Shown here: in pieces, positions 1 to 64,000 of the stretch
Layout of the letters: each line of letters starts with the position of its first letter
How positions within the stretch are numbered: the stretch's first letter is position 1
Assembly (NCBI GenBank): GCA_051294375.1
Contig: CM119266.1
Location: 23,982,411-24,046,410 of the forward strand
Direction of reading: 5' to 3'
From: Paraspadella gotoi
Taxonomy: Eukaryota > Animalia > Chaetognatha
Length of the DNA: 64,000 nucleotides
The notes under the pieces: generated by a model
Databases searched by the model: none
Seen by the model: the letters and a program-made list of their open reading frames with translations, nothing else
What the model was told of the DNA's origin: nothing
Made by a program: the position numbers and the translations under genes

Positions 1-15
1 AAATGACAATCGGGA

Positions 16-87
16 GCCGTGATAGTATAGCGGTTAGTACTTCGCGTTGTGGCCGCGACAACCCAGGTTCGACTCCTGGTCACGGCA
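16..87 (+). tRNA. tRNA-His (anticodon GTG)
   Basis: Cloverleaf visible: acceptor stem GCCGTGA/TCACGGC plus discriminator A, D-arm GTATAGCGGTTAGTAC, anticodon stem TCGCG/CGCGA with loop TTGTGGC (GTG at 49-51), T-arm CCAGG-TTCGACT-CCTGG. Very similar to the conserved metazoan tRNA-His; no genomic G-1 or CCA, as expected in eukaryotes. Confidence 0.96.
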
Positions 88-344
88 GTACTTTGAGTAA
101 CCTAATTCTATTTTCATTCTTAAAATTTTCTTTATCTTCGAAATGAAAAACAAAACAAAATGAATATTAAAATATAAAATCTAGCGCAATCAGGATTGTA
201 ACAGATTATTAAAAGTTTTATATTTTTTTTTTTTATTAAAAACTATAAAAAATAAAATGATACATAAAAACAGAAAAAAACGGCTCAGGATATATACGTA
301 GGAAATACGGGCATCTCGTGATGAAAGCAACACGCAGCTGGTTT

Positions 345-448
<104 letters not shown>

Positions 449-730
449 CTTAAATCACGATGACGGGACGGATGGCGTCGCACGATGATGAGGAATGGAC
501 TTCTCCGCCGGCGGCGAGATAAAAGCGGAGATGAGTAACGCCGCTGTCAGGTTTGTGAGAGGGATAGTGAGAGCGAAAGAGCGAAAGAGAGAGAGAGAGA
601 GTGATATTGACAAATAAGCAAGACTGATCGAGACTGAGAAGGTGTGAGCGAGTATGAGTTACAATTTTAATCTTCTGTCTCACTTTCTTGATTTTACCTC
701 GTGCGGCTTAACCCTCTGACAATTTTTAAT

Positions 731-798
731 TTCACGTTATCATACTATTCACGTTTTCATACTATTCACGTTATCATACTATTCACGTTTTCATACAT
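731..798. repeat. 17-bp minisatellite, 4 units
   Basis: TTCACGTTATCATACTA alternating with TTCACGTTTTCATACTA. Confidence 0.9.
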
Positions 799-1969
799 TC
801 CTCCTCGCCTACTTTTATCATATTTTTTTTCTTTTTTTTTGCCACATTTTTTTTTCTTTCTAAACCCTGTATTGTTTCTGCTCACGAAGGCTTACACAAT
901 ACACCAATTACACATACGTAGACGAAACATGTCCTTTTTTTCTTGTAAAATAAAAACAATTTTGTCGTTTTCGTTTGTTTTTTTTCTAAACTCATGATAT
1001 TTTCCGTAATTCGGTTTTTTTTTCATTCCTTTTTTTCCCCAAATTTCCCCTTTTCACTCTGTCCCATTTTTTCCTTCTACCCTCTCACAAACTCACACGT
1101 TCGGAAGAGGGAAAAAAAGGGCGAATGGCAGCAGAGATGGCGTTGGCCGTTTTACGAGTCTAACCTCTGCCCTTGGATTCATGACTGCAATGGGAATGTT
1201 GCCACTTTTTTTTTCAATTTCATTCTCCATCTTCCCCGCGCGTGTTTCTCGCTTCGTCCCTCGTCGTTCAAACCGTCCCACCCTTTTACCCCAACGTACT
1301 GTTTAAACTTCGAAGGACCCATGTTACGAAACCCACACTAACTCCCCTTTTCCCCTATCGCCCCCGACCCCTCATCGGTCTCCCGCCCCCCACGCCCACA
1401 CACACACACACAAAAATAATAAAAGTGCGACATTCGTCGCGTCGACGACCGCGAATCGCGACTTTCGGGTCGACGAGGGAAAATTGGATTTCGCGGGTGA
1501 CGACAATAACAAAAGCAATAACGATGTCAAAGAAAACCAAGGCCTCTCGAGGTCAGCAGTTAATGTATCAGAATGTCAAATCATTTCAAATTATATTTTT
1601 ATGAATCTAATTTGATTCAGAAAGTAAACATTTTCACAAATTCACTATATTGACTTTTTTTTGATTGGCGTTTTGCTCCGCTAAAATAAATCGCTTACTG
1701 TATTTTCTCGACTTACCCTATTTTTTCGGCTTACCGTATTAAGCGACGCTTCATTGCCGTCGTGACATTTAGGACTGGCTCCTGCTGATTAGTTCACCGT
1801 GAAATAGTATCGTGTGATTGAAATATTTATTTAATTTTTTTTTACTTATTTCGTTATTTGATCTCACTCGAAACGAGGCGGCCTCCGTTTAATCTACACG
1901 CCTCACCTGCAACGACCTTCCCACCCCTTGGTCCCCCTTGCCTCCACCACCCCCAAACCCTGGATCGCC

Positions 1970-4405
1970 ATGCCTCCCGCTATGCTCCAACTGCCCCTCC
2001 ACCTCCGCCTCCGTCACGTCGTCTTCTACTACCTCCTCTGGGTTTTCCTCGTCGTCGAAGTCGCCTGGTACTACCTACCGACCGTGCCGACGGAGAAGCC
2101 GGTGCGCGTGCCGACGCGTCCCGCGCCGGAACCGGCCCCGACGCGATCGACGGCGCTCGTCTTCGGGGTCTTTACCGACCTCCACGCGGCTTCGGCGCCC
2201 GAGTCTATCAACAAGGACTCGGGAAGGTGCGCTCGAAAGCCGTCATATGGTCATTATTTTAACAGTCGCAATACAAGCGCTGGTTTACGTCATGTCATTT
2301 AAACAATTTTGTATTCAGGTAAAAAAAAATTTTAAAAAAATACAGGCGGCGCTATCACCGAGAAGGCGTTGCTCGTCTCGACGCTGCCGTCGACCACTGG
2401 CGGCGACGCGACGTCCAGTTCCTCGTGGATCTTGGCGACCTCCTCGACGCCGCCAGCGGACGATTGGGAACGCTGGAGGAGGACCTGATCTCCGTGGACT
2501 TGGTGCTGCGCCGAGTGGAGAAGCCGACTTTCAAGATTCTGGGAAATCACGATCTGTAACTAGACGAGAGGGAAAAAAATTGAAAAGTATAGAAAAACAA
2601 AAGATACACAAAGCCTTTGGCGACTCAAATGATTATTTTTCGTTTCGTCGGTTCGTCGTCGTCTTCGTCATTTGAGTCACGATGAGCCTGTCTGTCTTGA
2701 CTTTTATTTCCTTCTTCTTTCTTTTCTTTTTCTTTTCTCATAATTGTTATTTCTTTTTTTAACTCCCCTCAGTTACAACTTCAACTTTTCAACCTGGCTC
2801 CGTATTTTAAAATCCTCCCGCTCCATGGCGCCGCAAACGCGGTTCTTTCGCCGCTTCATCACGCCGCGACCCGGTGTCAGAATTTTGCTCCTCAACAGCT
2901 TCGCCATCAGCGTCCTTGGCGGAGAGGTTTTTGAAAGAAGATGTTAAGATAGAGAAGACTACGACGACGATGACCCCGTCGCCGACGATGTTATCGGACC
3001 CTCATGAATGACTGGAAAGATTAAAGCTAACAAAACAATGACGAAAAATCAGAAAGATAATTTTCGTAGGTCCTCGAGAAAGGGGCCAACGCGACGGAAT
3101 ATTTGGAAACGAAGGGTCGGCGCGATTCTGAAGAATTAAGCCCAACTGATTTGGAGTACAGAGTAAGACCATTAGTTTATTAGTTAGAATATATTGCTTA
3201 TTAGTTAGGGTATTTTTTCCGTATTCTAGCTAATCATGAATGGATAATAGTTGTATGGAGGACTAAAAACCGTTAATGAGCGGCCATTGGTGCCCGAGGC
3301 AATTCATTCGCCTCCCAACGCAAAGGTCCGGGTTTCAAGCCCGGTGGTCGCCTAGCAGTTAAGAGGGACGGGGCGCTTAATCCGCCTGTAACGCGGTGTT
3401 ACAGCTAGATCCGAAGTTCAGGGACAGCTTATATTGAACGGTTCTGTCATTAACTCATAACAATAATTACTGTCTCTTCGGTTGGAAATATTAAGAGACT
3501 ATGGGAACGGCGGGATGCATAAAGAGGGGGTGTACTTTATCGACTGACTTTAGAAGTTTCTCTTCTACTTAACGAAAGTAGAAGTGGCCACGGGAATGAA
3601 ACCCTTAAAATGGTATATGATCCCGCCGAGCGACAGGCTATGTTTCAATGGCAATATGTCTTTGTGTCCGAACGATCCCAGTGGAAACCATACAACGGCG
3701 CCTTTGGAGACGAGCAGCTTTGGTGGATGGAGAGCCAGCTGGCGACGGCGAGGCGGAAGCGGGAGAAGGTTATCATCTTCTCACACATCGCTGTTCATCC
3801 TGAGGTGCGTGAAGCGTCGACGGTTTCGTCAACGCAGATCATCATCATCATCATCATCATCTTCGTTATTTTATCGTTAACTGGGAAAAGAAGGCCATTA
3901 ATTTTTGACCTCACTGACGACATGAAGATAGTCGCAGTTACTTTCGTCAATCTGTGTTTAGTCTTTACTTTTACTTTTAAGTTTTTTTTTAAACTATGGG
4001 CAGTGCTAGTTAAAAGCAATATTTTTGTTCTGCCAATTTTCCCAATCTTCCCAATTTTTCATTCAGTCCTCCGCTTTCACAGCCTGGGACCGCGACAAAG
4101 CCCTGCATTCTCTGACTCAATTCTCCGACGTCATCGTCGCCTTCGTCGCTGGCCACGCCCACACTGGCGGCTTTTTCCGCGACGAGATTCTCAAGTTGAC
4201 TTTCTTGACGCTTGACTCGATGACGGAGGCCGCGCACGACGACGCCGCTTACCACACGTTCGAGTTACATCCGGACCGTCTGACCGTACAAAGGGGACAG
4301 GAGGAGCCCCTTCTGATTTGGAGGATGAAAGAGGGAGGGAGTGAAGGGGAAGTGACGAGTGAAAAGAGACAGGGGAGTGAGAACGAGGAGATGAGGAGAA
4401 GTTGA
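1970..4405 (+). CDS. ADPRM: Mn2+-dependent ADP-ribose/CDP-alcohol diphosphatase-like metallophosphoesterase with N-terminal transmembrane segment; exons 1970-2226, 2346-2555, 2773-2926, 3070-3162, 3682-3804, 4067-4405 (391 aa)
   Basis: All five introns are GT-AG and the phases join into one frame (1176 nt). Metallophosphoesterase/ADPRM motifs occur in order: FGVFTDLH, RRRYHR, LVDLGDLLD, ILGNHDLYNF, RILLLNSFAISVLG, YNGAFGDEQLWW, KVIIFSHIAVHP, AWD, VAFVAGHAHTGG, YHTFELHPDRL. Start codon context ATCGCCATG. May be a paralogue rather than the strict orthologue. Confidence 0.88.
3253..3479 (+). mobile_element. tRNA-derived SINE-like element, copy 1 (in ADPRM intron 4)
   Basis: Aligns over ~230 nt to the reverse complement of 11561-11794. 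The 5' part has A-box-like (TGGTGCCCGAGG) and B-box-like (GGTTTCAAGCCC) motifs at tRNA-like spacing. Confidence 0.7.
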
Positions 4406-5369
4406 TAAAAACCGGAGAAAGACGAATAGTTTAGATTTTCATTTGAAATTTTTCGTTCGCTTTTATTTTACATTCTGTAATCTGTAATTTGCAAATTAAT
4501 ATTTTTTGATCTTTACTAATTCGGGCCAGTTATGGTATAATTCAATATAATTTATTCTTTTTCGTATTAAGGCTAAAATCAGTTAAGAGAAATTAGTCAA
4601 CAACAAGGTCTGAACGTTACAATTCAAAAATGCGATACTAAGACTTATGAAATAGTATTCGGACTCGGTTTCTCGCTAGCACGCTTGGCTGAGCGCTCAA
4701 AGATAAACTGTGCAAATAATGTTTTGTTCCGTGTCTTGTGAGAGGGTATCAAGGGACGCTTGTGGTTTTTTTTTTAAAAAAGTGGTAACAATGTAAACAG
4801 TTTACTTCAATAAGTCTCACAAAAGAACGAATGTTATCAGCTTCCGCAGAGTTATCAGAACCAGGGTGACAGTTTTTTGGCTGCTCGTTGTTCGACGTCC
4901 AAATGTCACGGAAAATTGGAAGGGTGGATATGCGGCGGCGGCGGCGGCGGCGGCGGAAACGACGTTTTTTCCATATTCTTCGGGTCAGTTTTTACGACGC
5001 GAAACAAATATTTAGACCCGACGAGGGACTCGTAAAAAGAACCATAAACGCGCGGGAAGGGAATTTCGCCGCGGGTTTTTCCGAATTCCACCCAAAACCG
5101 AAACTACGATAAGGAAACCATAAAAAACGTCTCGGGGGAGCCTGGAGGGCAGTTGGTGGAAGATGAGGGGATGGAGGGGGAAAAGTAGGCGTGGCGGAGG
5201 GTGAGCGGGGAGGCTTGCGTTTGAACGAAGACAGTAGAATACATTGTTGGGTAAGTTACGTACAAGGAGAAAAGAACGTTTACTGATTACTCTGTTTACT
5301 GTGTACTCTTTACTTTCCATTTGGTAGCAAAAATGGTATTTTTTTTTTTAATGTACCGTTTGCCAAAAT

Positions 5370-5571
5370 TTATTTCAACGTTGCTTCTCTTTGATTATTG
5401 TCGAGCAGACTAATAGAATCCGCCAGCAAGGCTGAGTCCGTCTCCTTGCTGATTTCGGCGCCGACGTCTGCGCGACGCGAGACTGCACGTTCGTCTAAGA
5501 TAGTCGGCTCTTCAGTTGGCGGTCTTTCCGGCGCCGCGTTTTCTGCCGGCGCCGCGCCGGAAAGGAAAAAT
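5370..5571 (-). CDS. Putative orphan terminal coding exon (FFLSGAAPAENAAPERPPTEEPTILDERAVSRRADVGAEISKETDSALLADSISLLDNNQREATLK*)
   Basis: CCCCCATAG acceptor followed by a GC-rich open frame to TAA at 5372-5370. Upstream exons were not identified and no family was recognised. Confidence 0.3.
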
Positions 5572-5636
5572 CTATGGGGGCCAAAAGTTCGTCTGCAAAA
5601 GAGTCGAATGGATTGGGTTTTTCTTTCTGCTCAGAA

Positions 5637-5784
5637 TTTTCTTTCTTTTTATTTCTTTTTTTTTCTTTCTTTCTTTCTTTCTTTCTTTTTTCTTCTTCTT
5701 TCTTTCTTTCTTTCTTTCTTTCTTCTTTCTTTCTTTCTTTCTTTTTTCTTTCTTTCTTTTTCTTTCCTTTCTTTCCTTTTCTTT

Positions 5785-5816
<32 letters not shown>

Positions 5817-5899
5817 TTCTTCTTTCTTTTTTTCTTTTCTTTTCTTTCTTCTTTCTCTTTCTTCTTTCTTTCTTTCTTTCTTTCTTTTCTTTCTTCTGT

Positions 5900-5930
<31 letters not shown>
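5637..5930. repeat. (TTTC)n low-complexity tract
   Basis: Imperfect TTTC/TTC array of about 290 nt. Confidence 0.95.
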
Positions 5931-5932
<2 letters not shown>

Positions 5933-8282
5933 GCCGGAATGAAAATTTCCGGGTAAACGGGTTTCGTCGGGTTTATGGATTTCTTTAATGGCCGAAAGAG
6001 GATGGGAGTTTTGGCGAACGAAACCACATAAAAATATTGTACAAATATTATAAAAATGAGGAATGACGCTCGATGTTATAACAAGTTTTATTTTTATTTC
6101 TTATTTGGAGATATTTTTTTGGGGGAAAAACATGGTTTGTAACATAGTGGCTTTTGCCAATTTCAGTTCAAAAAACACACTCCATTATTAATAAAAAAAA
6201 TATTAGTATAACAATTAAATAAACCAGGGAACTATCTAATAGTTTTCAAGTTTGTTTTACAGATTGCAACTTAGATCTCGACGACGACCACGATCAAATC
6301 GAGGACGACGTCGACGAAAAACCTTTTAAGAGGAAATTGACGACGACAACGACGACGCCGATGATGACGACAACGACGACGACGACAACGACGACGTCAA
6401 CTCCGTCAACGACGTCAACAAAGAGCTCTATTTCTCGATTTGGATTCGATTGGGATTCGAAGGTCGTGAAGGTTTATGTAGCGAGAAGCGGAGAAGTCAG
6501 GAGGGAAGCGGGGAACGAGGAAGCGGAGAAGCGGAACGAGGAAGCAGAGACGCAAGAGGGAGCCTTAGGGGGGGGGAGGGGGAAAGAAGCGTGACTCATT
6601 CTCTCGCTCGCTCGTTCTCTGTCTCTCACTTTCTCCTTCCACCCCGGGATTTCATTCCATCCTGATCCTTCTCGCCGTTTCTCCTTCTTTCTTAACTTGT
6701 TCTCCTTTCTCCTTCTTCTCTTCCTCTTCCTCTTCCTCCTCTTCCTCCTCTTCCTCCGCCAATAAATAAGAGTCTCCTTAATGAAACTCGGATATTGCGT
6801 CGTTCGCTTCCGGTTGTTGTTGTAGTCGTCGTCGTCGTCAATGCCTTCTTCATTACATCAATTCAAAGCATTTACTTTATTGTTATCGATCTTGTTAAAA
6901 TTTATCGATGAACAAGTAAAGTAAGTTTCGTCTACATCATGATGTCTGACAATCTCAATTTTTCATGTTTACCAGCATTAACTCACCGTTAAAATGAAAT
7001 ATTCACCCAGCCTGTATGTTCTGGTCTTATAATATATTCATCTTCTTTCCTATGAGTGATAGAAAACGATATGATATTGGAAACCAAAGTTTCATTACTG
7101 ACATTTCTTTCACGATCCAGTATCAGCTTATGTCATTGATATATGGAACCATCCAGTCTTCTCCATCTAGATTCGACACTCTCTCCCTCTCTCTCTCCGT
7201 CTTCCTCTCCCTCTCTCTCTCCGCCTTCCTTTCCCTCTCCCTCTCCCTCTCCATCTCGCGCGTTCCTCCCTTTATTCCTCCAACGGCGCCGCTTGTTTGT
7301 GTGGCGCCGAAGCGAATCGCCTCATAACGCGTTCGTGGCTCCGACTCTCGCCGCCCGCCGCCCGCCGCTCAGCGCCGCTCTGCCGCTCCACTTCACTTCT
7401 GCTCCTTCAATATCTTTCTTCCGTTCCATTCCCTGATTTTAAGTTGCCGCCTGTCCGGATCAATGTCCAGTCTATTCGATCTCACTCTTATCTTTTCCCT
7501 TGTTAATTTTCTCTAAATCCTATTGAGCTTCAAAACTCCAATATATTTCCTTTTCATTCCATTCCGCTCCATTCTCTCCACTTCCCTTCCGCTCCACTAA
7601 AAACTCCAACACTCTCGCCAACCAGCGGCGTCTCCGGTTTCCATGGTACCACGCCCGGTTCGCCTGCGACGGGGACGCCTTTATAGTCGCTTGTTCTTCG
7701 AACCATAAACAGTTGAACACATTTTTCTTTTTTTGTTAATTAAAAATAATAACAACCTAAAAAAATAAACGTCAGGGAAAGCCTGAGTGGTTTTGTTGTA
7801 GCATGTAAAGAAACTTATTATTGAAGAGCAGACGATCACGATGAAGAAGACGATGATGACGACAATGGCAACGACGACGGAGACGTTGGCGATGAGTAAG
7901 ACCTATTACATTAAAACCTCCATGTCTCGATCGACAGTTGATTCGCATTGATCATACGACCCCCATTCCGCTCAACTTCACCACGAACCACAACAGGCGC
8001 ACCCAAAGCTTCGGGCGTGGGGCCGGCGCCTCTAGCGGCCGTTGAAGCGGCGTCTCTTCGGTCCTCGGCGTCGTTTCGTCGTCGAGAGCCGAGTTTCACG
8101 ACCTCGTTCTTCATTCGGCGCCGGAAAAAAAAGCGGAAATGGCGCCGAGAAACGACGCTCAATATTTCAAAAAGGAAAACAAGGACTCGGGCGGAAGAAA
8201 GAAGGGAAATATAAACAAGGAGAAATGGAGAATAAAAAGGGAAGGGGAAAGAGGAAGTTTGGAAAATGGGATGTAAACGGAG

Positions 8283-8329
8283 AAGAAGAGAAAAAAAAAA
8301 GAAAAAAAGAAAAAAAGAAAGAAAGTAAA

Positions 8330-8413
<84 letters not shown>

Positions 8414-8435
8414 GAATGAAAAGAAAGAAGAGAAA
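8283..8435. repeat. (GAAA)n microsatellite
   Basis: GAAA array. Confidence 0.95.
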
Positions 8436-8665
8436 GAACGAAACGAACAAAACAGTCAGAATTTAAAAAAATAAATAGATGCATTCACAAAAACAAATCA
8501 AAAATCAGTTGTATAAAAAGAAAAAAACTATTTTGTAAAAACAGGAGAAAAAATCGTTCTATCCAAAACGCTGATGGAACACATTTTAAAAATCACTTTA
8601 ACTGAAAAACAATCAATTTAGCAGCCCTTCATCTACTCAACGTTCCATTTCCGAAAATTCATTTC

Positions 8666-8751
<86 letters not shown>
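8666..8751. repeat. (CT)n microsatellite
   Basis: CT dinucleotide run. Confidence 0.95.
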
Positions 8752-8755
<4 letters not shown>

Positions 8756-11560
8756 CATTTGGAAATCGCCCGAATTCCGAAACGAGGTTCTCCCCCTGAA
8801 ATGGCCTCTTTTAGCTCGCGTTTTATCTCCTTTTTTTCTCCTCCTTCCGCGCCCCCCTCTCCATCCTTACCCGCCACCCCTCACCATCCCTACCCCATCC
8901 GACGGCGATGATTCGCAAAAACGACTCCCGCCGCCGCCTCCGTCCCCGCCCGAAGCCGCTGCCGCGACGCTGCCAAAATCATAAAAACATTTAAAAGGAT
9001 TATTTCCCGCTTTCAGGGCTTCGCTTTAGTATCGCTTTAGTATCGCCTCTCCGTTTCTCTGTTTGGGCCTTAATCGCGTTTGGCAACGAGAATTTGAGGG
9101 TGGGGGAGACGAATCGAGAGAGGGAGTTAGGGGTTGGGGGAGATGAAGGAATTGAAAATGGATTTTGACTTTTTAGTTCTCAAATTGTTATTATGAAATG
9201 GTACAAACAATATAAAATTTATCCATTCATTTAATAAATAAGCTATCTTGCCCTGACTTTGGACAGGCTTTGGTGGTTTTTAAGGCCTCCATCACTCTTA
9301 CAAGATAATGACATAGCAGGTCCCTGCAAGCTTTAAATCAAGACTATATTTTTTTAGAAATAGGCGTTTGAAGTACAAATTATATTAAGGATTGTAATTT
9401 CTAAAAATAATCTCACTTCGTTTTAGATTGCATTCTTTTTTTTTTTACTTCTGTACTCTCCCCTCTCAGAACCACCACTTGTGTTTATACGTATTTGTTT
9501 TTTATTTCCTTGTAAAACGACGTTTTACAACTTCTTGCGGATCAGGCAGAAGGTAGGACTGACTCACTGAGTGAAATGATAGTTAGGAACGCGAGGAGAT
9601 AAAATATATTTTTTAGAAAAGAGACTTCGTACTCATCCATGCCAGGAACACTAAAGGAAAGGAATCAACAAAAAAAAATCAATAATGTAAAATCGTGGAC
9701 TGAAAAATGCCGTTAATGATATTTTATGAATTATGACAATAACGGTTTTTCATTAACTTTAACTCTGAAACCAATATATTGGTTGTATCGTTTTCATATA
9801 TATCTATTAAAATTCATTTATCATTACTATGTATTCATCGTGAATTTTTTAAACATAGAAAAGTAGTATTTCTATTATCAATAAAATTTTTGAAGAACGA
9901 GGCAAATTTAACATTATCTATCAAATGTTCTCAACTGTTGTTTTGTTTCTTTTTATTTCGTTGTTCAGCGTTCCGTTTCCTTGTGTCCTCTAGCGAAACT
10001 TTTTAGAAACTTCATTCAAGTGGTTTAGGGACAAAATAACAATCGGAAGAAATGATTTCAAAACTATTTCAAAGTTTAATTTCTATTTCCTGGAGTAGAC
10101 TATAAAACATAAATATGAGAGACTTATTACATGCAGTGGACTGGAGACTTATTTTGAAGTGTATTAATTTCATTTTTTCTGTGAAAGATTGCATTCTAAT
10201 TTTTATTATATTCGTATATAAGATTCGGGGATTTTTAAATTGACTATTTTTCAAAATACGACACTTAATGAACTAACCACATATAGTCAGCTTCATTTTC
10301 TTTCACTTTCTTAAAATTTTACACTCGAATCTGAAAAAAAAAAACCCATGACACGTCTCTAAAGGTGGATTCGATCGTTTGATTTACGTAATGAAAAACG
10401 AGCGGCGTTTCCGCGTAAATTTGCGTTGACTCGAAACTCGGCGGGTGGGGGGTCTGTAGTCGGGGAAGCCGTGAGTAAGCAAGATCTGCGGCGGGGCCTT
10501 TGTGGGTTATTGTTCAAAGGGGTGGTTGCCACGTCAATGTTGCTTCGGGGCAAAGAGCGGCGACTTTCTCGTATGAGTATTTCATACTCTCTCCCTTTAT
10601 TCCCTACCGCGGTACCTCGCTTTTCTATTTTAAAGAAAAAAATGGAAAGGGTAATACTGCGGGAGAATAAAAAGGAGAGAAGAATAAAAGAGGCACGAAA
10701 AATCAAAGGAAGCCGCGTTGTTGAAAAGCAAAGGGGGGTAGAAAGTCGGAACGTTTGTTCTATTTCAAGATGCACGTCGTAGGTAATCTAAATTTCAGAA
10801 TGCATGTAGTTTGTAATCGTAAAAAAATTGTTGAGTATCTTGACAGTAATTTGTTGAATGTACACTGAAATGATCTGAAATGATACGTTTCTAGCTTGAT
10901 TAAACAAATAAAGGCGGAAAGTACTTCACTTAGAAACCATCTGACCTTTTGTTTTTCCTGAAGATTTGGTGGCGACAATGACAAGTACCTCTAACGGAAA
11001 TTTTCAAAACTAAGATTCAAACAAATGTCTATGTCAGAATAAAACCTGAAACTGAATTAGAAATTTAAATCATAGTATAATTTAGAATAAAATCAAACTA
11101 GGCCATCAGTAAAATTATTTAATTTTTAAAATTCGATTAAGATTTCGATTTTCAAGCTTACGATATGACATGATATGATACGTGAAATAAGAAAATTCAT
11201 TTAGTTCCAGGTTTGATACCTTTTTAAACGCCAAACTAAGAAAATATAAACAAGGAAAAACTTAGTTTTTTAAATTATGAACTTTATTTGCATGCACCTA
11301 ATGTTAATCCTTTTTGTAATGTTTTGGTATAATTAGCCTTAAATGGCTTTTATCAACTGATCAATTAGATAAATATCGGGTGGGTGGCTTCGTGTTCTTT
11401 CAGTCTATCATCGCAGAGAATGGTTTATCAAGTACCTTACCTCTCGTAGTGGCTATGAAGTAGAATACAAAAATTAAAAGCATTTAAAAGTAAAAAAATA
11501 TCAAAAAAAGAAAGAAAAACGCCCCTAGTAGATAGCATATTTAAGTTTTTAAAAGATAAT

Positions 11561-11794
11561 GAAGAGACAGTAATTACTGTTAAGTGTTAGTGACAGAACC
11601 GTTCAATATAAGCAGTCCCTGAGCTTCGGATCAGGCTGTAACACCGTGTTACAGGCGAGTTAAGCGCCCCGTCCCTCTTAACTTCCAGGCGGCGACCGGG
11701 CAAGAACCCCGGACCTTTGGGTTGGGAGACGAATGACTTACCTCCGGCACCAATGGCTGCTGATGAACGATTGGTGGATTTTAGTCCACCATAC
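11561..11794 (-). mobile_element. tRNA-derived SINE-like element, copy 2
   Basis: Reverse complement reads GCAGCCATTGGTGCCGGAGGTAAG...GGGGTTCTTGCCCGG...GTTAAGAGGGACGGGGCGCTTAA...CTTATATTGAACGGTTCTGTCA...TAATTACTGTCTCTTC, collinear with 3253-3479 and differing mostly by substitutions. Confidence 0.7.
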
Positions 11795-12231
11795 TAGTAG
11801 GTTAACAAAGTTAAACATAGTTTGTGTTTCACGCCATTAAATGTATATATAACGTTCGCAAAGTATGCTAAGTTTCGAATGTCGGACTTTTGTAATCTTC
11901 CACATTGTACTCAACTACTTAACTACGCTTTAACTTTTTTAAACCCATTTTCTCACCCAACTTAAGAAATAGAGAGAGCGAATGAGAATTTGAAAGCATC
12001 TCAACTCGCCGCGCCAACGTAATTAATCTATTATCTTTTGGTTTAAACATTTGTTTCAAAACATTTTCTTGCCGGACAAAGAACAAAAATTATCCCCCAC
12101 AAAGTGAATTTGAGTCTCTCAATTATCACTTAGCTAAAAGTCAGAAAAGATAACCATGTGTAGTCAATGACGAAGTTTAGCCTCGTCAGGCAATCTTGGG
12201 AGATTGCTTCGTCGACTGGCCTCTTTTAAGT

Positions 12232-12256
12232 ATCAAAGGTCATAGGTCAAAGTTGA
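12232..12256 (+). promoter_or_regulatory. Candidate nuclear-receptor DR1 element with overlapping TCF-like site
   Basis: AGGTCA-T-AGGTCA-A-AGTTGA at 12237-12256, overlapped by ATCAAAG at 12232-12238. Motif match only. Confidence 0.3.
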
Positions 12257-14791
12257 AAGATTGCCCTCGTCTTTGGTCAAAGGCTTAAGTATAGCGAGAA
12301 AAGGGCGTTTTCCTTGACTGGACGATCGGCCATTAAATGTATTTTGCTCTCAAGCTCAGACGATGCGAAAAGGTTGCTCTCATGATCCAAATCGTCTATA
12401 CGTTGTATGTAGAAAAATCTATCAAATTATATGTATTTAAATTTTTTTAGAAGAACTTCTCTCTTTAATGGCATTTCTCCGTCATTAAAAATGTATGTAT
12501 ATAAAACTAGAATATGTTTTTTACTAAATTAACTTATATAGCTTTTCCTTTTTGTTTTTCTGTTTCTGTATCTTTTTTTGTTCATCTCTTTCAGGGAGAA
12601 GGAATGTGCCTATAATTAGATTAGGGTCGAGTAGTAGCTGCTTTCAACTTTGAGATTCTTTGTCAAATTCAAAAATGTTTATCTTGAAACAACACAATCA
12701 CTCTCGCTATATCTTTTTACGATAAGTACTTAACATTTTTTAATCTCATTTGCATATAGCAGTAAAATTTATTCGTATTCTTTTTTATAGTTTTAAACCT
12801 GATAGGAATTCCTAAAAGCTTTTTGCCGCATTTCATGGTACTCTCTATGTTTTACAATAAAAGTTATCTTGTTTTATTCACTTCTATACTCAAGAAGCAT
12901 CTTTGGTTTTGGTAATTTCCTATTACAAGAGCACAAGTTTTTATCGTCGTTATAAAAACAAAGCTAACGGTGTATTTCTGAGATATTCGTTAAAATCTGA
13001 CTACCTAATTAAACGAAACTTAAGATTTACAATATTGCCGTTTCTTTGAACGCACGTTAACGTGTGTAATAAATAATTGATATAAGCGACCTTAGTGAAT
13101 GTTTGTTTCTTCATTTTTATTATTTATAATCGCTTTTCCATTTCCCCCCAAAACAAATTCCCATTTTGATTTTTGTTCAGTTGCGCCGCCTTGCACTCGC
13201 GGAGCAACTCACTTCGTATAATACTATAAAACATTGCAAAAGTCATTTGTTGTATTTTTTATATTGTGTAGTCACGTGATGACTCATTGGTTAAGTATAC
13301 TTAAAAAATAAATTTTAAATCCTTTCATATTGATAACTTAGTTATTGCATTTCAGAGAGATTTCATGATCTTCATGAAATTAGTACAACCAATATAATAA
13401 TTTATTTATTGGCACTTTTTTTCAAAGAAGCCCCCTTGCTGCGGCTCCTGAGGCTCTCCTCTGAGAGATATGTCGTGGTCACTAGTTTGGAAGTTTGGAA
13501 TCAAAATTTAGCAGATATATCTTGAATACTATTATATTAGTGAATACTAATCTGTAGTTATTTTTCTTTTCATATTTATATTTGTGGCGATTTGCGTCAC
13601 TGACTTATATTGTAAAATATAAATCTGGTGATTACAAAGAAAAAATAAAAGCATGTCAAACTAATTTGCATATTGCAGTACAAAATACTTTGTTTTAAAT
13701 ACTATCAATTTTAAGCAACATAAATTTTTTTTTACGAATAATGAAAAAAGAATATAACTAGTATTACGTAACACCAGATATTTTACCTTTAATTCTTAAA
13801 CGTTCTAATTACGGTTAAAATTTAAAATTTGCAGTGTATGTCAAGTTTTCGAAGGCATGCACAATAGTAATTTATTTAAATAAAAAGACTACCCTTTACA
13901 ATCTGATCAGATTTCCTTATATTTCCGTAATTGTCCGATTTTGATGATTTTTTGCATGATAGCAATATTTAATCACACTGTAATGTGTGTATTGTAAACC
14001 TCGGTAGAACTTCGAGCGAATCTATTAGTTAAGTTATGTGGCAAACATAGAGAAAAAGAAAGAAAACGACGAAAAGTTTGGGAAGAAAAAGTGAGACAGA
14101 AAGAGAGAGAGAGAGAGATAAGCAAAGACAAATGATTCGGAAAGGTCGAAGGGTTGGGGGATCATGAGGTAAAACTTTCGTAATACTGCTTCTCCTATGC
14201 GTTGTTTGTGGATATTACGCAGAGGAAATAATGATTATCATTATTGATACGAAAGAAAATAAATTAGTTTTTTAATTTGTAATAATTTTTTTTTACCAAT
14301 TTCATAAAATTCAGCTCCTTGTATTTTTATGCTAGTGCAGAGTACAATATAGTATTCCCCGATCTAATACTTTTATAAAAATTGAAAATAAAAATTTAAA
14401 ATTTAAAATTTGATAGAGAAGCCAAGTACATTTGGAGTGAATAAACGAGACTGAGAGAGTCAGAGCTTGTAGAGACCTGCTATATTATTATCTTGTATGA
14501 GTGACCAATTTCACAACAAGAAGAATCTAGAATATTTTATTATATTTTACTTCAACATCAATCATATAATATGTAAAGTAAACTTGTCTATTTTATCTTC
14601 TTTTATACAAAATGAGAAAAAAAACAGGAAAAATATCTAAAAATAAATTAAAAAGTAAAGAGGAAAGCGCAGAAGAAATTTATTTTCCTTCCATTTTACG
14701 ACCTAAACATTAAAAGTTTATGGTGACTCGAAAACTGGGTTCTTTTTGTGCGCTGAGAACTTTGAAGAGTTGACGAAAGAGCGAAGAAGTG

Positions 14792-14900
<109 letters not shown>

Positions 14901-15071
14901 TCGAGTTGGGATTTAGGATCCAGCTCGATCGGGGGTGATGTGGCTGTAGTGAAGAGCGGCGAAGACTACGCAGAAGGTTAAGGCCGTTGAGATGTTGAAC
15001 GGCGACATTACGGAGGAACGTTACGAGCGAGAGGACTCTCGTAAAGAGAAGACGGAGACGATACTTACGCC

Positions 15072-15103
<32 letters not shown>

Positions 15104-15367
15104 GAACGAAGATGATTTTAACCATCGGGTTCAATGTCACTCAAAGCACAAACAGAGTCGCGATCAAAAGGGAAAGAGGAACAACAAATGAAAAAGAAAA
15201 TAGAAAACAAGGGAGAAGGACAGAAAACAGACAGATGGAGACTTCTTTTATAACGTTAGTTTTTCAAAACGTTTAAGAGTCAGTCTTTCTCCCTTTCTCT
15301 TCTTCTCTCTCTCTCTCTCCCTCGTCTCTCTCTCTCTCTCTCGTCTCTCTCTCTCTCCGTCTTCTCC

Positions 15368-15404
<37 letters not shown>

Positions 15405-15420
15405 CAAAGACAAAGAAGTC

Positions 15421-15730
15421 TGATATTGTCGTTTTGATTTCACGAGGTTCTTAACGAGAACGAATGAAGGTGAGAAAGTAGGGTTGAGGCCGTTTTGATT
15501 CGAAACACGGGAATGTGATGGGAAAGTGTGATAGAAATTGGACTTAGGAGCTATGATAGCGATACTGATGGAAAGCTAAATTGCTACTTAGGGAGCAAGG
15601 TGCTTAGTTGGTCGGGGGTGTTAAACTGGTACACTTATTATAAATTATCTGAGAGAAACGAAAAAGGAACACTCCTCAAATTTTATTGAATAATGTGGAA
15701 ATTTGTTCTTGCCATTGTCATTTGTACGCC

Positions 15731-15823
<93 letters not shown>

Positions 15824-16429
15824 CTCTACTTTCTCGGTATTCTTGTCGATTAACTTTCTTTTCTCTTCCTCCTTTCATTTCACCTTCTTCTTTCCTTTCC
15901 TCCCTCCATCCTTCTTCCTCGTCTATTTCCTTCCTTCTCCTCTCTTTCTGCGCTTCTGTCTGCTCCGCCTCTTCCACAAATTCAACGCCCTCTCCTTGGG
16001 GTCACGGAAAGAAAATTAAAGGGCCTCGCGGTGTGTCGTTGTTGTCCTTGCTGTATTCGGATGGCTGACTCTATGGGAGTTTTTTTAGAATTTAATTTCC
16101 GGGAAAGAAAATCAGACGATGTTATAGTAGAACTTAAATTAATACATAACCGGCTAACTTTGTAGGGTGTGTCGTCTTTCAAGGAAATAAGGTTTAGATG
16201 ATTACACGAACCGGCGAAGAAACAGCGGTGTTTCCTTCGTGGTCTCTGGAGGCTGAGACTGAGCTGGAGTGGTGGAAGGGGGATTTGGAAAAAAGGGTAA
16301 AGGGAGAATGAATTAAAGGGGTGGGTGGGGAGTAGGTGGGTTGGAGAAGGGATGCAAGCAGAATCGCTGAGGCGAAGAAAGGAATCGAAGAGTATCCTCG
16401 TCGAGAGCGTTTAGACATAATAAGACTTT

Positions 16430-16528
<99 letters not shown>

Positions 16529-16625
16529 ATTGACAGATTGAAATCATCGCTCGCAAGATTCGAGAAATGAGCGATGGATATCTATAAAAAACTACTTCTT
16601 AAGGTCGTGGAATGGTTATGAAAAT
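15421..16625. repeat. Triplicated ~1.2-kb block, copy A
   Basis: Near-identical to 16651-17851 and, from ~15693 on, to 26253-27195; ends exactly at a 25-N gap. Confidence 0.9.
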
Positions 16626-16650
16626 NNNNNNNNNNNNNNNNNNNNNNNNN

Positions 16651-16947
16651 ATCTGTCGTTTTGATTCACGAGGTTCTTAACGAGAACGAATGAAGGTGAG
16701 AAAGTAGGGTTGAGGCCGTTTGATTCGAAACACGGGATGTGATGGGAAAGTGTGATAGAAATTGGACTTAGGAGCTATGATAGCGATACTGATGGAAAGC
16801 TAAATTGCTACTTAGGGAGCAAGGTCAGTGGGGGTGTTAAAACTGGATACACTATTATAAATTATCTGAGAGAAACGAAAAAGGAACACTCCTCAAATTT
16901 TATTGAATAATGTGGAATTTGTTCTTGCCATTGGTCATTTGTACGCC

Positions 16948-16984
<37 letters not shown>

Positions 16985-16991
16985 TCTCTCT

Positions 16992-17038
<47 letters not shown>

Positions 17039-17652
17039 CTCTCTCTACTTTTCTCGGTATTCTTGTCGATTAACTTTCTTTTCTTCCCTCCTTTCATTTC
17101 ACCTTCTTCTTTCCTTTCCTCCCTCCATCCTTCTTCCTCGTCTATTTCCTTCCTTCTCCTCTCTTTCTGCGCTTCTGTCTGGCTCCGCTCTTCCACAAAT
17201 TCAACGCCTCTTCCTTGGAGGTCACGGAAAGAAAAATTAAAGGGCCTCGCGGTTGTCGTTGTTGTCCTTGCTGTTTCGGATGGCTGACTCTATGGGAGTT
17301 TTTTTTAGAATTTAATTTCCGGGAAAGAAAATCAGACGATGTTATAGTAGAACTTAAATTAATACATAACCGGCTAACTTTGTAGGGTGTGTGTCTTTCA
17401 AGAGGAAATAAGGTTTCAGATGATTACACGAACCGGCGAAGAAACAGCGGTGTTTCCTTCGTGGTCCTGGAGGCTGAGACTGAGCTGGAGCGGTGGAAGG
17501 GGGATTTGGAAAAAAGGGTAAAGGGGAGAATGAATTAAAGGGGGTGGGTGGGGAGTAGGTGGGTTGGAGAAGGGATGCAAGCAGAATCGCTGAGGCGAAG
17601 AAAGGAAATCGAAGAGTATCCTCGTCGAGAGCGTTTAAGACATAATAAGACT

Positions 17653-17743
<91 letters not shown>

Positions 17744-17851
17744 AGAGAGAAATTGAGCAGATTGAAATCATTCGCTCGCAAGATTCGAGAAATGAGCGAT
17801 GGATATCTATAAAAAAACTACTTCTTAAGTCGTGGAATTGGTTATGAAAAT
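16651..17851. repeat. Triplicated block, copy B (likely gap-fill artefact)
   Basis: Bounded by 25-N gaps on both sides (16626-16650, 17852-17876); ends on the same sequence (GGTTATGAAAAT) as copy A and differs mainly by 1-bp indels. Confidence 0.88.
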
Positions 17852-20800
17852 NNNNNNNNNNNNNNNNNNNNNNNNNCTTCGTGGTTGTCTCCTTCGTCGA
17901 CTCGGGAAACACGCTTTCAACGCTGTCCTCCGAGGCGAAGAATCCGATCTGAGCAATTTCCATCATCTCGCCTCGGCGCCGAAAAGAAATTATCATTCCT
18001 TTAACGCCAGACGACGGTTCTTATCCAATTTGGATCCAGATTTCGCCGACTCGTCCTTCTTGCTGTACGAAACCAAGTTACAGCCTGTGGAGGCCCGGCG
18101 TTAAGTCAGAAAGGTGCCTAGGCAACACTCGTACGGGCGGCGCCGTCGTGTCGACCCGAATGAAAAATCTCGATCGCGATTGATTTTTTAAATAATAAAT
18201 CATCCGTTGATTTAGTTTGAGGGAAAGTGAATGAATGACGAATACCTCACCTCAAAGAACTTACTCTTTTGTTATATTTTTCATTTATATTAGCTATGCA
18301 TAACCGAATTCTTTTACAGAGCGCCTCGCCGAAAAACGAAAATTCGTTTTTCCCTTATTTTGCTTGATTTCGTTCGGCCGAGAAAATTTCCCCATGACTG
18401 CACAAACCTGAAATTCTGATTAAATGATTTTTCAGATTTGAATTTTTTGATTATTTATTGCTGTTTAAGATGTTTAAGACAATGTTTTCTTCAGAACTGT
18501 CTTTGTTTTGTTAGTACCCATTTATTTAAGAATTTATTATTATTTCAGTGACTGGAAATAGGTTTTTTAAAAATATATTTTATTATTATTTCCGATTTTG
18601 TAAGTGCACCCCCTACTCGAAATTTTTTGTTCAATTTTGACAGTTAAAAATGAAGTTTTCGAAATTATTCTGTTTGTCTAATTTTTATGTACGGATTCAA
18701 ATTTTTATAGAAGATCAAAATGATTGTTTGGCGTGACAGTCGTTGAAGTTCGTTTTATGCCGATTTTATTCGCGTTTTCGTTTATGCGTTACGTCGATGC
18801 GCGGGCGTTTTGTATGGAAAGATACGAGTTTTGTGGAAGTTTATTGAAAAAAGAAAAAATAATTTTTTATTATTTTGCCGTCATTTGCATAACGGGTTTC
18901 AAACGACGCGTGGCGGTGGATGGTCGCTTCGTTCTTTGTTTTCCTCCCTTTTTTTCCACCCGTTGAGGACCGTTCCTTTGTCGAGTTTCTCCAAGTTTCA
19001 GACGGGTAGACAGAGACGTGTATATAAAAATTTCAAAGCTTCAAGATGCAGGCCTCCATCGATTGGGTGGTGTTCAGAACTTAGTTCCGGCAACCTGCAA
19101 GGTATGACTCGCCCGTCGCGAGTCTAGGTCGCAAGACCAAGCTGTTCCTGTTCGGACAGCCCTGAGACGGCAAAACGACGGAAAAAATAGGCCGGCGCTT
19201 TGACGCAAAGATTTTTGTCAATATAGCAATCGAAAAGTCCAGCTGTTATGTGGCGGCCGCATCCCAATCTGGAGACGCTTGTGCCGCCGGTTCGCCTATA
19301 TTTGCAGGAGCTCGCGCGCGAGTGAGGCCGCGATGTAGAACCCGGATCTTGCAGAGGTGGCAAGATTGCAGGAGGAGCCAGTATGAGGGCGGGGCCTACC
19401 CGAGGCGGAGTATTGCATGACTAGGAGATGAAGCTCATGAACGGGGCGTCCGGGGCGCCGATCGGGCTCTCACGTGACACCGATCAAGAGCGGGACAGGC
19501 GTCCGGGCTATTTCAGCCCACAAGTGACGCGCGGTTATGTAGTGACGGGGCGTCCGGGCCTCTACGGAGCCCCGTGGACGCGCTCAAGTTGACGAGAGAA
19601 GAGAATCCCCGAGGCGCCGCGTGAGTTTTCGACGGCTTTCGGAAGCCGCCACCCTGTCGCGAAGGCAAGTGCTCCGCCCGGGATCGGACGAAGGAGCCCG
19701 GTAGGATCAGGCGCGTCTTGGTGAGTCGCGATGGCATGTCTATTAGAGAGGGGCGTTGTTTGAGATTTCCATTCTCCGACGCCCGCTCTCTTGTGTTTGT
19801 GGGCAGCCTTGGTGTCCGTTGGGGTCCGGCGGGGAGATATTTTGAGATTGTTTATGATTTTTTTAGTTGTTTGCCGGGACGGTTTAGATACAGCCCTATC
19901 CTCCCTTCGTGGAGATATGGGGCTAAATCTTGTTACGCAGCACATAGAAATCATTGTTTAAAGGTTTGGTGGTTTAGCGGAAGCTCCCTTCCCCTGTTAC
20001 AAGACCACTGAGCTATTTAAATATGGGTGGTTAAATGTTCACGTGATTTACTTATTTTATTTGGCACAGTAAAGTAAGTAATATTGCGGCGCATTAGTCG
20101 TCGCGTCTGAGTCATTTTCTCAGTGGGCATCCTAAACAATTATTACATGTGCTTTATGGATAAGATAAAGTCGCAAAAATGTACCTTGATTATTAATTAC
20201 CTAGGGCGGTTTTGTAATCTAACATTTTTCCGCACCACTGTATATAAATATAATTATTTATTTCTAATTAATTTATTTCGTTGCCTTTTCTTTACAGAAA
20301 ACCCCAACGGATCTGGTTTCGTCGTTCGTCATTTGGGTCAGTGGTTCTCTCTGAGATTTTCCATCTGACGACCGTTTTCGACGAAAAAACGGATTCTTTA
20401 GTTAGTCTCTCCTTATATTTTTTTTTTCCGTTTTTCTAGTCCTGCGTCCGTTAACTGCGAGCCAGGACAAAGTCTGCGTTCCGTTCTATACGGCCAGACA
20501 TTTTTATTTTAAACGGGGGCGGCAGAAGTTTTTTTCCAATCTTTCTTGTGCGACGGCCCGGTCGCGATGAAAGTTAAGTTTTTTCGTTTTTGAAACGCTT
20601 ACAGCTGTTTTAAAGTAAAAATATTAGAAGATTTTTTTAATACTAACCGAGCGTTTTTTAATGGTTTAATTTTAAATGAATTATTATAATTTTTATATTA
20701 TTATTTTTCATTTTTTATATTAAATTAAACTCCCGCGAGAGCGCGAGTCTTCCTTGACTGCTTTTTCGGGTATTTTTTTCTCTAATGTTACAGGCGCCCC

Positions 20801-23800
20801 GCGCCTCTGAAGGCTTTAGTCTATTTTTTTGCTTTAAGCGCTCTAAGCCTTTCTCGCAAGGCTTTTCTTTCTGTGAGCTGAAAAGCTCGGTCTTCCATTT
20901 TTCAATTTAACTATTTTTTTATGTTTAATTAATAGTTATTTTTATTTTCTTTATTTTTCCCGTTTTTCTGATTTGTTCAAATTCTCGATTGAAAGTTCTG
21001 GATTCTCCTCGTGGCGGGAGTAAGGGTTGATCTCGAAAACGGATTCGATTCCTGTAAAACGTTGGCGAAAAACGTTATTTATTAATCATTTTCTTTCAGT
21101 CGCGTTACACTCGGATTTCCTATTTTTTCTGCCACTCCCCCCCCCTCCCTAGCAAACTTTTTTATGGGGAGGTGCCCCGCCTAAAAAAGCCGTATTTATT
21201 TTTATTTCGATTTTTGTCATGTTTTATTTGGCCTATTTATTTCGAATTTCTGCAGCCATGTCGACTTGAATCGCATGGGGCGCCTTTGTGACGGAGTCCT
21301 CTTTGCTTTGCCATGCTTTCGACGTTCCGTCTCGGTTCAGCAAAGTATCGGTGGAAGGGGTGTTTTTTCATGGGGCCGGCGGTGACAGGTTCGTGCGGAA
21401 GGCTTGCCGTGCAGCGGCAAGTCTGGCCCGTTCTAGCCTCTCTTCGTTCGACAATGTGTAAACTTGACATTTTTCTAAATCTCGATTTTTTGCCTTTTTC
21501 ATGTATCGGTATTTTAACGTTTTATGTTTATGTGAAGGATTTTAGAAAAATTTTATTTTGCTTATCCATCGGAATGTTAAGGTTTTTCGGCTTGGAGCAA
21601 CGAAATTTCTTTTCTTTTCCGTTGGATTTGTACGCGCGCCATCGTTTGCGTTCGATGGCATCGTCATGGTGTCGTAAGTTTACAAGACATTGTTTTCGTA
21701 TGTTTTATGCTCGTTTTAACATCCGGCATTCAGCGCGATGAAAACATGACGTTCCGGTTTGTAGCGGGACGCTCGGATCGTGACGCGATCACGGTGTTAA
21801 AGCTACGAATTTCGAAAGTTGCGTTGGTCGTGCTGGAACGTTTGGTGCAAGCGGAACATTTCTGAAAGATTAATTATTGATACTTACGTTTTTCTTAATA
21901 TTTTTTAGTTTAAATGAATATTTATTTTTAGGTAATTATCGTTATTATTGTGTGTTTGGTTTTCCGGGGGTAGTGTTAAACCTCAACTTTTAATCGATCG
22001 TACGGCTTCGATTATCTCTGGATAAAGCGTTATTTTAACATTCATGCCTTTTCCTGCAAGATTCTTCGCGACTTCTTACGCTCGGAGGAATTGTGGAGAT
22101 TTTCCCCCGTTCCCCCCAAAACATTACAAATCTAACTACGCGTAGTTCTTTTCTTGTATTTTTTTGGACTGTAACGATTTTTTTTCCTAAATTTTTTTCG
22201 AAATTTTTTTTTGCTTTTTTGTGACGAAACAGGTTCGTTCCTCTCCGTTCGTTGCGGGGGGGTACGGCCAATTTTCGATATGAATAATTTAGTATTTTTT
22301 AGAAAAATATGGTTTTAATTAATACTTTGTTCGTTTTTAAGAAAATATGTTATTTTTCGTTTTTTAGTAATTAAGTCCTTAACCCACTAAATTACAAAGA
22401 GTATTTTTGCGTTTTTATTTTTTAGATTAAGTTTCTTTTAGAGTGAAGAAAAGGTGAAAATGAGTCAAGGTCAAGGTTTTTTGGTTGAGTGAAGAGGAGG
22501 AAACAAAACCACGGCTCGCCAAAGCGTGTTCTTCCCGCACCAGAACAAGACGGAAAGAACGAAACCCTCTTCGGAGGCGTGTGCAAACCACCCCACATGC
22601 TTAAAAAAACCCATCTGTCCCATTTTTCTTTGTATTTATTTAGTTTTGTTCGTTTTTTGATAGCCTAGCGAGAAGAGACGACGAATTTAGAGTAGGAAGA
22701 TTAATATTAAAATTATAACTTTCCTCTGATCATTATATTATGCATAGTTTGCCCCTAATATTTTTTTCGCTTTTGATAAAAAGTTTTTTGCCTCAAACTT
22801 TCAAAATACTCAGAGCGGACGGAGTTTTGTGAGTTGATGCTAAAAATATCACATAACTTTAGGCATATTGGACGACGGTCAACCCTGTATCAAGGACTGT
22901 CTCCTGCGCCGCCGCAAGGCGGGCGGTTTCTTCTGGTACACACCGCCGGTTCCAGTAAGAATGGAGAGAAGATCGTCGGGGAACTCCCAATTTTTTCGGC
23001 ATTCGCGAACGAAAGGTTTACTTGTTTTGTGACCACCAGTCTTCTTCTTTAGGCGGGCAAAGGACCTTACCGAAAAACCCTTCCCCCCCCCATTTTAAGT
23101 ACATACCCGGACCTTACAGTTAGTGTCCGGCTTTCCCGGCAAGTCAGCTGGTTCGTAATCGTTTGGTGATTGTTACGTCTCATTTTGTATTTTCTCCCTT
23201 TAATTATAAGGAAAGCAGGAGCTGGAATAAGGGAGCCAGCGCAACGAGGGGATTTACCATGTTATTGCTGGTTTTAAATTTTTGGGCAGGGTTTGAGGGT
23301 CTCGCCCCATCCGTTGTCTCTTAGTTTTACCTTGCCGTAGTTATTTCATGTAACTCGTGCAGACGGATGCTTTAAAAAAAATTACCAATAAAGTAAGTTC
23401 TATTATATGCATCCAGGTGAGATTATTTTCTTTCTTAGTGTATTCGATTTTTTTGGTTTTCGTATGTCGGGGTTTTAGTATGTGATAGGAATTAGATATT
23501 CGTTTTTCAGGTTTAGTTTCAATATTTTTTTATTTTGCCAACCTACTACGACTTAGGTAGATAAGGTATTTTAATTCTTTTTGATTTTCAGTTATGATTT
23601 TCAAGAAAGATTTTTTTACAAGGAAGATTCGGACGGCGAAGATTTTAGTGCAGGATTGATCCCAAGATTAGTATTTTTTATATTTTGTCTCAATTTACTA
23701 CTTTTTCCCGTCGAGGTCAGTATAAGGTTTTTCGTTGTCTAGTACGGTGTGGGTCTCTAATATTTTTTGGTATATGGATTAGTCGAACGTTACGGCTAGA

Positions 23801-26252
23801 TTCTTAAAGATTCGGCTTCCGTATCGGTGGTCCTCATCGAGATTCGTAGAGGGATGCTTGAATGAATGCTTTGTGAATGACTGTAAGATATGCTTGACAG
23901 GTTCTTGATGAGCCACGCTGGGTAGAGGAACAATTGAATATTTGAGATTTGTGTCATTCGGTTCTTCTGTTTTCGTGATTTATGAAAGGCACCTTTTTGC
24001 CTCGCTCATGTTCGTTTGAAGATCGAAAGGGTGGTATTCGCTCTTTAGCCGGGTTCGATATCTAACTTCGAGATCCTATTTCTGTTCCTGCTGGGTGGGG
24101 CAGAAGATGCCATTTCGGTATAAAAAAAAAAAAAAAATATAATACGTGTATATCGTTTACCTAAATCCCGACAACCATAGAATTTTTTCTTTTCACCTTT
24201 CTTCGTCCGTCTCAGGAACTTCCGAAATTGTGTCCGGGCAGGTGACCCGGTATTTGTCCTTGCAATTCGTGGCTCTCCATTAAAATTCACGTTTCTTTTC
24301 TTAGTTGGCTACTTTTTCAAAGATTCGGGTGTCAATATATGTCGGAAACCGAGCAGATTCGGCACCGGTCGTGGTCAGTTACAACCGGCTCTTCGTGCTT
24401 CTCGAACGCTGTATAGTGACTATAAATCGGTGTTATTAAAGTCGGCCACCGGGTGGGTGTACGTTCTAGTATACTACCGGCTTTAAATCTCGGATATAAA
24501 AGGCTTACTATATTGCTTTTGCTTTTGAACTAGTTATTTGTGTAGTTGTATGATGCCCGAAGTCAGGCTTGCCATAAAATCATTTTATATTGTGTCAGTT
24601 AGTTTAGTCAGTCAGAAATTAGTTTAGCTCCCTTCGTTCATTCCCCCTGCTTGTGTCGAGTCTATTGATAGGTCCATTTGTATGCTATCTGTTTTTCAGT
24701 TGCGGTTCAAACGTTTTTAAAGTACAGATAACAAGTCAGATTGACAGTTTTTAGTGTTTGCGTTTTTTTGGATTTAACGTTTGCAAACGGTAAGCCTTGT
24801 ACTGATACACGCCCGTACGAGGATTATTTGTTTCTTCTTGTTCGGTATAGTAGAGACGTTCTTTTCGGCATACCTCGTTCACACGGCGCTTCGCTAATCT
24901 GCTGCATGAAGTTGTGTGAGGCGGACCTCCGGCTCTCTCGTAGGACCGCATTTAGCATGACCTATAGTCTGTCTATGCTATTGTTCTTGTTTTTGCGTGT
25001 GAAAATATTTAGTATTTAGACAATTACGACAATCCTCGGTATTTATGTTATTACATCATGGCTCGGTTTTTCTAAAATTACTTATTGTGTTAACCATCTG
25101 TTTCGTCTTCCATAACGATGAATTAACTTTGAAGTACAATTAGCTGTGAGATGGATGTTGTGGTCATGTTCTGCCGGCTCAGTTTGTCGTCTTGCCGTCG
25201 GCACCCGTCTCGTTACCATGTTCTATTAATTATCGTACGTTTCGTCAGTTTTTGTCAGTTTTTTTGGAATTTTTAAGTATTTTGATGGTTTTTGAACAGT
25301 GGTAAGTCTCTGGCGGCGACATTTTTGGCATTATCTCAGCATTAAAATACTTTCCTTCCTACTTTCTGCACCCTCGCTGATCGATAGTGTTTATGTTTTT
25401 ATGTGTTTTTCTAGACACTGCTTCAAGGTATTGTTATGCTTGATCATACCCAATAGCGGGGTGTTGACAAATAACTATCTCTAAATTTCGAGAGAAATCC
25501 AGCTTCTCTTACCTTTTCCCGTTGCTCTTTTGCTCTTTATTACTGACCATCGAATAATGCCACCCGTTCTAGCGATCGCACGAATCTTAGGTTCGTTCTC
25601 TTGTTATACCTACTTAGTACAGAATCGAAGGCAGTTGTACAGCTGATTCTGTATTTGTGCCCGTTATATTCGATAGATTTCTTATTAAGATTGCTTGTTA
25701 TCGAATCTGCCATCGTGCATCTTTCAGATCTTCAAATTGTCACTGGGTTTTTAGTTCTTTTTCAAGTGAGTCATTAGAAATACTCTTATCAGATATCTCG
25801 GAAATCTTATTTTTTGTGTGATCGTCTGGTTTGGTGTGCTTTTCTATGTAATATGAATCATCTCTTTTTGGGTTAATTATTGGCGTCAGAAAACAAGTAA
25901 GAAAGCACACTTAAAGTTTATATATATTTGCTGAGTTTGTACTATTAAATGGTTTTTTGTTATTCTTTGCCAGGACTTGTCTAACCTTCACACGGACTTT
26001 ATCAATGCGTATTCTACGACATTTCGTCAATCCTGGGTCTGTTTCGTCATTCGTCGTCCTTTCTGGCCTTTAGCGACGTCGTTTCTCCGAGGACTGTCGT
26101 CGTCCACTCCAGGGCTCGAGACCGGCGCCTACGTCTCTTCTGCGCCATTTCATTTCCGCGATTTTATCTTCTGCTACTTGAATGCCTAGATTAAAAGCCT
26201 AGTCAGTAAGAATTATAAAGCGCCCATTCTCTGAACTTAGTACCATATACCA

Positions 26253-26291
26253 ATGTGGAAATTTTTCTTGCCACTTGGTCATTTGTACGCC

Positions 26292-26373
<82 letters not shown>

Positions 26374-26999
26374 CTCTACTTTCCCGGTATTCTTGTCGCA
26401 TTAACTTTCTTTTCTTCCCTCCTTTCATTTCACCTTCTTCTTTCCTTTCCTCCCCTCCATCCTTCTTTCCTCTTATTTTCCTTCCTTTCTCCTTCCTCTC
26501 TTTCTGCGCTTCTGTCTGGCTCCGCCTCTTCCACAAATTCAACGCCCTCTCCTTTGGAGGTCACGGAAAGAAAAATTAAAGGGCCTCGCGGTTGTCGTTG
26601 TTGTCCTTGCTGTTATTCGGATGGCTGACTCTATGGGAGTTTTTTTTAGAATTTAATTTTCCGGGAAAGAAAATCAGACGATGTTATAGTAGAACTTAAA
26701 TTAATACATAACCGGCTAACTTTGTAGGGTGTGTGTCTTTTCAGAGAGAAATAAGGTTTTCAGATGATTACACGAACCGGCGAAGAAACAGCGGTGTTTC
26801 CTTCGTGGTCTCTGGAGGCTGAGACTGAGCTGGCAGTGGGTGGAAGGGGGATTTGGAAAAAAGGGTAAAGGGGAGAATGAATTTAAAGGGGTGGGTGGGG
26901 AGTAGGTGGGTTGGAGAAGGGATGCAAGCAGAATCGCTGAGGCGAAGAAAGGAAAATCGAAGAGTATCCATCGTCGAGAGCGTTTAGACATAATAAGAC

Positions 27000-27037
<38 letters not shown>

Positions 27038-27066
27038 AGAGGAGAGGAGAGAGAGAGAGGAGAGAG

Positions 27067-27105
<39 letters not shown>

Positions 27106-27195
27106 TGAGCAGATTGAAATCATTCGCTCGCAAGATTCGAGAAATGAGCGATGGATATCTATAAAAAAAAACTACTTCTTAAGTCGTGGAATTGT
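26253..27195. repeat. Triplicated block, copy C
   Basis: Matches 15693-16625 with scattered 1-bp indels, then continues into unique sequence. Confidence 0.88.
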
Positions 27196-27959
27196 TAGAA
27201 AATCTCCGAAAAATTCCGGATTTTTGTTTTATCGTCGACTTTCTTGAATATTAGGTTTAAGCTTGTTGATAATGATAATAAGACGACTTCTCAACATCAA
27301 TTTTGTGTAATGGATTTTACCCATACCCCTTACTCAAAACTCGATGAACATAAGTTCAATATATTCACATCCAAATTCTAAGAACTACGTACGATGTACT
27401 ATAACCATATACAAAACACAAAAAAAATAGCGTAACATTTACGAGAAAAATGTTGGTCTAAGTCATTTTTTTGTTTACAAATAATAACCGTCGAGTTTTT
27501 GCGGATTCTCGTCTCCTCATACTAATTTATCTTTCAAACGTATAAAACCTGAAAAAGAAGGATGAAACAGTAATGATGAAGGATCCTTAGGCACTTCCTC
27601 GAAAATATAAAAAAAAATGTTCGCTAGTATTTTTTTTTTCTTTTACTTTTCTCTGTAAAAGAAACGAAGCCAAAAGTCGCGAGGAAATGTAATTATTGAA
27701 AGAAAACAGATCGAGAGAATCCGGCTGCATCGTCGTCATCGTCCTCTTTTCGAACTTCGACAAGAATAACAATTTTAAAACCGGCTACCGTTACCGAATA
27801 AACAAACCGGGAGAACGCTCCCAAAACTCTCGATACCCATCCCTTGTTTACATTCGCCAACATCGGAGATTCCCTCTGTTTTCGTCGCCGGTGGAATAAC
27901 CTCCGTCGGGGCCTTAAAAAATGTTAATTTGCAGTTCATAAGAGTTTTGTTGGTTCATT

Positions 27960-30900
27960 ACTCATTAAAGCGTAGCAAAAATATAAAAATCAAGTGGAAT
28001 CAAAATTCCGAATAGTAGATGTCACAAACAGGCCTGTACCTGTGAACATTTTTAAATAAAAAAAATATATTTTTCAATTCTTTCGCAATATGCCCATTAT
28101 TTATACACGGTTCTTTTTATGGAGGAGGAAAAAGAAAATGGAAATATCCATCTCTGGAATGCATAAAAACCTGAAGAGTTGCTAGTTCTGGCAAGAGCTT
28201 AGGCTAAGTTTCAAGAAAAATTTGTCCAACCAGTTTTTTTTAAATTGCAGTTGAAGTTGGTAAGTTATTTTTGAGAAATTGATAACGTTTGTACTAATTT
28301 TGCAAAATATAGACTCCAATTCCAACATCTATATGTCAACGATATCAGTAACGAGAGCTTCATTTAAGACTCACTCTAACTTTCTCGACCTTTGGTTTTA
28401 AAAAGTTATTAATCAAAATATATATCTTTTTCTTTAAAAAAGTAATGGGCAATGGTGAGATTATGAGAAGTTATAATAAGACTTTAATCTAAAATTAATG
28501 AGGATACACGAACGAGTTCTTATAGACCAGTCTTCTTTCATATTAAATCATAAATAAATTTCTTCAAGGCTTAATATAGGTAATCATCACCCCCCAAATT
28601 TGAAAAAAGTATAATTAAATTTGTAAATTAAATTTACCAGTAATGATTTTATTAATTTTACTTAATATATTATGGACTAGAAACTTTATAGATGTGACCT
28701 TCTATTTTGAGCCTATGCAACCTCTTTACGATAAATATTTATTGAGAACTACCAAAGAAGCCCCAAAATATTTAGAAAACATAATTTTTAATTATATTTA
28801 AGTCATATCTCCTGGTGAATATATAACTTATTTAGTCAAATGATTTTATTTCAACAGACGTATATAAGTGTTAAGGCACATTATTAAAATACCATTTAGT
28901 TATAATTTTTATCATAATTTAATCAGGACACTTAATTTTCAGACAATTTTAACCAAATTTTCTAACATATACTTTTGGTTTTTACAGCAACAAAGTATTA
29001 AAACAGTAAAATTAAAAATTGATGATAAATCTGGCTAAGGCCAAAAGCTTAGAATGTATATATAGCGTTTTAAAAATTTTTCTCATAAAGATTTTAATGA
29101 TATAAGGACCTAAAAAAAATTTAAAAGAATATTATATATTACAATTAAAGATTGAAGAAATAATGATATACAGTAGTTTTATGGATTATTGTAGTGCTTG
29201 TAGTAGTAGTCGTGGGTGTAGGGTCCAGGGTGACGGTTTTGGTTGGTGTGGGAATAATTTTTTTTGCGTCATTATAATTGTGTGGTCCATATTGTTATCC
29301 ATGGGTGTGTTATTATAATTAATATTATTTTTAAATAGATATCAATATAGTAGTCATAGTAGTGGTTGTACTATTATATCCTGTATTAGAACCTGAAAAT
29401 TATGGTATGAATGTGTGATTGTTAGATGTAGGAAATATGTTTTTATAATATTAAATTTTTTCTAAAAAATTTACCTACTCTTTAAAAACTAAAAACTTTC
29501 AATATTAGGGTTTTAAGAATATGGCTATCTGTTTATAATTATAGAATCATGATAAATAATAAAAAAACTAACTGGAATATCATTATTATTCTTCAATCTT
29601 TAATTATAATAGAATTTTTTCTATTTTTCATTGCATTATATCATTAATCTTTATGAGAAAAATTTTTAAACCTAATAATACATTCTAAGTCTTTTGGCTT
29701 ACAGATTTTATCATAATTTTGATTATGTTTTTTTCTAGTACTTTGTTGTTGTAAAAATCAAAGTATATGCTAAAATTTGTTAAAAAATTGGCTGAAATTA
29801 AGTGTCCTGATTAAATTATGATAAAATAATAGCAAACTTAATGGTATTTAATATGTGCCTTACACTTTAATCTGCTGAATAAAATCATGACTTTAAAATA
29901 AGTTAATATGCACTGAGATATGACTTAAATAAATTAAAAAAGTTACATTTTTAAAGATTTTTAGGCTTTTTGGTAGTACTCAATAAATATTATCGTAAAG
30001 AGTTGGGCAATAGGCTCAAAATGACAGTCACATCCTATAGTTTCTAGTCCATAGATATTAAGTAAAATTATATAAAATCATTATGGTAAGATTATTTACA
30101 AATTTAATTATATTTTTTTAAAATTTTTTGGGATGATGGTACCTATATTTAAGCTTGAAGAAAAAATTTTATTTATGAACTTAATTGAAAGAAGACTGTT
30201 CTATAGAAACTTGTTGGTTATCCTCCAAAATTTTTTAGATTAAAGTCCTATATATTCTCAATAATACTCACCATTCAGACTTTTTAAAGAAAAAATAATA
30301 TATTTGATTAAATAACTTTTTTAACCAAAAGTCGGAGAAGTTGGGAGTGGTTCTTAAATTTAAAAAGCTCTCGGTTTACTGATATCTTTGACATATAGAG
30401 TTTGAATTGAGTCTATATTTTGCAAAATTAGTACAAAAGTATCAAATTCTCAAAAATTAAACTTACCAACTTCAACTGCAATTAAAAAAAAAACTGGTTG
30501 ACAAATTTTTCGACTTAGCCTAAGCTCTTGTTCCAGACAGCAACCTTTCAGCGTTTTTATCATTCCAGAGATGATAATTTTTCCATTGTTCTTTCCCATA
30601 GAAAGAACCGTGTATACATAGACTCACCATAGAAAATGTTGGAAATTATAAAATGTGTTTTTTCTTTATTTTTAAAACCAGATTCGAATTCCTCACGAAA
30701 AGTGTACAATGAAATATAACTCTTTTAGAAAAACTATTTCATTAAGTGGGTCAAAAAAATCCTAAAAACTTTGTGGCGACTCCTCAAAAAATAAGAAGAC
30801 GTTTTCCATCAAATAATTTTACATGTAATGGTTCAAAAAACCATGCCAAACAAAAAGTAAAAATCATAACCAAGGAAATATAACAATAACAACAATAACA

Positions 30901-31415
30901 AATATAATTACATAATTAGCGTTTGTAACGCTCAACAGTAGATAAAACGGTTACGTGCGTGAGAAACTTCATCCACTAAATGGTTGAGTGGTGAGATTCA
31001 CTAGTGGTGAATGGTAAGGTCACCCGTCGTCAGTTTGTCGTCGTCTTTGTCGTCGTCTTCGTCATTTGGGTCGCTACATATATATAATTAACCTAAAATT
31101 AAATTTTAGTATAAAAAATATAGTTTTTTTGAATTTTGGCTAACTTAATAAAAGAACTTTTGATTAAGACTATATTTTCTTTTATCAACTTTTATGAGGA
31201 ATTCGGAATCTGCTTCAAAACTAAAATAACTTATTTTAAAATTTTGACACCTTTCTATAGTAAGTACTATGATAAATATGGGCGTATGCGAAAAATTGAG
31301 AAATAATTTTTTTTTTTTGATATATAATGTTCTACAGTGTTCTTAGTTTCTGTTAGTGTTCTTTAACAACTTATTTCGAATTTGGATCTGCAACTTTCAC
31401 TACGCCTTATTGACT
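27960..31415. mobile_element. Non-autonomous foldback-type element with long diverged inverted arms (~27960-29185 versus ~29560-30616 plus 31272-31415)
   Basis: For example CAAGAGCTTAGGCTAAG (~28192) mirrors CTTAGCCTAAGCTCTTG (~30514), and GTACTAATTTTGCAAAATATAGACTC mirrors GAGTCTATATTTTGCAAAATTAGTAC. AT-rich, no ORF, ~370-nt central spacer. Outer ends approximate. Confidence 0.72.
30617..31271. mobile_element. MITE nested in the right arm of the foldback element
   Basis: Termini CATAG...CTATG with ~150-nt imperfect terminal inverted repeats (e.g. CAGATTCGAATTCCTCA versus TGAGGAATTCGGAATCTG), flanked by ATA on both sides. Removing it restores the mirror match to 28040-28110. Confidence 0.72.
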
Positions 31416-33958
31416 CATTTGCAATTTTATAATGTAATATCTGAAACTATGAAAGGTTTTATCTTTATAATATACTTAATGGTGATTTTACTATAAACAA
31501 GTCTCTTTTGCGATTTGAAGACAATGCTGCTAGACAAGAATCGAAAGGAAATTTGCCAAAAAATGTTGTAGAAATTTCAAAGAAGCTTTTTCCAAAAACG
31601 TTTTCATAACCGCTGACTTCTCAAAAGTCTTGTTTTAAGATTCTATGTATGAATCGGATAAAAACATGAAATTCTCCACTCGCTTCACAATTTCTTTCTT
31701 TTCACTTAGAATACCTGATTTTACCCAATCCCTTACCGCTTCCTCCTCCATACCTTCTATTCGCCCCCCCCATTCCCGACCTCAACGATCCCCGCATCCA
31801 ATCCCTAACATTTCGCTTTGGGATACAAACCAGACCGCTCGAAAAAATTACTTTTTTACAGATTTCGAATTCTCTCGAACACGAATCTCGCCCCAATTTT
31901 CGCGAAGCTCGAAAGAGTTTTTCGGTTTTTAAAACGCGGCGAAACCCGGGGAACGGTCCCGTGATCGAGAGTCGTCGCCGTTAACCGGTGAACTTAACGC
32001 TTCACGATTTCACCTCGGCCAACGTTTATGGGTTTTCGCGTTGGCCACGTTCTCCCGTAACGATAATTGAAGGGTAGATTTTTTTTCCGCGATAAATTTG
32101 TTACAATTTACGTACACGCGGGTAACTGAGCTCGATTATTTCCTTGATAATCTCGATATTATGAGCCCGTGATTAAGGAAACCATGTATGTATTTTTAAA
32201 AAAATATGATTTATCAATTGAAATATTACTTAATTTTAAACTTTTGTAACCTTGTAGCTAGCCCAAATCATAATTTTAGTGATAAAAGGATGAAAAAACA
32301 GATTCATGTAAATAATTTCATTTAATTGGCACTAAAGAAAAATTATACAAGAGAACAACGAACTGATTAACGCAGTTTAATAACTGGAAAATGTAATTTA
32401 TGAATGTAAATTACTGTCCATATGATTTATATTAGAAAAAGCTAACGCATTAACTTTATTTTAGCGTAAAAATACCTTTATACTATGATTGCATGGTACT
32501 TCATTCGAAAAAAAATTAAGCTAAGAGTTTTAATAAGTGAAAATAAAAAGGCTAAATATAATGAGAAAGATACCGTACGCCTATGCTGTGTATTGCACAT
32601 TTTATGACATTGCATTTTCCCAGACCATGCACATTTTAATTATAACAAAGAAAAAAACAAAACAAAGAAAAGAAAAACCTAAAAATATTGCAAAAATATA
32701 TTTAAACTTGTACATTCTAAGTAACGAATTGGTAAAAAAAAGAACGAGTAAATCAACTGTACAAATATAAAGAAAAAATAGAGAAAATTAGCACCATTCG
32801 TAGATTTTTAGCACCGTTACTGTTGCAATCATTTAGAAAATTAGCACCGTTTCTGTTTTCACAAATATCGAACACATTGTGGGTTTTAAGAATAACGGTT
32901 ACGAATAAATAAAGCTCTCGCGACAAATTTATCCATTTTTGTCGTAGTTATGATATAAAAATGATGTAATATGTTGATAATTAACGCCTTACCAATGCGA
33001 GGATATATCTCATTCATTTAAAGCAAGGTATCAAAGAAGCCATGTTCTATTGTAACGTAGGAACAAAATTTTTTTTAAATTTGTAAAGTAATATGTTGGA
33101 GGGAAAAATAACATCACGATATTGCGCTACTTGTTGTATGTACACACGATAGCATTTTGTTCATATCATCGTCGCTCTCGAAACGAAAGAAACTAAAGAT
33201 TGTTTTCATTAAAAAAAAAAGGAAAAGAAGAAAAAAAACCTCTGTAATAAAACTAAGTCTTTTTTATAGTTTTTTTCCCTTGAAACTGGGTGGTTGTCAA
33301 TCTTTCTTTTTTTCTGTCGTTTCTTTTAATTGGAGGGAGAGTAAGAGGATTGGGGAACATAGTTCGAGGGATCGGGGGATAAGAGATAGGGGGATACGGA
33401 TAGGAGAGGGCAAGAAATGGGGGGGGGAATTTGTTTTCGGCAACCCGACGTGGGCGAGCCGCCTCGGCTTTATTTAAATTTTTTTTTCTTTGGCTGCGAA
33501 GAAGAGAGAGAGAGAGTGGAGGTGAGAGAGCGAGAGAGGAATGCCATTCGGAGATTCGGACGGGAGGAGCGATTCTTGGGATGGATGGGGGGGGGTAGGT
33601 GCGAGAGAGAAGAGGAAGAGAACGGAAGACGAAACGGCGGTACGTGGATTCGAATATTTTCCGACATTTTTGGAGTGGAAGTGGGATTTCCAGGCGCGAT
33701 CGGCGCTCGTGAGGAGGATGGGGGGCGGGGAGTTTGAAAGGAGGGGAAGAATGCTTCGAAGGCGTGGTGACAGCGGAGAGAAGAGTCGTTGTCTTCGTCG
33801 TCGTCGAGATGGACGACGACGACGGCGATGACGATGACGACGACGACGTCGGCGAACAACAAAACGAAAATCCCTCTTCGGATCGACGGGTGGGTTCGTC
33901 CGGAAAAGTCAAGGACTTGTCGACGAGAGTTTCGAGGATGTGGGTGAAAGGCTGTTGA

Positions 33959-33962
<4 letters not shown>

Positions 33963-34042
<80 letters not shown>
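33963..34042. repeat. (GA)n microsatellite
   Basis: Pure GA run. Confidence 0.96.
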
Positions 34043-34044
<2 letters not shown>

Positions 34045-35938
34045 TTGTTGAAACGAGGGGGTAGAAGAGAAAGAGCTGGGGACGCCGGAGTGGGCGATCT
34101 GCTTGTCGTTGGTTGGAAAAGCGTCAGGAGGCGTGACGAAGACGCTGCTGGTCGAACCACAGATGTCGCGCGGATTTGTCGTCAGGAATGAAGCTGAAAA
34201 GAAAGTAATACGAGTTCATAAAATTAATTATGATTCTTAAGCATAAATTATCCTATTATAGTACCATTTATTCATTAAGTAGGCAAAATTATTCAAATTT
34301 TGTCCTTAATTAAAGAATTTCTTTTAATGATTTATACTATTATTTTTTAATTCTTTAATCCTGAGAGACAACAACAGAAGGTGAGGGAATAGAAGCTAAA
34401 CTCGAGGGTCGAGGAGGTCTTGAATCTAGGGAAATGAACTGAGGGTGGTTGAGACTGTGAGACATCACTTTGGTGGGTGTTGGAGTTCAGTTTTTTTTTA
34501 TCTGTTAAATTGTTTCAATTGTTTAGTATTTATTATAAAATTTATAGTATCCTAAAAAATCCCGCGAAAGTTGGTTCAAGTGTATAATAAAAACTAGGAG
34601 TGTGCTTTATATCTGAATGGATGTAGTTGGAATGAGTGAAAGGATGAAAAAAATGTTTTACATCTGAAGAGATGGGTTGAGGAAGACGAGAAGTGCTTTG
34701 CATCTGGTTATACTTTTAAACTTTTTCCGCGAATTTGCTCGATTTTCTCGTCAGAGGCTCGAAGAATTTTAAATCGATCATAGAATAAAAAAAAAGACGC
34801 CAGACAAAATATATAAAAATAGCGAAAAACACAAACTCATACTTTGAGAACAATCGTTCACTTTTTAAGTCATTCAATTTTTTTTAAACGGTTTGTTTAC
34901 TTAATTTATAAGTTCATCCATATCTTTCATCAATCGCTTTTCATAAGCTATCCTCTAAGTAACAAGCACCCTCTTCCAATCATTCTCACCATCCTTTACC
35001 AAGCTTTTAGCGAAAAATCGCTTTTTGCTCTCGATAACAACGAAGGTCATTAAAATCTCTCTCCCGAACTCAATACGGTCCCGACTCGTCGCATTTTTGA
35101 CTGACGATCACTACACAATAACATTTTCTTTTTACTTTTTTATTTCTATTTTTTTTTTTTTTTTTACGATTTCAGCGACCATCATTCTCGATTGCTTCGT
35201 GCGCGTTCGGGCTTTGAAAAGTCCTTAGTCGGCCTTTGGTCCGCGGGGTCGTCTCGACTCAAAACAAAATTTTAGTTTTAAGTAAAAAAAAACCCTTTTC
35301 TCCATTTTTTATTCAAATCTTTTGGAGGTAAACGTCCCTCGAATTAGAAAAAAGTGGTTAAAGGAGAAAGGATAAACGTTTGAAAGGACGCACCCTGGTT
35401 TTTTTTCCTAATCAAAAAATAATTTTTGAGATAACCTCGTTCCAAAAAAAAAGTTTTTTCTCCGAAAACGACTTCACTAAGTGGGAAAGATTTAATTTTT
35501 AGGGATATACTAAGTGGGGTAGAATAAACGCGCCCCCCGGTCCCTTTGATTCTCCCCTCGCTTTATGATCTGGTAATAGTAAAAGGGGTAAACACCATTA
35601 ACTTTTAAATTCTTTAAACCGAATTTTTATCACGCTCGCCGATTCGTCAATGCCCTGTACAACATTTAGGCGAAGTTGTTAACCTAAATCAAGTTTCACA
35701 CGAGATATTTTTTTTTTTTTAAACTTTCGTCAAAGGCTGATTTTTATCTCTGATCGAGATTTTTCGTGTCTCACGATCGAACGAAAACGGTCGGACGTTA
35801 GAATCGTTGTCAGTCCAACAAACTTGACGAACCTGACAATTTAAAGACGATCTTGGCTTCCTTGACGACGGCTTTGACTCGATGATGATCTTGACAGTCG
35901 CGTGGTAATCCGTGAACAGTTTTTTTTTCTTTTCTCGA

Positions 35939-36050
35939 TGACGTAAGTCACGTGACCAAACGAAGACGAACGGTGACGCGACGAAGCGATCGCGTCATCG
36001 AATCGATCAATCGACAATCACAATCACAGACTGAGGATGACCAATCACTG
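35939..36050. promoter_or_regulatory. Promoter-like motif cluster (CRE, palindromic E-box/CLEAR, CCAAT)
   Basis: TGACGTAA at 35939-35946 directly adjoining GTCACGTGAC at 35947-35956, and GACCAATCA near 36040, in CpG-rich sequence. Confidence 0.3.
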
Positions 36051-36490
36051 CGACGAAGTTGGACGATCGATTTTTAATCGATCACACGAGGATCGTATTT
36101 CCGGCGGCGAAAAGGACGGAAGGGATTGAGGCGGAAAATCCTTGTTTGACGTTTTCGTAATCCGTGCCGTTTGCTAATTCTTTCTCAATTATCTTTCGCC
36201 GAATTAATTATTTTTCTTTTTCTTTTTTTTTTAAAGTAGTAGTCGAGCGATGGTGGGAAGATGAATTTCGTTGGCGCGGAAAGATGCTGCTAACAGCTGG
36301 GCGTCGTGCCTTTAGGAAAAGAAAAATGAGTTTTTTTAAAAAAAAATAATTCGAAAAGCATTTTTTTTTCATTCTCGAAATATTAGAAAATTCTGACCTC
36401 GAATTAATTCGCGGACTGAATTTCTTCAGCTCAAAAAATGTGTTAATTATGACAGGAAATGAAGATTTCGCGACCATTTTCATTCTTCTT

Positions 36491-36584
36491 TCATTCATCA
36501 TTCATTCATTCATTATTCATTCATTCATTCATTCATTTCATTCATTCATTCATTCATTCATTTTTCATTCATTCATTCATTCAT
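36491..36584. repeat. (TTCA)n microsatellite
   Basis: TTCA tetranucleotide array. Confidence 0.93.
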
Positions 36585-37928
36585 AGATTGACCTGCAGGC
36601 CGCGTTGCCTTTTCCGCTGCACTTCTCCAAGAGGATGGAGTTTCAAAAAGCGAATCTTCTCAAATGCTGCACCTCGGTACGCAGCAATTGGGGGACGGGA
36701 CAGGAAGAAGAAAGATAAAAAGGAGAGAGGAGGAAAGAGCTTGGAATCATCAATAGGCGAAGAGACGGATTGGCTCGTCGTGAGATGCCGGCGTTACGCG
36801 GCGGCGCGTCGGCGAAGACGGCGTCGAAGTGGGTGCACGGTCGCGAGTCTGTGTTCACGTGCGCGGTTTCGTATTGTTATGAAGACGAACGTCGAAGTTT
36901 TTGTTTACACAAAGACACGATATTTAGTTTAGTAAAATCGATTATTAAAATTTTAAAAATAACTCACGTATTTCAATAATACAATTATTTTTTAATTAAA
37001 AGGCTTCTTTGATTTATATGTTAAGGCTTTTAATGTGAGAAATTTAACAATAAAAGATAAAAATGTAATTTTTAAATTAAAACTCTTCAAACGTAAAACA
37101 TGCAAAAACAAAAATTACAATACAAGACACACAAAGATTAAAAAAATAACTAAAGGGAAACAAATGGAAAAGAATCATGAGAATGAAAGAAAGACGTCGA
37201 ACAAAACAATGACAACGATGACAACATTGACAACGAGGACAACGATGGAGACAAAGAACAACAACAAAATCAAGCAGAGATTGCAATCTTAATCAACGTC
37301 ATCACCGGAGTTTCGCTTCTCTCTTCTTAATTCAAAAGGAAGATAAAGAAAGGTCAACATCGAAGTATCTCGACCACGAACCCCGCCTTGGATATAAATG
37401 CTCTTTGGAATTTCCGTTATTTATCTTTTTTTTTTACGAAGATGAATAATGGCAGCTGTGTCTGGCTGGTCATGGCTACAGAAGAGATTGTGCAGTTTTG
37501 TATAGCAATTATTTTTTCAACTAATTTTTTGGAATACTGATGAGTCTCGAGCTTCTTTGTGTGTGGGCTCTCCACCGAAAATGTGAGTGTGAGGTGATTC
37601 TTTTTTTTTTTTCAAATTTACATGGACATCTTTGGTTTTATACAAAAAGGGCAAAGTTAATTTGGGGTAATCTACCAATTCCATGATTTACACAACCATT
37701 TACATCCGGATTCAATTCAATAATCACATTTTTTTTGATGCTGCATCTGGCATAAATAGAACTAATATCCGTGAACTTTTTCTGACCCTGAATTTTGAAA
37801 GACTTTAAATTCTTTTTGATTTTTTTTTTTTAAATTATGCGGAATTTGAAATTGAAAATGCCTTTACCCTTTGTTATGCTAAAGAGAAAAATATAAAACT
37901 CATCCAATATATGTCAGATCGCATACAG

Positions 37929-40900
37929 TTAACTGAAACAAATGGCGCCGACCTCAAAGCCAAACATTTGATAACCAGCTCCGTAATCTTTGGGGACGAA
38001 AATTGACGATGGGAAGTTGATTAAGTTTCTTTGTTTTGACTTCGAAAACTGTGTAACTTTGTGACGGGCGATTCCTACATCCGTCATAGATGATCTGCTG
38101 CGATGTAAATATACTTGGTATCAAACTCATAGTCGTTGTGCCCTGGAGGACTAAGGCCAATTCAATGAGTAGTCATCTACATTGTAACCACGCTGCCGAG
38201 TTAGTACAAAATAGGTGAAGTTCTGCCTAGCTTCTTCACTGAGGCAAGCGGAGGAAGGTAAGTTGAACTGATTCATCATACTCAATTTCAAAACTCCTTC
38301 AACTTGGAGAATGGCTTATTTGTTGTACTTTCTTTTCTCCACCAACGCTGGGGCATCGTTCGGAACTGCTGCTTTGGATTGACACAAGTTTCTCCAGATC
38401 TACTCATGTTGCAGTAGACATAGATCGCGTCATTGATTACTCCAAGGTTTGGGTCAATCCAGTACCAACCATCTGGCAAGTCAGGATGTCCTTGATGAAG
38501 ATCTCTGCATGATCTAGCTGGTTCATCCTTAGTTTCCGACAGGATTAGAAATAGCATTCAGTTGTTTCTGCATGTTGTCCAAATAATTCAACTATCCGGG
38601 AAACAACATTTACATAATGTTCTCTTCATGAAGATCATCTTCAGCAATTTCTTTATTCTCATTCCAAATCTCTTTTTTTTCTTGCCGCTGTTTTTGGTGG
38701 ACTGATAAAATCAGGGGGAATGAGCTGAGCCTCACCAGGGGGTCCAGGAGGTTCCAGGGGGACCTGGTGGTCCAGAATCACCTTTGATACCCGCGGAACC
38801 TGTTGTGTTCCTTTAAGACTACAGATCCCCTCTGGGCCTGGTGGTCCAGCAGGTCCATCAGCTCCAGATAATTCCATCTGGCCCAGCATTCCAGGATCTC
38901 CTTTGGGACGCAACTTTTCTGGCGGACCTTTTGGTCCTGTATCACCTTTAGGACCAGCTTCTCCAGGGGGACCCATCAAACCAATAGCTCCTGGATGTCC
39001 TTTTAGTACCTTTGAAAACCGGGGTCACCTTGAGTCCTCCTGGACCTGGTGTCCAGTAATACCAGATTGCCCTGGAGAACCTGGTGGGCCTGGTGGCCCA
39101 ACATCTCCCTGTGGTCCAATAGATCCTCTCAAACCAGGAATTCCAGTTGGTCCAGCTGGTCCTAACCCTCCAGGTCCTCCTGGGGGACCTTGAGAACCCA
39201 ATGGTCCAGCATACACCTTTTTTGGTCCAATTGGACCTGAAGGTCCTTGCACTCCAGGTGGTCCTGTAGGTCCTTGTTTTGCCAGGCAAACCTTGTAGTC
39301 CAACTTCACCAGGTGGACATCTTCTCCAGGTGGTCCTAAAGGACCAGGATCTCCATTAATACCAGGAAGCCATCCAATCCCTTTGGAAACCAGGTGGCCC
39401 AGGCCTTCCTGCATTTCCTGAAAACCAGTTTGGTCCCGGATCTCCTTTTGGTCCTCAACGCCTGGCAAACCTCTGGGACCAGGTGGTCCTTGAGGTCCCA
39501 AAGTCCCATCTTCACTCTTTTGCTCCTGGAAGACCAACGAGGACCAGTTCACCATCTTTTCCAGGATTACCCACTAAAACCTGGCAAACCAGGATCTCCC
39601 TTAGAGCCTCGGGAACCTTCAGTTCCAGTGGAGCCTGGTGTTCCAGCTTCTCCTTGTGCTCCAGGTGTGCCTGGAGATCCTTGAGGTCCAGGGGGTCCTG
39701 GAGGTTCCTCGTTGTCCAGGATCTCCTGTATCACCTTTTCCACCCTGAGGTCTCAGGTAATCCCTGTAAACCGGGCAATCCAGGAAACTCCAGGCGGGCC
39801 TCGAGGTCCTTCATCTCCTTTGTCCACAGGAATTCCTTGAGGGCCCTTTTAATTCCTGGTTCACCAGGTGGCCCAATCTGTCCCATTGGACCTTCCGGGC
39901 CTTGCTTGCCAGGTGAACCTGGCGGTCCTTGTAACCAAAGTCACCTTTGAAACCTTTTTCACCTGCTGGACCAGGATCACCTTTATCACCATCTTCGCCG
40001 GGCCGACCAACTGGTCCCTGGTGGTCCTGGTAAACCTCTTCCTCCTGGGAGGCATCTCTTCCAGGGATCCTGGGATACCAGATTCTCCAGGATCACCTTT
40101 CCCTCCTTGTAGACCGATTTCTCCTTGAGGACCCGGTCTACCAACTGGTCCTTGCCCTCCTGAAGGACCAGCTACACCCTGCTCACCTTGTCACCTGATG
40201 GGCCTGATGGTCCACTAGGACCTCTTTCTCCTTTTCCACCATCTTACCTGGAGGACTGGTAAACCACGCTCTCCTGAAAAACCTTGGAATCCTGGAGTCC
40301 CTCAGCACCAGATGTTCCAGGGGGCCCGGCTAAAACCTCTTTCACCTGGCTTTCCTGCTTCACCAGGAAGTCCTGATTCTCCAGGCAAACCTGGATTTTC
40401 CTGGTACACCTCTATCACCTGCAGACCCTGTTTCACCAAGCGGGGCCAGGTGGTCCTACACTCAACTGGCCCAGGTTGCCAGGCTGTCCCGGACTTCCAG
40501 GTTCTCCTCTTTCTTCCAGGTAATCCAACCAATCCATCCTTGCCAGGTATTCCAGATGGACCAGGTGCTCCAGGATATCCGCTAGGGCCTCGATTCCTTT
40601 CTAAAACCTGGCGCTCCAGATGCACCAGGAGTACCTGGAGGACCTGTTTCACCTTTTGGTCCAATTGGGCCTGGAATACCTCTTTGTCCACGTTCTCCTC
40701 TTGGGCCTCTTGGTCCAGATTCTCCTCTATCACCATCTGCTCCAACAGATCCCGGTGGACCTGAAGGTCCATCGCGACCTCTTTTTCGCAACCAAAACCC
40801 TGTCACCTTTAGCTCCTCTTCTTCCAGGGTATCCAGGAAACCCAGGGATGCCCATTTTTTCCTTTTTCACCAAATGGTCCAGGGGGTCCAGTTTCACCTC

Positions 40901-42003
40901 TTGGTCGCTTCAAAATCCTTTTGGACCTTCTGGTCCAGGTTCACCAGGAAGACCTCTTGGACCAGGCTTACCTTTTTTCACCAAGCTGACCAGGAGCTCC
41001 TTTAAAACCATCTAATCCTGCTGATCCTTTATCTCCTTTTTCTCCTGACAGACCTCGGCTTCCCTCTGTCTCCTTTCACTCCTCTGACACCAGGATACCC
41101 CAAAATACCTTGAGGTCCAGGAGGCCCGGATTCTCCCTTTTCTCCTGGTGCCCACCAGCACCTGTCAATCCAGGTAATCCATCAGCTCCTGGAAGGCCAG
41201 GCAAACCTGGTTTTCCAACTGGACCTGGCATTCCTGCGGACCAATTGACCCTTGAGAACCTGGAGGTCCAATTGGGCCAGATGGTCCAGGAGTCCCAGGA
41301 TTTCCAGGTCCTCCCAATTGGACCCATGGAACCCTTTGGACCTTCTGCGCACCTTCTAAACCGGGAATTCCAGGTTGAACCAGCTGGTCCAGACTGACCT
41401 CTTGGCCCGAGAAAACCTCTCGGTCCCATATCACCTTGTGGACCCGGAGAGCCTTGTGGACCATCTTCTCCAGGTTCCCCCCGGTGATCCATCAGCTCCA
41501 GTTTTTCCTGGAAACCCTGGTAATCCCCTGTGTCCTTTGGGACCAGGTAGACCTGGCATCCCAGGATAGCCTTGTTCTCCTTTGGCTCCAGTTGGTCCAC
41601 TTCTTCCTCGTTCACCATCACCACCAGTTCTCCCTCTTTTAACCATTTCTTCCTGGAGGACCCATTGGCCCTCTTGGTCCCCTTGGTCCACCTTCACCAC
41701 TATTCTCTCAGGTTCACCTTTTGGGCCTTCAAAACCTGGACCACAGGTACACCCTGACAAGCCAGCGATACCCTGTGGACCAGTGGCTCCTCTCATAGCC
41801 AGCATGTGTTGACTTAACATTTTGTCTAAATGTTTCTGCATTATCAGGTCCTTTCCATCTGGGCCTTGTAAAGGGATGATAAACATGACCTGGAGGACCT
41901 GGTAGTCCATCAGCACAGCAATGCATCGCGACCTGGTAAACCTCTCCTCTCCCTTAGGTCCAATCGGACCAGGGAGGGCCAGGCATCCCGGTGGTCCAGG
42001 AGG
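37929..42003 (-). pseudogene. Frameshifted partial duplicate of the collagen ORF (C-propeptide to minor helix); probably an uncorrected second-haplotype gap-fill copy rather than a real pseudogene
   Basis: 36655-42003 duplicates 42029-47318, including the 3' flank. Many 1-bp indels; the substitutions I checked are synonymous; ends at a 25-N gap (42004-42028). Confidence 0.75.
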
Positions 42004-43262
42004 NNNNNNNNNNNNNNNNNNNNNNNNNTCTTCTCAAATGCTGCACCTCGGTATCGCAGCAATTGGGGGACGGGACAGGAAGAAGAAAGATAAAAAGAGA
42101 GAGAGGAAAGAGCTTGGAATCATCAATAGACGAAGAGACGGATTGGCTCGTCGTGAGATGCCGGCGTTACGCGGCGGCGGCGTCGGCGAAGACGGCGTTT
42201 GCAGTCCGATTGTTTGATTGTTGAAGACGTAAACGTCTGAAGTTTTTTTGTTTACACAAAGACACGATATTTAGTTTAGTAAAATCGATTATTAAAATTT
42301 TAAAAATAACTCACGTATTTTCAATAATACAATATTTTTTAATTAAAAGGCTTCTTTGATTTATATGTTAAGGCTTTATGTGATAAATTTAACAATAAAA
42401 GATAAAAATGTAATTTTAAATTAAAACTCTTCAAACGTTAAAACATGCAAAACAAAAATTACAATACAAAACAACAAAGATTAAAAAAATACTAAAGGGA
42501 AACAAATGGGAAAAGAATCATGAGAATGAAAGAAAGACGTCGAACAAAACAATGACAACGATGACAACATTGACAACGAGGACAACGATGGAGACAAGAA
42601 CAACAACAAATCAAGCAGGATTGCAATCTTAATCAACGTCATCACCGAGTTTCGCTTCTCTCTCTTAATTCAAAAGGAAGATAAAGAAAGGTCAACATCG
42701 AAGTATCTCGACCACGAACCCCGCCTTGGATATAAATGCTCTTTGGTAATTTCCGTTATTTATCTTTTTTTTTTTTACGAAGATGAATAATGGCAGCTGT
42801 GTCTGGCTGGTCATGGCTACAGAAGAGATGTGGCAGTTTTGTATAGCAATTATTTTTTCAACTTTTTTTGGAATACTGATGAGTCTCGAGCTCTTTTGTG
42901 TGGGCTCTCAACCGAAAATGTGAGTGTGAGGTATTCTTTTTTTTTTTCCAAATTTACATGGACATCTTTTGGTTTATACAAAAAGGGCGAAGTTAATTTG
43001 GGGGTAATCTACCAATTCCATGATTTACAACAACCATTTACATCCGGATTCAATTCAATAATCACATTTTTTTTGATGCTGCATCTGGCATAAATAGAAC
43101 TAATATCCGTGAACTTTTTCTGACCCTGAAATTTTGAAGACTTTAAATTCTTTTTGATTTTTTTTTTAATTATGCGGAATTTGAAATTGAAAATGCCTTT
43201 ACCCTTTGTTATGCTAAAGAGAAAAATATAAAACTCATCCAATTATGTCAGATCGCATACAG

Positions 43263-46200
43263 TTAACTGAAACAAATGGCGCCGACCTCAAAGCCAAACA
43301 TTTGATAACCAGCTCCGTAATCTTTGGGGACGAAATTGACGATGGGAAGTTGATTAAGTTTCTTTGTTTTGACTTCGAAAACTGTGTAACTTTGTGACCG
43401 GCGATTCCTACATCCGTCATAGATGATCTGCTGCGATGTAAAATACTTGGTATCAAACTCATAGTCGTTGTGCCCCTGGAGGACTAAGGCCCAATTCAAT
43501 GAGTAGTCATCTACATTGTACCACGCTGCCGAGTTAGTACAAAAATAGGTGAAGTTCTGCCTTGCTTCTTCACTGAGCAAGCGGAGGAAGGTAAGTTGAA
43601 CTGATTCATCATACTCAATTTCAAAACCTCCTTTCAACTTGGAGAATGGCTTATTTGTTGTACTTTCTTTTCTCCACCAACGCTGGGGCATCGTTCGGAA
43701 CTGCTGCTTTGGATTGACACAAGTTTCACCAGATCTACTCATGTTGCAGTAGACATAGATCGCGTCATTGATTACTCCAAGGTTTGGATCAATCCAGTAC
43801 CAACCATCTGGTAAGTCAGGATGTCCTTGATGAAGATCTCTGCATGATCTAGCTGGTTCATCCTTAGTTCCGACAGGATTAGAAATAGCATTCAGTTGTT
43901 TCTGCATGTTGTCCAAATAATCAACTATCCGGGAAACAACATTTACATAATGTTCTCCTTCATGAAGATCATCTTCAGCAATTCTGTTATTCTCATCCAA
44001 ATCTCTTTTTTTTCTTGCTGCTGTTTTTGGTGGACTGATAAAATCAGGGGGAATGAGCTGAGCCTCACCAGGGGGTCCAGGAGGTCCAGGGGGACCTGGT
44101 GGTCCAGAATCACCTTTGATACCCGCGGAACCTGTTGTTCCTTTAAGACCTACAGATCCCTCTGGGCCTGGTGGTCCAGCAGGTCCATCAGCTCCAGATA
44201 TTCCATCTGGCCCAGCAATTCCAGGATCTCCTTTGGGACCAACTTTTCCTGGCGGACCTTTTGGTCCTGTATCACCTTTAGGACCAGCTTCTCCAGGGGG
44301 ACCCATCAAACCAATAGCTCCTGGATGTCCTTTAGTACCTTTGAAACCGGGGTCACCCTTGAGTCCTCCTGGACCTGGTGGTCCAGTAATACCAGATTGC
44401 CCTGGAGAACCTGGTGGGCCTGGTGGCCCAACATCTCCCTGTGGTCCAATAGATCCTCTCAAACCAGGAATTCCAGTTGGTCCAGCTGGTCCTAACCCTC
44501 CAGGTCCTCCTGGGGGACCTTGAGAACCCAATGGTCCAGCATCACCTTTTGGTCCAATTGGACCTGAAGGTCCTTGCACTCCAGGTGGTCCTGTAGGTCC
44601 TTGTTTGCCAGGCAAACCTTGTAGTCCAACTTCACCAGGTGGACCATCCTTCCCAGGTGGTCCTAAAGGACCAGGATCTCCATTAATACCAGGAAGGCCA
44701 TCCAATCCCTTTGGACCAGGTGGCCCAGGCCTTCCTGCATTTCCTGGAAAACCAGTTGGTCCCGGATCTCCTTTTGGTCCTTCAACGCCTGGTAAACCTC
44801 TGGGACCAGGTGGTCCTTGAGGTCCCAAAGTCCCATCTTCACCTTTTGCTCCTGGAAGACCACGAGGACCAGGTTCACCATCTTTTCCAGGATTACCCAC
44901 TAAACCTGGCAAACCAGGATCTCCCTTAGAGCCTCGGGAACCTTCAGTTCCAGGTGGACCTGGTGTTCCAGCTTCTCCTTGTGCTCCAGGTGTGCCTGGA
45001 GATCCTTGAGGTCCAGGGGGTCCTGGAGGTCCTCGTTGTCCAGGATCTCCTGTATCACCTTTTCCACCCTGAGGTCCAGGTAACCCCTGTAAACCGGGCA
45101 ATCCAGGAACTCCAGGAGGGCCTCGAGGTCCTTCATCTCCTTTTGTCCCAGGAATTCCTTGAGGGCCCTTTAATCCTGGTTCACCAGGTGGCCCAATCTG
45201 TCCCATTGGACCTTCCGGGCCTTGCTTGCCAGGTGAACCTGGCGGTCCTTGTAACCCAAAGTCACCTTTGAAACCTTTTTCACCTGCTGGACCAGGATCA
45301 CCTTTATCACCATCTTCGCCGGGCCGACCAACTGGTCCTGGTGGTCCTGGTAAACCTCTTCCTCCTGGGAGGCCATCTCTTCCAGGGGATCCTGGGATAC
45401 CAGATTCTCCAGGATCACCTTTCCCTCCTTGTAGACCGATTTCTCCTTGAGGACCCGGTCTACCAACTGGTCCTTGCCCTCCTGAAGGACCAGCTACACC
45501 CTGCTCACCCTTGTCACCTGATGGGCCTGATGGTCCACTAGGACCTCTTTCTCCTTTTCCACCATCTTTACCTGGAGGACCTGGTAAACCACGCTCTCCT
45601 GAAAAACCTTGGAATCCTGGAGGTCCCTCAGCACCAGATGTTCCAGGGGGCCCGGCTAAACCTCTTTCACCTGGCTTTCCTGCTTCACCAGGAAGTCCTG
45701 ATTCTCCAGGCAAACCTGGATTTCCTGGTACACCTCTATCACCTGCAGACCCTGTTTCACCAGCGGGGCCAGGTGGTCCTACAACTCCAACTGGCCCAGG
45801 TTGGCCAGGCTGTCCCGGACTTCCAGGTTCTCCTCTTTCTCCAGGTAATCCAACCAATCCATCCTTGCCAGGTATTCCAGATGGACCAGGTGCTCCAGGA
45901 TATCCGCTAGGGCCTCGATTTCCTTCTAAACCTGGCGCTCCAGATGCACCAGGAGTACCTGGAGGACCTGTTTCACCTTTTGGTCCAATTGGGCCTGGAA
46001 TACCTCTTTGTCCACGTTCTCCTCTTGGGCCTCTTGGTCCAGATTCTCCTCTATCACCATCTGCTCCAACAGATCCCGGTGGACCTGAAGGTCCATCGCG
46101 ACCTCTTTTTCCAACCAAACCCCTGTCACCTTTAGCTCCTCTTCTTCCAGGGTATCCAGGAAACCCAGGGATGCCCATTTTTCCTTTTTCACCAAATGGC

Positions 46201-48593
46201 CCAGGGGGTCCAGTTTCACCTCTTGGTCCTTCAAATCCTTTTGGACCTTCTGGTCCAGGTTCACCAGGAAGACCTCTTGGACCAGGCTTACCTTTTTCAC
46301 CAAGCTGACCAGGAGCTCCTTTAAAACCATCTAATCCTGCTGATCCTTTATCTCCTTTTTCTCCTGACAGACCTCGGCTTCCTCTGTCTCCTTTCACTCC
46401 TCTGACACCAGGATACCCCAAAATACCTTGAGGTCCAGGAGGCCCGGATTCTCCCTTTTCTCCTGGTGCTCCACCAGCACCTGTCAATCCAGGTAATCCA
46501 TCAGCTCCTGGAAGGCCAGGCAAACCTGGTTTTCCAACTGGACCTGGCATTCCTGGCGGGCCAATTGACCCTTGAGAACCTGGAGGTCCAATTGGGCCAG
46601 ATGGTCCAGGAGTCCCAGGATTTCCAGGTCCTCCCATTGGACCCATGGAACCCTTTGGACCTTCTGCACCTTCTAAACCGGGAATTCCAGGTTGACCAGC
46701 TGGTCCAGACTGACCTCTTGGCCCGAGAAAACCTCTCGGTCCCATATCACCTTGTGGACCCGGAGAGCCTTGTGGACCATCTTCTCCAGGTTCGCCCGGT
46801 GATCCATCAGCCCCAGTTTTTCCTGGAAACCCTGGTAATCCCCTGTGTCCTTTGGGACCAGGTAGACCTGGCATTCCAGGATAGCCTTGTTCTCCTTTGG
46901 CTCCAGTTGGTCCACTTCTTCCTCGTTCACCATCACCACCAGTTCTCCCTCTTTTACCATTTCTTCCTGGAGGACCCATTGGCCCTCTTGGTCCCCTTGG
47001 TCCACCTTCACCACTATCTCCAGGTTCACCTTTTGGGCCTTCAAAACCTGGACCACCAGGTACACCTGACAAGCCAGCGATACCCTGTGGACCAGTGGCT
47101 CCTCTCATAGCCAGCATGTGTTGACTTAACATTTGTCTAAATGTTTCTGCATTATCAGGTCCTTTACCATCTGGGCCTTGTAAAGGGATGATAAAAACAT
47201 GACCTGGAGGACCTGGTAGTCCATCAGCACCAGCAATGCCATCGCGACCTGGTAAACCTCTCTCTCCCTTAGGTCCAATCGGACCAGGAGGGCCAGGCCA
47301 TCCCGGTGGTCCAGGAGGACCAGGAATATAGTAGGCATTACCTCCTGGTGAAGGCCCTGCCGAAAAGTCATCTTCTCCAGATCCTTCAAATTCTGGCCCA
47401 AATTGATTGGATTCACCTTCATTATAGTCATAATCTCTTTCAGAAATCCCAGTTCCCAAACCAATAAAACCGCCAGAAGCACCATGAGCTCCTTCTCCCC
47501 CACTTACTCCAGCAACTTCTCCATCATCTCCAGTAAACCAGGATCCATAACTTCCTGCTTCCTCATTAAGCCTGGCATTGGCATCATTTCTGCTTAGGCT
47601 AAATCTGTTTGTCTTGCGACTATTGTCATATTGATCTAACTGTGCAGAAACTCCTTTCCCAAATCCAGATTTGCATTTTTTTTCGGCAGCATCAAAAGGT
47701 ACTTGACAGTCTGGAGTCAAACAGGTACAATGAGCATAAGCTGCTTCGGGATCATCTACCAATATCAAATCTTGAATATCCCCACGGTAAACTTGATCCT
47801 CCATCAATTGTCTTCCCACAATGATGATTCCAGTGAGATCGATCTTTGATGGTTTGCTTCGCTTGAGAGGCATTGTCTTATTTTCTTTGCAGTCAACCAG
47901 CAGTGTAACTGAATCTCCTTTCACTGAAAATGATACACGATGCCATTTACCATCTGATAAGTTGATGTTGTCAAATCGTGGCGAATCTTCTCGACCAGGT
48001 CGACCTCCGGTATCTTCAAACCAGAATAACGGACTTGGACCCACCTGCACAGCTAACTCTTCATTGCCATTCTGGCCATTGTAGATGGTAAAAAGAAAGG
48101 CTGAATTTTGATCGTCAGGTCGGATGGTAGCAAGCACAGAGAAATCTTCAGGAAACCCGCCCGGAAACACTTGCGATGTTGTAACGCTGAGTTGAGCATC
48201 TGCGTTTATTCTGTAAGCGACGTCGGGTTTTCCGACTGGGTATCCATTGCTGTCCGTAACGTAGGGAGGTCTGTTGGTGCAGATGCCCACCGTTTCGGAG
48301 ACTCCGTAGGGAAAGGATTGGATGTTCACAGCGCTAAGTAAATCAATGGCCCCTTGCGGCAGCGTGACGCTGGAACTGGAGGCGCCACGCGACAGCAACG
48401 AAGTCGAGAAAAATGCGGCACAAAAAAAGAGCGAGGTGAAAGCGGAAAGAGAGGAATTAGAATGAGAGAAAAAGCTCCGACTCGACGACCGGTTGGAGGT
48501 GTGTCGTCTATGGAGGTGGAAGACGCGCGGCGAAGTCGGAGGCGGCGCCCCGCCCTCTTCGGGCGTTCGCTCGCCGCTCCGACCGCCACTCAT
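43263..48593 (-). CDS. Clade-B fibrillar procollagen (collagen alpha type V/XI-like), 1776 aa, single-exon CDS
   Basis: One open frame encodes a hydrophobic signal-like stretch, a TSPN/LamG domain ([49 protein letters not shown]), an acidic variable region, a minor helix, the linker PPGHVFIIP...MLAMRG, a major Gly-X-Y helix at 47102-44061 (3042 nt = 338 triplets), a furin site RKKR and a COLFI C-propeptide ([42 protein letters not shown]). Confidence 0.97.
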
Positions 48594-49267
48594 GGCGATT
48601 TTGACTGAATGTCTTCAGGCCTTTCACCCTTTATCTCTCACAAGGAGAGTGGAAGACAAAAGGACAACCCGACCCTGGCGAAAACAAAAAAACAATTTCC
48701 TACGACATGAAGGACGAAATGACGAACCGCTATCCTTCGAGAAAAAAAAAACACGAAATCGATCTCAGACAAGCGTCCACGCGCTCGAGCGTATTTAAAT
48801 AGTCGAAAAATTCGTAAATCCAATATATTTCGCGTTTTTACATCTCGCAAATCGAAGCTTTTTGGGTTTTTTTTTTTTCCTCGAGTTCGTTCAATCGAGA
48901 AAAACGAAAGGAAAAGAGCGAAAGGTTTTTCGATTAAAATTGTTTGATTTTAGTTTTCTTCGCGTTTTTCAAAGTTTTTCGCTTTTTCTTTTTAAATTTT
49001 TTTTAAAAATCCGTAATCCGAGAGCTTTGGACTTTTCTTCCTGATTTTCTGGATTTTCTTTTTTTGTTTTTTTTTACGGGGCCGAGCGCTGGCCCGATTT
49101 ACTGTGGACGGCGGCTCAAAAACTCTCAAAATCTTCATCCAAATCTCTAGGGATGCGTCGTCTTCGTCGAACACTTCCTCGTCGTTTTCGTCGTCGTCGT
49201 CGTCGATCTCATCGTCGACGAATCTCAGCCAGTCGAGAGAGAATTCAGCCGGGGTGAACTCCTAAGA

Positions 49268-49284
49268 AGAGAGGGGGAGAGAGA

Positions 49285-49364
<80 letters not shown>

Positions 49365-49448
49365 ATAAAGAGACAAAAGAATAATCGATTAGGTAAGAAA
49401 AAGTAACTAATATGTAATAAAAAAAAGTAATTAAAAAAAAAAACAGAA

Positions 49449-49482
<34 letters not shown>

Positions 49483-49565
49483 GAAAAATAAAGAGAGAAA
49501 AGAATAATCGATTTATTAAGAAAAATTAACTAATATGTAATAATAAAAGTAATTTATAAAAAAAC

Positions 49566-49627
<62 letters not shown>

Positions 49628-49652
49628 GAGAGAGAGAGACAGAGAGAGAGAG
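49268..49652. repeat. Compound repeat: (GA)n tracts alternating with two copies of an ~90-nt A-rich unit
   Basis: The unit AAAAATAAAGAGA(C/G)AAAAGAATAATCGATT...AACTAATATGTAATAA...AAACAGAAA occurs at ~49360 and ~49484, each flanked by GA runs. Confidence 0.85.
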
Positions 49653-50322
49653 AGCCCTAGCGATCGGCGGCGGGGCGATTAGAGTTGAACTCGATTTTGC
49701 AACATTAAGATAAAGAAATATATGAGAGTGGCTTGTATGTAATTTTTTGTTTTGAAGGAAAACAGTAGTAGTGCTTATTTACTCGACGAAATCCGTATTC
49801 AGACTATTTTCGAAGAGAGAAAATTAATAAATACATAACCATAGTAATATTTAATAATGATGACAACGTTAGGCTAAAAATTACTTTCGCGTTCCAATCC
49901 AGATGTTATAATCCTGTAGTGGCAAATAACCCTGACGCCATCACACAGCGAAGGCGGAGCGCTGTGACTCTAACGTGGCGCAGTTTTTAAACTTCGCCGG
50001 CTTTTTTTTTTCCTCTTTCGGAGCGGCTGCTTTTACAGTGAAAATTTTTGGCCCTTCGTAAAAATTCGAAACACCGCAAAAACAAACATCCGAAAAGAAA
50101 AAAAAGTTTAAAAAAGTGAAAAATTATCGAAGGAGGGAAAAAAAGTGGATGGCATTCGTTCCCTTTTTTTCTTTTTTAACTTCGATCCTTTTTTCTTTCT
50201 CTTTCCTTTTTTTTTCAGTTTATTCGCTAACTTCGTTCAAGATGCACTCGAGTATAAAAACTGTGGCTTTCAAAAAGTCAAAACCCAGTTATCCACAGGA
50301 AGTAGGGACGATGGAGTTGGAT

Positions 50323-50329
50323 AGAGAGG

Positions 50330-50416
<87 letters not shown>

Positions 50417-50737
50417 AGAGAGAGACAGAGAGAGAGAGAGAACCCGAAAATCCTAAAATCTGACGGGGGTTATTCAAAGTATTCCGCTCGTATTTTATGG
50501 GTGTTACCTCAACCCAAATTACGTTTGGCCAGTTACAGATCGAGTTGCCGTTCGCGACTTTTATTCACATCGCCTCAAAATGGCTGACGTTCGAAATCTT
50601 AAGTTTTTTAACGTCGTCAACCAAAGTTGTGACAGAAGAAGTGATAGAAATTAGCAGAGAGGGATATTGTGATATTGCGCAGAGTATTTGTATCCTGAAA
50701 ATGGTTAGTTGGATATGAAAGAAAGAGGGAAACACAG

Positions 50738-50810
<73 letters not shown>

Positions 50811-50903
50811 GGAATAGGGAAACGAGACGAGAGAGCATTCCCGAGACAGTGGCGATAGAATCGGGAAGTCGGAATTCCTTTACTCTAAAAACAAATACTT
50901 AGC

Positions 50904-50986
<83 letters not shown>

Positions 50987-50995
50987 CTCTCTCTC
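50323..50995. repeat. Cluster of (GA)n/(CT)n microsatellites (50323-50441, 50736-50807, 50906-50995)
   Basis: Direct reading of the sequence. Confidence 0.93.
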
Positions 50996-51580
50996 AATCC
51001 TTCTTTAATTTAAGCCCTTGAGCGTTCTGATTTCCGTGAGCAAAAATCCTTCATCTCCAAGTTTTGCTTTAATCATTTTCTGCTCTTTTGTTTACAAAAG
51101 TAAATAAACAAACTCGTCGAAAGAATCGTTCCGCTTCGCCCCGTGGAAATACGAGTCTACGAGACGCGCGCTTTTCACTCAACATTGTTTTTTCTTTGAG
51201 GCAATGTTTTAAAAATCCGCGTCTGAAAACAAACAAAAGAAAACAAAACATTTCTACCTCATCTTTTTTTAAGCTTAGAAAGAAATTATGCGGCAGGCAA
51301 TGAACTTTGAATTCTCTTTGTATCGTTTGTTGGAAGCCAAAAGACAAATCATAATCATACAACAAATTATTTTTTTCACTTTTGTTTTCACCTATTACCT
51401 TATTTCTTTCACTTTTACTATCTCTCTCTCGCTCGTTCCTTCTCTATCTCTCTCTTTTTCTGTAACATCTGGCATTCATCCTCAGGAAACTGAGTTTCAA
51501 GAAAGTAAACATTTTCTCCTTCAAATCCCATCATGCCTAAGCCATGAATACAGATGAGAAAGGGAGAGAGAGATAGAAAA

Positions 51581-51637
<57 letters not shown>

Positions 51638-51845
51638 TTAAAACGTTAAAACAGGAATATAACTCCGCCAAATATCAATCTGAATTGCCAAAAGAGTCTC
51701 GTTTAAACTAACCCCGCCCTGTTAAGTTACAGGTAAACGTTTCTTTTTCTCTCTGACATTATTTCTGTTGAGCCCAGAAAATCGTCGGCTTCTAAATGTC
51801 CTCGGGTAGAGATGGTTTTGATGACGGAAAGGAATTTTGGTGAAA

Positions 51846-51897
<52 letters not shown>

Positions 51898-52222
51898 CTA
51901 TCTCTCAACAACAATAACGTTATCATTTCATCTGCAGAAAGTCTGTCACTTATCGTATCTACAGGGAAATGTAATTGATGCGCGAGCTAACTAGCATTTA
52001 ACTTTGGGCTAAAAATAAGCTTTTTAAAACAGTGGCAGCCGACTGTTTCATGACGAAGTTGTTCTTATATTTACTTTTTCCCTCAAATAAGCCGATTAAA
52101 TTTCTCTCTCTTTAATTCTTCTTTTTATCATCCGCAAAACTTTTTTTTTTTAATTCTAATTTTAATTTTATTTAAATTTCGGTTTTCTAAAAATATATAT
52201 TCTCCAAAAATTCCTTCTCAAG

Positions 52223-54633
52223 TTTAGGTTTGAAATCCGGGCTCGAAACCGCGATGACCCATCGGCGTAAATAGTATAAATCCGAAAATTTGTCCTGGCT
52301 CGAGGCGATATTCTTTTAAACGTAACAGAACAAAATTTGAGTGAAAGTTGACTCTTCTTATCAGCAGAAACAACAACAACTACAATAACAACGACGACGA
52401 CAACGAAAACAACTGGCAAATGCGATACAAGGGTGAATGAATCGGAGAGTGGGTCGCGTCGAGAGGCGAAACCTGGTCTGGGAAAAGAATCACCCTCTGG
52501 GTTTTGAAGGGGGAGTCCTGGAGTAGACGGGGGTGGCGGTGGGGGCGGCTGGAGCGGCTGGAGTGGCTGGAGCGGCGAGGAGGCGTGTGGCGACTGGAGT
52601 GGGGGTTTATACTTGAAAAGGAATATAAATCTAGAAGGAAAAAAGTGGGATAATAAATTATAAGTATAAATTAAAATGAAACTTTCGTTGTAAATTAGCC
52701 ATTTGACCAATTTGTATGTTTGTTTAACAGAGAGTTGGTCGAGTGAATTGTAATAGTTGGCTCGTTAAAGGGGGATGATCTGTATGGATTTCCCCGGGTC
52801 TACAGAGAACGAACGTAATGGTTTTTAGTTACGACAAAGTTTTACCAATAACAAGAGCGACTCGGGTCACTGGGGAAAATCCCAAAACGCGGGGAAATTC
52901 AAAAATTCGCCGGAAACGCGAGGTGAAAACGCGAGTGGGGGGAGGGAAGATAGTGGGAGGACGTAAACCGGGGAGGGGGGTGGGGGAGACAAAGGGGGGA
53001 TCTATCGGGGAGGTCGCTTTGCCGGCGATAGAAAGAGACGCTTCGTTATGAATTGTCTGTCAAAATGAACATTGTTTTTTTTTCTCAATTCTTAACGAAT
53101 AGGTCGCACTCAAATTCTTCATTAACGGAAGAAGACATTATTGTTAGAAATTATAATGGAGAGGCTCGGATGGTTAGCGAGAACGAGAACGGTTTTATTA
53201 AGGAGGGTAATTCGATACAATAGATATAAAGATAGCATCTTCCTCGTCGTCGTCGTCGTCGTCCCCAAGTGGATTGCCGACGGGATCCCTAGAAAAGATG
53301 GAAAATAACGATAAGACCAATAACTCGGTTAAATGTGAACTCTGAAAATTTTGTTTCATTGTGAGTTACTTTTTTTTTTTTTACTATAGTTACATTAAAC
53401 TCTAAATTAGAGGGGCGACATTCTTGTTGAAACATTGATTGTTTCACCATGAATCGGTCAATGAAATCGATTAGAAAGGAGAAAACGAGATAGGAAAAAA
53501 AAAGTTTTGTTATAAAATTTGGTTGGAAATGACGTGTTTCCCAGTCCGGAGGAGAAAACTAAATAGCTGGCCATCAAATTTTAAACGCTAAGTTGGATTC
53601 GGAAGTGTTCTGCGTTTCCTATCACTATCGAAGTCAACACTACGTGGAAAATTACAATATTATTTGCAAAAATTAAATTAGTATAATACTTAGGAATTAT
53701 CTTTATTCATGAGGAAGTCCAACTGTGAAATATTTTGAGATCATGTACGTGGACAACCCTCTCCAACTCTTCAAGTTCAAACCTGACTGATTAAGCATCG
53801 AGAATGTCAAATCAAGCGTCAGGTGACGCGACCCCCGAGTTAGACACCGACGCGAAGGATGGTAGAATAGTGACCCGGGAATCGCGACCCCTGGAATGAG
53901 AAAGTGACCGCACTTCTCCGAGGCTGCGGGCGGGATGAGGGGGCGGATCCTGGAGTCATAATAGAGGAGTGATTGGCAGAGGTGGCTGCTTCTAATAAAT
54001 AGAGATTTAAAAGGAAGATTGACCGAGAGAATAACGTGTACAAATAAATCCGAGAATTTCCTTGACTCTGTTATGTTTTATTTCACCAGTGATTTCGAAA
54101 GTAAAGTATTTCCTAGGTTTACAATTACTTTTGGCAAATAATTTTTTTCCCTCAGAGACGTGCATAGTTTCGTTTTATGTTTTCCTTCCTCTCCTTTTTC
54201 AATTCAAAACTGGCATGCATTTTTTTCATTAATTTTCAAAATAAGAAAAAAATAAAAAGAAAGTATTTGAAAAATTAATACAAAATAATTAAAATTCAAA
54301 TTAAGTTCGAAATGTTTTGTTTTTTTTTAGATTGAGTATGCGAACTTTAAAACCGATTCTCCTTTCTTAAAAATAAGCATCCCCGCACTACGAAATTGAG
54401 AAATAAAACAAAATCGTAAAATATTGCTTTTTTTAAAATTTTTTTTAGCGATATATATCGGTCTGAGGGGCGGGCATTATGCGGAGAAAAACCCAAGTTC
54501 CCCGCAGAGAAAATCAAATTCGACATTAGAATATTTAAATTCGGGACGCCCAAACATTAATGGGTTTTTTAAACCTTTTCACCGCCTTTCTATCGAGTGG
54601 AGATGAAGACTCAAAAAATGCCTGGGCACAAAG

Positions 54634-54701
<68 letters not shown>

Positions 54702-55057
54702 TTTTATTCCTGCTTACTTTCACTTCAGGGTAACAAACAGGGTAACTCATAAACCACAAAAAGTAAATGCTCATTGCTGAATTTCGGTATCTGAAAATTC
54801 TTCCTCAATAAATTATTTCTAACCACTAATACGTGTTTGAAAATCGGTCAAAGATCCCCTGACAACACACCGGTTTTCCCATTTTTAACTGACACCGTCT
54901 GAGGTGCTCCGTCCCAACTCCCACCTCCCACCTCCCTCGACCCATACCCACCTCATATCTCGGGGACGTGGCCAAGTTTATGACTCTAGCTTCGGGTCAA
55001 ACGTTCGCTCGCCAGGATTCCCCTACTTTTCACACGTACATGTTTTTATCGAGCACA

Positions 55058-55119
<62 letters not shown>
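52223..55119. repeat. ~2.9-kb block duplicated at 61055-64000
   Basis: Collinear from TTTAGGTTTGAAATCCGGG through to the CT run; the copies differ mostly by 1-3 bp indels. Confidence 0.92.
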
Positions 55120-55123
<4 letters not shown>

Positions 55124-56905
55124 CTCTCACTTTCTATTTTTTCTTTCTTTCATCGTTCTCCTTTCGCTTAATTATTCTAATTTTTAAACTAAGAGTACTA
55201 AAATTAGCTGCATTTGATTAATTAGGTAAAAATATGTTAAGACTTAAGAACTACAGATAAATTTTATTTTTTTCTTTCTAGACCCACTTCACCTTGGACT
55301 GATTTTTAAAAGGGAAAACAACCATGTCGTCGCGAGTTGTGACAACGTACAATCGAGAAATATGATTGGACGGTTAGGCTTTTTCTTCCAATCAGCAATC
55401 TCCTTGACTTTCCCACCGCCTACGGGCTGAGGGGGCGCAGGAAGGAAGCGCAGCTAAGAATTTTCTTCTTTTTGAAAAAAAAAAAAAAAACTTTCATCTT
55501 TTCGAAGAAAAAAAGTTTTAGAAAAGTAGGAAGACCGATGAAAATCTTTTTTTGTTCTAATTTTCAAGTTTAATGAAAGAAATGCTCACACGTGTGTCTG
55601 TCTGGGGCGTCGGCTCTTTTTCTAGTCTTTCGAGGCCCGAAGTAAACAGTTCCAAAAATGAGGGCCGAACCAGTGATCACAGATTCTTTCTCCCACATTT
55701 CACTTCTGTTCTCACTGAACTTGAACGAAGTAACTTAACATCCTAGTCACTTTATGGTCACAGTTGTTGCCTCACGTCAAGGGGATATTTTTGAATTATG
55801 TATATATATTTTTTGTTCATTTGCTTTTTCAAGGATGTGGAATCAAAACCAGAAGTTTATTGAGTTTTTGTAAAAGTTTAACATCCTAGATTCCGTCCAA
55901 ATACCAAAACAAACGGATTGAATTTTTCCTTCGGCAGAGGGAATGTGAAATTTTTTTCCCCCTCTGAATGAAAAGTAGCCTCTTTATTCAGCCAAAGGCG
56001 ATTCACTCTTTTTTTTTTAATTCTATTTCTTTGAACATTGTTGATTTAAGGGGCTTAACTATTCTAAAATTAAAAAGAATGCGTTAAAACATTCCCTATC
56101 TGTTTCTGAGTAGAATATTTCCTCTAATCATTAAATCTTTAAACTAATGACGTGAGCAGAGTTCAGAACCAGAAACTAAGATCGATGAGAAGCACCGGCT
56201 GTTTTCGGCGAATTTCAGTACGCCGGGATCTGGAACCGGTTTGAGATCGAGGCACCGGGCTTGCATTCGAGTTTGTTCGTCTGAACGGCGAAATCGGCGC
56301 GTCGAAATAAACAAACAATCATTACGTCAAAGAAACAAATAAACAAACAAAAACATTTCCCAAGAAAAGTATTCGTTTCAGTTTTAAAAATTTCAAAGAT
56401 AGGGGACTGGTAGTATCCGCCGAAATTTTTATTTTTTATCTGCCGAAAAAAACAAGAAAATTTGGCTTTTTCCTCCAAAAAATTTATTGCTCAAAATATA
56501 TTAAAAGATAAGACTTGTATTTCAATATTTAGGTAAAACTTACAAAGATCAGTTTAACAATAAAGCAAAAAATTAAATATGCTAATTTAGTATTTTTTTA
56601 TTTTTTGTGATTCACATATAGTACAAAATAATATCATTTTACTTCCCATTTATACTTATAATTTTATTCTTTGTAGATTTTGCTCAAGAGGAGAATCATA
56701 GTCAAAAGAACGTTCATAGTTTAGCTCTTTTCACTTTAGTTACCAATCAACGTAAAACTGACGTTTGATTGGGACTGATTCAATGTTAAAGGCCATTCTT
56801 TGAATCAGGAAAAAAATCGTAAGCAGAAATTGATTCACTGTTTCACTGTCTTACAAATCGTCGCTTAAAGAGACAAACTGCATCATTTTCAAGTGACGAC
56901 CTGCA

Positions 56906-59900
56906 ATGGAACTACAAGATGAAGAAAAGGACGGGGCTAAAGTTGACCTGAATCGAATCGTTAAAGCGAAGCAAAGAATCTCCTCATTCGTCCACTTTAC
57001 TCCCGTCTTCACCAATCAAACGCTGGACAAGATTGTCGCAGAAGACGGTAGGTTTGGAAGACCGTGTGCCGCTTTGGGAAAGTTGAGACACATTCCTTGC
57101 TTTGGACTTTCCTAAATCCTAACTATGAGGGCCGTAAAATTTTACTACGCACACAAACCTACAAGCATCGCCGAGACTAGCTTTTAAAAATAATTTTCTT
57201 TTTTTTCCCCAAAAACAATCTTAAACTTGTTTCAGGTCCTCCAGAAATCGAGATTTTTTGCAAAAGCGAATTTCTCCAGAAAACTGGTTCCTTTAAAGTA
57301 CGAGGTTCGCTCAATTCCGTCTTGGCTCTGAAAGGTATTAATTAATCTATTTATATATCTATATAATATCTATCTATATAATCTAGTTTATCAATTATCG
57401 ACAATTTTTTTTTTATTCAATTTTTTTTAATACTCAAAAATATCTGAAGAGGCCTTCAGTGACTGTCTCAGCCTCACAGACTTCGGGGATCAGACTAATC
57501 CTTTAAAAACATTTAGTGGTAAAAGAGTAAAGCCTCTTCGTAATTAAACTTAATTTTTAACTCTCAATTCCTCCAACGCCCTTTTCTCTCCCCCCCCCTT
57601 CTCCGTCCAGAGCGCGAATCCTCCTTCGACGCCGACAACCGCTCCCGCGGCGTCGTCACCGAAAGCAGCGGCAACAACGGCGCCGCGTTGGCGTGGGCGG
57701 CGTCCGTCGCCGGGTATCCCAGCGTCGTTGTCATGACTCCCGGCAGTTCCGATTACAAGAAAACGTTGATAGGTGAGAATGGAGGTTTTCGAGGTATTTG
57801 ATTTTGTTTATTGTTGTTTATTATTGTTTATTGTTGTTTATATCGTTCTTATTGTGTTATTGTTGACCTTTGTGTCGCCAATTGATCATTTTCGTAGGCA
57901 AAGTCGGCATTCGGCAATTTACAGTCCAAATAAACAGTATCAACAACTGAAAAACAACAACAACTCCTCCAACAGGTTCGTACGGCGCCGAGATCGAAAT
58001 GACGCCGGAAGCGACGACGACGGCTCGAAAGGACGCCGTCAAACGCGTCGTCGAAACGAGAAACTTCGCCGCCATCTACGACGACGACGAACTCATTGCT
58101 GGACAAGGGACGATGGGGCTGGAGCTGTTGGAACAGGTTGGAGCGAGGATAGGGGTTGAGATGGGGCTGGACCGGGTGTTAATATAGAAACGGCAGGGAA
58201 AAGGAATCGAACCTTCAAATAAAACTGTCCGAGGCGACGCTTTCTCTCGATCGGATATACGCGTCGCTCTTTATCGTTTCTTAAAACTACTAAAGCTACA
58301 ACAACGATTTTTTTTGGGGGGGGTTTCCTTTTTCAGACCGTTATCCATAGCTATATTTATTTTTATGCTTTCATATGCAAATTTATTTAAACATTCCGTG
58401 GTTTATAACATCATCAACAAGGACAACAGCGCAAACAGTAAACGATAAACGTCCTTCCCTGCGAATGTAAGCGATATATCCCCTTTTTTTCGAGAGCGAA
58501 ATTGTAAATTCTTCAAAGTGTCCCCTTTGACGCGGACGATTCCCGCGCCCTCTTCTCGTAAAAATATCACCTCTTTGACGTCGTTGAGCGGATATAAATC
58601 CCTCGGCCCGACGTCGACGTCCGAAAAAAAAAGTAAACAAACAGAAGGGAATCGAGGAGACTGGGTCAGAGACCTGGCCTGACTTGAGGAGATTCGGGGA
58701 AGGATATAGGACGCTTGAGTTTTTTAGTAGTTTATTATTATTTAAAATTTTTTATAAGAATATTTTGGCCAGAGATAACGTCAAAAAACAAGTAATCTAC
58801 AATTTAATACGGCGACGTTGAAATTTCTAAAAATATAGACGGGCAACGCCAAAAAAAGTTTTGGGTTATTATTTCCTTCGCAACTGAAAGTCAAATCAGA
58901 CCGACCTGTAGTCGGGCATTGCCTAAGTTCATCCCGCCTATAAGCATGACTCCTTCAGTTTTGACCCGGTGGCTCATTGACCACTAGGTACCGAGTTCAA
59001 TCCCAACCTGGTATCTACCGCCTTGGAGGCCTAGAAAACCCTCATGCCTGGTACCAGCCCAGGAGGAGAAAAAGGGAGAAAAAATGAAAGAGTCGATTCT
59101 CCGTGAAATGGAGATCTCCTTTTGTTTCGAGAAAAAAAAAAAGAGAGGCTACGGTAATGACGATTTAAATCTTTCGTTTTAACCTTCGAACTTTAGACTT
59201 TCCAAGGACGCATCTTCGAAATAAACGGACCGCTCTCTCTTTCGAAGGGACGGACTCTTCGAATTAAGTAGAGCGAACACAGTTTTTTTTTTCGTTTTGG
59301 AATGTTTTCTTTTTTGGCCCGTTCGTTAGAGGATCGAACCTAAAAAAAAATAGATGCTGTTACTCGATTTGTGGACTCGGGATTCGATCCAGGGTCGAGC
59401 CGTGCCGGTTATGTATGAATTTCTTTTTTCTATTATCTTTTGTTTTTTTTGTTTTTTTTTTTTGTGAGTCGTTCAAAGAAGAAAGTTTACATCATATTTG
59501 GATTACGGACCAGGCAATGAATGACGACAACCCCAACCCGAGATGCTGCTGCGATGTTCTCTCAAAAAAAAATCTCCGGGGTCTTTAGGCGCTAATGAGG
59601 GGAAAAGTCTCCTCGTTATCTGTTTCCAGGCGGAGATTAAAAGTTGAGACTTGAGACGAGTCTTCGGTGGTGATGAGAGCTTAAAAGCGACGAGAGATTC
59701 TGGACTGAAAACTGTTAAGGTTCACAGTTGTTTCTAGTTTCGCTTGACGGCTCATCTTTCAGTAGGCTTGGAAGACGGTATGAACAAACAAAGGGGGAAA
59801 AGAAGGGACAATGTAATCGTATTTATAAATACGAAGATATTTCTTTAATAAGAAACTTCGCCAATTAAAATATAGGTCCATTTCTTAAAAAAAAAGAATA

Positions 59901-60274
59901 AATAAATAAAAAAAATAAAAAAATAAAGCGAAAACTTAGCAATTATTCATTCAACCTGTGGTAAAATGTGTCCGAAAATTTAAGGGTTTACTCTCGACTA
60001 AAACCATACTTTTTTTGTCTTTAAAACTTTAATTATTCATTCATTTCTTTCCCTTATTTTTCGCTTTCTCCTTTGCTCACTATTCACTCAAACCGTCGCC
60101 CTGTCAGCTCACCTTGCCGCCTTCACGATGGTTTCACCCACGCATCAATCTCTCTTACCCTCGTTCATTACCCTCCCTTCTCCCTCCCTCGCCCCTCGCC
60201 AGAAAAATGCTTTCTCAACCAGTCGGTGATAATGAAAGGACGCATTCTTCGCTCGACCGTTGCGGAGTCACGCC

Positions 60275-60353
<79 letters not shown>

Positions 60354-61036
60354 AGAGAGAAGAAGAGAGAGAGAGAGTGACGAGGAATAGAGATGGAAAG
60401 AGAGGTAGGCAGGAAGGTAGGAAGGGAGAGGGTGAGGGGAGAAGGAATAAAGGTAGAAAGATAGAAGNNNNNNNNNNNNNNNNNNNNNNNNNNNNNNNNN
60501 NNNNNNNNNNNNNNNNNNNNNNNNNNNNNNNNNNNNNNNNNNNNNNNNNNNNNNNNNNNNNNNNNNNNNNNNNNNNNNNNNNNNNNNNNNNNNNNNNNNN
60601 NNNNNNNNNNNNNNNNNNNNNNNNNNNNNNNNNNNNNNNNNNNNNNNNNNNNNNNNNNNNNNNNNNNNNNNNNNNNNNNNNNNNNNNNNNNNNNNNNNNN
60701 NNNNNNNNNNNNNNNNNNNNNNNNNNNNNNNNNNNNNNNNNNNNNNNNNNNNNNNNNNNNNNNNNNNNNNNNNNNNNNNNNNNNNNNNNNNNNNNNNNNN
60801 NNNNNNNNNNNNNACGTATTGTATATTTACGACTGTTAATAATAATAATTGTAAGAAACATCTCAGGTCCCGGACCTGGACGCCGTCCTCGTTCCGGCGT
60901 CGTCCGGCGGGATGTTGGCCGGCGTCGCCATCGCCGTCAAAAGCCTCAAACCGGAAGTGAGAGTCTATGCGGTGGAACCGAAGGGGAAGAACACGGAAGC
61001 GTCAATGAGGAAGGGAAGGAGAATGTGGAAGAACGA
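56906..61036 (+). CDS. SRR: Serine racemase / serine-threonine dehydratase family PLP enzyme, 5' partial; exons 56906-57047, 57236-57334, 57611-57772, 57976-58136, 60867-~61036
   Basis: GT-AG introns with compatible phases give RIVKAKQRISSFVHFTPVFT, IFCKSEFLQKTGSFKVRGSLN (PLP lysine), GVVTESSGNNGAALAWAA, SYGAEI, IAGQGTMGLELLEQ|VPDLDAVLVPASSGGMLAGVAIAVKSLKPEVRVYAVEPKGK. C-terminal exons are not in the window. Family is secure; exact substrate is not. Confidence 0.85.
60468..60813. other. Assembly gap (346 N) inside racemase intron 4
   Basis: Run of N. Confidence 0.99.
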
Positions 61037-61054
61037 GTGCAATTAAGAGAGAGA

Positions 61055-63963
61055 TTTTAAGGTTTGAAATCCGGGCCTCGAAACACGATGACACGCATCG
61101 GCGGTAAATAGTATAAATCCGAAAATTTGTCTGCTCGAGCGATATTTCTTTTAAACGTAACAGAACAAAATTGAGTGAAAAGTTGACTCTTCTTATCAGC
61201 AAAAACAACAACAACTACAATAACAACGACGACGACAACCGAAAACAACTGGCAAATGCGCTACCTAAGGGTGAATGTAATCGGAAGAGTGGGTAGCGCG
61301 TCGAGAGGCGAACCTGCGTCTGGGAAAAGAATCACCCTCTGGGTTTGAAGGGGGAGGTCCATGGAGTCAGACCGGGGTGGCGGTGGGGGCGGCTGGAGCG
61401 GCTGGAGCGGCTGGAGCGGCGAGGAGAGGGTGGCGACTGGAGTGGGTTTATAGCTTGAAAAGGAATATAAATCTAAGAAGGAAAAAAGTGGATATAATTA
61501 ATAAGTAAATTAAAGAAACTTTCGTTAGTAAATTTAGCCATTTGACCAATTTTGTAATGTTTGTTTAACAGAGAGTTGGTCGAGTGAATTGTAATCAGGG
61601 CTCGTTAAGCGGGATGATCTGTATGGATTTCCCCGCGTCTACAGAAACGAACGCTAATGGTTTTTAGTTTACGACAAAGTTTTAACCAATACAAGAGCGA
61701 CTCGGGTCACTGGGGTAAATCCCAAAACGACGGGGAAATCAAAAAATTCGCCGGAAACGCGAGGTGAACAGCGAGTGGGGGGAGGGAAGATGTGGAGGAC
61801 GTAAAACGGGGGGGGGTGGGGGAGACAAAGGGGGATCTTTCGGGGGGGAGAGGTTCGCTTTGCCCGGCGATTAGGAAAGAGGACGCTCGATTATGAATTG
61901 TCTGTCCGAAAATGAACATTGTTTTTTTATCTCATTCCTTAACGAATAGGTCGACACTCAACATCTTCATAAAGCGGAATAAGACATTATTGTTTAGCAA
62001 ATTATAAATGGATAGGCCTCGGATGGTTAGCGGAGAACGAGAAGGTTTTATTAAGGAGGGTAATTCGATACAATAATATAAAGATAGCATCTTCCTCGTC
62101 GTCGTCGTGTCGCTCCCCAAGTGGATTCCGACGGGATCCTAGAAAAGATGGAAATAACGATAAGACCAATAACTCCGTAAAATGCGTAACTCCTGAAAAT
62201 TTTGTGTTCATTTGTGAGTTACTTTTTTTTTTTTTTACTATAGTACATTAAACTCTAAATTAGAGGGGCGACATTCTTGTTGAACATTGATGTTTCACCA
62301 TGAATCGCGTCAAATGAAATCGATAGAAGGAGGAAAACGGATAGGAAAAAAAAAGTTTTGTTAAAAATTTGGTTGGAAATGAACGTGTTTCCCAGTCCGG
62401 AGGAGAAAACTACAATGCTGGCCATCAATTTTAACGCCTAAGTTGGATCGGAAAGTGTTTCTGCGTTTCCTATCACTATCGAAGTCAACACTACGTGGAA
62501 AATTACAATATTATTTGCAGAAAATTAAATAGTATATACATTACTGTAGCGATTATCTTTATTCTATGAGGAAGTCCAAACTGGTGAAATATTTTCGAGA
62601 TCATGTAACGGGACAACCCTCCAACTCTTCAAGTTCAAACCTGGACTGAATTAAGCATCGAGAATTCAAATCAAGCGTCAGAGGTGACGCGACCCCCCGA
62701 GTAGACACCGACGCGAAAGGATGGTAGAATAGTGACCGGGAATCGCGACCCCTGGAATGAGAAAGTGGTACCGCACTTCTCCGAGCGCGGGCGGGATAGG
62801 GAGGCGCGATCGGAGTCATAATGAGAGGATTTGGCGAGGTGGCTGCTTCTAATAATAAGAGATTTTAAAAGGAAGATGACCGAGAGAATAACGTGTACAA
62901 ATTAAATCCGAGAATTTCCTTGACTCTGTTATGTTTTATTTCACCAGTGGATTTTCGAAAGTAAAGTAATTTCCTAGGTTTAACAATTACTTTTGGCAAA
63001 ATAATTTTTTTTCCCTCAGAGACTGCATAGTTTCGTTTTATGTTTTCCTTCCTCTCCTTTTTCGAATTTCAAAACTGGCATGCATTTTTTTCATTAATTT
63101 TTCAATAAGAAAAAAATAAAAAGAAAGTAATTTGAAAATTAATACAAAAATAATTAAAATCAAATTAAGCTTTCGAAATGTTTGTTTTTTTTTTAGATTT
63201 GAGTATGCGAACTTTAAAACCGATTCTCCTTTTCTTTAAAAATAAGATCCCCGCACTAAAACGAAAATTTGAGGAAATAAAACAAATCGTAAATATGTGC
63301 TTTTTTTAAAATTTTTTTTAGCCGAATATATCGGCTGAGGGGCGGGCTTATGCGGAGAAAAACCCTTAAGTTCCCCGCAGAGAAAAAAATATCGACAATT
63401 AGAATATTTTAAATTCGGGACGCCCATATACATTAATGGGTTTTTAAACCTTTCACCGCCTTTCTATCGAGTGGAGTATGAAGGACTCAAAAAAATGCCT
63501 GGGCACAAGCTCTCTCTCTTCTTCTATCTCTCTCCTCTGCTCTCTCTCTTCTCTCTCTTCTCTCTCTTCTCTCTCGTCTCTCCTTTTTAGTTCCTGCTTC
63601 ACTTTCACTTCAGCAGTAAATAACAGTAACTCATAAACCACAAAAGTAAATGCTCATTGCCTTGAATTTCCGGTATCCTGAAAATTCTTCCTCAATAAAT
63701 TATTTCTAACCACTAATACGTGTTTGAGAAATCGGTCAAAGATCCCCTGAAACCCACCGGTTTCCCATTTTAACTGACACCGTCTGAGCGTGCTCCGTCC
63801 CAAACTCCCACCTCCCACCTCCCTCGACCCATACCCACCTCATAATTCGTGGACGTGGCCAAGTTTATGACTCTAGCTTCGGGTCAAACGTTCGCCGCCA
63901 GGATTCCCCACTTTTCACACGTACATGTTATCGAGCACATTATCCCTCGCTCTCTCTCTCTCT

Positions 63964-63999
<36 letters not shown>

Positions 64000-64000
64000 T
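61055..64000. repeat. Second, noisier copy of the 52223-55119 block (probable assembly artefact)
   Basis: Starts abruptly about 20 nt after racemase exon 5 and 240 nt after an N-gap; dense small indels relative to copy 1. Confidence 0.85.

Follow-up and report, generated by a model that had tools for sequence, protein, structure and literature searches.

Gene content of the locus

The window (the whole stretch of 64,000 nt from Paraspadella gotoi analysed here) carries on its minus strand a fibrillar collagen gene in a single ORF of 5331 nt, which encodes 1776 aa, has its sole stop codon at its end and contains no intron in the coding sequence. The gene and its parts are as follows.

43263..48593, minus strand: fibrillar collagen gene, assigned to clade B, one ORF (ORF call, Pfam, Gly-X-Y count)
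48378..48593, minus strand: leader, residues 1-72, a likely signal peptide on hydropathy alone
47664..48371, minus strand: TSPN/laminin-G domain of the N-propeptide (Laminin_G_2 above cutoff)
47196..47321, minus strand: minor triple helix, 14 triplets, residues 425-466 (Gly-X-Y count)
44061..47102, minus strand: major triple helix, 338 Gly-X-Y triplets without interruption, residues 498-1511
44004..44015, minus strand: RKKR furin-type site, residues 1527-1530 (motif; predicted cleavage)
43269..43925, minus strand: COLFI C-propeptide (Pfam COLFI, 222.9 bits)

A preliminary description had reported a full V/XI-like fibrillar collagen without introns, with TSPN, minor helix, furin site and COLFI within one ORF and 338 Gly-X-Y triplets at 47102-44061. 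The stop-free run of 1776 codons, the Pfam matches, the triplet count and the RKKR motif bear this out, the recount of the major helix being exact. Pfam reports Collagen, COLFI (residues 1557-1775) and Laminin_G_2/3 (148-277), and the LamG region shares 47% identity with the N-terminal domain of a V/XI-type chain from a fish. At the motif level, the chain thus has what defines a fibrillar collagen, i.e., a helix of ~338 triplets, COLFI, a minor helix and a basic C-propeptide site; the canonical gene structure of many 54/45-bp-based phase-0 helix exons is absent, and one ORF is found instead. In the major helix, KGHxG motifs place Lys at helix positions 84 and 924. Alignment of COLFI to PDB 5k31 and 4ae2 identifies six cysteines (Cys1 and Cys4-8), with Cys2 and Cys3 missing. 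The leader has a long polar n-region, its hydrophobic stretch beginning at about residue 49, and the leader of the orthologue L001 is arranged alike. A secreted chain is predicted, which would trimerise via COLFI, be cut at RKKR and, like types V/XI, play a minor, fibril-nucleating role.

Two other genes in the window were modelled.

1970-4402: metallophosphoesterase-like gene, 6 exons, GT..AG introns
56906-61034: PALP-family gene, 5 exons seen, GT..AG introns

These neighbours have ordinary introns, as described before, and their exons measure about 93-336 nt, slightly wider than the 100-250 nt given then. Across these two modelled genes, which lie about 39 kb and 8 kb from the collagen, nine introns occur in ~2 kb of coding sequence (~4.5 per kb); at this density ~24 introns would be expected in 5.3 kb, and by our own arithmetic the probability of none is ~1e-10. 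Since the neighbours retain their introns, a genome-wide loss is not apparent within the window. An Rfam scan of the window gave tRNA as its sole match.

Assignment to clade B

The sequence comparisons support a protostome clade B (type V/XI-like) chain that groups with mollusc sequences, in agreement with the type first proposed. The N-propeptide contains the TSPN module that marks clade B. In register with COL11A1-type runs, the helix shows 37-43% identity at X/Y positions, against a background of 14-16%, and it aligns with arthropod-clade chains at offset 0 with 37-38% identity. Gene-model runs from some other V/XI chains reach 22-33% X/Y identity, and the Acanthaster alpha1(II)-like chain 14.5%. 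Clade A sequences are set apart as a clade of their own (100/98) in the COLFI tree, where the window sequence falls inside a protostome clade (95/96); the branch uniting all clade B sequences is weak (71/81). Together with several relatives that are 84-95% identical, the collagen forms a fully supported clade that lies in no named donor group. A search for full-length homologues gave one match, and a search among longer proteins gave nearly all vertebrate sequences among the matches listed (120 of 357). An Atlas look-up returned the COLFI family alone, and a viral scan returned three matches, weak and partial.

Genomic reality of the ORF and a second copy

The intronless ORF is genomic DNA joined to both flanks. 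An N-free stretch, 42029-60467, holds the collagen ORF together with exons 1-4 of an intron-bearing gene, and contigs in all four of the runs aligned are colinear with the ORF. Contigs of runs X1 and X4 jointly cover every ORF position and extend into both flanks; two X4 contigs, 2923 and 3891 nt long, run from the ORF into both flanks at even depth. None of the three contig joints listed is intron-like, and the only one inside the ORF (X1) ends at GATC. Breaks of X1 contigs inside the ORF fall at GATC in four of five cases, and a GATC duplication lies at 43966. We take these GATC breaks to be the signature of a proximity-ligation DNA library. The N-free linkage, the colinear contigs and this signature are the grounds for regarding the ORF as genomic, and they largely exclude the cDNA contamination named earlier as a refutation. 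Two features of other runs were set aside as evidence: the depth of X5, which climbs toward the 3' end, because contig depth cannot rank gene parts, and the end of X5 and X8 contigs at 49066, because loose ends at 49054-49076 suggest a contig-breaking repeat.

36655..42003, minus strand: artefactual duplicate of 42029-47318, an uncorrected long-read fill adjoining a 25-N gap

This copy, which the preliminary description overlooked while stating the ORF itself correctly, lies across the gap, is 96% identical to 42029-47318 and spans codon 426 to the stop. It has 136 indels, nearly all of 1-2 nt and each of at most 3 nt within the ORF, and no insertion of intron size. A true tandem pseudogene was considered and rejected, because the indels are nearly all of 1-2 nt and the copy adjoins the gap; moreover, the window contains two further duplicates of this kind, and the 3891-nt X4 contig is unbroken across 47318.

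That the ORF is itself an artefact, i.e., that scaffolding brought a cDNA or transcript-guided sequence into the assembly, is extremely improbable. The duplicate across the 25-N gap does show assembly faults nearby, the run types were guessed, no single contig spans the whole aligned stretch, and X1 or X4 may be source data of the assembly itself. However, such an artefact would leave unexplained the N-free link to intron-bearing exons, the uninterrupted ORF in X1 with its GATC junctions and the even depth at which the X4 contigs enter both flanks, and the raw-read-like duplicate is likewise intronless.

Selection and conserved non-coding elements

A metagenome scan kept 80 loci, a list flooded with unrelated collagen-like matches by the helix in the query; among these 80, L001 alone contains COLFI. 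The dN/dS against this orthologue is 0.057, and all 16 of the coding variants listed are synonymous. The gene is under strong purifying selection, as had been supposed when it was first described as kept intact. Conservation with L001 also extends into non-coding DNA, reaching 500 nt upstream and up to ~5.5 kb downstream.

49079..49125, minus strand: upstream non-coding element common to L001 (78% over 50 nt, E 5e-4)
43008..43103, minus strand: downstream non-coding element common to L001 (83% over 96 nt)
42784..42851, minus strand: second downstream non-coding element common to L001 (comparison with L001)
32304..32352, minus strand: far downstream element matching the end of L001 (90% over 49 nt), possibly the end of a long 3' UTR

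L001 was not accepted as proof of intronless relatives, since both of its ends lie ~50 nt beyond the outermost conserved elements, which makes it transcript-like. An acceptor-like AG lies at 48676-48675 and could mark a UTR intron or a spliced-leader site.

Origin of the intronless state

We give an even chance to the reading that the gene is an old cDNA-derived (retro)gene that became the working gene. An ancestral gene with many introns would have been transcribed into a fully spliced mRNA, a reverse-transcribed copy of which integrated long ago into germ-line DNA and took over as the working gene, so that all introns would have been lost in a single cDNA-templated event. All coding introns are precisely absent and the 338-triplet register is intact across the junctions. 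This precision fits the cDNA-mediated origin proposed earlier, but it is no proof of a single event, since selection on the helix also filters imprecise deletions. No poly(A) remnant stands out: 30-49.5 kb has seven A-runs of at least 12 nt, none of them diagnostic. The event would be old, a judgement based on the read graphs, in which no near-identical, spliced-apart copy was seen to branch off; if the gene of L001 shares the intronless state, the event would predate a split at dS ~1.7. At such an age, the hallmarks of a retrogene would likely have decayed. Against this reading, the available part of PMC12460157 reports that duplicated genes in the chaetognath lineage show no retrotransposition burst.

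The main competitor, quite possible though somewhat below an even chance, is cumulative loss in place, in which the gene never moved and its introns were removed by repeated recombination with partial cDNAs; perhaps there was instead one full-length conversion, or an ancestor already poor in introns. No insertion scars were seen, and the non-coding elements conserved on either flank are just as compatible with a locus that was never disturbed; a parental origin of these elements would have required a very long cDNA. Gene structure in homologues is also relevant. Among 464 matches, seven start at residue 1597 and seven end at 1729; at such shared positions other homologues pass into non-homologous, intron-like sequence, whereas the window gene aligns unbroken. 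In arthropod-clade homologues, exons are fused and large and intron positions vary by lineage, and the fragment P0153 has an open frame of ~800 nt over the helix end and COLFI, a very large exon that leaves room for gradual loss. Two arthropod-clade collagens within bacterial MAG records (L084 and L085) have a full-length single ORF; they were likewise rejected as proof of intronless relatives, because L084 terminates in AATAAA plus A6 and read-through into introns is seen in related sequences. Loss in place is 3'-biased. In the window gene, however, no intron remains even in the 5' region of TSPN and leader, which a full-length cDNA fits better, and the two neighbours still have their ~4.5 introns per kb. 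A processed copy transferred from another animal, the alternative originally offered, is unsupported and, in our view, highly improbable. It could account for a GC3 of 0.26 (0.33 in the TSPN part, 0.42 in COLFI) against 0.38-0.84 in 11 neighbouring exons, but the low value is mostly due to the helix (0.17) and is identical in L001, and the sequence belongs to its own fully supported clade of close relatives, nested in none of the named donor groups.

Implications

Conserved exon fragmentation has its standard example in the fibrillar collagens. Their intron pattern serves to align and classify chains, according to the available text of PMC2852846. No intronless fibrillar collagen was found in the literature searched, a body that leaves key older papers outside its coverage. 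As a protein, the chain is unremarkable for clade B, and replacement of a gene by a retrogene is already known as a process. A complete, selected and intronless clade B gene shows the exon pattern to be dispensable while the exact 338-triplet length stays. It would make testable the effect of collagen introns on expression, the germ-line copying of a repetitive mRNA of more than 5 kb and, more speculatively, whether it is advantageous to lose in-frame exons that can be skipped; on the practical side, genomic DNA can serve directly as the template for amplifying the full chain. A broader version, which we think rather unlikely though far from negligible, is that the only clade B collagen is single-exon throughout a spiralian lineage, which may be the arrow worms, after an ancient retrogene replaced a parent with dozens of introns. 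If so, the exon would comprise 5.3 kb of coding sequence and perhaps ~11 kb of transcribed sequence, and the lineage would be a natural experiment in which the 54-bp architecture is historical and the 1014-residue helix is held by protein-level selection alone.

Comparison with known systems

The clade B chains COL5A1, COL11A1, COL11A2 and Mytilus 'COL5AS' likewise combine TSPN, a minor helix, a 338-triplet helix and COLFI, a layout conserved from sponges to humans according to the available part of PMC2852846. Fibrillar collagen genes have a 54/45-bp exon architecture, as far as the accessible portions of PMC2852846 and PMC3308698 describe it; in contrast to clade B genes of this kind, the window gene is without any coding intron. 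Its COLFI domain lacks Cys2 and Cys3, like some invertebrate chains, and its leader has a long n-region, unlike the closest clade B chains.

The teleost hatching-enzyme and rhodopsin genes are far shorter than the collagen and had few introns to lose. The loss of all introns in the former is attributed to retrocopying, with function and upstream promoter kept (PMC6385490, in its available part), and the intronless rhodopsin gene is attributed to retrocopying with function retained (PMC6650399, likewise); synteny data exist for both. In amphioxus, AmphiSYCP1 is a retrogene replacement with a single coding exon of ~3.2 kb, as the accessible text of PMC5803294 reports. There, as in the window, a large multi-exon animal gene appears as one coding exon. 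Going by that text, parent loss and a new position are demonstrated for SYCP1, whereas the window collagen is known from its locus alone; SYCP1 is a meiotic protein, whereas the collagen, with 5.3 kb of coding sequence, is a structural protein of the matrix.

Collagen gene and clade assignment

The preliminary description of a complete fibrillar collagen in one ORF is borne out: translation gives 1776 residues with zero internal stops, all of the named parts were found, and the helix count and coordinates proved exact.

Collagen features (minus strand)
43263–48593, collagen ORF
LamG/TSPN domain (domain search), N-propeptide
Minor helix, 14 Gly-X-Y triplets
47102–44061, major helix, exactly 338 Gly-X-Y triplets
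Residue 1527, RKKR (motif)
COLFI domain (domain search), C-terminal part

The lysines of the KGHxG motifs occupy helix positions 84 and 924, which we take to be the type V/XI cross-link positions. At 48690–48675 (minus strand), some 80 nt before the ATG, a pyrimidine tract plus CAG resembles an acceptor and, from its sequence, could be a candidate UTR-intron or spliced-leader acceptor; among the joints listed for the aligned run contigs, none lies there.

Vertebrate COL11A1-type helix segments align in register with the window helix at 37–43% X/Y identity against a background of 14–16%, for certain other V/XI chains the gene-model runs stay at 22–33%, and a starfish clade A helix gives 14.5%. 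In a midpoint-rooted COLFI tree of 54 rows, hand-picked from 143 non-redundant domains among 355, this collagen groups with its relatives at 100/100, and the sister of that clade (93/90, not starred) includes Mytilus and Pinctada; the two join at 100/98, and arthropod sequences are united with them at 95/96. Rows of clade A stand apart at 100/98, and the branch joining all clade B rows is weak; COLFI alone is described as weakly informative in the accessible text of PMC2852846. Taken together, tree and register indicate a protostome clade B chain of spiralian type, in agreement with the type V/XI assignment made earlier, and, at a guess, the tree position might suit a spiralian that branched off early, for example an arrow worm.

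Genomic context of the ORF

Both other genes modelled in the window are interrupted by GT..AG introns, in agreement with the ordinary introns noted earlier for the neighbours; their exons measure about 93–336 nt.

Other genes
1970–4402, plus strand, metallophosphoesterase-like gene, 6 exons (weak Pfam match in one exon; N-terminal hydrophobic segment), presumably ADPRM-like
56906–61034, plus strand, PALP-family gene, 5 exons seen, presumably serine racemase or threonine dehydratase-like
16–87, tRNA-His(GTG)

An AT-rich inverted repeat (28098–29190 and 29555–30620; arms of about 1.1 kb, 82% alike) is possibly a decayed DNA transposon, and 19001–20000 is a lone GC-rich kilobase (0.56) amid AT-rich sequence, without a long ORF.

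Contamination by cDNA, raised in the preliminary description, is countered by the N-free stretch 42029–60467, which carries the collagen ORF together with exons 1–4 of the intron-bearing PALP gene, and by the sequencing runs. Nine of the 11 listed runs (one organism, three studies) contain 0.85–0.95 of the sampled words, and contigs from four of these nine (X1, X4, X5, X8) were compared with the collagen region; all four are colinear across the ORF, and a run carrying it may be the assembly's own source. None of the listed contigs covers the entire compared stretch; the break between X4 contigs 42404–45317 and 45319–49205 is bridged by X1 at 44918–48139. Of three listed joints, one lies inside the ORF, in X1 only, ending at a GATC. 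Breaks of X1 contigs inside the ORF number five, four of them at GATC and one at a variant; X1 also has a duplicated GATC. This pattern, absent from X4, X5 and X8, is read as that of a proximity-ligation DNA library, so that at least one run carrying the ORF is DNA, run kinds being guesses. The unbranched multi-kb contigs argue against a near-identical intron-bearing copy in the genome, a diverged parent being invisible at the 95% threshold.

A 25-N gap (42004–42028) separates 42029–47318 from a 96%-identical copy at 36655–42003. Global alignment of the two gives 136 indels, 131 of them of 1–2 nt and the largest, of 10 nt, outside the ORF. We take this copy to be long-read gap overfill and not a pseudogene. 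The copy is raw-read-like and spans codon 426 to the stop with zero intron-sized insertions. Two more duplicates of this kind are the same gap-fill artefact, and copy counts from this assembly call for caution.

Indel-rich duplicates near N gaps, 91–96% identical
15427–16625, 16654–17851 and 26252–27203
52223–55119 and 61056–63999

Conservation in close relatives

The sole true orthologue among 80 metagenome-scan loci, L001, is one ORF with 14 + 338 triplets and 87% amino-acid identity to the collagen ORF over 1764 codons. The dN/dS comparison proposed earlier gives 0.057 (dN 0.096; dS about 1.7, near saturation), and all 16 of the 16 listed coding variants are synonymous third-position changes. 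L001 and the window also share non-coding elements, upstream at a distance of 490–530 nt and downstream in four places, with E values from 5e-21 to 3e-4; of 30 shuffled controls, the best gave E 0.004.

49079–49125, minus strand (L001 48–96), conserved upstream element

Loose contig ends suggest that this element partly recurs at other genomic loci. Because the ends of L001 lie just beyond the outermost elements, it is probably a transcript. L001 gives the gene an age and points to a long 3′ UTR, but is no evidence that the relative's gene is intronless. Six more close relatives (P0003, P0123–P0127; 84–95% identical), which may be transcripts, show no intron read-through. P0450, fused to unrelated sequence, was taken for a chimera.

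Origin of the intronless state

According to the accessible parts of PMC2852846, PMC3308698 and PMC4450265, the fibrillar helix is split among many exons based on 54/45 bp, a pattern that animals have conserved; those of PMC5120351 and PMC4595640 add nothing on exon structure. Among 464 aligned proteins, seven begin internally at residue 1597 and seven stop at 1729, with unrelated, intron-like flanks, in agreement with ancestral introns in the COLFI region; arthropod-clade members end near 1648. Within that clade, the frame of P0153 stays open for about 800 nt between the end of the helix and COLFI, and the read-through patterns of P0133, P0137, P0147 and P0153 suggest one large exon reaching from the helix end into COLFI, with a next intron whose position differs among them; partial intron loss thus occurs elsewhere.

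Full-length arthropod-clade type V/XI-like single ORFs also lie inside bacterial MAG records (L084, 1–5544; L085, 1–6050). L084 terminates like an mRNA; neither was counted as a genomic intronless gene, and both are likely contamination by animal transcripts. If L085 were genomic, clade B genes would have become intronless more than once. Gene-dense bacterial MAG contigs carry ORFs with COLFI above Pfam's cutoff (L086, 7008–8630; L087, 7239–8618); L086 also contains a run of 14 Gly-X-Y triplets, and such a combination of collagen and COLFI is unexpected outside animals.

The total and precise absence of coding introns from a genomic gene under selection is established; a cDNA template, as in the origin proposed earlier, is inferred. 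Since even the 5′-most introns are absent while the neighbours are intron-rich, we favour, at about an even chance, one old full-length retro-event. Cumulative in-place intron loss follows closely as a tentative alternative: the flanking non-coding elements are conserved, an insertion scar is not visible at the locus, and other protostomes show partial loss. A copy transferred from another animal and an assembly artefact both find little support and are very improbable, the artefact slightly more so.

If the host is a chaetognath, the accessible text of PMC12460157 bears on it: introns are reported there as not reduced in duplicated families, and collagen-related genes with several exons are mentioned in the Hox cluster. 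This collagen gene would then be an exception, not part of a wave. Among the full-text matches listed (for one search, 25 of 479), judged mostly by their listed entries, none describes a fibrillar collagen gene free of introns; subscription literature is sparsely covered among them, and earlier work may mention invertebrate chains poor in introns. The gene structure is real and unusual in an otherwise ordinary clade B collagen, and the process has precedents, in the accessible text of the sources, in AmphiSYCP1 (PMC5803294) and the teleost hatching enzymes (PMC6385490).
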